Positions 1 through 52,777 of a stretch of DNA of 52,777 nucleotides are shown here, one piece after another (the first letter of the stretch is position 1; every line of letters begins with the position of its first letter). The position numbers and the translations under genes are program-made. Origin of the DNA: a virus. Taxonomy: Duplodnaviria > Caudoviricetes. The notes under the pieces are model-generated. The model ran no database searches. It was not told the origin of the DNA and saw nothing but the letters and a program-made list of their open reading frames with translations. The DNA lies in the IMG/VR virus record IMGVR_UViG_3300033273_000162, positions 1 through 52,777 of that record. One strand, given 5' to 3'.

Positions 1-53
1 TGTTCGCCACTGTGACCTTGGTAGTAAGTTGGAAAGTAGGGACTGGTAGGCAT
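1..53 (-). CDS. gp14: Neck protein gp14, N-terminal fragment (runs off the window edge)
   Basis: ATG at 53-51, 1 nt after the gp13 stop; reads MPTSPYFPTYYQGHSGE, typical of cyanophage gp14; matches T4 synteny gp13-gp14. Not in the ORF track. Confidence 0.8.
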   Translation of the reverse strand, partial: MPTSPYFPTYYQGHSGE

Positions 54-54
54 C

Positions 55-855
55 TTATCCGATCATATCCATTGGTGGGATTGCATACTTGCTGAGAACT
101 TCGCTTTCGATTTTCTCAATTTCTGCTAGTGCGTCTGTGTATAGTTCTCTACCATTAAGAGTAATACCACCTGGCAACTGAACGTTGTTATACTTAATCA
201 AGTTTTGACCCCACTGCTTCTTCATGAGAGCAGTAGCATACTTCTTGACAAACATATCATTGTACATCTCAGTAGCATCTGTAGGATCGATAAGACGATG
301 ACACTCAATCAGGATGTTAGATCCTTCGTTGAGAAAGTCTTTGTCTAGATCCATATAGAGACGATCACGACGCATGGTGTATCTAAACTGCTGGAATGAT
401 CCATTGTTTAGGACCATATCCAGTGTCTCTAGATACTGCTTGTTCATATAATAGTTGAGGATATCAAGTGATCCGAATGCATAGAGATCATTCAAGAACA
501 GTTGATACTCAACACCAAAAAGATTGGAACGGATTGAGTTGCTGACAAGACCAAATACTCTAGTGATACCAACCACATGATCTGGGACTGGAATATAATT
601 TGTTGTTTCTTTCCAGTCAGTTGTGCCACTAGTTGTTGTTATGCTAGCAGCAAACCTTGTCTTATCGTCAGCAGTGATTTCATGGAATAGATATGCACGC
701 TCCATACCGTTGTAACAGTTCTCTTGGAAGAACTGAATGGTGTCATCAATAACGTTATTGACCTGTTCGTCATCGATATTAACTTGTAGGACAGGCTCAC
801 CAAGCTGTCTCTTACAATATGTGATGAGTTCAGCTCTTGAATTTGGAGATGCCAT
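55..855 (-). CDS. gp13: Neck protein gp13
   Basis: PNSRAELITYCKRQLGEPVLQVNIDDEQV and KKQWGQNLIKYNNVQLPGGITLNG are hallmark T4-like gp13 motifs. ATG at 855 is preferred over the TTG at 864. Confidence 0.95.
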   Translation of the reverse strand: MASPNSRAELITYCKRQLGEPVLQVNIDDEQVNNVIDDTIQFFQENCYNGMERAYLFHEITADDKTRFAASITTTSGTTDWKETTNYIPVPDHVVGITRVFGLVSNSIRSNLFGVEYQLFLNDLYAFGSLDILNYYMNKQYLETLDMVLNNGSFQQFRYTMRRDRLYMDLDKDFLNEGSNILIECHRLIDPTDATEMYNDMFVKKYATALMKKQWGQNLIKYNNVQLPGGITLNGRELYTDALAEIEKIESEVLSKYAIPPMDMIG

Positions 856-862
856 TACACAC

Positions 863-897
863 AAAAAATCCCTTCTTACCTATTTAGGAAGAAGGGG
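863..897 (-). terminator. Rho-independent terminator-like hairpin with a late promoter in its loop
   Basis: Minus strand reads CCCTTCTT-CCT AAAT AGG-T-AAGAAGGG A TTTTTT: a stem with one bulge followed by a U-tract. Confidence 0.75.
881..886 (-). promoter_or_regulatory. T4-type late promoter (TAAATA) for gp13
   Basis: TAAATA 25 nt upstream of the gp13 ATG; a second ATAAATA lies at 903-909. Confidence 0.75.
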
Positions 898-905
898 TTT
901 AGTAT

Positions 906-1097
906 TTATTCAGCAGGTGCAGGTTCTCCTTCTGGTGCGGCACCTTCTCCAGCAAGCAGACCTAGGGTTTCTAGTCCGCCTTCTAGTTTCAGTTTGTATT
1001 CCTGTGCCTTTGCAAGATTGGTTTGTAGTTCAGCAATTTGCTTTTCTGTAGTAGCAATTTGCTCCTCAAAGTTTTTCTTCAGTGTCTCTTGATCCAT
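906..1097 (-). CDS. Small coiled-coil hypothetical protein (63 aa)
   Basis: Heptad-rich LKKNFEEQIATTEKQIAELQTNLAKAQEYKLKLEGGLETL; GAGG RBS; fills the gap between neighbouring genes. Confidence 0.85.
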   Translation of the reverse strand: MDQETLKKNFEEQIATTEKQIAELQTNLAKAQEYKLKLEGGLETLGLLAGEGAAPEGEPAPAE

Positions 1098-1104
1098 AGT
1101 AACC

Positions 1105-2790
1105 TCAGCGTTTTTTAAGAATTAGAATATAGAGTCCATTCCACCAGCTTGTGGAATCTTCAAGTTCGGGAGTGAGAATTTGTCTCTCAAACAGAAGTTC
1201 AAGATTATTTATCTCAACAAAATTCTGCCCTGTTCGGATAACACCATCAAAGTTGGCATCATCTAATACTAACACAAACGTGTCCGCTAGTAAAGGGAGA
1301 AGATTATTCAGACAAGAAACTTGATTTTCATCATGGTCTCCATCGTAGAAAATAATGTTTGGTTTTCTATTGATATCATCCTCATTGATATCATTTGCGT
1401 CTTTGTCTAGCAAAGTAGATTTCAGACTGCCAAACATCATATTGTTTTTCATGAAAGATTGTTTTGGATCTTTCACCCCTTTCCAAATAATATCATCTCT
1501 AGCAGGTGCAATTTCATGCTCGAAATTATCAACAGCATATGAGTAGATATTGTTATTCATGATAGCAGCAAAGTAAGTGCTACCAGTGTATGATCCGATT
1601 TCTAGATATGTATTTCCAGGATCAGAACATAGATGATTGAGGAAATGTCTTACACGATGAGAAGACAATCCTTCAATATGATATCCATATTCAACAAAGT
1701 TTGTTTCACCTGTTGCAGAACGATCGATAGCATCAAGAGTTAGTTTGACTAAGGGATGCTCAATTCTATCTTGCTTACGATAGTGTGCGTCAATAACAGA
1801 CTCACAGTAGTTGCAATCCCAACAATCAAACTGACATGTCTTGATCTTTTCTCTCCAGATATCAATTGGTCTCTCATTGAGATCCTTGTCTTCCATATAA
1901 GCATTGAGTTCTGGGAACAATAACTCTTCGTCATTTGCCCACCTCTCAATGATATCCATACTCTCTTTGAGACGCATGACAGATTCTCTACCATGCATTT
2001 TGAAAACATCAATACCAAGATCAAACATCTCCTCCCAGTCCTTTTTCCAAGGTGGAAGATTTGCTGCTTTCAATGCTACGGAACTATCTTCATGTTCCCA
2101 CTTAGAACAAGAAACACGACTGATAATACTTCCAAAGTATGGAGGTTCGTGATTCTCTCTGGTGTTATTGTAATGGTAATGTTCTGGCATAATGGGACAA
2201 CCACCCCAACAACCTTCATTAGCAAGCATAGAGAACTTGACTGGTTTGCCGATAGAAGCACAATATTCTTTTGCTTCTTTCAAGCGACGCAACTGATCAT
2301 GATCACGCATCAAATCTCTATCAAGATTCACATAGTGGAATCCTGCTTTAGCAAGAGACACAATATCATTTGCTTTAGTAACCTCATGTAGAATCGTATT
2401 CTTGATATACAACTCAGGAAACTCTTTCTGAATCTGACCAGTCAATACCCATGAAGTATGTGGAATAGTAACCGTTCTAATACCAGCTTCATACAGATGT
2501 TTGAAGTTGGCAATCCACAAGTCAAGCAGTTCTTGTGATGGTCTTACGTAGATGTTATTAAACGTAGCAGACAGAGGAATGCCAGTTTGTTTTTGAACAT
2601 AGATGGCATTGTATGTTGTTTGACGTAAATCATCTTCAAATACATCTCCCATTGCATCCTGCATGAATGGTGGCATTCTGCATGTAAAATACAAATCGAA
2701 GATATAATCCTTATGCTTTTTCAAGAAAGGAATCAGATGCTCATTAGCAAACTGCTCATCAATTTTTGGATTGATTGGAAGACTAAACAT
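1105..2790 (-). CDS. Fusion of a U32-peptidase-like Fe-S domain and a class I SAM methyltransferase (Methyltransf_24-like)
   Basis: N-terminal part: VNLDRDLMRD, ANEGCWGGCP, SCSKW, GIDVFKMHGRE, CQFDCWDCNYC (U32-like). C-terminal part: YLEIGSYTGST, YAVDNF, IIFYDGDH, LVLDDAN (SAM-MTase motifs). Confidence 0.8.
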   Translation of the reverse strand: MFSLPINPKIDEQFANEHLIPFLKKHKDYIFDLYFTCRMPPFMQDAMGDVFEDDLRQTTYNAIYVQKQTGIPLSATFNNIYVRPSQELLDLWIANFKHLYEAGIRTVTIPHTSWVLTGQIQKEFPELYIKNTILHEVTKANDIVSLAKAGFHYVNLDRDLMRDHDQLRRLKEAKEYCASIGKPVKFSMLANEGCWGGCPIMPEHYHYNNTRENHEPPYFGSIISRVSCSKWEHEDSSVALKAANLPPWKKDWEEMFDLGIDVFKMHGRESVMRLKESMDIIERWANDEELLFPELNAYMEDKDLNERPIDIWREKIKTCQFDCWDCNYCESVIDAHYRKQDRIEHPLVKLTLDAIDRSATGETNFVEYGYHIEGLSSHRVRHFLNHLCSDPGNTYLEIGSYTGSTYFAAIMNNNIYSYAVDNFEHEIAPARDDIIWKGVKDPKQSFMKNNMMFGSLKSTLLDKDANDINEDDINRKPNIIFYDGDHDENQVSCLNNLLPLLADTFVLVLDDANFDGVIRTGQNFVEINNLELLFERQILTPELEDSTSWWNGLYILILKKR

Positions 2791-3521
2791 TAGTATAACC
2801 TGAAGAAGTGATCTGGATTTCTCTTTCTATCTGGAGCATTGTACAAAGACTCTTCTGTCAAAATGTCAATACCAAGTGTAACACGTTCCACATCAGACTG
2901 GTGTTCTGTAGTCCAATGCACAACATATTCTGGAAATAAAGTTAGGGTTCCAACTTCATTCTCAAGCGCAGCAGAATTCATAGTATATGGATCCTGATAG
3001 ACTGTGCTTGTGCCGCTGACCTGCAGAGATAGATTTCCAGAAAGAAAACTCCATCCATCTCCGCTGTGTTGATGAGGATTAATCTTCTGACCTTTCCTCA
3101 TTACATTTGCCCAGCATTGCGCCCATGGTTTAAGTTCCATGACATTTGCGCCAACATGATGACACAACTCCGCAATTGCATAATGCAATTCAATTTTTAA
3201 TTTTCTTACAACATAGTTCTCATCATAGTCATCCCACTTGAGGATGTTGTATGCTGGAAACTTTGCAGTCATACTGTCTGGTCCCAAACCTGTGCCACCA
3301 TCATACATTAAATGGGGGTTGAGTTTGATAATACTCTCTTCTTTTTCTAGAATAGTCTTTGTCAGATATTTTGCTTCTTGCTCAATAAGAATCTGACTAT
3401 TCCAAAATGGAATAGAATAAACTGGAGCAAATGGCGTATGCTTTTCTTTGTTGCCAAACAGTTCTTTAATTCTGTCTTCTGCTGTTTCTGGTTCAACCCA
3501 GGCATTTGGATCGCTATTCAT
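2790..3521 (-). CDS. Putative Fe(II)/2OG oxygenase (TIGR02466-like)
   Basis: CWANVMRKGQKINPHQH...LSGNL...LTLFPEYVVHWT...RVTLGIDI. Start moved to the ATG at 3521, which has a GGGTGA RBS. Confidence 0.85.
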   Translation of the reverse strand: MNSDPNAWVEPETAEDRIKELFGNKEKHTPFAPVYSIPFWNSQILIEQEAKYLTKTILEKEESIIKLNPHLMYDGGTGLGPDSMTAKFPAYNILKWDDYDENYVVRKLKIELHYAIAELCHHVGANVMELKPWAQCWANVMRKGQKINPHQHSGDGWSFLSGNLSLQVSGTSTVYQDPYTMNSAALENEVGTLTLFPEYVVHWTTEHQSDVERVTLGIDILTEESLYNAPDRKRNPDHFFRLY

Positions 3522-4176
3522 AATCACCCATCCCAATCATACTGTATCTATCTTCATCCACATACCAGTTTTCTAAAATCCATGGTGAGTGGAAGAAACC
3601 TCCATTGTAAAACAATAATGTATTATACTCCATTGGAGCGATGCAAGACAACTCCCAGTCTTCGTCCCCTCTGAAGTTCTTCCATTGTTCATAACCAGTC
3701 TCTTTGATTGTTTTATCAAAGAGATAACTGTTTTCCTCTTCTGTCAATTCATTGACATGTATCTTACCTTTGTAAGACCAGAAAGCAGTTCCACCCAAAC
3801 ATTGTTTATTGAACCAGATATTCCAAACACCTGGCCAAGCATCTGAATGTGGTAAGTGTGCATTCTTTTTCATCTGCATGTTGCCGTTGTAGATATTACA
3901 AGACACTCTTGCAGGATTCCAGTTGCATACATTATCACGAACAAAGTTAGCAATAAACTTCGCTGCCCATGGTGGAACATCTTGTCTCCATCCAGGAGAA
4001 TATGTACTATCCCTAACAGCAGGAAAATTCAAGAGAAGTTCTTTGTATTCTTCTGGATACTTGAGAAAGTTTTTAATTACTTTAAATTTTGTTCCATCGT
4101 AGATTGCATCTTCTACTTTAGCATCATCATTTATCTGACATATAGATGAAAGATAATCATTATCAAATCGCTTCAT
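3514..4176 (-). CDS. DUF6445-like putative Fe(II)/2OG oxygenase
   Basis: VIKNFLKYPE, SPGWR, PHSD (HxD), GGTAFW, YNTLLFYNGGFFHS, terminal R. Confidence 0.75.
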   Translation of the reverse strand: MKRFDNDYLSSICQINDDAKVEDAIYDGTKFKVIKNFLKYPEEYKELLLNFPAVRDSTYSPGWRQDVPPWAAKFIANFVRDNVCNWNPARVSCNIYNGNMQMKKNAHLPHSDAWPGVWNIWFNKQCLGGTAFWSYKGKIHVNELTEEENSYLFDKTIKETGYEQWKNFRGDEDWELSCIAPMEYNTLLFYNGGFFHSPWILENWYVDEDRYSMIGMGDYE

Positions 4177-4838
4177 TGTCTTTCAATTCTGAAACTGTAG
4201 GAGTGGTTATAGATGTAACGTGGCATCACATTGAATGAAATTGAAATTCTGTTGTCTTCTTTATTATCAATATATCCATGAGATATGTTTGACTGCCAAA
4301 GAAGAAGATCGCCTTCTGTATAATCTACATGTGCTCCCCATGTATTATACTTTGTTGGATATTTGATGGGTATATCAATAGTCTGCATAACAGAGTTTTC
4401 TGGATTGAAGTCTTTGTTCTTGAATCCAATAGGAGCATGTAATCCTTTGATGAAATTTACATAGTAAGTTCCAGACACATATGCATTTGCATGTGTGTGA
4501 TTAAACTGCTCTCCACCAGCATCACATTTATTGAGCCAGCAATCAGTGACGATCATTTCTCCCTTGAGTTCATACCCAAGAACGTTCTCAACATAGTCAA
4601 GAGACTTTTCTGTAATCCACTCTTCAAACCACTTGAATTCTGGAATGTCAAGTAAATTCATATTATCTCTGTTAAAATAGTGCGCCAATGCACCATTATC
4701 AACATTTACTTTCTTGATCTTTTCGTCTTCATCAACTTGGTGCAGAAGACCGAAACACTGATCTTTAAGTTTTTGAGTTCTTTCATCGTCTAGTCTATAT
4801 TTCCCAATCGCTCTTGGGAAGATTTCAATTACTGCCAT
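4173..4838 (-). CDS. Putative Fe(II)/2OG oxygenase (TIGR02466-like)
   Basis: IEIFP, CWLN...HTHANAYVSGTYYV...EGDLLLWQSNISHG...RISISFN. Confidence 0.9.
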   Translation of the reverse strand: MAVIEIFPRAIGKYRLDDERTQKLKDQCFGLLHQVDEDEKIKKVNVDNGALAHYFNRDNMNLLDIPEFKWFEEWITEKSLDYVENVLGYELKGEMIVTDCWLNKCDAGGEQFNHTHANAYVSGTYYVNFIKGLHAPIGFKNKDFNPENSVMQTIDIPIKYPTKYNTWGAHVDYTEGDLLLWQSNISHGYIDNKEDNRISISFNVMPRYIYNHSYSFRIERQ

Positions 4839-6366
4839 AAATGTTTGCTCTCAAGTAGTCATACAGAGACAGAGAATTGTTTGCTATGTTCTGCCACTTT
4901 GATCTTATAGAGTTATTTATTGACACAAAATTATCGATCATTTTCTTCTTATCTACTTGCGGGAAGTCCCATTCCCACTGAGACATAACTACTGGATCGA
5001 TCATTCTATAGTCCATTCCTGCACAAATGCAATGCACTCCCACTGGAGGGTGATCTTCAACAATGTCTTGTCTTCTAGCAAGATCATAGAACTGAGAAGA
5101 TGTTGGTCTTTGCATTACCATGTCTTCATCAAATGTTTTGTTGTGAATATCTTTCCAGTATGATGTATCTATCCTGAGTGAAAGGGTGTAGTGAAATGCT
5201 ACAAAATGTGCGAAGCGATCGAACATTTTTCGTGTTGTGAAGTTATAAACATCACGATCCCATTGGTTATATTCACCACGATTCAATGCTCTCACTAGTT
5301 TGAGCAAAAACTCATGAACTGTATATAATCCACTGCTCTGTAGAGGTTCGATAAAACCTGCTGCCATACCAATCCCAACAACATTCTTTACCCATGTTCT
5401 CTCGTGGATACCAACACGCATCTTGATATCTTTGAATTCAACTTCACCACAATCACCAAGATAATTTTTGAAGTCTTCTAATGCTTGCTCTGGTGAAATA
5501 GAGTTGTCGTCATAGACATAACCCGTACCAATACGAGACCACAGAGGAATATTCCATACCCATCCATGACCGATTGCTGTGCATGTTGTGTATGGTTCTA
5601 GTTGTTCCTTCTTATTCTTATATGGAATCTTAGTTGCCCACGCACGATTGTTTGGAATAATATCGTTGTAGGAAATAAAAGGTTCCTCTAGTTCATTGAG
5701 AAGCAACGCTTTGTTGCCTGTGCAATCAATAAACAGATCTGCAGGGATAAATCTTTCGTTATTTACAAAAACTCTCTCAACACCATCTTCTCCTGTATCG
5801 ATAGATGTTATTGATGCTTGAATATGTTTTACTCCACGAGGAATGCAATAGTGATCTCTGAGATACAAACCAAACTTCACACCATCAAAATGGTATGCAG
5901 TATCTCTTTCAAATTTGTAATTCTCTAGATCTGTTCCTGTGTATATTTTGTTATCTTCAATGCAAGGCATTGTAGAATAAAACGTCCTACAATAATCTTG
6001 TCTTGGTGTGCCAGGATATAAATGCTTCTTCAGTTGCCAATCATTCAATCCTAGAAATTTCTTTTCGTAAAATGGATGACCTAGTGGATTGTGAAATCCA
6101 CCATCATCAATCTTATAGAAATCAACAAACTTAATGCTCTGCTTGTATGATGCATCGCAATACTTCATGAAGTCTTTTTCTTTGATACCCAAAGCAAACA
6201 TCCATGGACGGATACCTGCCAGCGTACTTTCTCCTACACCAGAGATAGGATGATCGGGACTTTCAATAAGTGTGATCTGTTTTTCTGGAAAAAAATGGAT
6301 GAGCGTTGCAGCACTCATCCATCCAGCAGAACCACCACCAACAATAACGATGCGATCAAACTTCAT
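4825..6366 (-). CDS. prnA: Flavin-dependent (tryptophan-halogenase family) halogenase
   Basis: IVIVGGGSAGW FAD motif, GVGEST, ASYKQSIKF (catalytic Lys position), AYHFDG, DLFIDCTG, GWVWNIPL (WxWxIP), FIEPLQSSG. Family call only; substrate unknown. Confidence 0.93.
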   Translation of the reverse strand: MKFDRIVIVGGGSAGWMSAATLIHFFPEKQITLIESPDHPISGVGESTLAGIRPWMFALGIKEKDFMKYCDASYKQSIKFVDFYKIDDGGFHNPLGHPFYEKKFLGLNDWQLKKHLYPGTPRQDYCRTFYSTMPCIEDNKIYTGTDLENYKFERDTAYHFDGVKFGLYLRDHYCIPRGVKHIQASITSIDTGEDGVERVFVNNERFIPADLFIDCTGNKALLLNELEEPFISYNDIIPNNRAWATKIPYKNKKEQLEPYTTCTAIGHGWVWNIPLWSRIGTGYVYDDNSISPEQALEDFKNYLGDCGEVEFKDIKMRVGIHERTWVKNVVGIGMAAGFIEPLQSSGLYTVHEFLLKLVRALNRGEYNQWDRDVYNFTTRKMFDRFAHFVAFHYTLSLRIDTSYWKDIHNKTFDEDMVMQRPTSSQFYDLARRQDIVEDHPPVGVHCICAGMDYRMIDPVVMSQWEWDFPQVDKKKMIDNFVSINNSIRSKWQNIANNSLSLYDYLRANIYGSN

Positions 6367-7106
6367 AATACTGTCAATCTGTTCAGTGAATTTGGGAAAC
6401 CTAGACTTCCTCTGAAGAATAGGTTGAATGAAATACTAAATCTAGTCTCTTCTGTATTTTCATTTGGAACTGTATCATGCTCTAACCAAGATGGAAAGAT
6501 CAAACACATACCCTTTTTGGGTTTCATATAGATCTCACCTGAGTTTAATTCATTTCTACCTTCCACTTTAGGCATGTAGAAGAATTTCATTCTAGTTGGA
6601 TCAATGAATCTGATATAGTTTGAAAGAGAATTCTCTGCAACATGTGGAGGATCCTCTGGATACCAAACTCCAGCAAACATAGCATTGCTATGGGAGTGTG
6701 GGTGAATGTATCCACTGTGTCCTAGGACATTTCCCCACATAGTTTCCATGTGTGGTTCAATATCAATATATGCATATGCATTGAAAACACTAGAAGCAAT
6801 ATCAAGAATACTATTCTTTAATTCAGAGTAAATAGGATTCTCGTGCAAAGTATCTTCTGTGTAGAAAGAAACTTTATTTTTTTCTAGTTTTCTTTCATCA
6901 TCACCAGGAAGAACATAATCCCCAATTGACTTCGTTACTTGATAGTCTGGTGCTTGACTGTATTTTTCTTTTAGATCATTAATAATTTCATCTGTGTTTG
7001 AAACAGAAATGCTACTTTCAAATATAGGTGTTGGAAAGGTATGATGAATTGTCTTCAATTCGGTCTTTGGTTGCTCAACCGAATAGTCCCAAAAGTTTTG
7101 ATTCAT
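6363..7106 (-). CDS. Putative Fe(II)/2OG oxygenase (TIGR02466-like)
   Basis: FPTPIF, MWGNV...HPHSHSNAMFAGVWY...FIDP...LIFPSWLEHDT.PN...RFSISFN. Confidence 0.9.
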   Translation of the reverse strand: MNQNFWDYSVEQPKTELKTIHHTFPTPIFESSISVSNTDEIINDLKEKYSQAPDYQVTKSIGDYVLPGDDERKLEKNKVSFYTEDTLHENPIYSELKNSILDIASSVFNAYAYIDIEPHMETMWGNVLGHSGYIHPHSHSNAMFAGVWYPEDPPHVAENSLSNYIRFIDPTRMKFFYMPKVEGRNELNSGEIYMKPKKGMCLIFPSWLEHDTVPNENTEETRFSISFNLFFRGSLGFPNSLNRLTVL

Positions 7107-7112
7107 AATATA

Positions 7113-7877
7113 TCACTCTTGTCCAGTAATAAGTGGATTATCTCCCTTCTTAGTTCCACTCACAATTCCTTGTAGTGAAGTTAGTAGTTTAACTTGCATC
7201 TTCTCTTCGATGCCCTCAAACGTTGGTAATCTGAGATTGTTATCATCTGCAAGAAGATGTTTGGTATATTCTCTTGTCTTGCCTTCAATCTTAGCAAGCT
7301 GACCTCCAAGTAGATTGGAGTATTGGAAACCGATAGAAAGAACTTGTAGTTGTTGTTCTTCTGGCAGCATAGAGATAGAGTCTAGATTTCCTACACTGAT
7401 TCTACCAAACGATAGAATGTCCATCGCTGCTTGTTTGCCCATACGAGCAACCCAATACTTCTCCTCTTCTTCAGGATCACCGTCAAAGTAACGAGCAATG
7501 TCTTCCTCGTTCTCTACACAGTCTTGAATCTTTTTGATGAAGATATCTAATTCCTGTTCTGCTCTTGCAATTTTTCTTTGTCTAATTTCCTGATCGACCT
7601 CAATATCCTCTACGTCAATCTGCCAAAGTTCTGCTTCTAGTGGATCTTCGCACTCTGCGATATCCTTGCGAAGTTTTCTCAACTTAACATCATCTCGTCT
7701 TACGTCAAGCTTGATCTTTCTGATACCATGATATCGGTTCTCGATCTCAAGCAGAGCCTGACGAATTTGGCGAAACCCAGTGACATGAGAATTCATGACA
7801 AAGTGTTCGTTCTGATAATCAGTCTGTCCAGTTGCAAATTTAATCGCGTTACTAAGGATCTGCTCCTTACTTAACAT
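7113..7877 (-). CDS. Hypothetical protein with a long coiled coil
   Basis: Helical and charged (RQIRQALLEIENR; YWVARMGKQAAMDILSFGRISVGNLDSI). GGAGG RBS supports the ATG at 7877. Confidence 0.8.
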   Translation of the reverse strand: MLSKEQILSNAIKFATGQTDYQNEHFVMNSHVTGFRQIRQALLEIENRYHGIRKIKLDVRRDDVKLRKLRKDIAECEDPLEAELWQIDVEDIEVDQEIRQRKIARAEQELDIFIKKIQDCVENEEDIARYFDGDPEEEEKYWVARMGKQAAMDILSFGRISVGNLDSISMLPEEQQLQVLSIGFQYSNLLGGQLAKIEGKTREYTKHLLADDNNLRLPTFEGIEEKMQVKLLTSLQGIVSGTKKGDNPLITGQE

Positions 7878-7899
7878 AATAACCTCCAAAGATTAATAA

Positions 7900-8727
7900 T
7901 TAAAATTGAAATCCTACTTTAACGGGTACTACTCTCTCGAATTCGACAACTCTTCCTTCTTCCATTGCTTGCTGTTCAGGCATTGCAACACCGAGGTAGT
8001 CCTCGTACAATCTATTTAGTTCCTTAATAGAAGAGGCAATTTTGAACTTATACTTGACTGCATTCATCTGCTTCATGATATCAATGACCTGATCTTTGTA
8101 CTTCTTCCTTCCAGATAGAACCATATTGACCATATCACCAAGAAGAACGTTTCTTGCACGAGCCATTTCATATAAGAGAGGACACTCTGCTTTTTCGTTC
8201 TCTCTGTATGCTTTTGCTTCTTCATACTGAAGTTCAAATGTCAATGCTTCCATTGTAGAAGCGGTGTCTAGAAGCATAAATCTCTTATCAAATTCTTCTT
8301 CAATGACTGCTTTGGCAACTAGTTTCATTGCTTTAATGACACATTGAGTTCTATGTTCATCCATAGGAACTGCAATTTTTTTACCTTCATCGGAATCTGG
8401 TGCTAGAGCAATACCTTCAGAATCAAACGCAACTAACTCACCCTCAATTTCTTGCTTAAGAACTTTTGTTTCTGGTCTGATATCAGCAAAAGATTTGAAT
8501 CCTTTAAACGCTACATCGCGCTCGATTGGGTAATACTTTCCTATTACGTTGGTAGAAAAAATTACAAATTCCGACTCGGGAATAGAAACAGCATACCAAT
8601 CCATGTTGGCATACAACACTCTGAGATCGTGAATGCTGTTTGACAGACGGATATCTTTTGTTAAAAAGTATAGTCTCTTTAACTTTGTAATAGGTGCGGG
8701 ATAGTTTGTTTCCATTGAGTTTTCCAT
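7900..8727 (-). CDS. Hypothetical protein, possible tail-fibre assembly chaperone
   Basis: Coupled (TAATG) to the upstream fibre-like gene. C-terminal E..TFELQYEEAKAY...PLL..MARARN pattern resembles phage fibre-associated chaperones (inference). Confidence 0.6.
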   Translation of the reverse strand: MENSMETNYPAPITKLKRLYFLTKDIRLSNSIHDLRVLYANMDWYAVSIPESEFVIFSTNVIGKYYPIERDVAFKGFKSFADIRPETKVLKQEIEGELVAFDSEGIALAPDSDEGKKIAVPMDEHRTQCVIKAMKLVAKAVIEEEFDKRFMLLDTASTMEALTFELQYEEAKAYRENEKAECPLLYEMARARNVLLGDMVNMVLSGRKKYKDQVIDIMKQMNAVKYKFKIASSIKELNRLYEDYLGVAMPEQQAMEEGRVVEFERVVPVKVGFQF

Positions 8728-10841
8728 TAGTAGCTACCGATGCCTCCGTCAGATGCAGAGGAGTCTGCAAGACCTTCACCTGCGTAGTCACCGTAGATAG
8801 TATTACCATATGCCATAACACCAGGAGCAGACTTATAGGTATTGCCAGTATATGTCATGTATGTTCTTGGTGTTACACCAGCACCCATCATGTCTCCTCC
8901 TGGTTGTCCTGTTCCAGAAGACGCTCCTGGGATACCCTTACGATAAGTTAGAGTGCCATCCGCAAATCTGATGGCATCTTGATAGTAGAAGAAAATCCAA
9001 GCGTTGTTGTTCTGTGCTCCGTTGTAGTTTGAAATACTATATCCTTTGTTCATTCCAGTGTGCATGTTTTCTTCACCACCATTTTCTGGTTTAGACATGC
9101 CACTTCTCAAGATAACAGCATCATTGTCTCTTCTCTTGGTAACGTTTCTGTTGGTATTACCAGCTTCTGAACAATAGAAGAATCCAATTCTAGTTGCAAG
9201 GTGTTTGTTAAATCCGTCATTACCAGGAGCAGGAGAATAATTACTCCAAGAAGAATAACTTTCATTAGAGAATGCAAATCTATGCTGCCCAGAAGAAACC
9301 CAAGAGTAGTATTCACCTTCTGCGTGTGATACGTGATTGACGTTACCACCAACTTCAGAAAGCATTGACTCTGTATTCAAGTCATGACGAGATGTGTTAC
9401 CATTGTTAGAGGTAATGTATGCTCTGTTTCTACCTCCATTTGTTCTCCACTGGTTACCCATGAAATCTTGCCATGCTCCAGAGTATCTTCTTGCTCTAGT
9501 ATCATTCCAAGAAGAGTTCTGACCTCTGTTAGTTTCAGTAACCATACTGAAAGAACATGTGGTTGCATCATTGGGCAACCAGGAGTTAGCGCAGTTATAA
9601 ACAAACAAATTGACACCATTGTGAGAACCGCCAATGTATGCTGCAGTTCTGTCGATGATATCACCTAGAGAGATAGTGACATCAGATGGGTGAGAAGTTC
9701 TGTTTCCATTTCTCCATGGAGCAGCATTCTTATATCCAGCAACTGTGTATCCTCTGTTGATGATATAACGGAATGGATATTGATCTGGGTTCTCTAGTCT
9801 GTAGTTTGCGTCTAGATCGTGTGTCCAGTAGGCGACATACTTAGAACCATCCCATCTTGTTCTTAGAACAGAACCGTCTGTTTGTGCATTCTGTTCTGGA
9901 AGAGTTTCGAATGCGGATCCATTCTGATATAGTTCTCCAGTAAAATTAACATTACCGTTAATGTTTAAAGCATAAGAACCATTTGTATTGCCTTTTATAC
10001 CAACATTACCGCCAGTATCCAATTGCAATGCTAGTGTTCCAGCGTCATTTCCACCACCAGTGTAGAAATCTAGACCAGTACCACCAGTTCTAAATCTTGC
10101 ATTATGTCCGTTTGCTAGAGGACAAATCCAAACAAAGTCTGTATTATCATTATTTTGAATCATCAATGCTGGTGACCAAGATGATGGATATGATCCAAAA
10201 CTGATTAGACCTTGACCTCTATTGTAGATTGTTAATTGTCTAGTGCCACCGCTAGTGCCATCTGTTGCAACACTAAATCTACTAATTGGTTTTTCATATA
10301 CTCCAGTATATCCACCAGATGGTTGCAACACTAAATTGTAAGCATTACCATTATTTTGGTGACGTGATTGTAACCAAGTATATTGAGGAGATGTATTTGA
10401 CTGAACACCAATATTTAAATGGATACCAGTTCCTCTAGATCCAATAACCATCGATCCATTTGGATTTGATGATAGTGAATTTGGATCTTCTCCGCCATTT
10501 GTTCTTCCAAATACTTGGAGTGGAACATTATCATTTCCTACTTGTCTGTTGCTTTCTCCAACAGAAGTTGTTCCTGTAAATGGGGTGAGGTTAGTAAATC
10601 CAGTTGCATCAACTGAAATCATTGGTGCTCCTGAAATATCAGTAGCAGCAAAAGTGGTTCCAGAAGAAATGTTATCGTCTATCGAGAATAACTGTCCACT
10701 ATTTCCTTCAAAAGAAAGACTATTATCATCGAGCACACGAAGCTTAATCGGTGAATTATCTTGACCGACAAAACTAATTTCTGGTATATTTCCTGTGCCT
10801 TTATGCGGCGTTATAAGGATATCCTTATCAGAATTCGCCAT
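8727..10841 (-). CDS. Virion fibre-like structural protein (704 aa) with a probable C-terminal beta-propeller
   Basis: N-terminal ANSDKDILITP...LSFEGNSGQLFSI...DISGAP anchor, GNVGI and VNFTGELYQNG fibre motifs, then RGYTVAGYKN/KGY repeats. G/S/N/T-rich. Preceded by a perfect late promoter. Confidence 0.75.
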   Translation of the reverse strand: MANSDKDILITPHKGTGNIPEISFVGQDNSPIKLRVLDDNSLSFEGNSGQLFSIDDNISSGTTFAATDISGAPMISVDATGFTNLTPFTGTTSVGESNRQVGNDNVPLQVFGRTNGGEDPNSLSSNPNGSMVIGSRGTGIHLNIGVQSNTSPQYTWLQSRHQNNGNAYNLVLQPSGGYTGVYEKPISRFSVATDGTSGGTRQLTIYNRGQGLISFGSYPSSWSPALMIQNNDNTDFVWICPLANGHNARFRTGGTGLDFYTGGGNDAGTLALQLDTGGNVGIKGNTNGSYALNINGNVNFTGELYQNGSAFETLPEQNAQTDGSVLRTRWDGSKYVAYWTHDLDANYRLENPDQYPFRYIINRGYTVAGYKNAAPWRNGNRTSHPSDVTISLGDIIDRTAAYIGGSHNGVNLFVYNCANSWLPNDATTCSFSMVTETNRGQNSSWNDTRARRYSGAWQDFMGNQWRTNGGRNRAYITSNNGNTSRHDLNTESMLSEVGGNVNHVSHAEGEYYSWVSSGQHRFAFSNESYSSWSNYSPAPGNDGFNKHLATRIGFFYCSEAGNTNRNVTKRRDNDAVILRSGMSKPENGGEENMHTGMNKGYSISNYNGAQNNNAWIFFYYQDAIRFADGTLTYRKGIPGASSGTGQPGGDMMGAGVTPRTYMTYTGNTYKSAPGVMAYGNTIYGDYAGEGLADSSASDGGIGSY

Positions 10842-10863
10842 TTTATACTAGCCCTTTACTTGG

Positions 10864-10871
10864 TATTTATA
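10864..10871 (-). promoter_or_regulatory. T4 late promoter, perfect TATAAATA
   Basis: Intergenic, 22 nt upstream of the ATG at 10841. Confidence 0.85.
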
Positions 10872-10881
10872 TCTCATGTCA

Positions 10882-11691
10882 CTACACTCCATAGAATTTT
10901 CTCTGTGTATTGTAGAGTAGAGCAACTTCTTGATTGGAAATTTGTCTTTCAAAATACATGAAATGGTTCATGAATCCAGAGAAGTTTCCATAACCACCAG
11001 ACCAACTTCCCCATGTCATAGTTCCACTGGTCCATGGAGTATATGAATTTCTATCGGTAGATGTATTTTTCAGTTCTCCATCGACATAGAAACGAGATTC
11101 CCATGTACCAGCAGATCCACCCCAATACGTTGAATATACGTGATGATGCCAAAGGTTGGTTGATCCACCAGGACCATTAGTTCCTGGTGCATATCCATGA
11201 GAATAGTTTTCTACATTACCAGGAGAATAGTGCAGAACACCAGCATCATCTGCTGTACCACCCCAACACATATAGAAAGAAGTTTGTGCTGAAAACCCTC
11301 CACCATAAATGTTTTCTGCTAGTTGGTACGAACTTCCTCTTCTATACTTAAACCAAGATGAAAAAGTGTAGGAACCAACCCTAGAATCCTGAGACATTGA
11401 TCCATACCAACCAGGATCTCCACCAGCGCCAGCAGCAAGAGCATCTTGGTATGCAACTATTCTTCCGTTCCATGTTGGAAAACTCATCTGTGCATGTCCA
11501 GTAGAGTTTCCTGATGGATACAAATATGGTACGTCAGCAGAACTATCTAGTGGATCATATGCCAAATTATATAATCTGGTAGATGAAGAAACAGATGCTG
11601 CTGGATCCCCCAAACACTTTGGATTATTAACATCGATATATACTTTTAATCCATCGAGTGCTGCAACTTTTGGTCCGAAATATACTGCCAT
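10882..11691 (-). CDS. LamG/concanavalin A-like lectin-fold protein
   Basis: GLKVYIDVNNPKC, YTFSSWFK, NLWHHHVYS, RFYVDGEL, YFERQISNQEVALLYNTQRKFYGV. Confidence 0.8.
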   Translation of the reverse strand: MAVYFGPKVAALDGLKVYIDVNNPKCLGDPAASVSSSTRLYNLAYDPLDSSADVPYLYPSGNSTGHAQMSFPTWNGRIVAYQDALAAGAGGDPGWYGSMSQDSRVGSYTFSSWFKYRRGSSYQLAENIYGGGFSAQTSFYMCWGGTADDAGVLHYSPGNVENYSHGYAPGTNGPGGSTNLWHHHVYSTYWGGSAGTWESRFYVDGELKNTSTDRNSYTPWTSGTMTWGSWSGGYGNFSGFMNHFMYFERQISNQEVALLYNTQRKFYGV

Positions 11692-12353
11692 TATACTCCT
11701 CGTGCAAATAAAGAATCGTGCAATACCTTTGCTTGGGTAGGATTGTATGCTGTATTATTTAATACTCCAGCAACTGCAATTTTGCCTGGTCCTTGTTCTG
11801 TCCAACCAATTCTGTATGTGTTGGTTCCACATCCAACTCTATCACTGGTTCCAACATCAACGCCATTTACATAATGTCTAGATGTTCCTGTATTAGAACT
11901 AGCACTATCACCAGTTCCAACAATAATCCAAGTTTGCCAAACACTCCTAGTAATATCATATCCACTGTCTCGGAAACCATCATTTCTGTTGGAATACATA
12001 CCTAGATTGGTATTACCATTTTGAATAATACCCCAGTGATCGCTATCGCCACGATGCACAGTTCTCCATCCACTATCAGATTGTCTTGGTTTCCATAAGT
12101 AGAACAATGTATAATTTTGTCCTAATGTTAATCTAGTGCTAGTTTCTAGGTATCCTGTGTCCATATTCCAGCAAGCAACACCATCTTGTGTGTCATTACT
12201 CATGGCATATGATCCACTGCTTCTTGCCCAAGACATATTTGGAGCAACTAAGTCATTAATGCTTCCACTAGATGCGGTTTTTGGATTACCCGCATCTATT
12301 AGAGACATTAAATTTTCACTTTGTGGTAATCGTGGTCCGAAATATACTGACAT
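11691..12353 (-). CDS. LamG/concanavalin A-like lectin-fold protein
   Basis: LMSLIDAGNPK, YTLFYLWK, WQTWIIV, HYVNGVDVG, RIG, FARGV terminus; paralogous to its neighbour. Confidence 0.72.
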   Translation of the reverse strand: MSVYFGPRLPQSENLMSLIDAGNPKTASSGSINDLVAPNMSWARSSGSYAMSNDTQDGVACWNMDTGYLETSTRLTLGQNYTLFYLWKPRQSDSGWRTVHRGDSDHWGIIQNGNTNLGMYSNRNDGFRDSGYDITRSVWQTWIIVGTGDSASSNTGTSRHYVNGVDVGTSDRVGCGTNTYRIGWTEQGPGKIAVAGVLNNTAYNPTQAKVLHDSLFARGV

Positions 12354-12356
12354 CTA

Positions 12357-15300
12357 TCAACCCTCCTCTTCTACTGATAGTTCGACTTCAACCTCTAGTG
12401 GATCGATATCCTTACGGGTTCCTTGGACGAAGTAGAAGGATTCTCCTCCACCAATGAAGATCTTATTATCTTCAATCTTCTCAACCCATGCATGATGATC
12501 ACCGATTGGAGTGAGTTGAACTGTGATGCTGTCCTCATCAACGAGAGCAGTCCAGTATTCTGGAAGTTCAACAACATCACTTGCCTTACCACGAACATAG
12601 ACGCCATGCTCAGGACCTTCAAGAGATCCATAACGTAGTTCGTGATTTTCCTTAGTTGGGTGAGGAATTACGAACGACTTGCTGGTAGCACCAAACGAAC
12701 CATTTACATAAAGTTTGTAACTGGTGTTTGTGTTGCTCTGGTTGATCGCAACGTTCTGACTTGCGTCCATGACAAGGGCAGTTGGACCGCCATTTGTCTT
12801 GAAGTGCCACTTGCGATTACCATCAATACGCTCGACGATATCACCAACTGCAGTTCCAGGACCATAGTTGCCTGCGCTATTACAATATGCCATTCTATAA
12901 CCAATAGTAGTGCTACCATTTTTGTGAATGATAGAACTATAACCACCAGATTGACCTGCAATGGTAATACCATCACTATTATCTGCAGGAAGATCAAATC
13001 TAGATGTTCTATTATTGAATACGCGGAAGATACTCGTAGTAAAGTTAGTGTTATAAACACCTAAGAGTTCAGTACCAGTTGTACTATTTGTAGTAGAGAA
13101 CCTTGCGTTCCAGGAAGAACCAGATCCTCTAAACTGAAGACCACCAGCAAAAGTAAAGTATTTGTTGCTAGCAGAAACGTTGATTGCATTATCAACAGAT
13201 GGATTTAAAGTCAGCGTACCAGTCATGGTATCGCCAGACTTCAATACGTTGAGAGAAGCAGCACCAGTTAGATTACCGCTGATTGTTCCTGCAGTGAAGT
13301 TGCCATTGGCATCACGAAGAACAGCGGTATTTGCTACATTGTTGCTAGCAAATGTAATGTTACCAGCGTTCCAAATAACTTGGTTGTTGATTGTGAAGTT
13401 ATTTGCTCCACCAACCTGAACGTTAAGTGATCCAGATCCAGTTCCAGCATTACCACCAGAAGCAAAGATACCAGCGTTATAAGAAGCAGCAGATGTGGAA
13501 GAGTTGAACAGAACTGCAGGAGTAGAAGCAGTTCCATCCTTTCTTCCAAGTCTCAAGTATGCAGTACCGCCATTACTTTCTAACTTAGCAACATCATATG
13601 TTCCAGTTTCATTGATCCAGAACTCTTGGAATGTAACTCTGTTACCAGCAGTACCAATAGTCTCTGCGGTATTAAATGTACCAGTGTTCAGGTAACCAGT
13701 GATCTGAGTCCAGTTAAGGCTGGTATCACCATCTGGAGATGTGAATGGATTGACATTCAGAATGACAATAGTACCAACACCCTGTGCGTTTGCATCATAT
13801 AGATTGACGGTTTGACCGTTCAGGAATGGAGTGGTAGTTAGTGCTTGTCCAGAAATATAGATGTCATAGTAGGTCTTGTTTGTTACCTGCTTGATTGTAA
13901 TTGCGTTTTGGAATTTCTTCTCGGACAAATATCCATTAATTCTGGTATCACTGATTTGATAGAAGTTAATGTTTCTAGCATCCTGATACCAAGCACCTTG
14001 TCTGTTATCAAGTTTGTCAGAGTCCATTCCAGTACCAGGACCATCGGACAATTGAGTCCAGACCTTATACCAGTTAGACCAAGTTGCAACACCAGTTCCA
14101 CTACCACGTAACCAAACATTATTATTGTCTGTAAATGCAAGTTGTCTTACACCACCATCAGCAGTAGCATCACTACCCTTACCTCTAATGGTCATGACTG
14201 CGTTAGCAGTACCACCATCAGCAAGAACGTTTGCGCTATTGTTGATGAAATTGACAACCGCACCTTCAGAGAAGGTATCTGGAGTAGGATCTGATGTTGG
14301 GTTGGATGTTTGAGATCTTAGTCTTAGTGTATTACCAGACTGTCCAGAAATATTAATATCATAAGAACCAGATAGTCTTAGTTTGTTCAGAGTACCAGAA
14401 GTTATGTTGAATGCATTCTGATAGAATGCGCCCTGCTGACCATCAAGTAAGTCAGCATCAAGACCACTTTGAGATCCTGTCTTCAGTTCAACAGATCCAT
14501 TGCCAACCAATCCAATATTGAATTGAGACTTCTTGAACTTAGCAACACCAACCGTTCCATATGCGTCACCAGAAGTTGTGTTTTCTGTTACTCTCAGGAT
14601 ATCCATTTGGATATCACCAAATCCTCTAATAGCAGTATTAACTTTAGCAGATAGGTTACCAGCAGTTGTTGGATTTCCTAGTGCAGGAGGAATTGTAATA
14701 GCAAAGTCATTCTGGAATCCAGAACCACCAGAAGTAACTACAACACTATCGATAGTTCCATTTCCATCAGTTGTGAAATTAGCATAGAGTCCAGTGCCAG
14801 TACCGCCTTGGATAGGTCCAACATTCTTGAGATCAAGGTTTGCTGTGTATCCAGATCCACCGCTGATGATAACAATATCATCAATGTACTCGTTCTTAGT
14901 ATTATTGGTATCAATAATAATTGGTGGTTCGGGTCTATCAAACTGTAAGAACGTTCCTGCAGGAATTGCTTGAGTCAGTGGATTGTTAATCTCAATTTCA
15001 ATATATCCTGTTTTATCAGTAATCGAACTGACAGTTGTGTTTGGATCAATACCACTATTGGTAGAAGATACTGTATGTCCAACTAAAATATTAGTTCTAG
15101 CAGAAACAGGGAAAGTTAGTTTGTTTCCGCTATTTGCAGCGGCAAGGAATGTTGCTTCGAAGTATCTCTGCTCAGCACCCTTGATCGTTTGAACAGCAGG
15201 AGAATATGTCTGATCACCACGTAGGAAAGTGAAGGAGTTTGCAGCATCCGAGTCGAATGCTAGTCTTGCTGTTGCAATAACACCAGATGTAATATCACCT

Positions 15301-18300
15301 GCTGCAACTTGGTTAGAAGATAGGGATACCCAGTTGAGATCATCGAATGCAGAGGTATTAACAACTCTGTTCAAATTAACAGTTACCGAATTGACATCAT
15401 CAATCGTATCTGTATCTACAATCTTAATGTTATTAACAATGTCACCATATAGTCTGCTCTCAATCAGTGCGTTAGCAGTTGCTTGAGTTCCACCACCAGG
15501 AGGTGCAGAGAATGTGATAGTTGGTGCAGAAGTATAACCATAACCACCTGTGTAACCGTTAGATTCGATGATAGTTACTGTGACAACTTGACCATTTGCA
15601 ATAGTACAAGTCGCTGCAGCGGTAACACCTGTAGATGGCGAAGTAATCGATACAGTTGGAGCTGAAGTATATCCAGAACCAGAATCTGTAATCGAGATAG
15701 AATATACAACACCTTGGCGATATTCTGTGGTCTGAATAGTACCACCGCTATTACTTCCAGTGTAAATGCTTCCAACAGCACCAAAGTCCAGTGCGGCATT
15801 TACAGTGATTCCTAGATATAGACTATCAACATCATTGTCTAGGATATAAGATGCTGCAGGGACAGGTGGATTTGCATTAGGATTTCCCTCAACAATTGCA
15901 ATGTCACCAGCAAGAGCACCCTCTAGTTTCAGTCTTTCTGCATCACTTGCAACAGTGAAGACACTGAATGGTCTGAGTGCTGGAATCTGGTCGATAGAAA
16001 TCTTACCAGAATCAGTAAGTTCAACCAGTGCTCTAGGAACTGGGTTCGTAGAATATGCTTTGTTGATGTATGGACCGAGATTGTTGGTAATATAATCCTT
16101 AACTGCTTTCTGTGTTGGTAGAACACTATTGCTAGATGTTGCACCACCCAAAGTATTGTCATCACTAAATCCAGTAACAACAATGTCACCACCTTTCAGT
16201 TTCAAGAATTCAACTTCAGAGATGGTAACCGTACCAGTAAAGGTAATTGCACCAGTTCTGTTCTCAATCTTAGCGAAGTAACCAACCTTGAAGTCACCTA
16301 GTTCGTCAGTACCAGAAGTATAAACACGACCGTAGTTTTCAGATACCTGCTCATTTGCTTCGATCTTAGTACCGCCGTTTTCTGGTAGTGCATTGTAGTC
16401 AGTACCTGCACCAGCAAATTCCCAAGTGTGGGAAGAACTATTAACAATAGATGGTCTGTGTAGTCTTACAGTAGCACCACTAAATGTTCCTAGGTCTGTA
16501 TTGACAACATTGTTAGTTGATTTATCTCTGAATACTGCTGCCTGATTGACAGTAAATGTTGCAGTGAATGGAGGACCAGAAGTTACATTATTGACACTAT
16601 CAATAAAGTAATCTACTGCAGAGTTCTCGCTCTCATATCCATCAATCTTGAGAATGTAGTGCTCTAGAGGTTCTCTTCCAAGACCACTAACTGTAAATTC
16701 AGTGAATCCTGTACCAGTTGCGGAACCAATTCCAGTGATGTTACCAACGTCGAATGGATACTCTTCTGCTCTATATCCTTTCGCTCTAAGAGCAAATGTA
16801 CCAAAGTTGGTAGCGGAGTTAGTAACAGATGCGTATCCACCACTGTCACAGAAGATACCATCTTGACAGAAGATAACGAAGACCGAAACCAACTGAGTGT
16901 AACCATCATTGACAACCTTGTAACCTGTACCACCAAAGGAAACAATCGTGAATGCCGAAGCAACCATCGATTTGCCCTGTGCTGGGTTAGAAACAGATCC
17001 ATCTTCCTCAATACCTGGGAATGGAACGTTTGGTTTAGCACACTTGTTACCATCGATTTCACAACCATTACCACCCTTGAAGGAGATAATAGAAGAGTTC
17101 TGAATGTATGGAGATGCCTCAATGTATGGTAGATCATCCCATACACCTCTAGGTGTGATATACTTGTTATCTGCGTCGTATAGAATTGCCTGTGTAGGTC
17201 TGTTTGGTGTTGGATCATACAGAGTTCCGTATGTCTGAGTTACACTGCCTCCCGCTAGAATGTCATCTAGAGTCTGGAACGAAGTTGTAATTGCAGTTGC
17301 GACATCGGAACATGCAGGGGATTGACCTTGACCATATACAGAAACTGCTTCTGCAACTTCTGTTCTTACAAACGTATGTACAGACTGTGGTAGGTGCTTA
17401 ACTGCATTTGTTGAAGCAGTAATAAAAGTATGTGTTGTTTGTGGTTCATGCTTGATAGCATTCTGTGCTGCAGCAACAAAAGTATGAGTGGAAGTATCGC
17501 TAGAAGTACCAACGTTAATTGTAAATGTTCCGTCTTGACGCTCAATAGCATTTGCCGCAGCACTTACAAATGTATGTGCTCCAGTGTAGGAAGAAGGACC
17601 AACATTAACATCAAACGTGTTTGGTGTTACGTTAGAAATTTGTAACCAGCGACCAGATGGATAATCATAACCAGCACGAGGATATGTCTTCTGAACACTG
17701 TTGTCATCTAACTCACATGTATAAGTCAAAGATCCATCAGCAACCTTGACATAATCACCATTGCTGAATCCATGATTAGTAACAGTAAATGTTACAATGC
17801 CTGTAGATGCATCATATGGTGCATTTGTTGGTGTATGTTGAGTTGAACCAACGGAAGTGATAGCAATAGACTGACCTGCATAAGGATCAGTTCCAGGACG
17901 AGGATATGTGTGAGTGGAATTATTTCCATCTAAAGCACATGTGAAGGAGAATGAGTTGTCTGTGAGTACAACACTACGTCCAACACCTAGACCATGCTGT
18001 CCTACTGTGACAGTCATGTCACCAGTAATAGGATTGTATGTAGCAGCAGATGGAGTGAAATACTTATTGGGACCAGAGGCACCAACATTTAAAGTAATAG
18101 TTGTATCAGTTTTTGCTGTGATAGGAATAGATCTACCAGCATAAGGATCAATACCAGGACGTGGATATGTCTTCTGCGACTGGTTGTTATCCATGTCACA
18201 GGTGAATGTCAGTGAATTGTCAGCAAGTACAATTCCCTCATCAATATCCAGTGTATGAGTTCCGATTGTTAGTACAAGATCTCCAGTTGCTGGGTCATAT

Positions 18301-21300
18301 GTTGCATTGGTTGGAGTGAATTGTACATCAGGACCAGAAGCACCAACATTAACAGTAAATGTGTTTGTGTCCGTAGCAATAACGTTTAGCTGATTAGCAA
18401 AAGCTGTTTGTCCATTCTGTGGATACTTATGCTCGGTCTTATTGCCGTCCATTGTACATGTGAATACAAAGGACTCTGGTTTAATAGTGATACTATCCGC
18501 AGTTGTTACGCTGTGTCCAGCACTTGTAATTACAAAGTTACCATTGGCAGGATCATATGTTGCAGAAGTTGGAGAGATCTGTGCTTTTGCTGGAGTTGCA
18601 GCAGCATCAATCGTGATGTTCCAATCTTCAAACTTATCTACAGTCGAAGTAACTTCAACAACATCATAAATCAGAATAGTAGAATTAGCAGCAGCACTTA
18701 CGAATGTATGTGCTACGCCAGCAGCAGAACCAGCATTACCTACATTACAAGTAATAATTGTAGATGGACCATTGACGCTTACTGCGCTAATTGCAAGACT
18801 CTTTCCATTGTTTCTATCTGTTGGAGAAGGACTTGCTAGGTTTCCACCACCATTAGAAGTACAACTGAATGTTAGTGCTCCCTCCTTAAATGCAATTCTA
18901 TCGTTGGTTGTGATAGGTGCATTAGGAGTAGGAATAGTTACGGTTACTTCACCGCTAGTGGAGTTGTATGTGGCGTTTGTTGGAGTAGTGCCAAGATAGT
19001 TACCATTGGTCCAGTTACGCATTGCATTGATTGCGTAATCTCTTGCTTTGGTAAATGCGTATCTGGTAGCTGGTAGTTCGGATGCAGGAACTCCAGTTAG
19101 TTGTCCGCCTGTGTAGTAAAGATTACCAGCAGAAACAATACCAGAGTTTCCTCCTAGAATTAGGTCTCTTCTTAGTCCAGCAAGAATATACTTAACATCA
19201 CGCTTACACTTAGTTCTATCTGGATTGTTTAGTGCTAGAGATGGATACTCTTCTAGAGTATCTGCTAGTGCTTGCTCTGCAATTAGATCAATGTTTCTAG
19301 CAATCAAGTAAGATCCATCTTGGAATCTAGACGTTGCTTGATTTGAAATGATATCAGTAAAGAGATATCCTAGGGTATCAATAGCAGATGCAACGTTAGC
19401 ACAAGTTGCACCAGCATTTCCTCCTGTCGTATCTTCCGTAACAGTAGGATCTTTGTATAGTGGGAGACTAGAATATACAGGTACAAAATCATCTTCTGCA
19501 TACAAACCAGAACCTGTGTTCCAGTTTCTCATTGCTAGGATAATGAGTTCTCTGGCTCTTTCGTATGCCCTTACAGTTTCTGTAATTTCATTATTGACAT
19601 ATCCAATCTGAGTTCCATCAACATAACGCTTTGCTGCTTCAACAGTATGGTAGTTTCCACCATACTCCAAGTCCATAATAATAGCATTAATAAAGTGCTT
19701 AACGTCTCTGTAGCACTTAGAGTCACCATTTGGAATATTAAATCCAGGATAGATTTTTTCTCCCTGTGTGCAAGACAGGAGAATATTTTCAACCTTTACG
19801 GTTTCTCCACTTGTTAGACCTGGGATTGCATTTGCTAGGGTGATTGTACCTATACCAGTGCCATTAGCATATGAGAAACCTGTAATGTTATACTGAGTTC
19901 CACCATATGTTACAGTACCGCCACTTACATAAGTATGTGAAAATGAGTTTGGTGTAGTATAAACATCAAACGTGGTGCCAGAAACATTCCATGCAGTGAG
20001 CCACTTTTGTGCAAATTCATCATTGATTTGCTTGACTACTTCATCTGCAATGAAATCTGTGTTCTGGCGAATTAGATTAACAGCATCTTGATATCTTCTC
20101 TCGACAAATGGTTGCTCAGAGAATTTGTTTGGAGAGTTTAGAAGCGATAGTGTTAGATAGTGAGATGCCGAACTTACAGTACAATTTGAAATCTGAGTGA
20201 TTCCTGCTGGACTTGCAATATCTTTTGCAATGACAAATCTTCTCGATCTGCCGTCAGCGTCATATAGTACCTTGAATACTCTTTGCTTTCCGTTGAGAAC
20301 CGATAGATCAGGTCCGCTGGTAGGCATACCAGAGATTGTAATCTCTTCGTTCTCTTTGAAATTGTGAATGTTTAGTCTGGTGTTTGACTCACCACCCGAT
20401 AAGATGTTAGTATATACGACTACACCACCATATTCTGGATCAGTGTAGTATGTTGGATCAATTTCAACTTGTACAATTGGTAGTGTAGTAGTTGTATCTG
20501 TTCCAGTAGAAATAACTTCACCTTCTGCTCTAATAGACAGAATGTCTAAAGAAACGAAAGATCTGAGATCATTGAATACAATGGGATCTGTTGGACTTGC
20601 TTGAGTTGCTTCTTCTGCATATGTCAATGCATTTGCATCTGCACTTACAAAAGTATGTACAGATGTATCTTGAGAAACTCCAACATTAACAGTAAATGTG
20701 TTAGTAGTTACTGCGCTAATAGACAACCATCTCTTATATGCAAAATCTGGTTGTCCATCACCAGCAGCAGGTCTTGGATATCTATGCTGTGATGCATTAT
20801 TATCCAATGCACAAGTGAATACTAGGGATTCTGGACTGATTAAGATTTTATCAGATAAGTTAAATCCGTGGTTTGCAACAGTGAATACAGCAAGACCAGT
20901 TGCTGGATCATAAGTTACATTTGTTGGTGTATAAGGTGTGCCTCTGTAATATTCAAAAGTTTCACCAAGGTTAAAGGAACCAGAGAGAACATCTACATCA
21001 ATTGAACCAGAGACGTATGCATCTCCCCCTGTGGTGCTATCGTACTGTACTTGGAGAACTTCACCCCTTGCACCAGTGTTTTCACCGCTTACAAGCGTTC
21101 CTACTTGCAGCGGAGCGGGTAAGTTTGTTCCTGTGTTACTTCCGAAAGTAACTCTAATTCTAGGTGGTCCAAAGATCTGGTGACCAATTGGGAATCTTCT
21201 GCCAAAGTCTCCACCAGCATTGGGGTCATAATAAACCCTTTGCTTGTCGTCAAATGTTACAGCAAAGTCCCAGGTGAATTCAGAGTCACCAAAGGAATCG

Positions 21301-22490
21301 ATAGCATCTCTAAATGTAATACCATTGATATAGTTTTTATCCCCAAACTTAAACATGTGTTTGCGGGGATTGCTTGGTCTGATAATTACCAGACGAAGGT
21401 TGTCACCAATAATAGAACAATCTGGTGGAATGGAAATTGGGTTATCTTCAACGTAATTACCACCAGCGATGATAACTGATTCTTTGACTCCAACTGATTG
21501 AGATGCAATCTGACATGCTCTCTTAATACTTCTTACAGGAGCAGCAGCAGATCTACCGTCGTTTTCATCATTACCAATTTGCTCGGAAACATAGACACGA
21601 CCACCAACGTCATTTGTTGCTAGGTTTAGAACATATTCGGTAGTAGCAACTTTGGTCGATTTATCACCAAGTAAAGGAGTTACCGATCTTGGGAAGATAC
21701 CATCTCCAGTCTGTCCATAGTATGGAAGGAGAGGACTATCTTCTCTATAACCTTCGTGTCTTAGATTTACTGTACCACTTAATACATCACCATCAGTGTG
21801 TGTAGGGGGAGTGGTTCCAGTTTGACCAGTATTGGTAGCTCTATAGATGTTACCTTGGAGATAAACAAAGGCATTTTCAAATAAAGTGACGTTTGGTTGC
21901 CACTGAGTACCACTAGAGTTCTGATAGATTTTAAAGTTTGGTGCTCTAAATTTAGCATCAGCAGTAACAAAGTTGTCGATGTCTAGGTTTAGAATTCTCG
22001 CCGTGTCTGAAATGATAGACGTAGAAGTTCTAATAGCACCATTAACGTCAAATTCATATGCAATTTCGTCAAGGAATGCTTCTGCCTGAGCACCAACACC
22101 ATTACCACCAGTAATAGTTACAGTAGGAGCAGTAGTGTAACCAAAACCAGGATCATCAACAACAATAGCAACGATTGCTCCAAATACTGGATTCGTCGAT
22201 GCTGTTGCTTGAATTCCACCTTCTTCAATTGGTAAGTCTGGAGCACTTAATGTAATAGATGGAGTTGTTGTGTATCCAGAACCAGGAGCAGTAACGGTAA
22301 CCTTTTCAACCTTTTTTCCCGTTCTATTAACACCAACACGAGGCAATTGGGTGCTTGGATCTAACTGCACCCTCATAATTTCTTTTTCGTCCGACCCAAC
22401 ACCCGAACGGATTGTCAATTCATCCGAACCAAGAATGACTGGTTTTTGCGAAGAAATTCTTTGCTTATCCGCATTAAATTCTAAACTCAT
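12357..22490 (-). CDS. Giant multidomain tail fibre (3377 aa)
   Basis: GSGYT.AP repeats, split pectin-lyase-like beta-helix, TPTNATYDP repeats, LDADLLDG fibre motifs, and the C-terminal ATSKSFVIPHP...GSLEGPE...LPEYW..LVDEDSITVQLTPIG domain typical of phage fibres. Confidence 0.88.
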   Translation of the reverse strand: MSLEFNADKQRISSQKPVILGSDELTIRSGVGSDEKEIMRVQLDPSTQLPRVGVNRTGKKVEKVTVTAPGSGYTTTPSITLSAPDLPIEEGGIQATASTNPVFGAIVAIVVDDPGFGYTTAPTVTITGGNGVGAQAEAFLDEIAYEFDVNGAIRTSTSIISDTARILNLDIDNFVTADAKFRAPNFKIYQNSSGTQWQPNVTLFENAFVYLQGNIYRATNTGQTGTTPPTHTDGDVLSGTVNLRHEGYREDSPLLPYYGQTGDGIFPRSVTPLLGDKSTKVATTEYVLNLATNDVGGRVYVSEQIGNDENDGRSAAAPVRSIKRACQIASQSVGVKESVIIAGGNYVEDNPISIPPDCSIIGDNLRLVIIRPSNPRKHMFKFGDKNYINGITFRDAIDSFGDSEFTWDFAVTFDDKQRVYYDPNAGGDFGRRFPIGHQIFGPPRIRVTFGSNTGTNLPAPLQVGTLVSGENTGARGEVLQVQYDSTTGGDAYVSGSIDVDVLSGSFNLGETFEYYRGTPYTPTNVTYDPATGLAVFTVANHGFNLSDKILISPESLVFTCALDNNASQHRYPRPAAGDGQPDFAYKRWLSISAVTTNTFTVNVGVSQDTSVHTFVSADANALTYAEEATQASPTDPIVFNDLRSFVSLDILSIRAEGEVISTGTDTTTTLPIVQVEIDPTYYTDPEYGGVVVYTNILSGGESNTRLNIHNFKENEEITISGMPTSGPDLSVLNGKQRVFKVLYDADGRSRRFVIAKDIASPAGITQISNCTVSSASHYLTLSLLNSPNKFSEQPFVERRYQDAVNLIRQNTDFIADEVVKQINDEFAQKWLTAWNVSGTTFDVYTTPNSFSHTYVSGGTVTYGGTQYNITGFSYANGTGIGTITLANAIPGLTSGETVKVENILLSCTQGEKIYPGFNIPNGDSKCYRDVKHFINAIIMDLEYGGNYHTVEAAKRYVDGTQIGYVNNEITETVRAYERARELIILAMRNWNTGSGLYAEDDFVPVYSSLPLYKDPTVTEDTTGGNAGATCANVASAIDTLGYLFTDIISNQATSRFQDGSYLIARNIDLIAEQALADTLEEYPSLALNNPDRTKCKRDVKYILAGLRRDLILGGNSGIVSAGNLYYTGGQLTGVPASELPATRYAFTKARDYAINAMRNWTNGNYLGTTPTNATYNSTSGEVTVTIPTPNAPITTNDRIAFKEGALTFSCTSNGGGNLASPSPTDRNNGKSLAISAVSVNGPSTIITCNVGNAGSAAGVAHTFVSAAANSTILIYDVVEVTSTVDKFEDWNITIDAAATPAKAQISPTSATYDPANGNFVITSAGHSVTTADSITIKPESFVFTCTMDGNKTEHKYPQNGQTAFANQLNVIATDTNTFTVNVGASGPDVQFTPTNATYDPATGDLVLTIGTHTLDIDEGIVLADNSLTFTCDMDNNQSQKTYPRPGIDPYAGRSIPITAKTDTTITLNVGASGPNKYFTPSAATYNPITGDMTVTVGQHGLGVGRSVVLTDNSFSFTCALDGNNSTHTYPRPGTDPYAGQSIAITSVGSTQHTPTNAPYDASTGIVTFTVTNHGFSNGDYVKVADGSLTYTCELDDNSVQKTYPRAGYDYPSGRWLQISNVTPNTFDVNVGPSSYTGAHTFVSAAANAIERQDGTFTINVGTSSDTSTHTFVAAAQNAIKHEPQTTHTFITASTNAVKHLPQSVHTFVRTEVAEAVSVYGQGQSPACSDVATAITTSFQTLDDILAGGSVTQTYGTLYDPTPNRPTQAILYDADNKYITPRGVWDDLPYIEASPYIQNSSIISFKGGNGCEIDGNKCAKPNVPFPGIEEDGSVSNPAQGKSMVASAFTIVSFGGTGYKVVNDGYTQLVSVFVIFCQDGIFCDSGGYASVTNSATNFGTFALRAKGYRAEEYPFDVGNITGIGSATGTGFTEFTVSGLGREPLEHYILKIDGYESENSAVDYFIDSVNNVTSGPPFTATFTVNQAAVFRDKSTNNVVNTDLGTFSGATVRLHRPSIVNSSSHTWEFAGAGTDYNALPENGGTKIEANEQVSENYGRVYTSGTDELGDFKVGYFAKIENRTGAITFTGTVTISEVEFLKLKGGDIVVTGFSDDNTLGGATSSNSVLPTQKAVKDYITNNLGPYINKAYSTNPVPRALVELTDSGKISIDQIPALRPFSVFTVASDAERLKLEGALAGDIAIVEGNPNANPPVPAASYILDNDVDSLYLGITVNAALDFGAVGSIYTGSNSGGTIQTTEYRQGVVYSISITDSGSGYTSAPTVSITSPSTGVTAAATCTIANGQVVTVTIIESNGYTGGYGYTSAPTITFSAPPGGGTQATANALIESRLYGDIVNNIKIVDTDTIDDVNSVTVNLNRVVNTSAFDDLNWVSLSSNQVAAGDITSGVIATARLAFDSDAANSFTFLRGDQTYSPAVQTIKGAEQRYFEATFLAAANSGNKLTFPVSARTNILVGHTVSSTNSGIDPNTTVSSITDKTGYIEIEINNPLTQAIPAGTFLQFDRPEPPIIIDTNNTKNEYIDDIVIISGGSGYTANLDLKNVGPIQGGTGTGLYANFTTDGNGTIDSVVVTSGGSGFQNDFAITIPPALGNPTTAGNLSAKVNTAIRGFGDIQMDILRVTENTTSGDAYGTVGVAKFKKSQFNIGLVGNGSVELKTGSQSGLDADLLDGQQGAFYQNAFNITSGTLNKLRLSGSYDINISGQSGNTLRLRSQTSNPTSDPTPDTFSEGAVVNFINNSANVLADGGTANAVMTIRGKGSDATADGGVRQLAFTDNNNVWLRGSGTGVATWSNWYKVWTQLSDGPGTGMDSDKLDNRQGAWYQDARNINFYQISDTRINGYLSEKKFQNAITIKQVTNKTYYDIYISGQALTTTPFLNGQTVNLYDANAQGVGTIVILNVNPFTSPDGDTSLNWTQITGYLNTGTFNTAETIGTAGNRVTFQEFWINETGTYDVAKLESNGGTAYLRLGRKDGTASTPAVLFNSSTSAASYNAGIFASGGNAGTGSGSLNVQVGGANNFTINNQVIWNAGNITFASNNVANTAVLRDANGNFTAGTISGNLTGAASLNVLKSGDTMTGTLTLNPSVDNAINVSASNKYFTFAGGLQFRGSGSSWNARFSTTNSTTGTELLGVYNTNFTTSIFRVFNNRTSRFDLPADNSDGITIAGQSGGYSSIIHKNGSTTIGYRMAYCNSAGNYGPGTAVGDIVERIDGNRKWHFKTNGGPTALVMDASQNVAINQSNTNTSYKLYVNGSFGATSKSFVIPHPTKENHELRYGSLEGPEHGVYVRGKASDVVELPEYWTALVDEDSITVQLTPIGDHHAWVEKIEDNKIFIGGGESFYFVQGTRKDIDPLEVEVELSVEEEG
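17340..20935 (-). repeat. Six copies of a ~95-105 aa beta-rich domain (TPTNATYDP..G...FTC..D.N...YPR...VNVG...HTFV) inside the giant fibre
   Basis: Copies at about 20935-20625 and 18990-18680, plus four nested copies in 18580-17340; visible in the translation. Confidence 0.9.
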
Positions 22491-22531
22491 TTGCCTCTAC
22501 TGCTCCAGAGATCCAAACTTTTTTACTCTTC

Positions 22532-22537
22532 TATTTA
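22532..22537 (-). promoter_or_regulatory. Late promoter TAAATA for the giant fibre
   Basis: Intergenic CTAAATA about 40 nt upstream of the ATG at 22490. Confidence 0.75.
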
Positions 22538-22554
22538 GTGGTTGCGAAAGTCAG

Positions 22555-23061
22555 TTATGACCAGGCAACAGCAACAATACTGACTTGTGCGATCCACTTA
22601 ATATTTGCTGTTGTACCGCTTCTAGTTGTGCTATAACTGAATACATTCGCTGTTCCAGTATCATATGGAACAACTGTCCAAGTCTCTCCATCAGGAATAT
22701 TGTCACGAATAATAGTTGTTAAACTAGATACGGTGGATACATCTCCTGCCCCATCACACTTAACTACGTTTTCAATTTTTGTTGAAAAAACACCTGCTCC
22801 AGTTGGATTAACTGCGATAATATTTCCAGTGACAAAGTTAATTGTGTTATTTTCCAGAGAAGGTGGAGTGATTCCATCCAAAGTTAATACTACAGTATTA
22901 AGACCACGCAAAATATATTCTGTTTTATTTACATCACCAAAGTTTGAATTTTTTAATTCAAAACTATTGATGTTTGTTAGATCTAGTGTATCGGTTACGA
23001 GTCTTGTTTGATTGACTCCAAATCCGCCTTCAGAATTGACGGACGTAATTGTAGTTGCCAT
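22555..23061 (-). CDS. Small virion structural protein (168 aa)
   Basis: Beta-rich T/S/V composition, NSEGGFGV N-terminal motif, located between two fibre genes. Confidence 0.65.
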   Translation of the reverse strand: MATTITSVNSEGGFGVNQTRLVTDTLDLTNINSFELKNSNFGDVNKTEYILRGLNTVVLTLDGITPPSLENNTINFVTGNIIAVNPTGAGVFSTKIENVVKCDGAGDVSTVSSLTTIIRDNIPDGETWTVVPYDTGTANVFSYSTTRSGTTANIKWIAQVSIVAVAWS

Positions 23062-23063
23062 TT

Positions 23064-26000
23064 TTATTTCTTAGTGACGGTGAATGTGCTGACGATCTTG
23101 ACTGCATCACCAGCAGTGAGAGAAGCATTTAGAGTTGGTGAAACTCTTACCTCACCACCAGCAGCAAAGTCAAATGTTACTTGGAACAATTCGGTTGCAG
23201 TATGAACAGAACCAAACTCAGTTACAAAGATGTCAGTTCCAGAAGAAACAACACTATACTCAACCATGTGTCTTTCATCAGTAGTTGCATTGTCAGCAAT
23301 TATCATTACCTTTGCGGCACTATGAATTGTTGGGTCGTAAATATCGAATGAAGTGGTATCACTAGTTCCTTTAACCAAATCTGCAGAAGTTGTCTTGATT
23401 AGAACATCATCTAACTCAATAAACTTCAGTGTTTTATCTAATACAGTCAGATTATTTTGAGGATCTGTAGTATCATAACTTCTGTTGATTTGGAATTCAC
23501 CTGCTTGGGTGAATAGTGCTAATGTATCAGGGACACCATTTTCTTTTCCAAATGCAATCTCTGTTGTTGCTAGAGAATTATCTAGAATTAGAGCAGTGCT
23601 ATTATAACTGTAGATATCCAATCCACTTAGTGTTAGAGTAGCATCAAGAGTGATATTAGATGCCTTGAATGTTAAAGGACCAAATACACTAGAAACATAT
23701 GTAAGATCTACCGATCCGTTTGTTACTGTTCCTGCAGTATGTGATGGAGCATTGTTCTCATCTGTATCAAATGTTCCACTAGAATCAACAGAATAAAGAT
23801 TGTCTCCAAAATAAACATAATTGACTGCTGGAAGAACTGCTGCAGTAGCTGCAGCTCCTGCTTCCCACTCAACTTTAGGTGGTGCAATTTCTCTAGATGC
23901 AATTACTTGTGGAGTAATTAAAGTTAATTCTGATGTGGTGAGTCTTACAGTATTTGTGGCATCATTGTAGAACCACAGCGTGTTGTCATTTGCACCTACA
24001 GTTTCTTCTGCTAGGATGTATGTGTTACCATCTACGTCTCTAACACCACCAAGAGAAATAAAGTCACTTCCATTAGAACCTTCATACTGTTGTGTTGCTG
24101 TATTATATCTGATAATTCCAGTAGTAGATGCAGGTGGTCTATTGGTAGAATCACCAACAGGTAGTTTGATACCACCTGTTCCAGATACAGACAACACTTT
24201 TTGCGAAGATCCTGGAGTAACAACTAGATCTTCATCTAGACCAGCAGAGAATGTATTGCCATCAATTAAAATTCTTCCATCTACATTAATACCTGCTCCA
24301 GTTGTAGATAAAGAACCTGTTGTGATATCACCAGTCTTGGTAATTCTTGCATTATTTGTTGTAGTAACTCCTGTGATTTTAAATTCTGGAGTTGTTGTTG
24401 GTGTTGGAGTTCCTTGTAATGATGGGAAAGTTAGAATATCTCCAGTAGCATAACCATCACCTGGATCCTGAATTTCTACTTTAACTAAAGCACCATCTGC
24501 CCTAATTGTGAAAGATGCTGGAGTTGATGGTTGTGTTGAAGCTGCTGGTGGGAAAACAGTGTTATCCACCATTGTTGTGTAATCAATACCAATTACATCA
24601 CCAACAACATAATTTGATCCAATGTTGGTTATAATAATATTTTCAATTTCACCGCCCAATCCAACAGTTACTTCAGCTTCGGCACCAGTTCCAGAACCTC
24701 CAGTGACAGTAACAGATTGATATGTAGAACCACTATATCCTGCGCCTGGATCAGCAGTACATGTTGCTACATCAAAAGTTAAATCAGCACCTGCTGTTTG
24801 CTGTCCTGGCGATAAAGTGCCACCAGGAATAGTGATTGTTTCACCAACAATAAACCCAATTCCTCCATTATTAACTACAATCGAAGCAGCTCCAAGAGCA
24901 TCAATAGTGATTTCAAATTCTGCATTTTCTCCAGATCCAGAAACAGTGTAACCAGTATTTAATGTATATGTACCTGCAACTCTATTAGCATCGGCAACAG
25001 AAATATTTCCAACCGTAGCAATTTCTCCAATTGGAATGTAGAAAGATACAGTAAGTGTTGCAATCAGTCCAGCACCTGTACCACCTGATGCAGGAGCACC
25101 AGAGAAACTTCCATTATCATATCCAGATGCTGGAGTTACGATAGAAGAGGATGTAATTGATAATGCATCAAAATCGAGATCTCTATAGAATACACCTTTG
25201 CTTCCAGTTATTCTTAAAACTTCTCCATTTGATCCAGTAAAGAATAAACTTTGTTGTGTTGTATTGCCACCAATACCAACTCTCGACATGCTACCAAACG
25301 ATAACGCTGGTGCAACAACATCACCCGTAGCAGTTACATTCAACCCATCTGCATATGCTCTACCCTCAACACGTAATTTTTCTGATGTTCCCCCTACATT
25401 TTGATTATCGCCAACAATTACGGTGCTTACAGAATCTGTAGATAATTTTACATTTCCAGTATTAGAAAAAGATCCAGAAATTTCAAGATCGTCTGTTAAT
25501 GGTGTTACCGCTGGATCAATGTTAATTGAAACTTTATTGTTTGTTGAATCGACATATAAAGTTGATCCAATTGTAGCATCAGATGGGAAAGTAAGATCTC
25601 CATTTGCGGTGAAGTTTCCTTCAACTACAGTATCTCCTGTATTAAAATCAACAGTAAATCTACTAGCGCCAATAACCAAATTATTGGATAGTGTAGTAAT
25701 ACCAGTAACATTTAATGTGGAGTTGGTAGTCAGAGAACTAACTGTGGTATCACCCATTTGGGCAGTACCATCTTTCTGTAGTAAAATATTAGAAGTGTTA
25801 TTGACCTGAGCAACAGTAAATACAGCACCAGAACCAGATACTTGAGCTACGCCACTAACAGTAATTACACCCTCACGACCATTGAAACCACCTTCATTGA
25901 TGTGTTCGTTCAACTGGTCTGCAATTCCTTCTTCACAGAAGTAATACAGTGTTGTTGGAGTATTATCGTTTGGAACAATTGCAATTGCAGTAGATGTATA

Positions 26001-27515
26001 GTTATAATCTACTTCATCGCCTTCATAGATTTCACCATAAACGGCATTAGCACCAGCACCACTAATGAGTGTATGGATACCATCACGGGTTGCACTCCAT
26101 CTTAGTGGGTGACCAGCGTTGGATCCATCGGTCTGGTCGAAAATATATCTCTTATTTTTCTCGAATGTAAAATCTTGGCAGTTAGTCCATGGACCATTTG
26201 CTGTTGGAGCAAAGAAATAGTTTAGAGCACCAGGATTTCCTTCTCCGTCATCAATAGATGCTACAGTTAGAGTATTTCCATTGCCGTCATCTGCAGTCAA
26301 TCCTGCAGAGAAGGTTAGTGTTCCTCCAGTAGTACCAGATGCTTCGATTGTTACAGCATCATTGAACTTTTTAACAATGGGTCTAGAATCACCATTGTAT
26401 GTCAGAGTATCTCCAACATTAAATCCAGAACCAGTTGTTCCTCCAGTGAAGGTAACCAACTGACAATACTCCATCTTAACCCAGTATTCTTCTGCTGGGG
26501 AAAGTTCGATAGGATCAACACTCAGTAAGTCGCCAACAATATAACCGTCTCCACCGTTGCTGACAACTACTTCTTCTACGATACCAACACCAGTAACAGT
26601 GAATTGGAATCCAGATCCACCTCCACCACCAAGATCAGAATCTGCAGCAGATAGAACATCTCCTACGAGATAGTTATCGTCTGCAAGGTCAATGCTAACT
26701 TCAAAAACGTTACCAACACCAACAATAACGTATTGGAATCCAGAAACATTGCCAATCTGTGCAGGAGGAGCACTTAGAACATCATTTGCCTGATATCCAG
26801 AACCTTGATTGGTAATCGTAACACTGGTGACATTGACATCTGCTCCACCATCTGTTACGATAATGTCTGCCAGCATACCGCTACCAGAACCACCAGTTAG
26901 TGTAACGTTGGTAAATGTTGCTTGCTGACCAGCACCAAGTGGGTTTCCTCCACTACCACCTGCTTGAATAGTACCACTAAATGCAATAACAGTAATATCT
27001 GCTAATGCGTTTGTACCACTACCACCAGTTAGAGGAACTGCTAGATAAGAACCACCAGTATATCCGCCGCCACCCGCAGTAATTTCACCAGCAAGAGGCG
27101 CTACTGTAACTTCTGCTCTAACACCCGAACCAGTACCACCAGAAAGTAGAACATTCGCAAATGTTCCTGATGCATACAAAGAACCGCCATTTGTAATGGT
27201 AATACCATTAGTTCCAGCTGGAATGGCAGATACTAATGTTTTGAGATCCTGAAGTACAGTTAAATTATCTTTAGAGAAGTTAGCAACTGTATTTCCTTCT
27301 GCGGAAATATAAAGACTTTTTCCTCCTCTGAAGATACCAACATCTGTTGCATTTGTGAAGTATAGTGCTGGTTGCTGAGCACTACCATCACTCATACTAA
27401 AAGCGCCAGAACCCACAGAGGTCTGGACAGTAAATAGATCAGACGCGATCTCATTAATTTTTTGCCTTTGAGTTTCAAAGGTGTCTGTTTTAGCAACGGA
27501 TCTAAGAATTGCCAT
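23064..27515 (-). CDS. Virion fibre/structural protein (1483 aa)
   Basis: N-terminal VAKTDTFETQRQKINEI anchor, many Y..V.LTGGSG.GA.A / GSGY..GD.L repeats, cupredoxin-like segment, LPVG....RP...G.IRYN fibre motif. Confidence 0.82.
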   Translation of the reverse strand: MAILRSVAKTDTFETQRQKINEIASDLFTVQTSVGSGAFSMSDGSAQQPALYFTNATDVGIFRGGKSLYISAEGNTVANFSKDNLTVLQDLKTLVSAIPAGTNGITITNGGSLYASGTFANVLLSGGTGSGVRAEVTVAPLAGEITAGGGGYTGGSYLAVPLTGGSGTNALADITVIAFSGTIQAGGSGGNPLGAGQQATFTNVTLTGGSGSGMLADIIVTDGGADVNVTSVTITNQGSGYQANDVLSAPPAQIGNVSGFQYVIVGVGNVFEVSIDLADDNYLVGDVLSAADSDLGGGGGSGFQFTVTGVGIVEEVVVSNGGDGYIVGDLLSVDPIELSPAEEYWVKMEYCQLVTFTGGTTGSGFNVGDTLTYNGDSRPIVKKFNDAVTIEASGTTGGTLTFSAGLTADDGNGNTLTVASIDDGEGNPGALNYFFAPTANGPWTNCQDFTFEKNKRYIFDQTDGSNAGHPLRWSATRDGIHTLISGAGANAVYGEIYEGDEVDYNYTSTAIAIVPNDNTPTTLYYFCEEGIADQLNEHINEGGFNGREGVITVSGVAQVSGSGAVFTVAQVNNTSNILLQKDGTAQMGDTTVSSLTTNSTLNVTGITTLSNNLVIGASRFTVDFNTGDTVVEGNFTANGDLTFPSDATIGSTLYVDSTNNKVSINIDPAVTPLTDDLEISGSFSNTGNVKLSTDSVSTVIVGDNQNVGGTSEKLRVEGRAYADGLNVTATGDVVAPALSFGSMSRVGIGGNTTQQSLFFTGSNGEVLRITGSKGVFYRDLDFDALSITSSSIVTPASGYDNGSFSGAPASGGTGAGLIATLTVSFYIPIGEIATVGNISVADANRVAGTYTLNTGYTVSGSGENAEFEITIDALGAASIVVNNGGIGFIVGETITIPGGTLSPGQQTAGADLTFDVATCTADPGAGYSGSTYQSVTVTGGSGTGAEAEVTVGLGGEIENIIITNIGSNYVVGDVIGIDYTTMVDNTVFPPAASTQPSTPASFTIRADGALVKVEIQDPGDGYATGDILTFPSLQGTPTPTTTPEFKITGVTTTNNARITKTGDITTGSLSTTGAGINVDGRILIDGNTFSAGLDEDLVVTPGSSQKVLSVSGTGGIKLPVGDSTNRPPASTTGIIRYNTATQQYEGSNGSDFISLGGVRDVDGNTYILAEETVGANDNTLWFYNDATNTVRLTTSELTLITPQVIASREIAPPKVEWEAGAAATAAVLPAVNYVYFGDNLYSVDSSGTFDTDENNAPSHTAGTVTNGSVDLTYVSSVFGPLTFKASNITLDATLTLSGLDIYSYNSTALILDNSLATTEIAFGKENGVPDTLALFTQAGEFQINRSYDTTDPQNNLTVLDKTLKFIELDDVLIKTTSADLVKGTSDTTSFDIYDPTIHSAAKVMIIADNATTDERHMVEYSVVSSGTDIFVTEFGSVHTATELFQVTFDFAAGGEVRVSPTLNASLTAGDAVKIVSTFTVTKK

Positions 27516-27708
27516 TTTTGATTAACTCGTGCAGTAGTGCCTTGATTTCAGAGATTTCTTCCTTCAAGTTATTTATGTCTTCTATAGCAGTGGTGAGGTT
27601 CTTTGATTTTTTCCTCGCTTCAATTGCGGAGCTATCGTTATTAATGATAGCTCCTGTGTTCATGTCTCTTACAAGACCATCATATCCTTTTACTTTCGCG
27701 AAATCCAT
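27502..27708 (-). CDS. Small conserved protein (68 aa) with a C-terminal coiled coil
   Basis: KVKGYDGLVRDMNTGAIINND...DINNLKEEISEIKALL; translationally coupled to the upstream VrlC-like gene. Confidence 0.85.
   Translation of the reverse strand: MDFAKVKGYDGLVRDMNTGAIINNDSSAIEARKKSKNLTTAIEDINNLKEEISEIKALLHELIKNGNS
27570..27576 (-). promoter_or_regulatory. Possible internal late promoter ATAAATA for the 1483-aa gene
   Basis: Lies within the 68-aa ORF, about 55 nt upstream of the ATG at 27515. Confidence 0.5.
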
Positions 27709-30700
27709 TAGAAAGATGCGACTGCTCTAATGTCTTGGATCTTAGGAACGAAAGATGGATCCACCGTAGTCATTACAATCTTGATAGCAAAGGAAGAGAA
27801 CTCCTCTAGTTCAGAAACACTGTATTTTAGATCTTGGTAGGAAGATTGTTTTTCAACAATTCCCGAGATGCTATTTTCAGTTGTTGCCAATTCTAGTGTG
27901 TCTGGGAGACCAGTTTCGTTAAAGAATACCCAATCAATGTCTTCGAAGTTTTCCTGACTAGATGCCTTCTTAAACTTGTAAAGAACTTGAATGTTTGCAA
28001 TGTCTTTGACATTAGCAGTTAGATGAACATCAATAGATGTTCCTGGGTTTCCAATAACAACTTCCTTGGTTACATATTTTGCAACAGAAGAACTATTCTT
28101 GGAAGTATTTTCTGGAACAAAATCAACACCATTTGTGTAAGTAACCTTACCAACCTCAAGATAATTATTTTCTTCGTCTGGTTGATTTGGATACTTGATG
28201 AAATCTCCTACCCTGAAGATATCAGCAAGTTGGTCACTAGTGACTGCATTTCTATTATAGAAAGCAGAGTCAATGATTTTGTCAGTATAACTGTCATTAA
28301 TTGGATTTGTATCAACTCTTACGGTCAGTTCTTGTGTCTGACTGTTCCAAATAACAGTCTTACCAGTAATGATATTATCATAAGTTTCATTTAGACTCGA
28401 TGGGTTACGTGCTACAATCGTAGCGCCATCATCAATACTTGCAAAAACTTGTACTGGATTGGAATCGACACTAACATTTGTTAGAGATGCTTGGTTGCCA
28501 AGATCTACAAATTCTCCTTTTTGGAAGAACTGACTTGTCTTGACTCTTACATATACAACCTGTCCATCTACTCTAGCAACAGTACCAGATGTCTTGGAAG
28601 TTCTTCCTTGAATTGTCTGGTTTGCTTGTAGTTCAGTTCCTGCATTTCCTGCAAGTTCGAATTGATATAGTGGGTAGAACTCAATAACTTGATCTCTTCT
28701 GCCAAATCTATTTTCTGTACCAGATGCATTCTCAACTCTGTTAGAAACAGTCTTGACAGAAGCACTAGACAAATCAATGATTGGAGACAGATTAGAAGAT
28801 GTGGAAGATAGTTTTAGTTTATATGTTAGAGAAGAACTAATATTATTAAGAGTTTCGTTAATATCAGAAGCAACTAGTTTCTGATTTGTGAAATAATGTG
28901 GTTCATTTAAGAAGGTCTTCTCATACTCTGTTTGAGAATAAGAATTGTAGTTAGTTGTGCTAGAATCAACTGGAATTACATTAGTTGTTTTCACAGAAAC
29001 ATCTAGTTTTGTTCCAGCAAATGTTAGGTAATGGACCTGTGGATATAGAGTTTCAAACTTTCTGTTATATGTTGCATATACAGAAGTTCCACCACCAATA
29101 GCATTTCCAGCTGCCTGAGATGGAGATACAATATTATAGTAGTCAATACCAGAGTTTGTAACTTCAAACAGATTGCTATTGATAGTTGCTGCTGTAATAC
29201 CACCAGTCTCTAATGCAGTTCTAAAGAACACATAAGATTTTCCACCATCTTCAAATCCGTTGTCTCTGTGGTTGATCTTCACAATCGCGTTGTTATTCTT
29301 AAACAACTTAGATGTGGATGCAGAGTTAGAAGATGCGTTAGTTTCAATTGGATTTGCACCCAAGAGTTCGTAACCAAGACTATCATTCTTGATAAGAAGT
29401 TCTGCAGATCTTGTAATATCAAATTCTGCACGATACATCTTGAACTTAAGATCTTCAAAGATATCTTCTGTCCAACTCTCTGTATTCTGTGAGCGATATA
29501 CCGAACCAAGAGATGGTTGAGTTGTAATAACAGTGCTAGTAGCAATGTCTGTCTCACCAAGTCTAGATACCCACAGTTGATAATCAGTAGAATCGGTTTC
29601 TACTACGAGAGCATACTCTGTATCATTCTGTAGATATACTGGATAATCGAACGCAAAGTGTGTAGGCGTGGTAGAATTAGTTACCTCACCTGCATCAGTT
29701 GCTACACCCATTCTAACTGCTGGTGTATCAATCTCAATAAATGTTTGGATTTCACATCCACCAGCGCCGTTTCCAACGCCTTTAACGACCACAGAAGGTG
29801 CTTCGGTGTAACCAAAACCACTTAGTGATACTTCAGCGTTGTAAATTTTACCACCAGAAACACTAATGCTCGCAGTAGCACTCGCGCCACCAGGAAGTTG
29901 AGGACTTTCGATAGTTAGAATTGCACTATCATAGTTGAGACCTGGGTTGGTAACTCTAATATCAGATACCTTTCCACTGTCTTTTGCAATAGAAAGTACA
30001 AGACTTGTATTGTCGCGAGCATTTGCTTCGGTGACAGATGGAATAATTAGATCTTCGTTTTGTACAAACGATTTTCCATTGTGGTTGCTCAACACTACAG
30101 TATAAACTTGCTCATTTGTTAGACTGTACTTACCAGAAGCAGTAGCAACTAGTTCTACATTGTTCTTATCAAAGATCTTGAGAATAGGACCAGATGCAGC
30201 AGAAGAAGCACCTGTTACACTTTCTCCTTGATATACAGCAACATTACCGCTAGCAAAACACTTAAGGAAAGTATTTGGCGATAGTGTTTTTTCACTTCCA
30301 GGAACAATGTTCTTCGCTGGTTTTTCAGCATCAACATTTGAAATGTATGCCTTGACTGGAATATTTGTACTCTTCTTAGAGAAAAAGAGATCTACGCCAG
30401 TTACAAAACATCCACCCTCTAGGTTTTCGACCTTAAATGTTTGTGCTAGAGGATTAGGTCTAATAGGATTATCAGTGTTGCTCTCAATTAACTGAACACC
30501 TTCATTAGACTTGAAGTAAGATGGTTTTGTGGATACAATGCTAGCAGGATTCTCTGGGAGGAGACCTGTAGCATAATACTTAACTTCGGTGTAACTATCT
30601 ACTTCTTCTTTAGGAGCATTGGTTGGACTAGAAGTAAATCTGAATGTCAAGATTCCAGAAGTAATAGAAACTTCTTCTGCAGAAGTGTCATACGCTACTG

Positions 30701-33700
30701 TATTGATATCTCCAGTCCATGTAGTATTCTCTAGAGGTGGAAGACCAGCAGGTACGATAATCAAACCACTAGCATTTCCATATTCATCAGTGGTGATTTC
30801 ACCATTGAAGGCAGATAGAGAGTTTCCAGCGATTCCAGTGAATCTCAAGTCTGGATTTACCCAACGGTTAATATCTCTTCCTTCCAAGAAGACATACATT
30901 CTTGTGTTAGGTTTCATTCTGCGAATGACATATCTAACAGGAATGCTTCTAGCAAAGAATGCCAACGAAGTGGATACTAGACTCTCGCCTACAGACTTGG
31001 TTGGAACACCTTTACCTACCTCATTGTTTTGAGGACTGATGTTTGAAGAACTGGAGACAGATGCACTAGAAACAGAAGTAACTGCTTGCTGTGTATTAAC
31101 TTCTCCTAGCGAATTAATCGAAGTGAAAGATGTAGAAGTTCCTACCCAATTGACTACAAAGGAATTGTAGAGACTGGAGAAACTCTCTTTTACATCATCT
31201 TTTGCAAGGAAAATATTGAAGAGACTTGTATTAGTATCAACAACGATTGGTTCTTCGCTTTGGTCATACCAGTGATCGATAGATGGGGATACTTCTCCGT
31301 CTCCAACATACTGAAGTACAACAAATGGATTTGGATTTAGTGTCTTAGAAGCAAAATCGTTACCGAGTAAAGATAGTGGGGAGTATGGTAGAGTTACCAT
31401 ATTACCAGACTTCTTATATCCAGAAACAGATCTCTGATCTTCCCTTACATTTACTTCTTTTAGATTTACAGAATCTTCTTTTGCTTGTGGGCGCAGAACA
31501 GACTGCTGACTATCTACAGAACACTTATAATCCAAGGAAGATAGATTGCCAACTTTATGTGCTTCGAAGTTATCAACGAAGAAACCAGACTTAAACCTAT
31601 CAAGACCAATTTCATCTTTGACTTGCATGTTTAGAGCTTGTTGCTCCAGAATGCTGAGTGTGGTATAGTATTCGAGACGTTCGATACGCTTCTCCAACTT
31701 ACCAATGTCGCGCATTGTGTAGCGACGATTATCGACAGGAGTAATTCTTACGTCTTTAGTTGTCTTTGTAAATGCTGGAATATATGCATAGAACAAAGGA
31801 ACAGCGTCATCAATAGGATCTGGTTTAGATGGGTTGAGGGAAGAGTTACCTTCCTTGACGATAAAGTTTCCTTTCTTGTCGAGGAAAACACCATCAATAC
31901 GATCCAAATACTGAACTTGACTAAACGAGAATGTGTATTCTAGTCCTTGGTCTGGAGCAGGAGTGCTAGCAACAACTGCACCAGGACCAGAGAAAGATCC
32001 TCCAGTTACTTCTAAAGAAGACTTATTCAAGAAACCTGGGATAATAGAATTGCTATCAACAACAGGACGGAAATCAATAACATTCTTGAGTTCTAGATTT
32101 CCATGCACAGAAGAGTTGAAAGATGGAATTTCATCTTCGGGAACACCTGCTTCATGTAGATAACTGTCGATAGTACAGAAGTCACCCTGTGACTGTACAA
32201 AGTAATCAAAAGCAATTAGAAGTTGTCCTGTAGATGGTTCGAATCCTGGTTTCAACACGATTCTTGAGACATCATAAATTGTGTCTCTTTGACCATTATC
32301 AAACGTATATCTAGAAGTTACATCTGTACCAGAAACTAGATTACCAGCAGTATCAACAGAAGGTGGTTGAGAAGATGTTCCTTCATACACATACTTCAGT
32401 TTAAATGCATCTGTGTAAGATAGAGTTTCGACTACCTCACTATCATAATCAGTTCCTCTAAATGGAATAATACGATCACCAGCAGAAGCAATAACAATTC
32501 TCTTGTTTCTTACAACTGTCTTGAGTCTTGGTTTTGCGTTGGAAACTTCCAATGTAGCAGTAAGTTTCAACTTTGGATATGTTCCATTAGCAGGAACAGT
32601 TCCAAAATAAGTCGAAGGTAGTTGCAGACTGATACTACCAGAAGTCAAACCACTTGCAGTATCAGTAGAAGAAGAAATCTCAACTGCATCTTCTGCAACA
32701 TATACAATGTCTCCCTTGGAGATGTTTGGTGCATCTCCTGGGTCTATAACTGTAATAATATAATTTTCTTCAGTAAATCTAGCAAACCTTTGTGTTCCAA
32801 ATGGAAGTTGTGCAGCAAAAGTAATACTTCCACCTGCAGCAGCTGCAGTAGTTACGAAATCTCTACGGAAGTAATACTTGATCTTAGTATCATCACCACC
32901 AGCAGAAAGTTTAGATACTTGCTTGCTTCCTGTTGGGAACAAGAGAGTACCAGAGTTTGTATTAATAACTCTTGGTCTTAGTCTTACAAGACTAGTATTG
33001 GTTACGTCTCCAGGAAGCGCGGTGTCTAGATAAATTCTTGTCTTAGACGATCCTTGCTGTCTAGTTGCATACTGAACAATTGCTCTAACAAGATTATTCG
33101 AGTCATCAGAGAACTGAATAAGATCTCCTTGCTGTAGCAAGATAGATGCATCTGCACTAAAACTAGTGGATTCAATAAATTTACTTCCTTGAGAACCAAA
33201 GAATGTAAAACTGGTGACAGACTTAATTTCAGAGTATGTCTGACTATCAACTACAACATCAGCAGAGAAAGTATTTGCGTTTCCAGAACCATATGTGCAA
33301 CCAACAGACTTCACATTTTGTGGGGTGTATGTTGTTACTGTATTTCTAAACAGTACAGGAACAACTGCAGCTGCAGAGTTTGGAGTAGATGCACCTTCTG
33401 GTTGCTGTACAGTAATAGCAGGAGGTGCTGCATACTCAAGACTTACTGCTCTTCTATTACTAATAGTAGCATTATAGATTCTACCTTCATTTGTTCTTCC
33501 AATAGCAATCTTAGAACCATCGAACTCTAGTCCATTGATGAGAAGAGTTGTTCCCTCTGCATATCCAAGTCCTCTATTCTGAACAACAAAGTGAGAAATA
33601 GTATTATCTTTTGCAATCTTTACAGTGTTTCCATTCTCATCTCTAATTGTCTCACCAGATTTAAATTTACCAGAGAGAGTTTTTACAAATAAGATTTTTC

Positions 33701-35804
33701 CTGTTGTGTATGAACCAGTAGAAGATCCTTCGACTACACCATATGCAGAACTATCAATACCAAAGACATAAGAACCTTCGTCAAAAGCATTGGTTCCAGA
33801 TGGTACAGATTCTAGAATAATTCTAGTGAAGAACTGTGGATCAAAATAAGAGTAACCAAAAGTGGTATTATAAGCACTGGTTCCTGCCTCTAGGCGTCCT
33901 TTCGATAGAATTACATCGGAATCGGAATTAAATCCAGGTCCTCTGTTTTGTAGGAAGAAATTACTTGGTTTTGTTTTACCAATAACAGGTGTAATCGTGT
34001 CAGAATAATCTACAATGAAACCAAATTCATTAGAGTTTGTGCTAGCATCCGCTTCACTCAAGAAAATTCTTCTTTTATACTCATTGTCAGAAAGATCATA
34101 TTCAAGTAGAAGTTGCTCTAATTCATTCTTAGGTCCATATACAGTGAGTTCTAAGAATTGAACAGATTCAGATGGGTTGATTAGTGGTTTATTTGTTGTA
34201 GCAAAAGATAGAGTTTTGAAACTTCCAATAGCAGTTGGATTTCCCAATTCACTTCTAGTCTTAATAAAGAAGAGTTCTCCAAACTGAGTTTGGAATGTGG
34301 CATCTGTTACAGCACCAATTAGAGTAACTGGATTTGTAATTTGTAATGTAATAGTTCTAATGCCATCATCTGCAGTGAAGATTTTTCCTCTTCTATCAAT
34401 CGTCTGTCTATGATCTGTAGATAACTCAGTATTGTTTAAACCAATAGATCCATCATTAAATGTAGAATATACAAATACATCTGGATATGCAGTAAGGTCA
34501 GATCCTTCTTTGTTTAGAGGAACACTACCAAATACATTAGTTACACTATAGGTAGGAAGACCTTTGCTCTTAAGATTTACATTATCACTGGAGAGACTTT
34601 CTCTTGCTTTATTAATTTCTAGATATTTGGTCTCTTTATTTACAATTTCATATCCTTTTACATATGCTTTACCAGGACCAATGCTGGCAACCATTTTTCT
34701 AGCAGACTCTTCTGCTGTGTATCCATTATAACGACCAAATTCATCAGCACCATATAGACCTTTATTACCGTCTTTTTGTGCCCACTCTCTGACATCAACA
34801 GAGAAATTATCTACAACATAATCTCCACTCTCATCAAATGTTCTTCTTGCGAGAGTTTGCTCTAGAACACTAAAGTCTGTTCCTTGAATTTTTCTTTGAA
34901 TAACACCCTTCGATACTGTTAAGAGTTGAATGAAATTCTTATCAGTAATAGCACCTAGTGCAAACTCTTTTAGTTCTAAAGAAATCTTAAGTCTATGTGC
35001 TCCAGGTGCAGTGTAGTTGCTGGAACCAATAGAATTATCATATAAACTTGCTTCTGCTTCTGGAGTTACAATTTCTTCTTTGATTGTAAATCCAACTTTT
35101 GCGGAAGGTTTATTGTAATATTCGTCGATAACGAGGAGTTCTTCGTCATTGCGAACAAAATAACCATTGACAAAATAGATACCTTCTTCTACTTTTACAG
35201 CAGATCCATATCCCATTGCTGGACTTTCTAGAGATGTGGTTTCTCCTGTGTCAGGATCTGTTACTTCAATGCTAGTAGGTAGAACACTGCCATCAGTACC
35301 AACAACTAGAAGTGGTGTATTGACACCATTTACTACTTCTAGAGTTTCACCTTGACGGAATCTTGGTTCTGTATTAGAATTACCACTGTTAATGTAATTA
35401 ACAAATAGCGTATCTGCGGAGTCTCCAGTCGCTAACTTTGTTGCTAGGATGGTAGCAGTAACACCAGATGTAAGACCATTTAGCTGCTGTCCTACTAATT
35501 GACTGATGTCATACTTCTTATAAACAATATCGTCTCCTTCCGAGACAGCAACCTCAGAAACAGACGACAGTTTAACGTAATCTAATTTTGTATTGAGACC
35601 AACTTCACCAGGAATTACAAGTTCTCCCTGCTTGAAAGCATACTTACCAAAGCTTTCAATTTGATTTTGGAGAATTGATTGTACCTGAGTTAATTCCCTA
35701 CTTTGGATAGAGTATCCAGGACGGAATAGAATCTTATAAAAATTCTTACTCGCGTCAAAGTCCTCGTAATAAGGATTTACATTTAGGTTAGTCTTCTGTG
35801 GCAT
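27708..35804 (-). CDS. VrlC/DUF4815-like large virion structural protein (2698 aa)
   Basis: NLNVNPYYEDFD..KNFYKILFRPGYSIQSRELTQVQSILQNQI, APGAHRLKI, LARRTFDESGDY, RRYTMRDIGKLEKRIERLEYYTTLS, NPLAQTF, PKIQDIRAVA. Confidence 0.88.
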   Translation of the reverse strand: MPQKTNLNVNPYYEDFDASKNFYKILFRPGYSIQSRELTQVQSILQNQIESFGKYAFKQGELVIPGEVGLNTKLDYVKLSSVSEVAVSEGDDIVYKKYDISQLVGQQLNGLTSGVTATILATKLATGDSADTLFVNYINSGNSNTEPRFRQGETLEVVNGVNTPLLVVGTDGSVLPTSIEVTDPDTGETTSLESPAMGYGSAVKVEEGIYFVNGYFVRNDEELLVIDEYYNKPSAKVGFTIKEEIVTPEAEASLYDNSIGSSNYTAPGAHRLKISLELKEFALGAITDKNFIQLLTVSKGVIQRKIQGTDFSVLEQTLARRTFDESGDYVVDNFSVDVREWAQKDGNKGLYGADEFGRYNGYTAEESARKMVASIGPGKAYVKGYEIVNKETKYLEINKARESLSSDNVNLKSKGLPTYSVTNVFGSVPLNKEGSDLTAYPDVFVYSTFNDGSIGLNNTELSTDHRQTIDRRGKIFTADDGIRTITLQITNPVTLIGAVTDATFQTQFGELFFIKTRSELGNPTAIGSFKTLSFATTNKPLINPSESVQFLELTVYGPKNELEQLLLEYDLSDNEYKRRIFLSEADASTNSNEFGFIVDYSDTITPVIGKTKPSNFFLQNRGPGFNSDSDVILSKGRLEAGTSAYNTTFGYSYFDPQFFTRIILESVPSGTNAFDEGSYVFGIDSSAYGVVEGSSTGSYTTGKILFVKTLSGKFKSGETIRDENGNTVKIAKDNTISHFVVQNRGLGYAEGTTLLINGLEFDGSKIAIGRTNEGRIYNATISNRRAVSLEYAAPPAITVQQPEGASTPNSAAAVVPVLFRNTVTTYTPQNVKSVGCTYGSGNANTFSADVVVDSQTYSEIKSVTSFTFFGSQGSKFIESTSFSADASILLQQGDLIQFSDDSNNLVRAIVQYATRQQGSSKTRIYLDTALPGDVTNTSLVRLRPRVINTNSGTLLFPTGSKQVSKLSAGGDDTKIKYYFRRDFVTTAAAAGGSITFAAQLPFGTQRFARFTEENYIITVIDPGDAPNISKGDIVYVAEDAVEISSSTDTASGLTSGSISLQLPSTYFGTVPANGTYPKLKLTATLEVSNAKPRLKTVVRNKRIVIASAGDRIIPFRGTDYDSEVVETLSYTDAFKLKYVYEGTSSQPPSVDTAGNLVSGTDVTSRYTFDNGQRDTIYDVSRIVLKPGFEPSTGQLLIAFDYFVQSQGDFCTIDSYLHEAGVPEDEIPSFNSSVHGNLELKNVIDFRPVVDSNSIIPGFLNKSSLEVTGGSFSGPGAVVASTPAPDQGLEYTFSFSQVQYLDRIDGVFLDKKGNFIVKEGNSSLNPSKPDPIDDAVPLFYAYIPAFTKTTKDVRITPVDNRRYTMRDIGKLEKRIERLEYYTTLSILEQQALNMQVKDEIGLDRFKSGFFVDNFEAHKVGNLSSLDYKCSVDSQQSVLRPQAKEDSVNLKEVNVREDQRSVSGYKKSGNMVTLPYSPLSLLGNDFASKTLNPNPFVVLQYVGDGEVSPSIDHWYDQSEEPIVVDTNTSLFNIFLAKDDVKESFSSLYNSFVVNWVGTSTSFTSINSLGEVNTQQAVTSVSSASVSSSSNISPQNNEVGKGVPTKSVGESLVSTSLAFFARSIPVRYVIRRMKPNTRMYVFLEGRDINRWVNPDLRFTGIAGNSLSAFNGEITTDEYGNASGLIIVPAGLPPLENTTWTGDINTVAYDTSAEEVSITSGILTFRFTSSPTNAPKEEVDSYTEVKYYATGLLPENPASIVSTKPSYFKSNEGVQLIESNTDNPIRPNPLAQTFKVENLEGGCFVTGVDLFFSKKSTNIPVKAYISNVDAEKPAKNIVPGSEKTLSPNTFLKCFASGNVAVYQGESVTGASSAASGPILKIFDKNNVELVATASGKYSLTNEQVYTVVLSNHNGKSFVQNEDLIIPSVTEANARDNTSLVLSIAKDSGKVSDIRVTNPGLNYDSAILTIESPQLPGGASATASISVSGGKIYNAEVSLSGFGYTEAPSVVVKGVGNGAGGCEIQTFIEIDTPAVRMGVATDAGEVTNSTTPTHFAFDYPVYLQNDTEYALVVETDSTDYQLWVSRLGETDIATSTVITTQPSLGSVYRSQNTESWTEDIFEDLKFKMYRAEFDITRSAELLIKNDSLGYELLGANPIETNASSNSASTSKLFKNNNAIVKINHRDNGFEDGGKSYVFFRTALETGGITAATINSNLFEVTNSGIDYYNIVSPSQAAGNAIGGGTSVYATYNRKFETLYPQVHYLTFAGTKLDVSVKTTNVIPVDSSTTNYNSYSQTEYEKTFLNEPHYFTNQKLVASDINETLNNISSSLTYKLKLSSTSSNLSPIIDLSSASVKTVSNRVENASGTENRFGRRDQVIEFYPLYQFELAGNAGTELQANQTIQGRTSKTSGTVARVDGQVVYVRVKTSQFFQKGEFVDLGNQASLTNVSVDSNPVQVFASIDDGATIVARNPSSLNETYDNIITGKTVIWNSQTQELTVRVDTNPINDSYTDKIIDSAFYNRNAVTSDQLADIFRVGDFIKYPNQPDEENNYLEVGKVTYTNGVDFVPENTSKNSSSVAKYVTKEVVIGNPGTSIDVHLTANVKDIANIQVLYKFKKASSQENFEDIDWVFFNETGLPDTLELATTENSISGIVEKQSSYQDLKYSVSELEEFSSFAIKIVMTTVDPSFVPKIQDIRAVASF

Positions 35805-35806
35805 TG

Positions 35807-35852
35807 TACTCCGCCAAATACTAGTATCTAGTCCCTAGTATTTAGCGGAGTA
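35807..35852 (-). promoter_or_regulatory. 18-bp hairpin with the late promoter TAAATA (35839-35844) in its 5' arm and the RBS in its 3' arm
   Basis: Minus strand reads TACTCCGCTAAATACTAG-ggactagata-CTAGTATTTGGCGGAGTA-ca-ATG. Confidence 0.85.
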
Positions 35853-35861
35853 AAAAAGAAA

Positions 35862-37682
35862 TCAGAACTCGATTACAAGCTTGATATCTTCGATTTGGTC
35901 AGGAGCGCGAGTGATGAGACGACGGTTCTCAATATAGATTACTTCACCAGAGTTATTTTCGATTTCTGGATTAGCAAGACCAGCAGTAAATGTCGAACCA
36001 AGAAGTGTCGAAGCGTATGCAACGTCACATAGACCTGCTGCAGCAGAAGACTCTCCGCTGATTGCGTTAGAACCACTGCTCTCGAATGCTCTTACAACAC
36101 CCTGATCAGTGTGTGCATCATTTGTCTGGATGTACTTAAGAACACCAGATGTAGTAGAACCACTGTCAAGAGTCCAAGAAACAACAGTTCCTTTTGCAGT
36201 ACCACCAGTTACGGTTTGGGTGATGGTTTCATCTACAGAGTAATCTGCAGAACCACCATTCAGATTAACTTTAATTGCCTTGAGACCAGAAAGAGTGTCT
36301 GCGGTGGAGAATGTTGTGGTTCCCCAATCATATGGATCAGCAATAATACCAATACGACGGAAATCGTTATCTACAGGGAAGTCACCAGAACCTTCTGCAT
36401 AGGTTAGGCGAATGTTTGTCATTACGCGCTTACCATTTAGTTCTTCTTCGTGATCAGAACCATGACCACCCTCTGGAGGTAGAACAATCTCAATTGCTCC
36501 AGTAGCACCAGATGCAGTGGTAACACCTGTGCTCAAAGAACTATCAGAGAACAAGTTACCATTACCAAGGAGAACGTTAGCATAAGTATAACCCGATCCA
36601 CGAGACTGAATGCTTGCAGAAGTGATTGTACCAGAACCATTTGTTACTAGTTGTACAACACCGCCTGTTCCATCACCTTTAATTCCAGTATAAAGAGTTT
36701 GGGAAGCAGGGAGACCTGCACCAGCATCTTCAATTAGAGCAACATCACATGCACCAGCAACTGCTGCTGCTACTACATTAGTTCTGGTTTGGTTGCTTGG
36801 AAGAACAATTGGCATGAAGTCCGAAGAAAGGAACTTCAGAACATCATCGGTTGGGATGGTGTACATATATTTCCAAATGTAACCAGCGCCAGTTGATTCA
36901 GTGTAGAGACCAGTACCAGCATCGTAGTTAGCACCACCAACACTTGGTTCTTCGGTTGCGTTTTGACCAGTGCTGTTAGAAGGATCTTCGCCATTGTAGA
37001 GGCACTTGAAGACTTCATACTGAGAGTTCATTACATAGAACTTAGCATCAGCAATAGTGGTTGCACCTGTTGCGGTTTGCTTACCGATCTGACCGCCGCC
37101 ACCAGGGGTAGCAGAGTAATCAGGTTTCCACATGTCAAACTTAGGATTAGCAACTAGGTTCCAGTTGTAACGGCGGATGACGGTTCTTGCGTATGCACTA
37201 GTGATACGCTTTGCTGCGATTAGTTCGTCATAGAGAGAAATCTTTTCTCTTTGGTTATCAATTGGAATAGGGGGAATATCCTCAGTTGCATAACGATAAA
37301 CGCCAGACTTAGCAGTAGCACCTGTGTCGGATCCACCAGAACCACCAGTGCGGCACTTAAGATCGGTTCCTAGAGCAGGAGCAGAATTAACACCATTGCT
37401 GCCAAAAACGTCGGTCAGGAGGAGGGCACTATCATAAACAGCAGCAATCGTGGCGCGGAAAGCAGTGGAACCATATGTTCCCACATATACTTCATTGCCA
37501 ACTGTAAATGCGGTAGAACCTTTAGAATAGATTTCTAGGTATGCTCTCCAAGGTTGTGGACGACCCACAAAGAAGTACATTCTAGAACGCTCTGCACTGG
37601 TGTCAGTTGCACCTTCCGTTAGAGACTCTAGGAATTGTTTCGCGTTAAAAATACGAAACTTATCAGAAATAATAGCAGCCAT
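35862..37682 (-). CDS. gp8: Baseplate wedge subunit gp8
   Basis: MAAIISDKFRIFNAKQF, FYVMNSQYEVFKCLYN, GYIWKYMYTIP, DFRRIGII.DP, SGEVIYIENR...QIEDIKLVIEF; follows gp7. Confidence 0.93.
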   Translation of the reverse strand: MAAIISDKFRIFNAKQFLESLTEGATDTSAERSRMYFFVGRPQPWRAYLEIYSKGSTAFTVGNEVYVGTYGSTAFRATIAAVYDSALLLTDVFGSNGVNSAPALGTDLKCRTGGSGGSDTGATAKSGVYRYATEDIPPIPIDNQREKISLYDELIAAKRITSAYARTVIRRYNWNLVANPKFDMWKPDYSATPGGGGQIGKQTATGATTIADAKFYVMNSQYEVFKCLYNGEDPSNSTGQNATEEPSVGGANYDAGTGLYTESTGAGYIWKYMYTIPTDDVLKFLSSDFMPIVLPSNQTRTNVVAAAVAGACDVALIEDAGAGLPASQTLYTGIKGDGTGGVVQLVTNGSGTITSASIQSRGSGYTYANVLLGNGNLFSDSSLSTGVTTASGATGAIEIVLPPEGGHGSDHEEELNGKRVMTNIRLTYAEGSGDFPVDNDFRRIGIIADPYDWGTTTFSTADTLSGLKAIKVNLNGGSADYSVDETITQTVTGGTAKGTVVSWTLDSGSTTSGVLKYIQTNDAHTDQGVVRAFESSGSNAISGESSAAAGLCDVAYASTLLGSTFTAGLANPEIENNSGEVIYIENRRLITRAPDQIEDIKLVIEF

Positions 37683-37719
37683 GGGTTTCTTTGTCCGACG
37701 TTGTAATTTGTGCCTGAGT

Positions 37720-37743
37720 TATTTATATTTATAGCAATATTTA
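37720..37743 (-). promoter_or_regulatory. Cluster of late promoter motifs upstream of gp8
   Basis: TATAAATA at 37720-37727 and 37726-37733 (overlapping), plus TAAATA at 37738-37743. Confidence 0.8.
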
Positions 37744-40700
37744 GGTAGTTACGAATGGAACGATCTCGTCTCCACTCGAAATAGTGGTTGGACCACTAAC
37801 ATGTGTGCAACCAGTAAATGTAGTTGTATTTTTGCCAGTATAAGAAATTAGAGAACCAGCACTGGTAAATAGATGTCCCGAAGTTGGGAAGTGTGTGGTA
37901 TTCTGAACAATAACATCTGTACCAATAGTTCCAGAAGAAGAACTTATGGTAACTGGATTCTGGATAGATGGATTGACAAGAGTAAATTTCTCTCCAGATA
38001 ATAAGTAACTCGAATGATCTCTCTCAGTAAAATCTCCCAACGTTAGTGATGGGAAATACATTTCAACATCAGCAAGAGTATAAGAAGATACATCTGCTGT
38101 GCCAGCATCAAATCCAATATCAAATGTGCCAATAGTAGAACCGACACAACCAATGTACAATGCACTGGAGAAGTATTCAAAAGTTACTCCAAAGAGGGAG
38201 TTCCTTGCGGTAATAACTGTTCCATCACGCTTTGTGATATCTAGATCGATAAGATCAACTTCACCTGCTCTAGTTGGAATAGGATCAACGATATAAATTG
38301 ATTCGGAGTAGTAATCGACAACACCACTGTTAGGTGGAATGAATACAACTTCAGGAATTACTTCAGGACTGATGCTAACTTCTGGAGTTGTAATTTGTCT
38401 TTGTACATCTCTTTCAAATCCACCTGCGCTAGCTGAGGCAGATACCATTCTAACATCACTTTCAGATTCGACGGATACAACACCAACAGTTGCAACAGCG
38501 ATCTCTGGAATTTGCCTCAAGAAGGTTCCAGCACCCCAGAACTGAGGTGTTGTTCCATCTACACCTCTGAGTATGTTGAGGAATCTATCCGAAAGTTTTC
38601 TGTTATATTCTACAACTTCATTACCAATCAATAGACGACCAGCGCGATCAAACTTAGTGGTATCTGGAATATATGCAATAGTATCGTTTGCAGCAAAATC
38701 AAGATCCAAGTATGCACCAGTCTCAAAGAAGTTGATATTAGATAGTGCATCATTTGGAATCAAGTTCTGAACTGTTGTAGTAATTGCTTTACTTACAGTA
38801 GAAATAGAATTCAGAGATACAATATCTTGTAATTGAGCACTAACAACTATTGGTTCTTCTGATACTGTTCCAACTAAAACTTCATCTGCAAATAATTCTG
38901 TCGATAAGAAGAATTCATCTTTGACATCTTCAATAGTATTTTCTTGTTCAATTTGAATCTCTGCAGTTATTTGACGATCTGTATTAATAAATTCAGTAAT
39001 AATTTGAGCTTCGCTAGCAATAGTTGGTGTTAGACCAGAATTACCAATAGCGTCGATAGTAGAACTTACTTGCATATTAAATGCATCTTCAACCGTTGGA
39101 TTGACACTAACATTGATTAGAGATACACCAATATCTCTTTCAGTTAGAATATTGTATCTTCTAGCAACAATTACTTGTGGTGCTTGAGTATAACCAGAAC
39201 CACCATCAATTAGATCAACACTGATTACTTGTCCTTTGCTGACTAGTACATTTGCTCTAGCACCGCCACCATTTCCATCTTTTGGTACAAAATTGAGAAC
39301 AGGTGGTGTATAATATTGGTATGCTGTTGGTTGTGTAATTGGTTCATAACTACGCTGGTTCCAAGTTAAAGAAACAACAGAACCATTTTCAATATTAGCA
39401 ACAACCGCTAGTCCTTCACCTCTAGTAATTCCAACATAAGACTCAACAGAGACAGTACCAAAAACGTCATCAGTTAGTTGCTCACCAATTCTTCCATCTT
39501 TACTTGTAGTTTCTCCAGGTAGTTGTTTGATACTTCTAAACGTATCTTCACCATCTACACGAATTTTGTCTCCATTTGCAATAGGAACAAAAGAATTCTT
39601 GAATGTTCTTCCAAAGAATGTTCCTCTCCAAATAGCATCATCTGCTCTGAGAAGCTTTCTTCCTAAATCATCCTCACTAAATGTAAGTGTTTGATTAGAA
39701 ATGTCAGCATCTGTAATTACAAACGTTCTGTCGTAATATCCAACAGGAGCGAATGTAAAGTCAAGACCAGATTCAAACTCTGGATTATGCCCTCTCAATC
39801 GGAAACTAATAGAATTACCATTGACTACAGGTGCAATTATTTCACCAATAACATTACGAGTTCCATCACCTCTATTCTGCCAAACATGGATTGGCAAACC
39901 AACTGCGTCGCCCATCCAATCATACTTAAGTAAATCTGATATTCTGGTTGATTCAAAATCAAATGTTCCTTGTGAATAGTAAGTATCAGGAGCAAAATCA
40001 TAAATGTTTAGAATTTGTCCAACATCTCTACCATAGAGGTATCTGATGTCAATCTTCATTTCTTTCTGAATAGGAACATTAAATGAAATGTTCGGACCAG
40101 AAACTGTATAAGAGAATTCTTTACGTTGAAGAACACCATCTAGGAAAACATATAAGCAATCTTCTTGCTCAATATTTTGTACAGTAAAGTCTTCTACATC
40201 TAGAATCAGGAAAGGACCATTTCTAACACCATCTACTAGATTGTAGTCAATGGTCAATCTCTTGTAGTTTCCAACACCAATACCGACAACCTTTTCTACT
40301 GCGGTTGGTTCTCCAATAGTTTTAGCACCAAGATCCTGGTCCCAAATAGGAGCAACATCAAATTTAATCTTGTTTGGAATTACAGTTCTGTCAATCCAAT
40401 AAGAATCTTCTAATGGATAATTTTCTGTGAATTTTGGTTTTTGTAGAACAGCATTAATAGTCAAGAAGAGATCTTCATCCTCTTCTGTATTAACTGAACT
40501 ATTATCATCCCAGTATAATTCAAACTCTTTAGTCTCACCATCAATATAATCTGGTAAAGATCTGGTAACAGACTCTTCTAGTAATACGTCATTCAAGTTA
40601 TCATATAGAGAATCCATTGCAGAAACAACAGTATTACACTCTTGCGCTGGAAGTAGAGGATCACCAATAATATTGTAGTTGGAGTATGTTAGATCAGATG

Positions 40701-43700
40701 CCCAGTTTCCAGATTTATTTGGATTTTGCTGAGTCTTTTCTACAAGTCCTCTGCCTTCAGTTAGAATAGTATCTACAATATCATGATAGGTGTTGAGAGC
40801 ACTTTCTACCTCAGCACAAACTGGAGTAACGGAATCTACAAGAACATTTGGATCTGTTGTTGGCAATTGATTCTTCATTGCCTGAATCATTAGATTCTTG
40901 GCGTATTCAAATGTAGCAACAGTTTCTGTTAGTTGATCAGAGATGTAGTATAGTTGCTCTCCATATGGATACTCATTCTTTCTATAATAAAGTTGAGCGG
41001 CAGTAACGATTTTTTCATTGCCACCAAACTTAAGATGATAAACATATGCATCAATGATATGTCCAATATCTCTACCACACTTAGTAGAAAGAGAACCCCA
41101 ATTCAGAGAAGGATATTGTCCTTGTGCCCAAGTCAAAGACTGAGAAATGATATATTCTCTATTTGCTACAATGAGATTAGCAGCATCGTAGAATGTACCA
41201 TTATTAACACCACTCCAAGAGAATGTTGCTTGGTCAGTTCCAGAGAAACTGACAGGAACTGTAACCGTGACTCCAGGAGGAACATCGAAAGTGTCTCCTA
41301 CTGGAACTTGACCAGTAGTTGTAGCAATTGTTCCGTCACTTGCACTTCCAGTAAGAGTAGTAGTTCCTACAGCAGCTCCACCGCCACCACCAGAGTTTGC
41401 TAATGCAACATTGCTTACTGTAACTTTAGTATCACTATCGATAGATACAATCTTGGTTCCAGATGGATAAGATCTACCAGAACTTACAAACATGCCAATT
41501 GCAAGATTGTCAGTGCTTGTAACTGTTATCTCATTAGAACCTTGTAGATAATTAACAGAAACATCAGTAAAGTCCCAATTTCTAATTGCAAGTTTTGCCA
41601 GTCTGGTAGCATAAGAGAAAATACCACTAGACTCTGTTCTATTGTTTTGAATGTAAAGATAATCGCTACTCTGGTTAAAGATAGATGTGTAGTCAATAGT
41701 TTTTACATTACCACCAAATCTAATGTCATGCTGATATGCATCTAGGACAAATCTTATGTTTTCTTCGTAATCATCTTGCTTTGTGCTCCAATCCAAAGAT
41801 GGATATGTTGCTTTGGCATAACCAATAGTTTCGTTAATAATAAAGTCAATATTTCTTTCAATTTGATTTGCAGCATCAATCCAGACACCATTGCGTTGGA
41901 AAATATTTCTTAGTTTTCTTAGGTGTTTTGTATTGTATTGTGAGTCTTTAAACTGGAATACTTTACCATAGAAAGTAACACCTTTATACGATGTTGTTTC
42001 ACCACCATCACCAGTCAATTTAGTTCCTGGTCCTAGTGGAGGGGCAGAGAAAATAATTTGATCTCCAGAAATAGTATAAGCAACATCTGGTTCTTGCAGA
42101 ACTCCATCGAGTGTTACAATCAAACCTTTAGAATCTGCTGGGAAGAAAGGAACTCCTTGATCATTAATAATCTGGAAAGATGTGGTTCCTTGGAGTCTTC
42201 CATCAGTATCGTAGTATCCATCAAATGGAGCACCTAGAGTAAATTCAAATGCTCTTACTTCATTGAATAAAAATTCACTGGTAGCAGCAGAACCTCTTCC
42301 TCCACGAACTCTCTGACTCTCTACAGTCTGAATTGTTTGTGTAGTTACTTGTTTTGTGCTTTCAATTGTAATTTTGTTCTTATTTGGATCCCAAAGTTGT
42401 ACAACACTAAAGTGCTGCGTTCTGGGAGCAGCTGCTGGCATTTCAGTATCAGCAGTAGCTTCTACATCTACTTGACCAAATAGTTTAAAACCAGCTGGGT
42501 GAGTTGTTGATTTAATCAACTCCCTCCACTGATCAATTGGAGTCTTAGATTTTACAACGTAAGAATAGTCTTGATAGAAATCACTATCAATCATCTTCTG
42601 GTTAGATACTCCCAAACGTCCTCTGTCGGAAGTGTAATAACCTAGGTTATCATAGAAACTAGTAATCTGCTCTGTAAATGTGCTAGTATATACTGCTGTT
42701 ACAATTCCAGAAATTGGGTTCAATAGAGATTCAATAGCAACATTCTCACGAACAATGCCCTGAATGTCTTTTAGTTTTAATAGTCTGGAACCAAACCTCC
42801 ATTCAGTAACTTTTGCTCTGAATACTTCTACACCATTAACTCTCTGAACTACTGTTTCCCCTCTGCTGAAGTTTCCAGTATAATCCTTAAGGGAAACAAC
42901 ATAATTTGAAGAGAATGTAGAGGATACAGTTTTGTCTAGATGGAATGCACCACCATTAGATACAAAACTGACACTTTGTGGAATACCAATAGTAGAACTA
43001 TCAGCAAACGCTTCAATGTCACTTTCAACAATTTCGATTGTTGGTGCTTTAGTATATCCTCTTCCAGGAGATCCAACTGTTAATGAGAAAATTTCTCCAT
43101 TACGTACAACAACATTAAATGTTGCATCAACACCATCTCCTTCAGTAATGATAACCTTAGGATTGACGTAACTAGATCCTTTATCAGTTACAGTGACACC
43201 AGAAATAGTTTGAGAAGCGATATCAAACAAGACAGTTGCTTTTGCTCTGGAATCGGTATTAATATCTGCACCAACAATTGTTGGCACTTTTTTGTAGTTT
43301 AGTCCTAGATTAATAATACTTACATCGTTAATCTCACCAACTGCAAATTGACCAGTTGTTGTGTATGTAATGGTTCCAGAACCATCCCATAATGGTTCGC
43401 TGGGAATATCATAGACAAAACGGTTTGACGTGACATAATTCAACGTCTTGACACCCTGCAAAGGATCTGTTACAATCTTAAAGTATGCACCTTCAGAATT
43501 AACAACATTCTTCTTATCGAAATAATAGAAGTTTGTAAAGTCAGTTCCTCTCTTTGTTTGGTAATTGTTATCTGCTAGTCTAGACCCAAATCCAAACTTA
43601 ACATCAGTAAATGCCCCAGAATTACCAGGGAGAATCGTCGATTCAGTTTTTTCTGCTGTAATTAGATTGTAGTTCTTACTTGGACTGATATCAAAGTAAG

Positions 43701-46700
43701 TTCCAGTGAGACTAGAGTGAGACGTGTCAAAGACATACTTATAGTATTCTTGAAGATCAATATTTGGATTAGGTGTAAATGTAACACCATCTTCAGAAAA
43801 TTCAAACTTGTAAATTAAATCTTCTGCTGAGTTGATAAAAACTAGTCTTTGTGGATTGCTTCCATCAAAGAAAGTCGAACTTAATGTTAATTTGTTCGCA
43901 TTTGTAGTAAGAGTTGCATAATCATAAACAACTACAATTTCTTGTGTGTCTCTATTGTAAGACTGAATATAACCAGAATTATTTCCAGTAAAGATTTGAT
44001 AGTTTGCTGTAAAGTTAAATGTTGGTTTGTATAAAGATACAGTTTGACCATCAAAGTGATCTACAGCGGTAGTTCCTTCTCTTCCAGTAAGAACAGATAG
44101 AGCACTGTCATTAATACCAGTAATCTCTAAAACTTCCTTTCCTACAGTGATTAAGTCACCAGCAGCAAACTTAGTTGCATCATCAACAATTAGTTGTGCA
44201 GTTCCTGCAGCAAATCCAACGTGATCAATGTACAATACCAAACGCATGGTGCTTTGAGAAGCGCCAGATCTTTCTAGACTCTCATCATCAACGCCTAAGT
44301 AATCTGCTTTTCTATATCCAGATCCTCTTGTTTGGAGTTGAATGTTGGAAACAACGCCAGCATCAGAGACAGTTACAATAGCAGTTGCACCAGAACCACT
44401 ACCACCAGTCAATGGAACATTGTTATAAGTTCCAGGTGTATAGTCGGCACCACCATTTAGAATTTCAAATCTACCAAGACCAGTGTCATTGATTGTAGTA
44501 TTTGACTTGGGTGGAATTAAAGTTGCTTTTTGATATAATCTCTTTCTGAGATAATATGTCTTTGTCTTAGTTGTATCATTTGGATTGATGTCAATCGTTA
44601 CTTTGTCACCAATACCAAGACCATGAGCATCAGCAGTTTCGATTAGAGCAACACTTTGATTTACCTCAAATGGTTCCAGACCATCACTGAGAGAAGTAAG
44701 TTTTACAATCTTAGTTCCTGATGTATTGAATAAATCATCCGACTGAATAAAGTAGTCTTCATTGACAACCCAAGTTCCAGTCAAAACTTTGATTTGTACA
44801 GTGTTCTGTGACGCAGTTCCTTCTAGTACCTCTGCTGTTGCAACAGGAGCATTGACTCCATCAGTCAAGCTAAGAGTCGCACCTTTTGTATAAGAACTTC
44901 TTTGGTCTAAAAGAACAGTGAAGGTCTTAATGCTGGCAGAGAAAGTTCCTGTCTGATCAAACGTTCCATTGACATTTTTAAGAACAATGGTATTGTCATT
45001 CCTTACAGTACCAACAATAGAACCAAACGCACCAGAAGATGGTTGGTTGAGTGTATCATCAGCAAATAGATATGCACTTTGAATAGTTGTTAGTTTAACA
45101 ACTTTATCTTCTTTCGACTCTAAGTAACTTACAGATTTGCCTTTGACAGAAGAAATGATTGCTTCTACTTCAGATCCTTCAGTTCCTTGGTTGTTGAAGT
45201 ATAGTTGGGAATTGACGGAGAAGTTAGCAGAAGATCTTCTGACATCAATTGCATCTACTGTTCCAGATCTTACTTCATTGATAGTAGCAATAACGTTGTC
45301 ACCATTGCCCTGCATTCCAGGAAGAAAATACTTCTTGGAGTTCTTTGGTACATCATCTTGATTGATATCAGAATTGTAGTTGCTATCAACAGGAAGAGAA
45401 TAATAGTTCTCTCCTAGAATGTATGGGTATTGCGGTACTTGGTTGCTATCAATAGTAAGGAAATAAGCATAAGTTCCTTTCGGGAAGTCTGGGGTAATGC
45501 AAAATCTTCCATTGTTCTCGTCTAACGTTCCGCTCTTATGGGTATAAGTGTAATCGTTATTAAAAGATCCTAGTGGATATTGTGTAATCGATGGACCTTC
45601 TTTACGGGTTCCATTTAAAGTATATCCAGAAGTCATCCTAACAATAGGAGACTGTGCATCTAATGGGTCTTGATGGGCAAAAGGACCATAGATTGGATTG
45701 CCATCATAAGCAAAACCAATGATAGGTGAATGAGTTTTCGTCGCAGGTTCTGTTCCTGCATTATTCAAGTTATCATTGAGCTCAATACGCAAAGACTTGG
45801 GATTACCAACATGACCATAACCATATTCTAATGCATTGTTATAGTTTTGAAAAATGTATCCATACTCAGTGTCTAGATCATTTTCCAATCTCTTGAATCT
45901 GTTGAAGTTCCATTCTTTTAGTAATGGAATACCAGTTGCATCTTCGCCAACTGGAATGATATCAACAACTACAGTATTTTGATTATAGAAGTTACCTTCA
46001 TCGATCTTTTCAAATCCAGTGATCTTACCATCAGTATTGACAGTAGCATTGTATGTTGCAAATCTTCCTCTTCCTGCACTATCTCTAATTCTTACAATAG
46101 GTGGGGAAGAGTAGTATTCACCAGGATTATCAATAATCAAACTGGTTACTTTACCACCAGTTACTACAGCACGAACTTCTGCATCTCTACCAGAAGTAAT
46201 TGTAATCTCTGGAGTTTTGGGGAAAATGTCTTGAGTATCTACGATAATGCGCTCAACGACCTGACCAGACAATACTGCTCTTGCTTTGTTTGGTACTTGA
46301 TCAATTAGTACGAAGGGTGGTTTAGCATATCCTCTGCCCTGAGTATCAATTTTGATTTCTTCTAACTTACCATAACGAACACTGCTATGATCTTTGTAAC
46401 CATAGATGGGAACACCGTTTAGAAGAATCCCAACGTCTCTTCTTGGTGTTTTATAAACTTCGGTAGTTCTGGTTGCTTTCTGTCTGATAATACGAAGAAT
46501 CTTCTGATCAAGTAATTCTTCATTTACAGTAGATCCATCTAGAATTCTATAAGATGGGAAACTAGAACTTGTGATATAATAGTATTGATCGTCTGCAAAG
46601 ATGGACGACACATTAGTCGTTACTTGAGAAAGCGACGATTGAATAGTTGGGAATGTTGGGATAACAGGAGCAACACCCTGATTAGTAATCCATCTAGACT

Positions 46701-48000
46701 GATTAGTTCCTGTTTTTACAATCTTTGGATCAGATGTCTCAAAACCAGGACGAGAGACCTGAATCTGATCTCCAGGACTAGAGTATGGTTGTACTTGATT
46801 TGGTTCTAGATTATAGACGACACCAAAAGTCAGCAGCGAAATTGCACCACTGTTGATTGTAACTGGTTTATAAACAGACGTTCCTGCTGGATATGTCAAT
46901 GCTCCAGATGGTTGTCTGTTGTCAATAATAAACTGAGTAACAGTTTTGCTACTGAAGGTAATGGTTTCAGTACCAATCAGGAATGATCCCTTCTTCTCCC
47001 ATCCAAGAGTGGAAGATACATTTACTCTGTCTCCAGTGCTATGTGTGCCAGGAAATGTAGTTTCTAGTTTTGTTTTGGTGGAGATTGCAAAAGTACCATT
47101 TACCGTTTCTGGTGCTAGTACAATATTAAAGATCTGCTCGTTATCAGATGTGCCATCGGCATAAACATTATCAACAACTGCATCTGCATATCCATACTCA
47201 TCGGTAGCAGTCTGAATAACTTTCTTACCAATAAGATCTTTTGGATTACCAGAAACAACCTTACATTTTAGTGCAAATACATTGATCCAGTCAGAATCAG
47301 AAGACTTGTATGTAAAGTCTCTTGGTTTATAAACTTCTGGTTTGTTTGTATTATCTTTAGCAACAATGGTGTTAAAGATAAACTTAATGGAACTAGTTGT
47401 TCCCTTTGCTTTATAGAACTTGGAAATGTTCTTGATAAGGGTTCTCTTATCTACTTCACCTCTGAGATACTTCTCTGGGAAAGATCCTAGATACTGATTC
47501 TCAAAGTTCTTAACTAGAGCATATAAGAAAAGATTGCTTACATTAAAAACTTTCTGCCCAGCATTATGCGGTGCCGCATCTGTACTAGTAAAATTGCTTG
47601 CTTCATATAGATCACCAAGAGATGTGTTGCCACTAACACCTCTAGAGCAGTCTTGGAACTCTGTGTCGGTCCTTGTAGCATAGAAGATGATCTCATCATC
47701 AATGCGGATGTATCCGTTCTTCTTTGGGAAGGATTGTGCATCGGTTACAGTAATCGTAGTATCGCTATCTGTAACACTAGCTGCTAGACTATCATGCTGC
47801 TTGAGAATGTTTTTCTCGTAGTAATCGATATCAGCATACTTCTGAATGTTATTGATAACATCCAAAGTGCCACCTTGAACTTCCTGTGCTTCATAATACT
47901 TTTGAACGAACTTGCTAAAGAGTTCGTACTCAGTAGAAATGAATTCAGGAAGCTGCGACTCGATTAGAGTAGAAATTCTCTTAGTCTTTACAGCAGGCAT
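37741..48000 (-). CDS. gp7: Baseplate wedge initiator gp7, greatly expanded (3419 aa)
   Basis: ISTLIESQLPEFI, LIKNISKFYKAKGT..SIKFIF, DSDFYQDYSYVVKS...W.ELIK.TTHPAGFKLFG; lies between gp6 and gp8. Confidence 0.9.
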   Translation of the reverse strand: MPAVKTKRISTLIESQLPEFISTEYELFSKFVQKYYEAQEVQGGTLDVINNIQKYADIDYYEKNILKQHDSLAASVTDSDTTITVTDAQSFPKKNGYIRIDDEIIFYATRTDTEFQDCSRGVSGNTSLGDLYEASNFTSTDAAPHNAGQKVFNVSNLFLYALVKNFENQYLGSFPEKYLRGEVDKRTLIKNISKFYKAKGTTSSIKFIFNTIVAKDNTNKPEVYKPRDFTYKSSDSDWINVFALKCKVVSGNPKDLIGKKVIQTATDEYGYADAVVDNVYADGTSDNEQIFNIVLAPETVNGTFAISTKTKLETTFPGTHSTGDRVNVSSTLGWEKKGSFLIGTETITFSSKTVTQFIIDNRQPSGALTYPAGTSVYKPVTINSGAISLLTFGVVYNLEPNQVQPYSSPGDQIQVSRPGFETSDPKIVKTGTNQSRWITNQGVAPVIPTFPTIQSSLSQVTTNVSSIFADDQYYYITSSSFPSYRILDGSTVNEELLDQKILRIIRQKATRTTEVYKTPRRDVGILLNGVPIYGYKDHSSVRYGKLEEIKIDTQGRGYAKPPFVLIDQVPNKARAVLSGQVVERIIVDTQDIFPKTPEITITSGRDAEVRAVVTGGKVTSLIIDNPGEYYSSPPIVRIRDSAGRGRFATYNATVNTDGKITGFEKIDEGNFYNQNTVVVDIIPVGEDATGIPLLKEWNFNRFKRLENDLDTEYGYIFQNYNNALEYGYGHVGNPKSLRIELNDNLNNAGTEPATKTHSPIIGFAYDGNPIYGPFAHQDPLDAQSPIVRMTSGYTLNGTRKEGPSITQYPLGSFNNDYTYTHKSGTLDENNGRFCITPDFPKGTYAYFLTIDSNQVPQYPYILGENYYSLPVDSNYNSDINQDDVPKNSKKYFLPGMQGNGDNVIATINEVRSGTVDAIDVRRSSANFSVNSQLYFNNQGTEGSEVEAIISSVKGKSVSYLESKEDKVVKLTTIQSAYLFADDTLNQPSSGAFGSIVGTVRNDNTIVLKNVNGTFDQTGTFSASIKTFTVLLDQRSSYTKGATLSLTDGVNAPVATAEVLEGTASQNTVQIKVLTGTWVVNEDYFIQSDDLFNTSGTKIVKLTSLSDGLEPFEVNQSVALIETADAHGLGIGDKVTIDINPNDTTKTKTYYLRKRLYQKATLIPPKSNTTINDTGLGRFEILNGGADYTPGTYNNVPLTGGSGSGATAIVTVSDAGVVSNIQLQTRGSGYRKADYLGVDDESLERSGASQSTMRLVLYIDHVGFAAGTAQLIVDDATKFAAGDLITVGKEVLEITGINDSALSVLTGREGTTAVDHFDGQTVSLYKPTFNFTANYQIFTGNNSGYIQSYNRDTQEIVVVYDYATLTTNANKLTLSSTFFDGSNPQRLVFINSAEDLIYKFEFSEDGVTFTPNPNIDLQEYYKYVFDTSHSSLTGTYFDISPSKNYNLITAEKTESTILPGNSGAFTDVKFGFGSRLADNNYQTKRGTDFTNFYYFDKKNVVNSEGAYFKIVTDPLQGVKTLNYVTSNRFVYDIPSEPLWDGSGTITYTTTGQFAVGEINDVSIINLGLNYKKVPTIVGADINTDSRAKATVLFDIASQTISGVTVTDKGSSYVNPKVIITEGDGVDATFNVVVRNGEIFSLTVGSPGRGYTKAPTIEIVESDIEAFADSSTIGIPQSVSFVSNGGAFHLDKTVSSTFSSNYVVSLKDYTGNFSRGETVVQRVNGVEVFRAKVTEWRFGSRLLKLKDIQGIVRENVAIESLLNPISGIVTAVYTSTFTEQITSFYDNLGYYTSDRGRLGVSNQKMIDSDFYQDYSYVVKSKTPIDQWRELIKSTTHPAGFKLFGQVDVEATADTEMPAAAPRTQHFSVVQLWDPNKNKITIESTKQVTTQTIQTVESQRVRGGRGSAATSEFLFNEVRAFEFTLGAPFDGYYDTDGRLQGTTSFQIINDQGVPFFPADSKGLIVTLDGVLQEPDVAYTISGDQIIFSAPPLGPGTKLTGDGGETTSYKGVTFYGKVFQFKDSQYNTKHLRKLRNIFQRNGVWIDAANQIERNIDFIINETIGYAKATYPSLDWSTKQDDYEENIRFVLDAYQHDIRFGGNVKTIDYTSIFNQSSDYLYIQNNRTESSGIFSYATRLAKLAIRNWDFTDVSVNYLQGSNEITVTSTDNLAIGMFVSSGRSYPSGTKIVSIDSDTKVTVSNVALANSGGGGGAAVGTTTLTGSASDGTIATTTGQVPVGDTFDVPPGVTVTVPVSFSGTDQATFSWSGVNNGTFYDAANLIVANREYIISQSLTWAQGQYPSLNWGSLSTKCGRDIGHIIDAYVYHLKFGGNEKIVTAAQLYYRKNEYPYGEQLYYISDQLTETVATFEYAKNLMIQAMKNQLPTTDPNVLVDSVTPVCAEVESALNTYHDIVDTILTEGRGLVEKTQQNPNKSGNWASDLTYSNYNIIGDPLLPAQECNTVVSAMDSLYDNLNDVLLEESVTRSLPDYIDGETKEFELYWDDNSSVNTEEDEDLFLTINAVLQKPKFTENYPLEDSYWIDRTVIPNKIKFDVAPIWDQDLGAKTIGEPTAVEKVVGIGVGNYKRLTIDYNLVDGVRNGPFLILDVEDFTVQNIEQEDCLYVFLDGVLQRKEFSYTVSGPNISFNVPIQKEMKIDIRYLYGRDVGQILNIYDFAPDTYYSQGTFDFESTRISDLLKYDWMGDAVGLPIHVWQNRGDGTRNVIGEIIAPVVNGNSISFRLRGHNPEFESGLDFTFAPVGYYDRTFVITDADISNQTLTFSEDDLGRKLLRADDAIWRGTFFGRTFKNSFVPIANGDKIRVDGEDTFRSIKQLPGETTSKDGRIGEQLTDDVFGTVSVESYVGITRGEGLAVVANIENGSVVSLTWNQRSYEPITQPTAYQYYTPPVLNFVPKDGNGGGARANVLVSKGQVISVDLIDGGSGYTQAPQVIVARRYNILTERDIGVSLINVSVNPTVEDAFNMQVSSTIDAIGNSGLTPTIASEAQIITEFINTDRQITAEIQIEQENTIEDVKDEFFLSTELFADEVLVGTVSEEPIVVSAQLQDIVSLNSISTVSKAITTTVQNLIPNDALSNINFFETGAYLDLDFAANDTIAYIPDTTKFDRAGRLLIGNEVVEYNRKLSDRFLNILRGVDGTTPQFWGAGTFLRQIPEIAVATVGVVSVESESDVRMVSASASAGGFERDVQRQITTPEVSISPEVIPEVVFIPPNSGVVDYYSESIYIVDPIPTRAGEVDLIDLDITKRDGTVITARNSLFGVTFEYFSSALYIGCVGSTIGTFDIGFDAGTADVSSYTLADVEMYFPSLTLGDFTERDHSSYLLSGEKFTLVNPSIQNPVTISSSSGTIGTDVIVQNTTHFPTSGHLFTSAGSLISYTGKNTTTFTGCTHVSGPTTISSGDEIVPFVTT

Positions 48001-48005
48001 TTACT

Positions 48006-49802
48006 TTACTCTTGGTATGCAGTGAACGAGGAATTGGCAACATCAACGTCAAGATAAACCTCACGGAGTGCCTTGATATCATTAGACTTTGGTTTGACTC
48101 TAACAGAAATACGATTGTCGAAAAATGTACCCTTGATAATAGTTAAAGCATACATTTTCAATTCACCCTTTACATAATCAATATCGCCAACTTCCTTGTC
48201 AAGGACAACCTTTTCGCCAGATGCGCTATCTAGTGTATATAGGACAATTTTGCCATCTCTATCTTCGACATAAACATCGAAATTAGGATACTCAGTAATC
48301 CTAAATCCAGTGGATGATAAGACTGGTTCGTCACAATCTACGTCAAACTCGTTCTGGAAGCACACTTCATAGTAGAATGTAGAATTCAAAGAAGGATAGA
48401 AATCCTTTCTCATTGTTACAGAAGTTAAGTTTGAATTGATCGCTTTATCAGAATCATCAATAACACCAACCATTTTACTGTATCTGAACTTACCATTGAA
48501 CTTCTCAGTATCAGAAGTATCAAGATAAGACTGAACACCACCAATAACCTTGTCTCTAATCTGAGCAGCTGTCTGATCAGTCTTTAATCTGCTGTAGTAA
48601 ATCTTACTAGTTAGTTCAACATAGAGAATCGAAGGATCGATTAACTGTGGTTCTACTGAAGCAACGGTGTATTTCTTAAGTTCAGTAACGATTTGATTCT
48701 TTGTTAGTGATGTGAGGTAACTTGCATCTTTTGGTTTCAATGCAATGAAGACCTTTCCATACTGTGGTGGGTCTTGATCTTCACCACCAAAAATAATGAT
48801 GTCACTAGTAGCAGGATATACTTGGCGTACAATTGCCTCATAGTCCTGAGCGGTCACTGCACGGTCCTGTGTGCCGTATGCCTTAGGAGCGGTATATTTG
48901 ATCTTAGACGTGCTTTCGATCTCTTCACCGCCCGCAGAAGCGGTAGTAGAGGTGATTGATGTGGTGAATGCACTAGGAGATACACCATTTGGGTTCTCAA
49001 GCACACCAGAGAAAACAAAAGTCCTTACTCCGTTGCTCTCTGGACCTGCTGTGGTGAGGTAAGAAACTTCAATTCGTGCATTGTTCTCTAGTTTTTGTCC
49101 TAGAACGCCATCACCCATAAGAATTTCATATCTTTCATCCTCAATCTCGTCAAGGAAGAAGACCTTCGATGTGCCATCAACACCTAGAATATTATCTGCT
49201 ACAAGGTATGGTTCGTTAAAACTTCCACCAGTTGGATATACCTTTACTCTAATCGTGTTGGTGTCAATATTTTGATTGTCAAGAATAAATCTTTGACTCT
49301 TGAGTGCTGTATTAACAACAAATGTATTGACTAACTGTGTGCCTTCGTTGATCGCTACATCAGTAAAAGTCGCAACATCATTGATGACCTGTGCCTTTAC
49401 ATCGTCAAGTACAACATACTGATACACATTGTTGTCATAAGAAGCAATGAAACCTGTTCCTTTCTTCAGGATCAGTTCAGTATCAGTTGTTGGGTTAGTA
49501 TAATTTACAGTAAAAGAGACATACGCAGTAGGAGAGGTAGCACTCTTGGGTCTGTACCCTAGTTGCTTCGCAATCGCTACTACGTTGTCCCTCAAGGTGG
49601 CAGAATCAATGAATAGTTCATTGACTACCATATTGGTGTTAAACGCCGTATAATAGGTGTTATAGGCGAGTGTATCAATCAGCGTCGATAATGCCGATCC
49701 CTCAAAATCATAGTCAGTAAAATCTGACTGCGCTCTCAAGTAATCTTTGAGAGCTACTTTGATATCTTCAAAGTCTAAATTAGCAACCTGAGTATAAGGC
49801 AT
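48006..49802 (-). CDS. gp6: Baseplate wedge subunit gp6
   Basis: LDFEDIK..LKDYLRAQSDFTDYDFEGSALSTLIDTLAYNTYY, FIDSATLRDNVV, QDRAVTAQDY, PPQYGKVFI. Confidence 0.96.
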   Translation of the reverse strand: MPYTQVANLDFEDIKVALKDYLRAQSDFTDYDFEGSALSTLIDTLAYNTYYTAFNTNMVVNELFIDSATLRDNVVAIAKQLGYRPKSATSPTAYVSFTVNYTNPTTDTELILKKGTGFIASYDNNVYQYVVLDDVKAQVINDVATFTDVAINEGTQLVNTFVVNTALKSQRFILDNQNIDTNTIRVKVYPTGGSFNEPYLVADNILGVDGTSKVFFLDEIEDERYEILMGDGVLGQKLENNARIEVSYLTTAGPESNGVRTFVFSGVLENPNGVSPSAFTTSITSTTASAGGEEIESTSKIKYTAPKAYGTQDRAVTAQDYEAIVRQVYPATSDIIIFGGEDQDPPQYGKVFIALKPKDASYLTSLTKNQIVTELKKYTVASVEPQLIDPSILYVELTSKIYYSRLKTDQTAAQIRDKVIGGVQSYLDTSDTEKFNGKFRYSKMVGVIDDSDKAINSNLTSVTMRKDFYPSLNSTFYYEVCFQNEFDVDCDEPVLSSTGFRITEYPNFDVYVEDRDGKIVLYTLDSASGEKVVLDKEVGDIDYVKGELKMYALTIIKGTFFDNRISVRVKPKSNDIKALREVYLDVDVANSSFTAYQE

Positions 49803-50194
49803 TATCGTGTACGCTCTAAGAAGAAGTCTACCGCTACTGGTGTGTCATCTCTTCCTACAATAGTATAATGAAGTTCAACTTCATATCCATTGTTATCATA
49901 ATCTGGATTACAACGAATCTGATCTACAGAGATTCTCGGTTCATAGCGATTAAGAGTTTCTTTAATCTCTTTCTTGATAATACCTGCAGACGCAAAATCT
50001 AGGGGTTCGAACAAAATGTTCTGCACATCACACCCTAGATTTGGTTGAAATGGTCGCTCGCCCTTTCTAGTCAATAACAAACCTGTGATCGCCTGAACAA
50101 TCGCAGCCTTGTCCTTTACCTGCACCAAATCATCGGTAACAGGATGTTTTTTAAAAGTAACACTCAGATCTTTGAATGTCTGAAAGGTCGGCAT
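49802..50194 (-). CDS. gp25: Baseplate wedge subunit gp25 (GPW/gp25 family)
   Basis: FKDLSVTFKKHPVTDDL, LLLTRKGERPFQPNLG, LFEP, YEPRI. Confidence 0.95.
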   Translation of the reverse strand: MPTFQTFKDLSVTFKKHPVTDDLVQVKDKAAIVQAITGLLLTRKGERPFQPNLGCDVQNILFEPLDFASAGIIKKEIKETLNRYEPRISVDQIRCNPDYDNNGYEVELHYTIVGRDDTPVAVDFFLERTR

Positions 50195-50218
50195 TTAGAC
50201 ACAGCAATAGGCTGTTTT

Positions 50219-50225
50219 TATTTAT
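50219..50225 (-). promoter_or_regulatory. Late promoter ATAAATA for gp25-gp6-gp7
   Basis: Intergenic, 24 nt upstream of the gp25 ATG. Confidence 0.8.
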
Positions 50226-50441
50226 TCACTCCGTCCAACGCTCTACAAAATCATCAAAACCACCAGCGCCTCCGCAAGGGCGTTCTAGACGGTCTTCAGG
50301 CAAAGGATATAGTTCTTCCCTTTTCTTTGCCTCTCGTTGCTTCCTAGCAAGTTCTAGGTAACGATCAGCATCAGTTTCAGTAATAAGTGTCATACCCTCA
50401 TCAATAAAGTTTTGTCCTTTATCAACTCTGCTGTTGCCCAT
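50226..50441 (-). CDS. Small hypothetical protein (71 aa)
   Basis: MGNSRVDKGQNFIDEGMTLITETDADRYL; start moved to the ATG at 50441, which follows a purine-rich GGAGAAAGGAG RBS region. Confidence 0.75.
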   Translation of the reverse strand: MGNSRVDKGQNFIDEGMTLITETDADRYLELARKQREAKKREELYPLPEDRLERPCGGAGGFDDFVERWTE

Positions 50442-51087
50442 CTCCTTTCTCCTTTGGTGTTTGCCAAAAATAATCATCAGTGTCCCCTAAGCGTCCCCAG
50501 TCGATTCCTGCCTCTACTTGATATTCTATGGTGGATACCTTGAAATCAGGGAATTGGGGCGTCTCAGGGGTGATAGAGAGGTCATACAGACGCATCCTGT
50601 TATTGGGATACAATGCAAACTGACCATTCTCTAATGCAATACAATTATGTGACTTATGCTCTTGGGGAGTCTCACTCACATTATTATCTATCACATCGAT
50701 GTTAGCATGATAATTGTCTAACGTGAATAGATACTGTCCTCGTAACAATCCGTGATCTCTCGTGAAGATCTCGCAGTCCATTGTAGAAACAAAACCTTTC
50801 TGAATCGCTGTTACCCCATAATCCATACAATTCCAAAATTGTAGATTCTCTAGAGATAAATCAGGTGTCGGTGTTTTCGGCGCTCGGAGAAATGCACCGA
50901 TCGGAAGTTTGTCATACATCGCACCATACTCTGGTAAGTACGTCTCAAAATAAAAAGCGCGTCCAGGTATGCTCTTTGCACATACCCAGACGCCCTCAAC
51001 AAACTCCCCATGTCCATCCTGATGATCTCGTAAGTATTCCTTACGTACCCAGACTTTCTGTGCAGGGAGATTGCAAATTAAATTCAC
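50422..51087 (-). CDS. Conserved phage hypothetical protein (221 aa)
   Basis: VWVRKEYLRDHQDGHGEF, GAMYDKLPI.AF, LQFWNC, YLFTLD, EHKSHN...NGQFALYPNNR; GTG start overlaps the upstream stop (GTGA). Confidence 0.85.
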   Translation of the reverse strand: MNLICNLPAQKVWVRKEYLRDHQDGHGEFVEGVWVCAKSIPGRAFYFETYLPEYGAMYDKLPIGAFLRAPKTPTPDLSLENLQFWNCMDYGVTAIQKGFVSTMDCEIFTRDHGLLRGQYLFTLDNYHANIDVIDNNVSETPQEHKSHNCIALENGQFALYPNNRMRLYDLSITPETPQFPDFKVSTIEYQVEAGIDWGRLGDTDDYFWQTPKEKGDGQQQS

Positions 51088-51230
51088 CGACCTTGACCGC
51101 GATATTTCTTCTTCGCGTTATTCCGAGATGTTGCGGCATACTTCGTATTCTTCGACGAACCCTGCCGAGTAGTCTTCGGTTTGCCTTCGATAAACGTACC
51201 GCCACTCAAACCAATTCGTGCTTTTGCCAT
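51084..51230 (-). CDS. Small highly basic protein (48 aa), not in the ORF track
   Basis: MAKARIGLSGGTFIEGKPKTTRQGSSKNTKYAATSRNNAKKKYRGQGR*; exactly fills the gap between the PAAR gene and the 221-aa gene. Confidence 0.85.
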   Translation of the reverse strand: MAKARIGLSGGTFIEGKPKTTRQGSSKNTKYAATSRNNAKKKYRGQGR

Positions 51231-51232
51231 AG

Positions 51233-51622
51233 TTAATTCTCAAATGATGAACCAATGATTATTGTAGGATGTTGGAACGGTCCTGTCAAGGGTCTGGGTG
51301 AACCTCCTATCACTAACTGTGCATCGTCCCCAGTAACCGCAGGTAACTTCCCATTGATAAAGACAGTTGTGTTCACTGTTGGAGTAAGTCTCCTAGTTCC
51401 TGGTTGACATGGTAAAGGACTTAACGGATTGACTTTCGTTGGTCCTGATATATCATCACATTCATAAAAAGGTTGTGTAGTACCTGCAATGATCTCTAAT
51501 GTCTCGTTATTGACCTTCACAGTCGTCTCTACGGGCGTTCCACCTAGTGCTTGGGGTGGATATATACACGTCCCATCTGTAGACGTTGTATCGACCGTTT
51601 CTGTGCTTGCTAAGAATGCCAT
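51233..51622 (-). CDS. PAAR-like spike-tip protein (gp5.4-like)
   Basis: TVKVNN..., TVFINGKLPAVTGD and TIIIG repeats, Cys/His residues; baseplate neighbourhood. Confidence 0.75.
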   Translation of the reverse strand: MAFLASTETVDTTSTDGTCIYPPQALGGTPVETTVKVNNETLEIIAGTTQPFYECDDISGPTKVNPLSPLPCQPGTRRLTPTVNTTVFINGKLPAVTGDDAQLVIGGSPRPLTGPFQHPTIIIGSSFEN

Positions 51623-51852
51623 TACACTGCCCTTGAAACTTTTACTAGATCCTTCTTAAGACCTTCGATATTATTATGTAGATAATCTAATGTCCTACCA
51701 ATCGTCTCGTACTCTTCCGAGTCTGGGCGCTTATACATCAAGGTGGGGCGCTCTAGCTGGGAGATCCGTTGGTCCAGGCTCGCTAACCTCTCGGACAGCC
51801 ATAGGAGTGTTCTCTCCTGCTCGCTCAACCTCTGCAGTAACTCTTCCATCAT
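51622..51852 (-). CDS. Small coiled-coil hypothetical protein
   Basis: Strong GAGGTGAT RBS before the ATG at 51852; LERPTLMYKRPDSEEYETIGRTLDYLHNNIE; coupled to the PAAR gene by TAATG. Confidence 0.8.
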   Translation of the reverse strand: MMEELLQRLSEQERTLLWLSERLASLDQRISQLERPTLMYKRPDSEEYETIGRTLDYLHNNIEGLKKDLVKVSRAV

Positions 51853-51964
51853 TTTGATCACCTCTTAAGAACGCATTGGACGCACGACTCTCAAACTCAT
51901 CGCAGAACGCATCAAAGTTCTCTAGAATTTTATCGTAGTCTGTAAAATCAACTTTTTGGGGCAT
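51731..51964 (-). CDS. Small acidic hypothetical protein (77 aa), first gene after the late promoter
   Basis: DFTDYDKILENFDAFCDEFESRASNAF looks protein-like; the C-terminal half overlaps the next gene. Confidence 0.65.
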   Translation of the reverse strand: MPQKVDFTDYDKILENFDAFCDEFESRASNAFLRGDQNDGRVTAEVERAGENTPMAVREVSEPGPTDLPARAPHLDV

Positions 51965-52006
51965 TTTTTTCTGGGCGAATTTTTTTATATACGACCTTTC
52001 GCAAAA

Positions 52007-52013
52007 TATTTAT
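52007..52013 (-). promoter_or_regulatory. Late promoter ATAAATA opening the structural region
   Basis: Intergenic, 42 nt upstream of the ATG at 51964 and downstream of a terminator. Confidence 0.75.
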
Positions 52014-52085
52014 CGGTCGTCTGGATACTTTTGTAGGTTAGGGATGTTTGGGTTTTTTGGGGATCGCTTGGCGACCCGCTAGTAC

Positions 52086-52115
52086 AAAAATACCCCCCAA
52101 CATACTGTCAGGGGG
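52086..52115 (-). terminator. Rho-independent terminator ending the early-type gene block
   Basis: Minus strand reads CCCCCTGACA-GTA-TGTTGGGGG-GTA-TTTTT, just after the HicA-like stop. Confidence 0.85.
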
Positions 52116-52124
52116 CGGGGTGTG

Positions 52125-52295
52125 CTATGCTGCTGTGAGTTGCTTTGCGATGTTGTGGGCGACGAAGGGGCGGCATCGGTAGGGGATGGTGATCTGCTCG
52201 CTGTCGCCTCGCCTCCAGATCTCATGCTTGCCGCCGTTGCGGTGCTTAATCCATCCCTCTACCTTGGCGAGTTTCCTGAGTTGCTTGTCTGTCAT
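52125..52295 (-). CDS. hicA: HicA-family mRNA-interferase-like protein (56 aa), not in the ORF track
   Basis: MTDKQLRKLAKVEGWIKHRNGGKHEIWRRGDSEQITIPYRCRPFVAHNIAKQLTAA*: L...GW...R.GG.H.I.......TIP....I.KQ pattern with the catalytic His position; ATGA overlap with the upstream ORF. Confidence 0.75.
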   Translation of the reverse strand: MTDKQLRKLAKVEGWIKHRNGGKHEIWRRGDSEQITIPYRCRPFVAHNIAKQLTAA

Positions 52296-52525
52296 GCTTT
52301 GCGGGTTGCTTGCTTAGTGGATCGCTTGCCCTGTAGTCCCTGCCCTTGTGCGCCTCGGGCGGTCCTGCTGCTATCCCTCACGCTTTTATAAGATGGGAGA
52401 GCGAAGGACTTGCCAGCGGCAACGCGGGTCATGACGAGATCACGGCGGCGTGGTTTGGCAGGTGCTAGGCGGGTCACCGTGTAGGTGCCGTCAGCGATGC
52501 CCTGCTCTAAGGTCTTCAGATCCAT
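52292..52525 (-). CDS. Small basic hypothetical protein (77 aa)
   Basis: ATG just downstream of a TAGAAT -10 element; stop overlaps the HicA-like start. Confidence 0.75.
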   Translation of the reverse strand: MDLKTLEQGIADGTYTVTRLAPAKPRRRDLVMTRVAAGKSFALPSYKSVRDSSRTARGAQGQGLQGKRSTKQATRKA

Positions 52526-52547
52526 GGGGTGCTGTGGTGATGTGGTT

Positions 52548-52597
52548 ATTCTACAGGGAAGGGGGTGCTATGGGCACCCCCTGTTGCATTTCTTCAC
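52548..52597 (-). promoter_or_regulatory. Putative early (host sigma70-type) promoter
   Basis: TAGAAT at 52553-52548; weak -35 inside the inverted repeat GGGGGTGC-ccata-GCACCCCC (52561-52581). Confidence 0.55.
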
Positions 52598-52776
52598 AGA
52601 TCGCTCAGCAGTTCGTTCATCTCATCGGCATCGATGGCGGGGTCATCCCATGCCACACCGTCGCCAGTCTTGACGAGGTAGCGTCCGACCATGCCGTCAG
52701 TCATGCAACGAACGAACTTGTCCCATGGGGTCTCGTCGTCAGAGCAGAACTTCACGCACGCCTTGGCGGTGTTGTA
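52594..52776 (-). CDS. C-terminal part of a small phage hypothetical protein (truncated by the window edge)
   Basis: Open frame YNTAKACVKFCSDDETPWDKFVRCMTDGMVGRYLVKTGDGVAWDDPAIDADEMNELLSDL*. Confidence 0.7.
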   Translation of the reverse strand, partial: YNTAKACVKFCSDDETPWDKFVRCMTDGMVGRYLVKTGDGVAWDDPAIDADEMNELLSDL

Positions 52777-52777
52777 A

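What the first reader, a model, noticed from the sequence alone, without database searches (positions are those of the whole stretch)
17250..20100. Phycobiliprotein-like domains with both bilin-site cysteines inside the giant tail fibre
Seen: two helical units. Unit 1 is RYQDAVNLIRQNTDFIADEV..[beta insert]..SKCYRDVKHFINAIIMDLEYGGN...AYERARELIILAM...TCANVASAIDTLGYLFTDII. Unit 2 is RFQDGSYLIARNIDLIAEQALADTLEEYPSL...TKCKRDVKYILAGLRRDLILGGNSG...AFTKARDYAINAM..[inserts]..ACSDVATAITTSFQTLDDIL. Established (recalled consensus): phycocyanin/phycoerythrin subunits read R.DAVN.I..NA..IV..A...L..E.P.L, then (K/A)C.RD....LR...Y.L.AG(G/D) with Cys84 and the chromophore-contacting Arg-Asp, and in beta subunits DCS.L.SE.A.YFD with Cys153/155. 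Order, spacing and both cysteines match. Many cyanophages encode bilin synthesis (ho1, pebS, pcyA) and a CpeT-type lyase with no clear phage substrate; T-type lyases serve the beta-155 site (none of these genes is in this window). Inference: the virion may display globin-fold bilin-binding domains, making it pigmented or light-responsive (some cyanophages adsorb in a light-dependent way), or it has co-opted the fold structurally.
Basis: partly seen in the sequence, partly recalled or inferred. Interest (0 to 1): 0.92.

Follow-up and report, generated by a model that had tools for sequence, protein, structure and literature searches.

The report
Phycobiliprotein-like domains in cyanophage tail fibre
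A giant tail-fibre protein of a T4-like virus of marine cyanobacteria contains two domains that are true distant relatives of the host's pigment-carrying phycobiliproteins and keep their pigment-attachment residues, so the virus particle may itself carry a bile pigment, which nobody has yet tested at the bench.

Summary

**Homology and fold**
- The two units are homologous to each other.
- They belong to a large phage repeat family with a near-invariant Cys-x-Arg-Asp, up to 31 copies per protein.
- A profile of that family finds almost only phycobiliproteins in the PDB: 37 of 39 hits, best E 1.1e-4.
- hhalign to real CpcA/CpcB gives 86-88% probability.
- An AF2 model of the window's unit 1 matches a phycoerythrin chain at Z 16.6. 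The top 7 of 48,161 chains are all phycobiliprotein or phycobilisome chains.

**Bilin binding is not shown; the support is circumstantial**
- In 19 cultured cyanophages, the lyase gene cpeT occurs only in domain-bearing genomes: 13 of 15 against 0 of 4.
- cpeT lies just upstream of a domain-bearing fibre gene in S-PM2, Syn1 and S-RSM4.
- Jumbo phages with giant arrays carry hemO and a bilin reductase.

**Against**
- PF00502 scores stay below the Pfam threshold.
- Bilin reductase genes do not track the domain among cyanomyoviruses.

I found no paper describing this. This scan has noted the same thing on other DNA: 35 findings in at least 32 genomes.

The parts
12357..22490 (-). Giant tail-fibre-type ORF, 3377 aa, that holds both units
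   Evidence: PHROG phrog_5342 'tail fiber protein', E 0; lies in a T4-like baseplate-wedge module
20013..20105 (-). Unit 1, first (kinked) helix pair, equivalent to phycobiliprotein helices A/B; contains RYQDAVN
   Evidence: AF2 helices q7-20 and q22-37; A1 profile hit at 20010-20099
19749..20003 (-). Unit 1 beta-sandwich insert in the B-E loop (aa 830-914)
   Evidence: AF2 strands q41-125; VIA matches to phage tail-tip and baseplate beta domains, Z 6.9-7.3; homologous to the beta repeats in unit 2's insert
19530..19724 (-). Unit 1 helices E-F-G with Cys926-Tyr-Arg-Asp (Cys codon 19713-19715)
   Evidence: A1 profile hit at 19515-19721, 57.2 bits
19347..19403 (-). Unit 1 last helix (H-like), preceded by Cys1030 (codon 19401-19403)
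   Evidence: AF2 helix q242-259; VIA alignment of model 1..260 runs to the C-terminus (residue 184) of 5aqd_M; the Cys is kept in 17 of 17 aligned relatives
19020..19331 (-). Unit 2 helices A/B, E, F, G with Cys1095-Lys-Arg-Asp (Cys codon 19206-19208)
   Evidence: A1 hit at 19005-19343, 72.3 bits; hhalign to CpcB positions 34-102; PDB phmmer hit to phycoerythrin alpha, E 8.4e-4
17316..19019 (-). Insert of 568 aa between helices G and H of unit 2: array of beta modules of the '...FTC..D.N...YPR' type
   Evidence: sequence and internal BLASTP; not folded here
17256..17312 (-). Unit 2 distal last helix with Cys1727 (codon 17310-17312)
   Evidence: same motif as unit 1's last helix and kept in the 12 relatives that have this region; that it packs back onto unit 2 is inferred from unit 1, not modelled
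40855..41217 (-). Third intact unit (Cys-Gly-Arg-Asp), in the neighbouring 3419-aa baseplate-region ORF 37741-48000
   Evidence: A1 hit, 93.0 bits
41563..41880 (-). Degenerate unit without Cys-x-Arg-Asp, in the same 3419-aa ORF
   Evidence: A1 hit, 34.5 bits; weak PF00502 hit at 41791-41934, E 9.7e-4

Best explanation
**Shown.** The two units are phycobiliprotein-type globin domains (helices A to H, without the N-terminal X-Y hairpin), built into the shaft of a T4-like cyanophage tail-fibre protein. Beta-sandwich modules are inserted into their loops: the B-E loop in unit 1, the G-H loop in unit 2. They are members of a large, phage-borne 'CxRD repeat' family that is a distant homologue of phycobiliproteins. 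The family keeps the Cys-x-Arg-Asp triad, which in phycobiliproteins attaches and hydrogen-bonds the bilin. This cyanomyovirus subfamily also keeps a second Cys before the last helix and an Asp that aligns with CpcB Asp39, that is, a beta-153-like site.

**Inferred, about 0.5.** During assembly in the infected cell the domains are covalently loaded with a bilin, either taken from the host or made by phage heme oxygenase and bilin reductase. The CxRD site may self-attach, as ApcE and BBAG proteins do. The second Cys would be served by the phage's T-type lyase CpeT. The fibre would then be a biliprotein.

**Speculative, about 0.25.** The pigment makes fibre deployment or adsorption respond to light.

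The confidence given (0.5) is for the statement including bilin loading. For homology and fold alone it is about 0.9.
For: **Homology**
- A1 profile against the PDB: 37 of 39 hits are phycobiliproteins, best E 1.1e-4, with repeat positions 13-69 aligned to positions 38-104 including Cys84.
- hhalign to CpcA/CpcB: 88.4% probability at E 2.8e-6, and 85.8% at E 5.3e-6.
- PF00502 is the commonest Pfam match among members, 10 of 94.

**Fold**
- Window model: pLDDT 80, pTM 0.78.
- It matches 5aqd_M at Z 16.6, rmsd 2.8 A, 157 residues aligned. The top 7 of 48,161 chains are all phycobiliprotein or phycobilisome chains; the next unrelated row is 11.8.
- An independent triple-repeat model gives Z 10-11.9 to allophycocyanin, the ApcE bilin domain, phycoerythrin and photocobilin.

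**Site conservation**
- In 2149 distinct units: Cys 97%, Arg 94%, Asp 99%.
- 57% of all Cys in 92 giant proteins lie in CxRD.
- CXRD is the published chromophore motif, and BBAG-1/-3 with CXRD self-attach bilin (PMC10151467, passages read).

**Lyase link**
- Of 19 cultured cyanophages, 15 hold the domain and 13 hold CpeT. All 13 are domain-positive, and 0 of the 4 domain-negative genomes hold it. Fisher one-sided p 0.0039, or 0.015 after dropping the podovirus and merging P-HM1/2.
- cpeT lies 0.7-1.4 kb upstream, on the same strand, of a domain-bearing giant fibre ORF in S-PM2, Syn1 and S-RSM4. Those ORFs carry the second-Cys motif.

**Pigment supply**
- Of 6 records at least 80% complete that hold giant arrays, 5 carry a bilin reductase.
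- G002, G003 and G007 carry an adjacent hemO-reductase cassette and G003 also CpeT; psbA was searched and not found in G002 and G003, and was not searched in G007.

**Light**
- S-PM2, P-HM1 and P-HM2 adsorb only in the light and have the domain.
- P-SSM2 and P-SSP7 adsorb in the dark and lack it (PMC6628666, passages read).
Against: - No computation here shows a bound bilin.
- PF00502 scores are 12-13 bits against a cut-off of 22.2, and no member passes it.
- Foldseek gave no hit at E<=0.001.
- Sequence-level alignment stops at helix E, so the second-Cys equivalence rests on position in a predicted fold.
- Unit 1 has Cys-x-Gln-Asp instead of Cys-x-Arg-Asp in 5 of 17 relatives.
- The family also has near-invariant residues that CpcA/CpcB lack: Asp at +14 (98%) and Tyr at +30 (98%). 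These may mean a different ligand or a structural network.
- One unit in the window has lost CxRD.
- Bilin reductase does not track the domain in cyanomyoviruses: 6 of 15 against 2 of 4, p 1.0.
- P-SSM2 and S-SSM7 make bilin but lack the domain.
- Only 2 of 21 reductase-bearing viral contigs, all incomplete, hold the repeat.
- The complete Pelagibacter phage Mosig has hemO and a reductase but no repeat.
- The co-occurrence counts are small and the genomes are related.
- The minimal 108-aa repeats lack helix H.
Confidence: 0.5

Rival explanations
1. Structural co-option. The phycobiliprotein fold was captured, or is anciently shared, and is now only a stackable helical spacer of fibres and baseplate arms. 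The Cys-x-Arg-Asp, Asp+14 and Tyr+30 form an internal polar network that holds the fold, and no pigment is bound.
For: - Up to 31 tandem copies form rod-like arrays in proteins of up to 6982 aa.
- Minimal repeats of 108 aa lack helix H and the X-Y hairpin.
- The extra near-invariant Asp+14 and Tyr+30 are not in CpcA/CpcB.
- Bilin reductase is not linked to the domain in cyanomyoviruses.
- I found no published report of coloured phage particles.
Against: - In phycobiliproteins the Arg and Asp of CXRD serve the chromophore (PMC10151467). Keeping them at 94-99% while the rest of the unit averages about 20% column identity is unexpected for a spacer.
- A lone, near-invariant free Cys per unit is odd in an extracellular protein that otherwise avoids Cys.
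- This reading leaves the cpeT co-occurrence and synteny unexplained.
Confidence: 0.33
2. The domains bind something other than a bilin, for example heme or another tetrapyrrole, a metal ion through the Asp/Asp/Cys face of the helix, or a host surface molecule.
For: - Asp+3, Asp+14 and Cys lie on one face of the same helix by their spacing (inference).
- The fold class also holds heme-binding globin sensors, which match at Z 8-11.
Against: - The best sequence and fold matches are bilin-binding members, not heme globins.
- No proximal-His-type conserved position is seen among the near-invariant columns.
- The linked genes are a bilin lyase and bilin synthesis genes.
Confidence: 0.1
3. Chance or convergent likeness: a helix-loop-helix that happens to resemble phycobiliprotein helices B and E, with no common descent.
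For: - Single-sequence E-values are borderline: 8.4e-4 in the PDB search and 0.11-0.17 in Pfam.
- Helical bundles often give middling Z scores (tool note).
Against: - Three independent lines agree on the same register: HMM profile, hhalign and two AF2 models.
- Z 16.6 over 157 residues stands about 5 units above the first unrelated fold.
- 37 of 39 PDB profile hits are one family.
Confidence: 0.04

Closest known systems
Phycobiliprotein beta subunits (CpeB, CpcB; Pfam PF00502)
   Same: - Globin-type fold, helices A to H: Z 16.6 to the 184-aa phycoerythrin chain 5aqd_M.
- Cys-x-Arg-Asp on helix E, aligned to CpcB Cys82-Leu-Arg-Asp.
- An Asp aligned to CpcB Asp39.
- A second Cys 19 residues before the end of the aligned last helix, as Cys153 is 19 residues from the end of CpcB (inference from ranges).
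   Different: - No X-Y hairpin, so no alpha/beta heterodimer of the known kind.
- Embedded in a 3377-aa virion protein.
- Loops carry beta-sandwich inserts of 85 and 568 aa.
- Below the Pfam threshold.
- Extra invariant Asp+14 and Tyr+30.
- Pigment not shown.
ApcE (core-membrane linker) bilin-binding domain
   Same: - A phycobiliprotein domain embedded in a large multidomain protein, with an insertion in a loop.
- Matches at Z 13.6, rmsd 2.0 A, 117 residues (4xxi_A).
- Attaches its bilin without a lyase (recalled knowledge, not checked here).
   Different: One such domain per protein, in a cellular antenna complex, not a tandem array in a virion.
BBAGs (bilin biosynthesis-associated globins) of heterotrophic bacteria, and photoglobins/photocobilins
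   Same: - Distant phycobiliprotein relatives outside light harvesting.
- BBAG-1/-3 have CXRD, self-attach bilin and sit beside HO and reductase genes (PMC10151467, passages read).
- Photocobilin is the top fold match of the minimal repeat: 8j2y_B, Z 11.9.
   Different: - BBAGs are small single-domain cellular proteins.
- No BBAG sequence was compared here, so the relationship is untested.
Phage CxRD repeat family (unnamed; parts of PHROG phrog_701, phrog_18802, phrog_4527, phrog_3442)
   Same: The window's units score 57-93 bits against the family profile, and the protein hits these PHROGs.
   Different: The window's subfamily has a longer unit (169-aa spacing) with an H-like helix and a second Cys, and has domain insertions. 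Many family members are bare 108-aa tandem repeats.

Membership tests
Phycobiliprotein (Pfam PF00502 Phycobilisome) | Scores above the curated Pfam gathering threshold (22.2 bits) | tested here: not met
   Unit 2 scores 12.3-12.9 bits, E 0.11-0.17. Ten of 94 family members match at E<=1, best 0.0063, and none passes the cut-off.
Phycobiliprotein (Pfam PF00502 Phycobilisome) | Globin-type fold with helices A, B, E, F, G, H | tested here: met
   AF2 model of aa 790-1180 (pLDDT 80). VIA gives Z 16.6, rmsd 2.8 A and 157 aligned residues to 5aqd_M residues 24-184. The top 7 rows are all phycobiliprotein or phycobilisome chains.
Phycobiliprotein (Pfam PF00502 Phycobilisome) | Cys-x-Arg-Asp chromophore site on helix E (Cys82/84) | tested here: met
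   Cys926-Tyr-Arg-Asp and Cys1095-Lys-Arg-Asp. They align to the CpcA/CpcB motif by HMMER and hhalign.
Phycobiliprotein (Pfam PF00502 Phycobilisome) | N-terminal X-Y helical hairpin that forms the alpha/beta monomer | tested here: not met
   Structural alignments begin at phycobiliprotein residue 24-50. Tandem units of 108 aa leave no room for the hairpin.
Phycobiliprotein (Pfam PF00502 Phycobilisome) | Second attachment Cys of beta subunits (beta-153/155) in the G-H loop | tested here: inconclusive
   Cys1030 and Cys1727 directly precede the last helix and are conserved in relatives. The register with CpcB Cys153 follows only from the alignment ranges. hhalign does not reach this region.
Phycobiliprotein (Pfam PF00502 Phycobilisome) | Covalently bound bilin | not testable with these tools
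   Needs expression with bilin synthesis genes, or analysis of virions.
BBAG (bilin biosynthesis-associated globins) | Globin with or without CXRD, encoded beside heme oxygenase and bilin reductase genes | tested here: inconclusive
   The same genomes hold the hemO-reductase cassette in G002, G003 and G007, but it is not adjacent to the giant gene. The window holds none. No BBAG sequence was compared.
Phage CxRD repeat family (defined here by profile A1) | Match to the 120-position profile, with Cys, Arg, Asp, Asp+14 and Tyr+30 | tested here: met
   Unit 1 scores 57.2 bits (split), unit 2 72.3 bits, and the unit in the neighbouring ORF 93.0 bits. Note that unit 2 and the neighbouring-ORF unit are themselves rows of A1.

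The most novel reading that the evidence does not exclude
Cyanomyovirus tail fibres and baseplate arms are biliproteins. Phage CpeT, and self-attachment at CxRD, load host- or phage-made bilins onto phycobiliprotein-like domains of the virion. The pigment acts as the photoreceptor behind light-dependent adsorption. The same acceptor would explain the 'enigmatic' hemO-pcyX cassettes of jumbo phages that lack psbA.
Probability: 0.3. Interest if true: 0.95.

Novelty: new variant of a known kind. Interest (0 to 1): 0.85.

Why it matters
Three open questions become testable with one construct.

1. Why do many cyanomyoviruses carry a T-type bilin lyase (cpeT)? It has only been assumed to serve host antennae (review PMC10452541, passages read).
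2. What are phage heme oxygenase and PcyX/PcyA for in phages that seem not to infect phototrophs? The literature calls this 'still enigmatic' and suggests an unknown bilin-binding globin as acceptor (PMC11480375, section 14 read).
3. What senses light in light-dependent adsorption? [quoted passage not shown]

If pigment is bound, this would be, as far as my searches show, the first pigmented virion appendage. It would also be a new branch of the bilin-binding globins. If it is not bound, it is still a clear case of a photosynthetic-antenna fold reused as a building block of phage fibres.

Tried and rejected
- **Megablast of the region against 50,697 phage records:** no match. Protein-level search was needed.
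- **Whole-protein Pfam scan:** nothing relevant.
- **Unit 1 alone against the PDB:** no phycobiliprotein hit at E<=10. Its insert breaks the sequence signal.
- **Foldseek of the triple-repeat model against the PDB:** no hit at E<=0.001. Phycobiliproteins appeared only with high 'prob' at E above 1.
- **hhalign:** did not extend beyond phycobiliprotein position 102. The F-H region and the second Cys rest on the predicted fold only.
- **Reverse co-occurrence:** only 2 of 21 reductase-bearing IMG/VR contigs, 8-81% complete, hold the repeat. Pelagibacter phage Mosig, a complete genome, has none.
- **Bilin reductase against domain in 19 cyanophages:** no link.
- **CpeS-type lyase:** absent from 5 jumbo records.
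- **Host of the psbA-less jumbo phages:** not resolved. The capsid protein of G002 is nearest to a Flavobacterium phage and a Microcystis phage, 52% each. Neither organism name appears among the tblastn hits for the repeat.
- **Scan of 185,579 species genomes with one degenerate pattern:** 9 loci, all on MAG contigs, none in an isolate or a cyanobacterium. This shows neither host nor absence.
- **Model coordinates:** not available to scripts. I could not measure Cys-Cys distances or pocket geometry, so a disulfide between the two Cys of a unit is not excluded by measurement.
- **Distal helix of unit 2 (aa 1726-1745):** not modelled together with unit 2.
- **Supplementary files:** closed. The SI trees of PMC10151467, the contig tables of PMC11480375 and published virion proteomes might already list these proteins, and I could not check.
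- **Gasper et al. 2017 on phage CpeT (PMC5336146):** not held.

Full report
**1. What is there.** The window is a 52,777-base IMG/VR record, about 27% of a genome. It carries a T4-like baseplate and fibre module: PHROG baseplate-wedge families for ORFs 48006-49802 and 35862-37682, and a small virion structural protein at 22555-23061. The finding lies in ORF 12357-22490 on the minus strand, 3377 aa, which matches PHROG phrog_5342 'tail fiber protein'. Unit 1 spans aa 799-1048 with an 85-aa beta insert. Unit 2 spans aa 1055-1157 plus a distal helix at aa 1726-1745, after a 568-aa insert. The units are homologous to each other (40% identity over 85 aa, E 4e-14). The insert of unit 1 is homologous to the beta modules that fill unit 2's insert.

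**2. The units belong to a large phage repeat family.**
- A HMMER scan of 1.84 billion representative proteins with aa 790-1180 found 595 proteins at E<=0.001. Many are giants of up to 6982 aa with up to 28 matched stretches.
- In those proteins the motif C.RD recurs up to 31 times, with a spacing of 108 to about 169 aa.
- With a profile of 94 units (A1), I found 2149 distinct units in 499 large ORFs. In these, Cys is 97%, Arg 94% and Asp 99% conserved. Asp at +14 and Tyr at +30 are both 98%. The profile was built from units chosen for C.RD, so these figures lean upward.
- In 92 giant proteins, 1315 of 2310 cysteines (57%) lie in this motif.
- The window holds four units: the two of the finding, an intact one at 40855-41217, and a degenerate one without C.RD at 41563-41880, both in ORF 37741-48000.

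**3. Relation to phycobiliproteins, by sequence.**
- Unit 2 alone hits three phycoerythrin alpha chains in the PDB (best E 8.4e-4), with its KCKRD aligned to their KC.RD.
- It hits PF00502 at only 12.3-12.9 bits, below the 22.2 cut-off.
- The family profile A1 hits 39 PDB sequences at E<=1. Of these, 37 are phycobiliproteins; the other two are a pilin and YvfG. The best is phycocyanin alpha 6jpr_A at E 1.1e-4, always in the same register, with repeat positions 13-69 against positions 38-104.
- PF00502 is the commonest Pfam match among members (10 of 94 at E<=1), but none passes the threshold.
- I fetched real CpcA and CpcB genes from Acaryochloris marina plasmid NC_009928. hhalign gave 88.4% probability (E 2.8e-6, 56 columns) for A1, and 85.8% (E 5.3e-6, 63 columns) for the window's orthologue alignment.
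- In that alignment the window's RFQD Asp aligns with CpcB Asp39, and Cys1095 with CpcB Cys82.
- The alignments stop at phycobiliprotein position 102.

**4. Relation to phycobiliproteins, by fold.**
- Minimal repeat. An AF2 model of three tandem 108-aa repeats from an IMG/VR phage (51-row alignment, pLDDT 81.4) shows four to five helices per unit.
  - Foldseek gave no hit at E<=0.001.
  - The Foldseek-independent search of 48,161 chains put bilin-binding globins on top: photocobilin Z 11.9, far-red allophycocyanin Z 11.5 (model 223-335 against residues 30-142), the ApcE bilin domain Z 10.9, and phycoerythrin Z 10.5.
  - Eight of the top 11 are phycobiliprotein or phycobilisome chains.
- Window units. 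The model of the window's aa 790-1180 (26-row alignment, pLDDT 80, pTM 0.78) gave a stronger result.
  - The 184-aa phycoerythrin chain 5aqd_M matches at Z 16.6, rmsd 2.8 A, 157 aligned residues, model 1-260 against residues 24-184.
  - Six more phycobiliprotein or phycobilisome chains follow at Z 12.6-13.8.
  - The first other fold class is a stressosome globin at 11.8.
- Z 16.6 is above the tool's caution level for helical proteins.
- Unit 1 therefore has helices A to H of the phycobiliprotein fold, without the X-Y hairpin, and with a beta sandwich inserted in the B-E loop.
- Cys1030 sits directly before the last helix (model residue 241; helix 242-259). The alignment ends at model 260 against chain residue 184, the chain's end. 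In CpcB, Cys153 is likewise 19 residues from the end. The register with the beta-153/155 site is thus plausible, but it is inferred from ranges only.

**5. Conservation in the window's own subfamily.**
- In 17 relatives, unit 2's Cys-x-Arg-Asp is kept in all 15 that cover it.
- Unit 1 keeps Cys and Asp in all, but has Gln for Arg in 5 of 17.
- The second Cys before the last helix is kept in all 17 (unit 1) and in all 12 that have the region (unit 2).
- The bare 108-aa repeats of other phages have neither the last helix nor this Cys.

**6. Distribution.**
- tblastn against 50,697 phage records found the domain in 356 and 360 records for two different queries. All are named Synechococcus, Prochlorococcus, Cyanophage or 'Marine'.
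- Giant arrays occur in IMG/VR jumbo phages.
- Five such records lack psbA, among them G002 (252 kb), G003 (271 kb) and G004 (169 kb), which are rated at least 96% complete.
- G002's capsid protein is nearest to a Flavobacterium phage and a Microcystis phage. Their hosts are unknown.
- One pattern scan of 185,579 species genomes found 9 loci, all on MAG contigs.

**7. Links to bilin metabolism.**

(a) *Jumbo phages.*
- Of 30 searched records with giant arrays, 5 hold a ferredoxin-dependent bilin reductase. Two further handles were not held.
- The five are 5 of the 6 records that are at least 80% complete; none of the 24 less complete records holds one.
- G002, G003 and G007 have heme oxygenase directly beside the reductase.
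- G003, G010 and G011 also have CpeT. None has CpeS.
- G003, G010 and G011 are close kin, so these represent about three lineages.
- The exception, G004, is close kin of G003 but 100 kb shorter, so it may be incomplete (inference).

(b) *Cultured cyanophages.* I searched 19 genomes chosen without regard to the domain.

| Class | Genomes |
|---|---|
| Domain present (15) | S-PM2, P-HM2, P-HM1, S-ShM2, S-SM1, P-RSM4, Syn33, Syn19, Syn1, S-SSM5, P-SSM7, Syn9, P-SSM4, S-RSM4, P-TIM40 |
| Domain absent (4) | P-SSP7, P-SSM2, S-SM2, S-SSM7 |
| CpeT present (13) | All domain-positive; the domain-positive genomes without CpeT are S-ShM2 and P-SSM7 |
| Bilin reductase present (8) | 6 of 15 domain-positive, 2 of 4 domain-negative |

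- CpeT against domain: Fisher one-sided p 0.0039, or 0.015 after dropping the podovirus and merging the near-identical P-HM1 and P-HM2.
- Bilin reductase shows no link (p 1.0).

(c) *Synteny.* In S-PM2, Syn1 and S-RSM4, which belong to three genera, cpeT ends 1.4, 0.7 and 1.0 kb upstream, on the same strand, of a giant 'short tail fiber protein' ORF of 3779-4482 aa. That ORF holds the domains and is followed by gp12. These ORFs carry the same second-Cys motif as the window.

(d) *Against.*
- Only 2 of 21 incomplete reductase-bearing contigs hold the repeat.
- Pelagibacter phage Mosig has ferrochelatase, heme oxygenase and a reductase but no repeat.

**8. Light.**
- According to PMC6628666 (passages read), P-HM1 and P-HM2 do not adsorb in the dark. 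S-PM2 adsorption is light-dependent and independent of host photosynthesis. P-SSM2 and P-SSP7 adsorb in the dark.
- The first three have the domain and CpeT; the last two have neither.
- This is five phages and at most four independent lineages, and one is a podovirus. It is a lead, not a test.

**9. Literature.**
- CXRD is described as the phycobiliprotein chromophore motif. BBAG-1/-3 proteins with CXRD self-attach bilins (PMC10151467, passages read).
- The purpose of hemO with pcyX/pcyA in phages of non-phototrophs is called 'still enigmatic', with a phytochrome or a BBAG suggested as possible acceptor (PMC11480375, section 14 read).
- A review states that only myocyanophages carry HO, PcyA, PebS and CpeT, with one PebS exception (PMC10452541, passages read).
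- Four full-text searches found no paper that describes phycobiliprotein-like domains in phage virion proteins:
  - 'phycobiliprotein-like' + phage
  - 'bilin-binding' + virion + phage
  - phycobiliprotein + 'tail fiber' + globin
  - bilin + virion + cyanophage + chromophore

  The first three returned no papers. The fourth returned two, which I judged unrelated from their titles, their abstract openings and (for one, PMC13198022) passages read. The library lacks most subscription journals.

**10. Earlier notes of this scan.** The scan has recorded the same kind of finding on other DNA: 35 findings in at least 32 genomes, with follow-up agents reaching similar verdicts. These are AI notes, not independent evidence. 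What I report rests on my own calls.

**11. Verdict.**
- Homology and fold: about 0.9.
- Bilin attachment: about 0.5. It rests on site conservation, the cpeT link and pigment-making jumbo phages. Against it stand the missing reductase link in cyanomyoviruses, the extra invariant residues and the lack of any direct evidence.
- Light-gated adsorption: about 0.25.

Noticed in passing
window 17316-19019 (-) and 19749-20003 (-): An array of about six beta modules with the recurring pattern '...TPTNATYDPATG...FTC..D.N...YPR', each with its own conserved Cys. They are inserted into the loops of the globin units. The copy in unit 1 resembles phage tail-tip and baseplate beta domains (VIA Z about 7).
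   Followed up: partly
window 41563-41880 (-): A degenerate unit in the 3419-aa baseplate-region ORF has lost Cys-x-Arg-Asp, while its neighbour at 40855-41217 keeps it. It could serve as a natural 'site-dead' control.
   Followed up: partly
window 16780-21600: An earlier first-stage note (e1-6300646) reads the flanks of this region as a pectin-lyase-like beta-helix split by a roughly 1400-aa insertion. If so, the globin units and their inserts are nested inside another domain.
   Followed up: no
window 2790-3536 (-) and 4825-6366 (-); L271 2808-3389; L272 2073-2645: The window encodes a 2OG-Fe(II) oxygenase and a tryptophan-halogenase-like protein. In S-PM2 and Syn1 a 2OG-Fe(II) oxygenase gene sits between cpeT and the giant domain-bearing fibre gene.
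   Followed up: no
L251 (Pelagibacter phage Mosig, MT647606.1 35653-44279): A cultured SAR11 phage of the Kyanoviridae carries ferrochelatase, four 2OG-Fe(II) oxygenases, heme oxygenase and a bilin reductase in a row next to neck genes. It has no detectable CxRD repeat.
   Followed up: partly
L271 (S-PM2 NC_006820.1 168556-173383): The RefSeq record lists 16 tRNA features inside the 11.3-kb 'short tail fiber protein' CDS, all under one locus tag. This looks like an annotation artefact.
   Followed up: no
L232-L240 (genome contigs): Nine MAG contigs hold the repeat; they are probably phage contigs binned with bacteria. They are binned as Rhodobacteraceae (4), Gammaproteobacteria, Proteobacteria, Planctomycetaceae, Verrucomicrobiales and Chitinophagales.
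   Followed up: no
window 12357-12800 (-), C-terminal about 130 aa of the fibre: The C-terminal end matches PHROGs phrog_28536 and phrog_17490, both of unknown function (E 1e-28 and 7e-27). This is a separate conserved tail-end domain.
   Followed up: no

What the first reader, a model, noticed from the sequence alone, without database searches (positions are those of the whole stretch)
17340..18580. Four-deep Russian-doll nesting of one domain inside itself
Seen: stand-alone copies run TPTN.TYDP...VNVG.S...HTFVSA..NA. Here four openings occur in a row (ISPTSATYDP, FTPTNATYDP, FTPSAATYNP, HTPTNAPYDA), followed by four closings (AHTFVSAAANAI, THTFVAAAQNAI, THTFITASTNAV, VHTFVRTEVAEAV), like A(B(C(D)C)B)A. 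A and B break after NVGASG; C breaks earlier (after ITSVGS) and resumes with DGTFTINVG after D. The whole nest sits before the last helix of the phycobiliprotein-like unit. Inference: recursive insertion builds an out-and-back stalk projecting from the fibre, whose length can change without moving the termini.
Basis: partly seen in the sequence, partly recalled or inferred. Interest (0 to 1): 0.75.

Follow-up and report, generated by a model that had tools for sequence, protein, structure and literature searches.

The report
Self-nested barrel domains, cyanophage fibre
A giant virion protein of a marine cyanobacterial virus most likely carries four copies of one small beta-barrel domain plugged into each other like Russian dolls, a rare build known from cyanobacterial RNA polymerase.

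Summary
The finding lies in a 3377-aa minus-strand ORF (window 12357-22490; PHROG 5342 'tail fiber protein') of a T4-like marine cyanophage. A ~100-aa all-beta domain occurs twice whole. At aa 1304-1717 it occurs as four openings followed by four closings.

True last-in-first-out nesting is supported by five lines:
- Piece types match. C lacks one strand, and that strand returns first after D.
- A stack parse of 121 homologues fits. It includes a hand-checked 19-domain, 9-deep branched tree.
- Co-variation links each closing best to the opening that nesting predicts.
- AlphaFold2 models the segment confidently (pLDDT 91.8, pTM 0.83).
- Fragment docking of A with its closing gives weak support.

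I could not read model coordinates, so strand-to-barrel contacts were not seen directly.

The 4-nest is a conserved module: 62-72% identity in 80 of 80 fetched loci, and up to 6 copies per protein. At the same host site, relatives carry 5-10 domains.

The closest known case is the recursively inserted HABAS domains of cyanobacterial RNA polymerase Si3. I found no homology to it and no paper on the phage case. This scan has already noted the same architecture on other DNA.

The parts
12357..22490 (-). 3377-aa virion structural / tail-fibre-type gene that holds everything below
   Evidence: ORF. PHROG 5342 'tail fiber protein', E=0. Neighbouring genes are baseplate wedge genes.
20622..20933 (-). 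stand-alone whole copy S1 (aa 520-623)
   Evidence: Domain HMM positions 2-99, E 2.5e-37.
18672..18989 (-). stand-alone whole copy S2 (aa 1168-1273), directly before the nest in the same host loop
   Evidence: Domain HMM positions 2-100, E 3.5e-26.
18333..18581 (-). A opening (aa 1304-1386), broken after the NVG strand
   Evidence: HMM positions 1-83, E 6e-24.
18072..18323 (-). B opening (aa 1390-1473), broken after the NVG strand
   Evidence: HMM positions 1-83, E 1.3e-28.
17847..18059 (-). C opening (aa 1478-1548), broken one strand earlier, before the NVG strand
   Evidence: HMM positions 2-71, E 9.5e-23.
17541..17840 (-). D, whole contiguous copy (aa 1551-1650), the innermost domain
   Evidence: HMM positions 1-99, E 4.3e-45. 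AF2 of this domain alone gives pLDDT 93.4 and pTM 0.85.
17448..17534 (-). C return piece (aa 1653-1681): the missing NVG strand plus the closing strand
   Evidence: HMM positions 72-100, E 1.6e-06. Strongest co-variation is with the C opening.
17394..17444 (-). B closing strand and return linker (aa 1683-1699)
   Evidence: Closing matrix score 24.2. No NVG strand precedes it. Best distance correlation is with the B opening, by a small margin.
17340..17384 (-). A closing strand (aa 1703-1717; HTFVRT type)
   Evidence: HTF motif; its H, F and R are invariant in 44 aligned nests. 8.3% of its column pairs with the A opening fall in the top 1% of co-variation scores.
18993..19247 (-). helical host repeat 2 (aa 1082-1166), whose loop carries S2 and the nest
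   Evidence: Aligns with repeat 1 (aa 914-996), score 138. PF00502 is sub-threshold here.
17235..17333 (-). stretch after the nest (aa 1720-1752), candidate closing helix of the helical host
   Evidence: Collinear but weak alignment with aa 1023-1055 of repeat 1: score 40 against shuffles of 28 +/- 5.

Best explanation
Residues 1304-1717 are a four-level self-insertion of one ~100-aa beta-barrel-type domain. D is whole.
- D sits in the turn between the last two N-part strands of C.
- C with D sits in the hairpin loop between the NVG strand and the closing HTF strand of B.
- B with its contents sits in the same loop of A.

The chain therefore runs outward through three unfinished barrels and builds the tip domain. 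It then returns and hands each barrel its missing strand(s) in reverse order.

The whole arm, together with stand-alone copy S2, sits in a loop of a helical, weakly phycobiliprotein-like host repeat. Its two ends therefore lie together, and its size can change without disturbing the host.

Shown:
- the piece order and piece types;
- conservation of the module;
- last-in-first-out matching across relatives;
- co-variation in the nested order;
- a confident all-beta model.

Inferred:
- the actual strand contacts;
- a rod- or branch-like shape;
- a role as a rigid side arm of a baseplate or fibre protein that displays barrels towards the host surface. This role rests on the barrels showing weak fold likeness to the inserted barrels of phage endosialidases.
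For: 1. Anatomy. A and B stop at HMM position 83 and C at 71. D is whole. The first return piece starts at position 72. The next two closings have no NVG strand.

2. Conservation.
- All 80 fetched IMG/VR loci align collinearly at 62-72% identity.
- 79 of the 80 cover at least nest residues 12-414. L079 starts at a contig end.
- 60 of 324 matching phage records hold at least 80% of the nest, among them Syn1, S-RIM44, S-RIM32 and ACG-2014j.
- Up to 6 nests occur in one protein.
- Barrels within the nest are only 30-57% identical to each other. The nest is therefore old and is copied as a unit.

3. Last-in-first-out matching in 121 proteins.
- Stack matching gave 581 type-concordant and 83 discordant non-adjacent pairs.
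- First-in-first-out matching gave 204 concordant and 278 discordant.
- Random matching gave 58% concordant.

4. Hand parse of P0022 aa 1003-2982: 19 domains, depth 9, with branching.
- Every piece continues the most recently opened domain.
- This includes mid-domain breaks (positions 2-25 resumed at 26-84, and 2-58 resumed at 56-99). Closing strands pairing only with each other cannot explain these.
- The automatic parse agrees.

5. Co-variation on 180 unique nests, Neff 70. Shares are column pairs in the top 1%, against the A / B / C / D openings.
- D closing: 0.4 / 0.0 / 0.3 / 1.1%.
- C strand: 0.6 / 0.5 / 1.9 / 0.0%.
- C loop plus closing: 1.0 / 0.4 / 2.4 / 0.2%.
- B closing: 0.7 / 1.2 / 0.4 / 0.2%.
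- A closing: 8.3 / 1.5 / 1.1 / 1.1%.

6. Distance correlation. Each of the four closings correlates best with the opening that nesting predicts: 0.57, 0.75, 0.65 and 0.68. This is 4 of 4, and it holds after the shared signal is removed.

7. Matched variability. The A opening and the A closing are both the most variable parts, at 1.22 and 1.23 bits. The other parts have 0.85-0.92 bits.

8. AF2 of aa 1296-1730 with 44 sequences.
- pLDDT is 91.8 and pTM is 0.83.
- All four closings are strands in blocks with pLDDT 89-96.
- Each closing shows the same two-strand pattern as the end of isolated D.

9. Complex prediction, A opening with A closing as two chains: weak support.
- Score 0.47; best of 3 controls 0.02.
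- The mark was reached by 58 of 80 solved complexes and 2 of 110 mismatched pairs.
- At 0.60 or under it was reached by only 7 of those 80, and by both mismatches that passed.
- The runs agree in at least 86% of contacts, and the partner's pLDDT is at least 58.
- My own alignments were used, so these counts hold only roughly.

10. At the same host site, relatives carry 5 to 10 openings.
Against: - Model coordinates could not be read. No contact between a closing strand and its barrel was seen directly, and AF2 is itself only a prediction.
- A and B are the same piece type. In this window, the assignment of their two closings rests only on co-variation, on matched variability and on analogy with relatives.
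- The margins for B are small: 15 against 8 top pairs, and r 0.65 against 0.62 and 0.60.
- The four variable columns of the C closing strand proper have their best, low-scoring partners in D rather than in C.
- Mutual information is inflated by shared ancestry, and Neff is only 70.
- The simple stack grammar left conflicts in 55 of 121 proteins: 169 deeper matches, 107 no-matches and 156 domains left open.
- I resolved one of those 55 by hand (P0035), by allowing closing-first, circularly permuted copies. The other 54 are unexamined.
- The docking support is weak by the tool's own calibration.
- No evidence bears on function.
Confidence: 0.8

Rival explanations
1. There is no true nesting. The 90-residue tail of closings forms its own beta-meander sheet, or pairs in a crossed (not reverse) order. 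A, B and C are then shortened barrels that fold without a returned strand.
For: DSSP of the model shows eight short strands in a row with short loops. That would also fit a meander. Contacts were not readable. A and B closings are not told apart by piece type.
Against: - The counts of openings and closings balance in nests of many shapes.
- C lacks exactly the strand that returns first.
- Mid-domain breaks in P0022 resume after balanced inner pieces.
- First-in-first-out pairing fits the types worse than random pairing does.
- Co-variation and distance correlation fall on the nested diagonal.
Confidence: 0.06
2. The closings complete barrels of a neighbouring chain. This would be three-dimensional domain swapping in an oligomeric fibre, not completion within one chain.
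For: Phage fibre proteins are usually trimers (established knowledge, not tested here). Recursively inserted HABAS domains of Si3 are reported to swap elements (PMC11515920, passage read).
Against: The monomer model is confident throughout, with pLDDT 91.8 and pTM 0.83. The linkers between pieces are only 2-7 residues long. This favours closure within one chain. Oligomers were not modelled, because three chains exceed the size limit.
Confidence: 0.07
3. The pattern is a chance arrangement of short motifs, or an assembly artefact.
For: None found.
Against: HMM E-values run from 1e-22 to 1e-45. The closing matrix scores far above 177,474 shuffled positions. The same collinear module occurs in 80 independent contigs and in named phage genomes.
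Confidence: 0.01

Closest known systems
Si3 insertion of cyanobacterial RNA polymerase beta' (RpoC2): recursively inserted HABAS / sandwich-barrel hybrid motif domains
   Same: One small beta domain family is inserted into loops of its own kind, level upon level, with branching.

[quoted passage not shown]

Passages read in PMC13114784 describe a 6-level recursive architecture in Prochlorococcus rpoC2. It is their complex example in a survey of 48,551 insertion events.
   Different: - It is a different protein class: a virion protein, not a polymerase.
- No homology was found. No RNA polymerase chain appears among the 45 PDB Foldseek matches printed (ranks up to 50), and none in the profile search of PDB sequences.
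- Relatives of this protein reach depth 9 by my parse.
- Closing-first, permuted copies also occur.
Inserted beta-barrels: phage endosialidase barrel (K1F, NF, phi92), ubiquitin E1 FCCH domain, P22 coat protein
   Same: These are the best PDB fold matches of the single-domain model. Endosialidase chains give TMq 0.50-0.56, Uba1/Uba6 chains 0.29-0.52, and P22 coat 0.38-0.43. All are proteins in which a small barrel is itself an inserted domain; that last point is recalled, not tested.
   Different: No match reaches E 0.001; the best is 0.031. Pfam E1_FCCH scores 16.4 bits against a cut-off of 29.5, and covers only profile positions 2-24. None of these is known to be inserted into itself.
T4 tail sheath gp18 (domain I in II in III) and the out-and-back needle of the T4 gp37 tip
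   Same: Both are phage tail proteins in which domains are nested, or in which the chain runs out and back. This is recalled, and gp18 was also named in an earlier scan note.
   Different: The gp18 nesting involves unlike domains and fewer levels. The gp37 needle is an intertwined trimer, not a string of barrels. Neither was compared here.

Membership tests
Recursive self-insertion architecture (as in RNA polymerase Si3) | Domains of one family are inserted into loops of the same family over two or more levels, with pieces closing in reverse order | tested here: met
   Four levels occur here. Type matching in reverse order holds across relatives. Co-variation falls on the nested diagonal. Contacts were not seen directly.
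HABAS / sandwich-barrel hybrid motif fold (CATH 2.40.50.100) | Sequence or fold similarity to HABAS domains of RNA polymerase | tested here: not met
   No RNA polymerase chain is among the 45 PDB Foldseek matches printed. None is among the 5 PDB sequence matches at E up to 10.
Pfam PF16190 E1_FCCH | Score at or above the gathering cut-off of 29.5 bits | tested here: not met
   16.4 bits, profile positions 2-24 of 70 only. Fold likeness to Uba1/Uba6 is TMq 0.29-0.52 with E 0.037-0.16.
Pfam PF23891 DUF7243 | Score at or above the gathering cut-off of 27 bits | tested here: not met
   17.7 bits, E 0.0029.
PHROG 5342 'tail fiber protein' | Significant profile match of the whole protein | tested here: met
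   E=0, 3897.7 bits, 6 stretches. The name is an annotation, not a tested function. RefSeq names relatives variously as tail fiber, structural protein or baseplate wedge subunit.
Pfam PF00502 Phycobilisome protein (for the helical host of the nest) | Score at or above the gathering cut-off of 22.2 bits | tested here: not met
   15.5 bits in this protein. The PDB phycoerythrin alpha match has E 0.026. Homologue P0042 reaches 27.9 bits.

The most novel reading that the evidence does not exclude
These phage proteins may be natural single-chain 'dendrimers' written in a recursive grammar. One barrel family tolerates insertion at four or more loops, as well as circular permutation. It builds trees of up to 19 domains and 9 levels.

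What might let near-identical barrels fold without mispairing is a clasp, perhaps a metal site. It would join each returning strand to its own barrel. Its candidate residues are the always-conserved Cys of the opening and His of the closing strand (each 100% of 409 copies), with a further His at 91%.

The arms would then be multivalent binders of the host surface, and their size would tune host range.
Probability: 0.15. Interest if true: 0.85.

Novelty: new variant of a known kind. Interest (0 to 1): 0.65.

Why it matters
Recursive insertion of a domain into copies of itself is very rare. A 2026 survey of 48,551 insertion events gives the six-level RNA polymerase Si3 as its complex example (PMC13114784, passages read).

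This case is a second, unrelated domain family doing the same thing. It occurs in abundant marine viruses, as a conserved four-level module. Relatives go deeper (9 levels) and branch.

It offers three things:
- a natural system for asking how discontinuous, near-identical domains fold without mispairing;
- an account of how giant virion proteins grow by adding whole domains at a loop;
- a scaffold idea for protein design.

It also explains why these genes resist ordinary domain annotation.

Tried and rejected
- Megablast of the region against phage genomes found no match. tblastn did find matches.
- Pfam on the whole protein gave nothing at E up to 0.1.
- Foldseek of the whole four-domain model against the PDB gave only strings of FN3/Ig domains at TMq 0.08-0.16. 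This is uninformative.
- I looked for the model file in order to read contacts.
- Regex-only bracket strings were too noisy.
- The first two stack parsers mis-read proteins because lone NVG strands were not recognised. The third parser still leaves 55 of 121 proteins with conflicts.
- Pfam on the stretch after the nest found nothing. Pfam on aa 1761-2000 also found nothing.
- Five literature searches found no paper on nested domains in cyanophage proteins. For those searches only listings were seen. Supplements were not opened.
- I considered and rejected a chance motif pattern, an assembly artefact, and a plain tandem repeat. A tandem repeat would give alternating openings and closings.
Full report
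WHAT IS THERE

The finding lies in one 3377-aa ORF on the minus strand, window 12357-22490. The whole protein matches PHROG 5342 'tail fiber protein' (E=0). Pfam finds nothing in it at E up to 0.1.

Neighbouring genes match baseplate wedge and virion structural PHROGs (219, 261, 438, 5449, 6005). tblastn places the segment in T4-like marine Synechococcus and Prochlorococcus phages. There, 324 records match and 60 hold at least 80% of it. These include Sf-FP1, ACG-2014j, S-RIM32, S-H9-2, Syn1 and S-RIM44. They are annotated as structural protein, tail fiber or baseplate wedge subunit.

CHECK OF THE OBSERVATION

Opening motifs stand at aa 521, 1169, 1306, 1392, 1479 and 1553. HTF closings stand at aa 612, 1261, 1639, 1669, 1687 and 1705.

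I built a 101-position HMM from 409 distinct contiguous copies found in 201 related sequences. Against it:
- A matches profile positions 1-83.
- B matches 1-83.
- C matches 2-71.
- D matches 1-99.
- The next piece matches 72-100.

The last two closings have no preceding NVG strand. Their strand scores are -13.1 and -6.4, against 11-24 where the strand is present.

The closing matrix scored 23.5-36.2 for five closings, against a maximum of 4.08 in 177,474 shuffled positions. The outermost closing is divergent and was found only by its HTF motif.

IS IT REAL NESTING?

1. Piece types. A barrel that stops before its NVG strand must later receive that strand plus a closing. A barrel that stops after it needs only a closing.
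   - In 121 proteins, stack (last-in-first-out) matching gave 581 concordant and 83 discordant non-adjacent pairs.
   - First-in-first-out matching gave 204 and 278.
   - Random matching gave 58% concordant.

2. A hand parse of P0022 aa 1003-2982.
   - It gives 19 domains, 9 levels and several branch points.
   - Every piece continues the most recently opened domain.
   - This includes a domain cut after profile position 25 that resumes at position 26 only after eight inner domains have closed. Another is cut at 58 and resumes at 56.
   - Closing strands that merely pair with each other cannot explain such breaks.
   - The automatic parse reproduces this.

3. Limits of the automatic parse.
   - Over all 121 proteins it found 527 informative and 438 uninformative top-of-stack matches.
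   - It also found 169 deeper matches, 107 unmatched pieces and 156 domains left open.
   - 66 proteins parse without conflict, and 43 of those are fully closed.
   - I examined one conflicting protein by hand (P0035). Its conflicts disappear if some inserted copies are circularly permuted, with the closing strand first.
   - The other 54 were not examined.

4. Co-variation on 180 distinct nests, Neff 70.
   - Each closing block shares the most top-1% column pairs with the opening that nesting predicts.
   - The signal is strong for A (8.3% against 1.1-1.5%) and for C (1.9-2.4% against 0-1.0%).
   - It is modest for D (1.1%) and for B (1.2% against 0.7%).
   - 7 of 12 variable columns of the B closing have their best partner in the B opening, which makes up 26% of the columns.
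   - Return-linker residues 387 and 389 couple with outgoing-linker residue 182.
   - Against the reading: the C closing strand proper has its weak best partners in D.

5. Distance correlation.
   - Pairwise-distance vectors correlate best on the nested diagonal for 4 of 4 closings: 0.57, 0.75, 0.65 and 0.68.
   - This holds after the shared signal is regressed out: 0.28, 0.32, 0.14 and 0.13.

6. Matched variability. The A opening and the A closing are both the most variable parts.

7. AF2 models.
   - The model of aa 1296-1730, with 44 sequences, has pLDDT 91.8 and pTM 0.83 and is all-beta.
   - Every closing is a confident strand followed by a short second strand.
   - The end of isolated D shows the same pattern (pLDDT 93.4).
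   - I could not obtain coordinates, so the decisive read-out of contacts is missing.

8. Docking of the A opening with the A closing as separate chains gave weak support.
   - The score is 0.47 and the best of 3 controls is 0.02.
   - The mark was reached by 58 of 80 solved complexes and 2 of 110 mismatches.
   - At 0.60 or under it was reached by only 7 of those 80, and by both mismatches that passed.
   - The runs agree in at least 86% of contacts, and the partner's pLDDT is at least 58.
   - My own alignments were used.

THE MODULE AND ITS RELATIVES

- The whole nest aligns collinearly at 62-72% identity in all 80 fetched loci. 79 of them cover at least nest residues 12-414.
- The four barrels within the nest are only 30-57% identical to each other. 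The nest therefore predates the divergence of these phages and is copied as a unit.
- 47 of 121 proteins hold 1-5 exact canonical strings, 104 in all. P0002 holds six nest-profile matches.
- The closest orthologues (P0054, P0084, P0086, P0089) have the same layout as this protein.
- Other shapes occur, with depths of 3 to 9 among cleanly parsed proteins.
- A profile of the domain finds 663 cluster representatives at E up to 0.001 among 1.84 billion. This is a narrow family.

CONTEXT

Two helical repeats (aa 914-996 and 1082-1166) align with each other at score 138. S2 plus the nest occupy the place of a 36-residue loop of repeat 1. The stretch after the nest aligns collinearly, but weakly, with the helix that ends repeat 1.

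The phycobiliprotein likeness is sub-threshold in this protein and above the cut-off in homologue P0042.

Between the same conserved flanks, five homologues carry 5, 5, 8, 9 and 10 openings. This supports the idea that the arm changes size without moving its ends.

COMPARISON WITH WHAT IS KNOWN

The single-domain model has no PDB match at E 0.001. Its best fold likenesses are phage endosialidase chains (TMq 0.50-0.56), Uba1/Uba6 (0.29-0.52), P22 coat and FlgT.

Pfam E1_FCCH and DUF7243 are sub-threshold. BFVD holds the same fold only in other cyanophage proteins.

[quoted passage not shown] I read passages on this in PMC11515920 and in PMC13114784, which reports six levels. I found no sign of homology to it.

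Five literature searches found no paper on nesting in cyanophage proteins.

Earlier notes of this scan describe the same kind of architecture on other DNA. There are 37 notes in at least 30 genomes. These are unchecked AI notes and I do not count them as evidence.

VERDICT

Nesting is very likely (about 0.8), and the function is unknown. My best guess at function is a rigid, size-adjustable side arm of a baseplate or fibre protein that displays barrels to the host surface. This is inference only.

Noticed in passing
window 19767-20024 (minus; aa 823-908): There are weak matches to the same domain in permuted order. Profile positions 57-93 come first, then 2-43 (E 0.097 and 0.75). The first includes the HTY closing at aa 852, which has no opening before it. 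This looks like a degenerate, circularly permuted copy.
   Followed up: partly
P0035 aa 1952-2471 (homologue): Inside a larger nest, some inserted copies start with their closing strand and end after the NVG strand, so they are circularly permuted. There is also a further insertion point at profile position 48-51. Allowing this makes the pieces balance.
   Followed up: partly
window 21399-21578 (minus; aa 305-364): PF07602 DUF1565 matches at 22.3 bits (cut-off 20.3), but only profile positions 2-60 of 257. This domain may itself be interrupted by everything from S1 to the nest. No second half was found in aa 1761-2000.
   Followed up: partly
window 18993-19751 (minus; aa 914-1166): Two helical repeats carry the C-x-R-D-V-K start and the M-R-N-W end. 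Their likeness to phycobilisome proteins is sub-threshold here and above the cut-off in homologue P0042. A host-like light-harvesting fold in a virion protein would be of interest in its own right.
   Followed up: partly
all copies of the domain (for example window 17541-17840): The single Cys of the opening and the His that starts the closing strand are conserved in 409 of 409 contiguous copies. A further His is conserved at 91%. This could be a metal site or another clasp between the returned strand and the barrel. It was not tested.
   Followed up: no
window 27708-35804 and 37741-48000 (minus): Two more giant ORFs (2698 and 3419 aa) lie in the same module. The domain HMM found no copy of this barrel in them or anywhere else in the window outside the 3377-aa gene.
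   Followed up: partly

Follow-up and report, generated by a model that had tools for sequence, protein, structure and literature searches.

Why would a structural protein of a virus particle contain a sequence that recalls the site at which cyanobacterial antenna proteins hold their pigment? The question is raised by a 3419-residue protein encoded by a single open reading frame (ORF) on the minus strand (37741..48000) of the window, by which we mean the whole 52,777-nucleotide stretch of DNA analyzed. A preliminary description of this DNA had proposed that the protein carries two nested phycobiliprotein-like domains, and all of the sequence strings it quoted are located in this one ORF. We find that two domains in this protein, one inside the other, are distant relatives of cyanobacterial antenna proteins, and that the inner one keeps the attachment site for the pigment.

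Two related domains in a gp7-like baseplate protein

The virus that encodes the protein is a marine T4-like cyanophage. The protein, a gp7-like baseplate wedge or virion structural protein, matches phrog_4406 from end to end and also matches phrog_2885 and phrog_708 ("baseplate wedge subunit"), and its gene is flanked by a gp6-like gene (48006-49802; phrog_219) and a gp8-like gene (35862-37682; phrog_438), as is the gene for gp7 in T4. Its homologues in P-HM1 and P-HM2 are annotated as gp7. Position and family similarity thus both identify it as a T4-like gp7, although it is about three times longer than T4 gp7 and matches the Pfam Baseplate_wedge family only at E 0.059. We know of no phycobiliprotein-like module in T4 gp7. 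A YHYH domain is present at residues 730-856.

The inner domain occupies residues 2270-2420 (40741..41193, minus strand; family profile i-E 9.2e-54) and includes FYDAANLIVAN (residues 2270-2280; window 41193-41161) and VCAEVESALNTYHDIVDTIL (residues 2394-2413). It is uninterrupted, as had been described, with a length of 151 residues by the family profile (window 41193-40741) in place of the approximately 145 first given. Within it, KCGRDIGH (residues 2307-2314; window 41082-41059) includes K-C-G-R-D (residues 2307-2311; 41068..41082, minus strand), the counterpart of the alpha-phycocyanin chromophore site Lys83-Cys84-x-Arg86-Asp87. Counting from this string puts the codon for Cys2308 at window 41079-41077, exactly where the preliminary description had it. 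The C-x-R-D of the family profile aligns onto C-A-R-D or C-V-R-D of CpcA (8iml_A, 6jpr_A), and by the alignment of K-C-G-R-D to C-A-R-D the inner copy has the Cys-x-Arg-Asp site on helix E. A second Cys, at residue 2395, lies at the start of the last helix.

The N-terminal part of the outer copy, with helices A to G, spans residues 2040-2142 (41575..41883, minus strand; profile i-E 4.4e-31) and opens with WIDAANQIERN (residues 2040-2050; window 41883-41851). It is followed by a beta-rich, Ig-like insert with a Gly-rich linker (residues 2143-2263; 41212..41574, minus strand) that resembles 8eci_2 of Arthrobacter phage Bridgette (VIA-align Z 8.3, rmsd 1.9 over 67 residues, 27% identity) and is missing from the orthologue P0108, in which the corresponding region is 402 residues long. 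Beyond the inner domain, a linker (residues 2421-2451; 40648..40740, minus strand) modeled as low-pLDDT coil leads to the final helix of the outer copy, helix H (residues 2452-2473; 40582..40647, minus strand), which opens with the retained late Cys in ECNTVV; ECNTVVSAMDSLYDNL (residues 2454-2469; window 40641-40594) belongs to this region. The outer copy does not have the Cys-x-Arg-Asp site because Y-E-E-N stands where the inner copy has C-G-R-D, although D..GGN is retained; the earlier statement that it had lost the first Cys and the R-D and kept the late Cys is therefore borne out. The two copies are 32% identical over 106 columns (BLASTP E 9e-20), a similarity that, judged from sequence, is far above chance.

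We examined the nesting on an AlphaFold2 (AF2) model of residues 2036-2480 (mean pLDDT 74.4). In this model the outer-copy helices lie at model residues 4-104 and 417-438 (the latter, helix H, at pLDDT 83-89), with the strands of the insert at 108-226. One globin-like domain runs from model residue 1 to 439-442 (123 residues aligned with 1b8d_A, Z 12.0, rmsd 2.6) and a second lies inside it at residues 229-383 (Z 12.6-13.2). The predicted structure thus shows the inner copy nested within the outer copy, as had been proposed, and the insertion that separates the two parts of the outer copy consists of the Ig-like domain as well as the inner copy, which is more than had been listed.

Relationship to phycobiliproteins

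A template-free AF2 model of the inner domain (pLDDT 91.8, pTM 0.87) has a predicted globin-like fold with helices A, B, E, F, G and H, and a small beta-hairpin at the position of F'. Comparison of this model to the PDB with Foldseek, which had been named beforehand as a point on which the proposal could fail, gave structural matches to phycobiliproteins: among the matches listed, all are phycobiliproteins or derived from them (TM 0.47-0.72), with a best E of 2.1e-3 and none at or below 0.001. By VIA-align the model superimposes on the phycoerythrin beta chain 5aqd_M at Z 14.8 (rmsd 1.9, 133/154 residues), on allophycocyanin at Z 13.8 and on the bilin domain of ApcE at Z 13.3. These values are to be read with the caution that arrangement alone can bring helical bundles to Z 13-14, and the best globin-like chain outside the phycobiliproteins reaches Z 12.6, so that the margin over other globin-like sensors is only about 2 for the inner copy and is nil for the outer copy.

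Sequence comparison points the same way. A single-sequence search of the PDB with a window copy returned nothing relevant. A family profile built from 38 copies gave 49 PDB matches, comprising 45 phycobiliproteins, one "bacterial fluorescent protein" and three unrelated proteins; the top match was CpcA (E 7.7e-4), the only one at or below 0.001. Profile positions 2-55/56 align to CpcA residues 40-102/104, C-x-R-D included, with K-C-x-R-D in register with phycocyanin and followed by G-G, and these approximately 55 columns cover helices A, B and E. In Pfam, 10 of the 38 copies are matched by PF00502 within an E-value of 10 (best 1.7e-5), and the 21 other families listed have one matching copy apiece. 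Neither window copy reaches the curated PF00502 threshold: the outer copy is found at E 9.7e-4 (14.3 bits, below the cut-off of 22.2), and for the inner copy Pfam gives nothing within an E-value of 10. That a helical bundle with a short motif resembles phycobiliproteins by accident might be argued from the modest E-values of the profile and Foldseek searches and from these sub-threshold Pfam scores. Such a reading is already disfavored, and we regard it as most improbable, since three different methods converge on phycobiliproteins and on no other family, the sequence alignment extends well beyond the motif, and the structural alignment takes in nearly the whole domain. Taken together, fold comparison, profile and PF00502 matches show that the module is distantly related to phycobiliproteins and bilin-binding globins, in keeping with the fold that had been suggested.

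The module shares with phycobiliproteins the arrangement of globin-like helices (Z 12.8-14.8) and profile-level sequence similarity over helices A, B and E. Phycobiliproteins, however, are free subunits of approximately 160-180 residues that form rings and rods, whereas the module is a domain of a 3419-residue virion protein and, elsewhere, is repeated up to 34 times and nested in proteins of 3000-6000 residues. The phage module has no N-terminal X-Y helix hairpin, the element through which alpha and beta subunits pair, residues 1-146 of the model aligning from chain residue 34/36 to the end and the profile, consistently, starting at CpcA residue 39-40; the module also has a beta-hairpin in place of F'. 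The bilin biosynthesis-associated globins (BBAGs), with which we compared it by description, are phycobiliprotein paralogues that occur in non-photosynthetic bacteria and some cyanobacteria; in the sections of Rockwell et al. (2023, PMC10151467) consulted, C-X-R-D is given as the phycobiliprotein attachment motif, BBAG-1 and BBAG-3 have it, and no lyase is needed for bilin binding by BBAG globins that have it. BBAGs, small proteins of the cytoplasm, are encoded together with reductases, V4R and iron-sulfur proteins in operons; in some relatives the phage module lies beside bilin genes (e.g. pcyA in Sf-CH3). Globin-coupled sensors, RsbR-type domains and the bilin-binding domains of photocobilins have the general fold in common with the module (Z 10-12.6) but, unlike it, have neither a profile match nor C-x-R-D, and are heme-binding or ligand-free sensors in cytoplasmic signaling proteins.

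A repeated module of giant virion proteins

A 3377-residue tail-fiber protein encoded in the same window (ORF 12357..22490) contains two more copies, both interrupted and both with C-x-R-D, as indicated by phmmer and profile matches. Copy A (residues 800-827, an insert, then 912-1050; 19341..20093, minus strand; profile i-E 1.3e-5 and 8.5e-28) has K-C-Y-R-D. Copy B (residues 1056-1179, with its last helix at 1685-1749; 17244..19325, minus strand; profile i-E 2.9e-28 and 2.1e-4) has K-C-K-R-D and is interrupted by an insert of approximately 500 residues ahead of that helix. With the gp7-like pair, this confirms the earlier count of four copies spread over two virion proteins.

The module recurs widely as a repeat in giant virion proteins, relatives holding 2 to 34 copies each and the longest having 6382 residues. 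A tblastn search found it in 339 phage records, which, apart from one "Marine" record, are named as cyanophages. Another occurrence is on an uncultured contig with a capsid gene most similar to those of Vibrio, Sinorhizobium and Pseudomonas jumbo phages, and one Cys-less copy is present on a Mosig-like pelagiphage contig; the module is therefore not strictly a cyanophage feature. Marine T4-like cyanophages, along with some uncultured relatives, have it as a building block of their giant baseplate and fiber proteins.

We suspect that the G-H loop, just ahead of the last helix, accepts whole-domain insertions. In the gp7-like protein, the G-H loop of the outer copy would have received an Ig-like beta domain as well as a further module copy; the outer copy would afterwards have lost its ligand site (Cys to Tyr, with R-D gone) and come to serve as a scaffold, the inner copy retaining K-C-x-R-D. 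Even without pigment, this is a phycobiliprotein fold used as a repeated, insertion-tolerant part of a virus particle; we know of no earlier case.

The attachment site and its possible ligand

Among 1934 copies, the C-x-R-D site has C in 85%, R in 86% and D in 89%. With the gp7 orthologue set left out (1616 copies in 154 proteins), Cys is present in 1555/1616 and K-C-x-R-D is kept in 96%. Copies with the Cys have R in 97%, D in 100%, the equivalent of Tyr2338 in 100%, Gln/Glu2356 in 93% and Thr2360 in 83%; among the 61 that lack it the corresponding figures are 48%, 69%, 54%, 46% and 41%, whereas D2322 and G-G-N hold at 67-90%. The commonest replacement of the Cys is Phe or Tyr. At the level of aligned sequences, loss of the Cys thus goes with loss of a co-conserved set of residues. 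In the gp7 orthologue set, C-R-D stands at the inner-copy site in 96 members and is replaced by other states in at least 18 (seven of which we read directly), which we count against a pigment, and the outer copy is without the site in all; by this comparison the ligand site is dispensable at the inner-copy position.

Because the inner domain keeps the pigment-attachment site, a bile pigment may be present on the virus particle. Where the site is intact, Cys2308 included, the module would take up a linear tetrapyrrole, phycoerythrobilin or phycocyanobilin supplied by the infected host, and bind it through a thioether at the Cys, with Asp2311 and Arg2310 gripping the pyrroles and one propionate in the manner of phycobiliproteins. 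Attachment might be autocatalytic, as in BBAG globins, or aided by a phage CpeT-like lyase, and would place pigment on the baseplate and fibers. To the explanation as a whole (a phycobiliprotein-related module, a nested insertion and bilin on the intact-site copies) we give an even chance.

The genomic context bears on this proposal. In a panel of 18 cultured phage genomes that we picked (6 from reductase matches and 5 from module matches), the module and the bilin-lyase homologue CpeT occur together in 14, the module alone in one, CpeT alone in none and neither in three, an association of the module with cpeT at p ~0.005 (Fisher's exact test, kinship ignored). In S-PM2, S-WAM2, S-RSM4 and Sf-CH3, cpeT is found 0.95-1.8 kb upstream of a giant gene that bears the module and has the same orientation, a neighborhood that may be inherited synteny among related phages; in Sf-CH3, pcyA ends 38 bp ahead of the giant gene, and on contig G001:C167 a Cys-less copy has hemO and a reductase gene at a distance of 4.4 kb. 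The distribution of bilin reductase genes does not follow that of the module, P-SSM2 having a reductase without the module and S-PM2 and S-WAM2 having modules without a reductase. The window, an estimated 27% of the genome, has no match to cpeT, reductase or heme oxygenase. In the portions of these sources consulted, T-type lyases are said to serve Cys-153 of beta subunits and not Cys-84 (review, PMC10452541), the role of cyanophage cpeT is called "unresolved" (Sullivan et al. 2010, PMC3037559), and the purpose of phage hemO and pcyA/X is left open with a bilin-binding globin named as one possibility (2024, PMC11480375).

The module could instead descend from a phycobiliprotein-like globin and now be purely structural in baseplate and fibers, its Cys, Arg, Asp, Tyr, Gln/Glu and Thr forming an internal polar network that joins helices E, F and G. 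We consider this quite possible, if short of probable. Tandem repetition to 34 copies is like that of other fiber repeats, the module hosts inserted domains, site-less copies such as the outer copy persist and are conserved, the inner site has been lost repeatedly among gp7 orthologues, the AF2 model is confident without any ligand, and we found no report in the literature of phycobiliprotein-like modules in phage virion proteins or of pigmented virions. A lone Cys so nearly invariant in highly divergent copies would, however, be unusual for a packing role; when it is lost, R, D, Y, Q/E and T tend to disappear as well, whereas the structural-looking D2322, G-G-N and N2280 stay, its usual bulky aromatic replacements are like the filling of a cavity, and the module co-occurs with cpeT. 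It is quite unlikely, in our judgment, that the Cys site binds a different tetrapyrrole or a metal, or covalently cross-links fiber subunits. Globin-like folds do hold heme in many sensors (Z 10-12 against the inner model), and gp7-type copies have the second Cys at the start of the last helix, but we found no conserved heme His, the motif is exactly the bilin motif in register with phycocyanin, and only a minority of copies have the second Cys (241/1046 rows with a residue in that column).

If intact-site copies do bind bilin, a further role can be imagined. Some cyanomyoviruses need light for adsorption though not host photosynthesis, and the part of Liu et al. (2019, PMC6628666) consulted suggests light-sensitive receptors or tail fibers; it reports adsorption only in the light for S-PM2, P-HM1 and P-HM2 and adsorption in the dark for P-SSM2 and P-SSP7. 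The module offers a concrete candidate: many marine cyanomyovirus baseplates and fibers might bear covalently bound bilins loaded by the phage's own CpeT-like lyase, and this pigment would be the light sensor for adsorption of S-PM2, P-HM1 and P-HM2 and also the missing acceptor that explains phage cpeT and bilin genes, although we think it unlikely that all of this holds. A module with an intact site in baseplate and fiber proteins, tracking cpeT, makes both questions cheaply testable, the compact inner domain being a ready construct and the degenerate outer copy a built-in negative control. In this five-phage sample the module is absent from both dark adsorbers, cpeT is absent from P-SSM2 (the one dark adsorber searched for it), and module and cpeT are both present in all three light-dependent adsorbers.

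A phycobiliprotein-like module in two virion proteins

In the window, T4-like virion genes form a block, every one of them on the minus strand, in the order gp25-like, gp6-like, the gene for a 3419-aa gp7-like protein (37741..48000), gp8-like and then those for three further large structural proteins, one of which is a 3377-aa tail-fibre protein (12357..22490); the completeness estimate for this 52.8-kb viral contig is 27% of a genome. The preliminary description, made by a model from the sequence alone, had placed two nested phycobiliprotein-like domains in the gp7-like protein. Every string that it quoted is found at its position, the codon for Cys2308 (the Cys of the inner copy's K-C-G-R-D) being 41079-41077, and overall its observation is confirmed and its interpretation supported. 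A family profile identifies four copies of the module in two virion proteins of the window, as had been proposed: an outer copy (residues 2040-2162; profile i-E 4.4e-31) and an inner copy (residues 2270-2420; profile i-E 9.2e-54) in the gp7-like protein, which are 32% identical to one another (E 9e-20), and, in the fibre protein, a further pair of interrupted copies that each carry K-C-x-R-D. The only domain above the Pfam threshold in the gp7-like protein is a YHYH domain (PF14240; window 45433-45813, residues 730-856, in the N-terminal third; E 5.8e-30), and Pfam searches of the whole protein and of the region yielded besides this only a weak Baseplate_wedge match and a weak GP38 match in a Gly-rich insert. 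We note that a 221-aa ORF on the minus strand just upstream of the gp25/gp6/gp7 block (50422-51087) matches phrog_3704 (E 2e-116); the 'ferredoxin' label of that PHROG is without Pfam support (no match at E 0.01) and was set aside.

No Pfam family of the module's own was found. A template-free AlphaFold2 model of the inner domain (pLDDT 91.8, pTM 0.87) is made up of helices at 2-11, 13-27, 33-57, 61-68, 86-107 and 126-147, with a small hairpin between the fourth and fifth (71-82). Comparison of this model to the PDB with Foldseek returned a phycobiliprotein or a derivative of one as every listed match (E from 2.1e-3, TM 0.47-0.72), and VIA-align, run against 48,161 chains, ranked phycoerythrin beta at the top (Z 14.8, rmsd 1.9 over 133 residues, 20% identity), followed by allophycocyanin, ApcE and other phycobilisome chains (Z 12.8-13.8), with globin-coupled sensors, RsbR and photocobilins below them (Z 12.6 or less). 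In these alignments the phycobiliprotein chains are covered only from residue 34-36 on, which means that the module lacks the X-Y hairpin.

Profile searches agree with the structural comparisons. We built an alignment of the inner domain and 37 diverse copies (38 in total), the 37 being chosen from 48 stretches and drawn from a pool in which 88 of 120 proteins were retained at <55% identity. Searched against the PDB at E up to 10, its profile found 49 chains: 45 phycobiliproteins, one 'bacterial fluorescent protein' and three unrelated chains. The best match, CpcA (E 7.7e-4), is covered over helices A, B and E, with C-x-R-D falling on Cys84-x-Arg86-Asp87. PF00502 recognises 10 of these 38 copies, with a best E of 1.7e-5, any other family matching at most one, and also picks up the outer copy of the window below threshold. 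A single-sequence phmmer search of the PDB with the inner region gave only noise (E 0.75 or worse), and the ESM Atlas held no match at 0.9 or above; one ESM Atlas cluster, in which 18% of the members carry RsbRD_N, is no more than a lead. Homology of the module to bilin-binding globins is well supported, although the window's own copies miss the Pfam cut-off. The module is abundant: a HMMER search of 1.84 billion representative proteins identified 817 clusters at E of 0.001 or less, with module-bearing proteins reaching 6382 residues and up to 34 matched stretches.

Nesting and inserted domains

The proposed nesting of one copy within the other is borne out by an AlphaFold2 model of residues 2036-2480 (mean pLDDT 74.4), in which six helices (model residues 4-104) are followed by a beta-rich part (108-226), six further helices (234-380), a loop and a last helix (417-438, pLDDT 83-89). 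VIA-align identifies in this model one globin-like domain at 229-383, matching phycobilisome chains at Z 12.6-13.2, and a second, with about 123 residues aligned, that extends from residue 1 to 439-442 (phycoerythrin alpha, 1b8d_A; Z 12.0, rmsd 2.6). The outer domain is thus completed by the last helix, and the G-H loop of this domain holds the insert. The beta-rich part of the insert (window 41212-41574) resembles Ig-like domains of other phages, namely those of Bridgette, a phage of Arthrobacter (8eci_2; Z 8.3, 27% identity), and of the tail tube of Acinetobacter phage Mystique (9n71_B; Z 6.8), and is absent from the gp7 orthologue P0108.

In one of the fibre-protein copies (window 17244-19325, residues 1056-1749), roughly 500 residues separate the helix G region from the last helix; they lie in the same loop that is occupied by the insert in gp7. 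A break after some 35 residues interrupts the inner copy itself in some gp7 orthologues (P0045, P0050). On this evidence the module is a frequent host for inserted domains, and it looks like a preferred one.

Conservation and loss of the C-x-R-D site

The positions conserved over 1934 copies, which come from 269 proteins, are N2280, K-C-x-R-D-x-G, D2317, D2322, G-G-N, Y2338 and T2360. Outside the gp7 orthologues the Cys is present in 1555 of 1616 copies, and these Cys-bearing copies have the Arg in 97%, the Asp in 100%, Y2338 in 100%, Gln or Glu at 2356 in 93% and T2360 in 83%, whereas in the 61 Cys-less copies (37 proteins) the corresponding figures are 48%, 69%, 54%, 46% and 41%. D2322, G-G-N and N2280 show no such drop, and the conserved positions thus split into a set that is lost with the Cys and a set that is kept. 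Tyr2338, Glu2356 and Thr2360 presumably lie near the putative bilin pocket, judging from the helix order of the model and from phycocyanin structures. The residue that replaces the Cys is mostly Phe or Tyr.

In gp7, the outer copy has Tyr at the Cys position in each of the six commonest states of the orthologue set, while the inner copy retains C-R-D in 96 orthologues and has other states in at least 18, which shows that the predicted bilin site is dispensable at this position. An alignment of residues 2036-2480 with 16 of 31 orthologue stretches omits all seven of those 31 without C-x-R-D in the inner copy, and for this reason the fact that C, R and D never vary in it is not evidence of conservation.

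C-x-R-D is, according to Rockwell et al. 2023 (PMC10151467), the motif by which phycobiliproteins and BBAG-1/3 attach bilins. The co-loss pattern, as read from the sequences, is that of a putative ligand site decaying as a unit, and falls short of proof of binding; the main rival reading is that the module is purely structural. We regard a virion module that is derived from phycobiliproteins and tolerates insertions as the best explanation, and predict that intact copies probably accept a bilin, a call that we consider close to evenly balanced. A literature search found no paper on such domains in phage particles.

C-x-D-D replaces C-x-R-D in some copies of P-HM1, P-HM2, S-PM2 and S-WAM2 (loci L032-L050 and L052), for example in gp7 of P-HM1 and P-HM2. 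These copies may represent a second site type; counts at these loci are rough only, as fragments of interrupted copies are mixed in.

Distribution, bilin genes and light-dependent adsorption

By tblastn the inner domain was found in 339 of 50,697 phage records, named for Synechococcus (269), Cyanophage (57), Prochlorococcus (12) and Marine (1), and the closest cultured relative, S-WAM2, has 16 profile matches. The profile found no module in Pelagibacter myophages Mosig and HTVC008M, in the PA5oct-like Pseudomonas phage Deifobo or in Vibrio jumbo phage 2.275.O, and a deeper profile found none over 34-62 kb of Mosig. When 185,579 species genomes were scanned with a degenerate DNA version of the motif, 10 stretches matched, each within a heterotroph MAG or bin assembly of aquatic origin. 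Since the module-bearing bins are rich in T4-like capsid genes and none of the five module-bearing MAGs has psbA, we read these hits as phage contigs. One uncultured contig carries modules and a capsid gene 66-70% identical to those of jumbo phages of Vibrio, Sinorhizobium and Pseudomonas; together with a Mosig-like contig, it rules out restriction to cyanophages as a strict rule. The 'Rhodobacteraceae' bin G003 (loci L004 and L008-L010), with 33 module matches and very uneven contig coverage, appears to be contaminated with several T4-like phages, because it holds nine matches to Gp23, the T4 major capsid protein.

In a small, related and author-chosen panel of 18 cultured genomes (17 cyanomyoviruses and Mosig), the module occurs together with the bilin-lyase homologue CpeT (PF06206) in 14, alone in one (S-SSM4) and CpeT alone in none, with neither in three (P-SSM2, S-SSM7 and Mosig; Fisher's exact test, p ~0.005, or ~0.009 with same-species and same-genus pairs merged). 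Four phages (S-PM2, S-WAM2, S-RSM4 and Sf-CH3) encode full-length CpeT, in each case 0.95-1.8 kb upstream of, and on the same strand as, a module-bearing gene for a protein of 3779-4759 aa, and in Sf-CH3 pcyA ends 38 bp upstream of the module-bearing gene. Reductase genes do not track with the module. On the Mosig-like contig G001:C167, which encodes two proteins 69-73% identical to those of Mosig, a heme oxygenase gene and a bilin reductase gene overlap each other between neck and fibre genes (locus L025, 4193-5568), 4.4 kb from a single, Cys-less module copy in a 1421-aa ORF (9984-14249). Because Mosig has the same hemO-reductase island and lacks the module, this cassette beside fibre genes is weak evidence for a link.

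According to Liu et al. 2019 (PMC6628666), P-SSM2 and P-SSP7 adsorb in darkness, P-HM1 and P-HM2 fail to, and light-dependent adsorption of S-PM2 is independent of photosynthesis. We count five modules each in P-HM1 and P-HM2, nine in S-PM2 and none in P-SSM2 or P-SSP7; the direction of this association fits, and five phages amount to an anecdote. In the RefSeq record of S-PM2 (NC_006820.1, 165928-177267; locus L051), 16 tRNA features fall within the giant CDS annotated as 'short tail fiber protein', which seems to reflect an offset in the annotation and not a biological feature.
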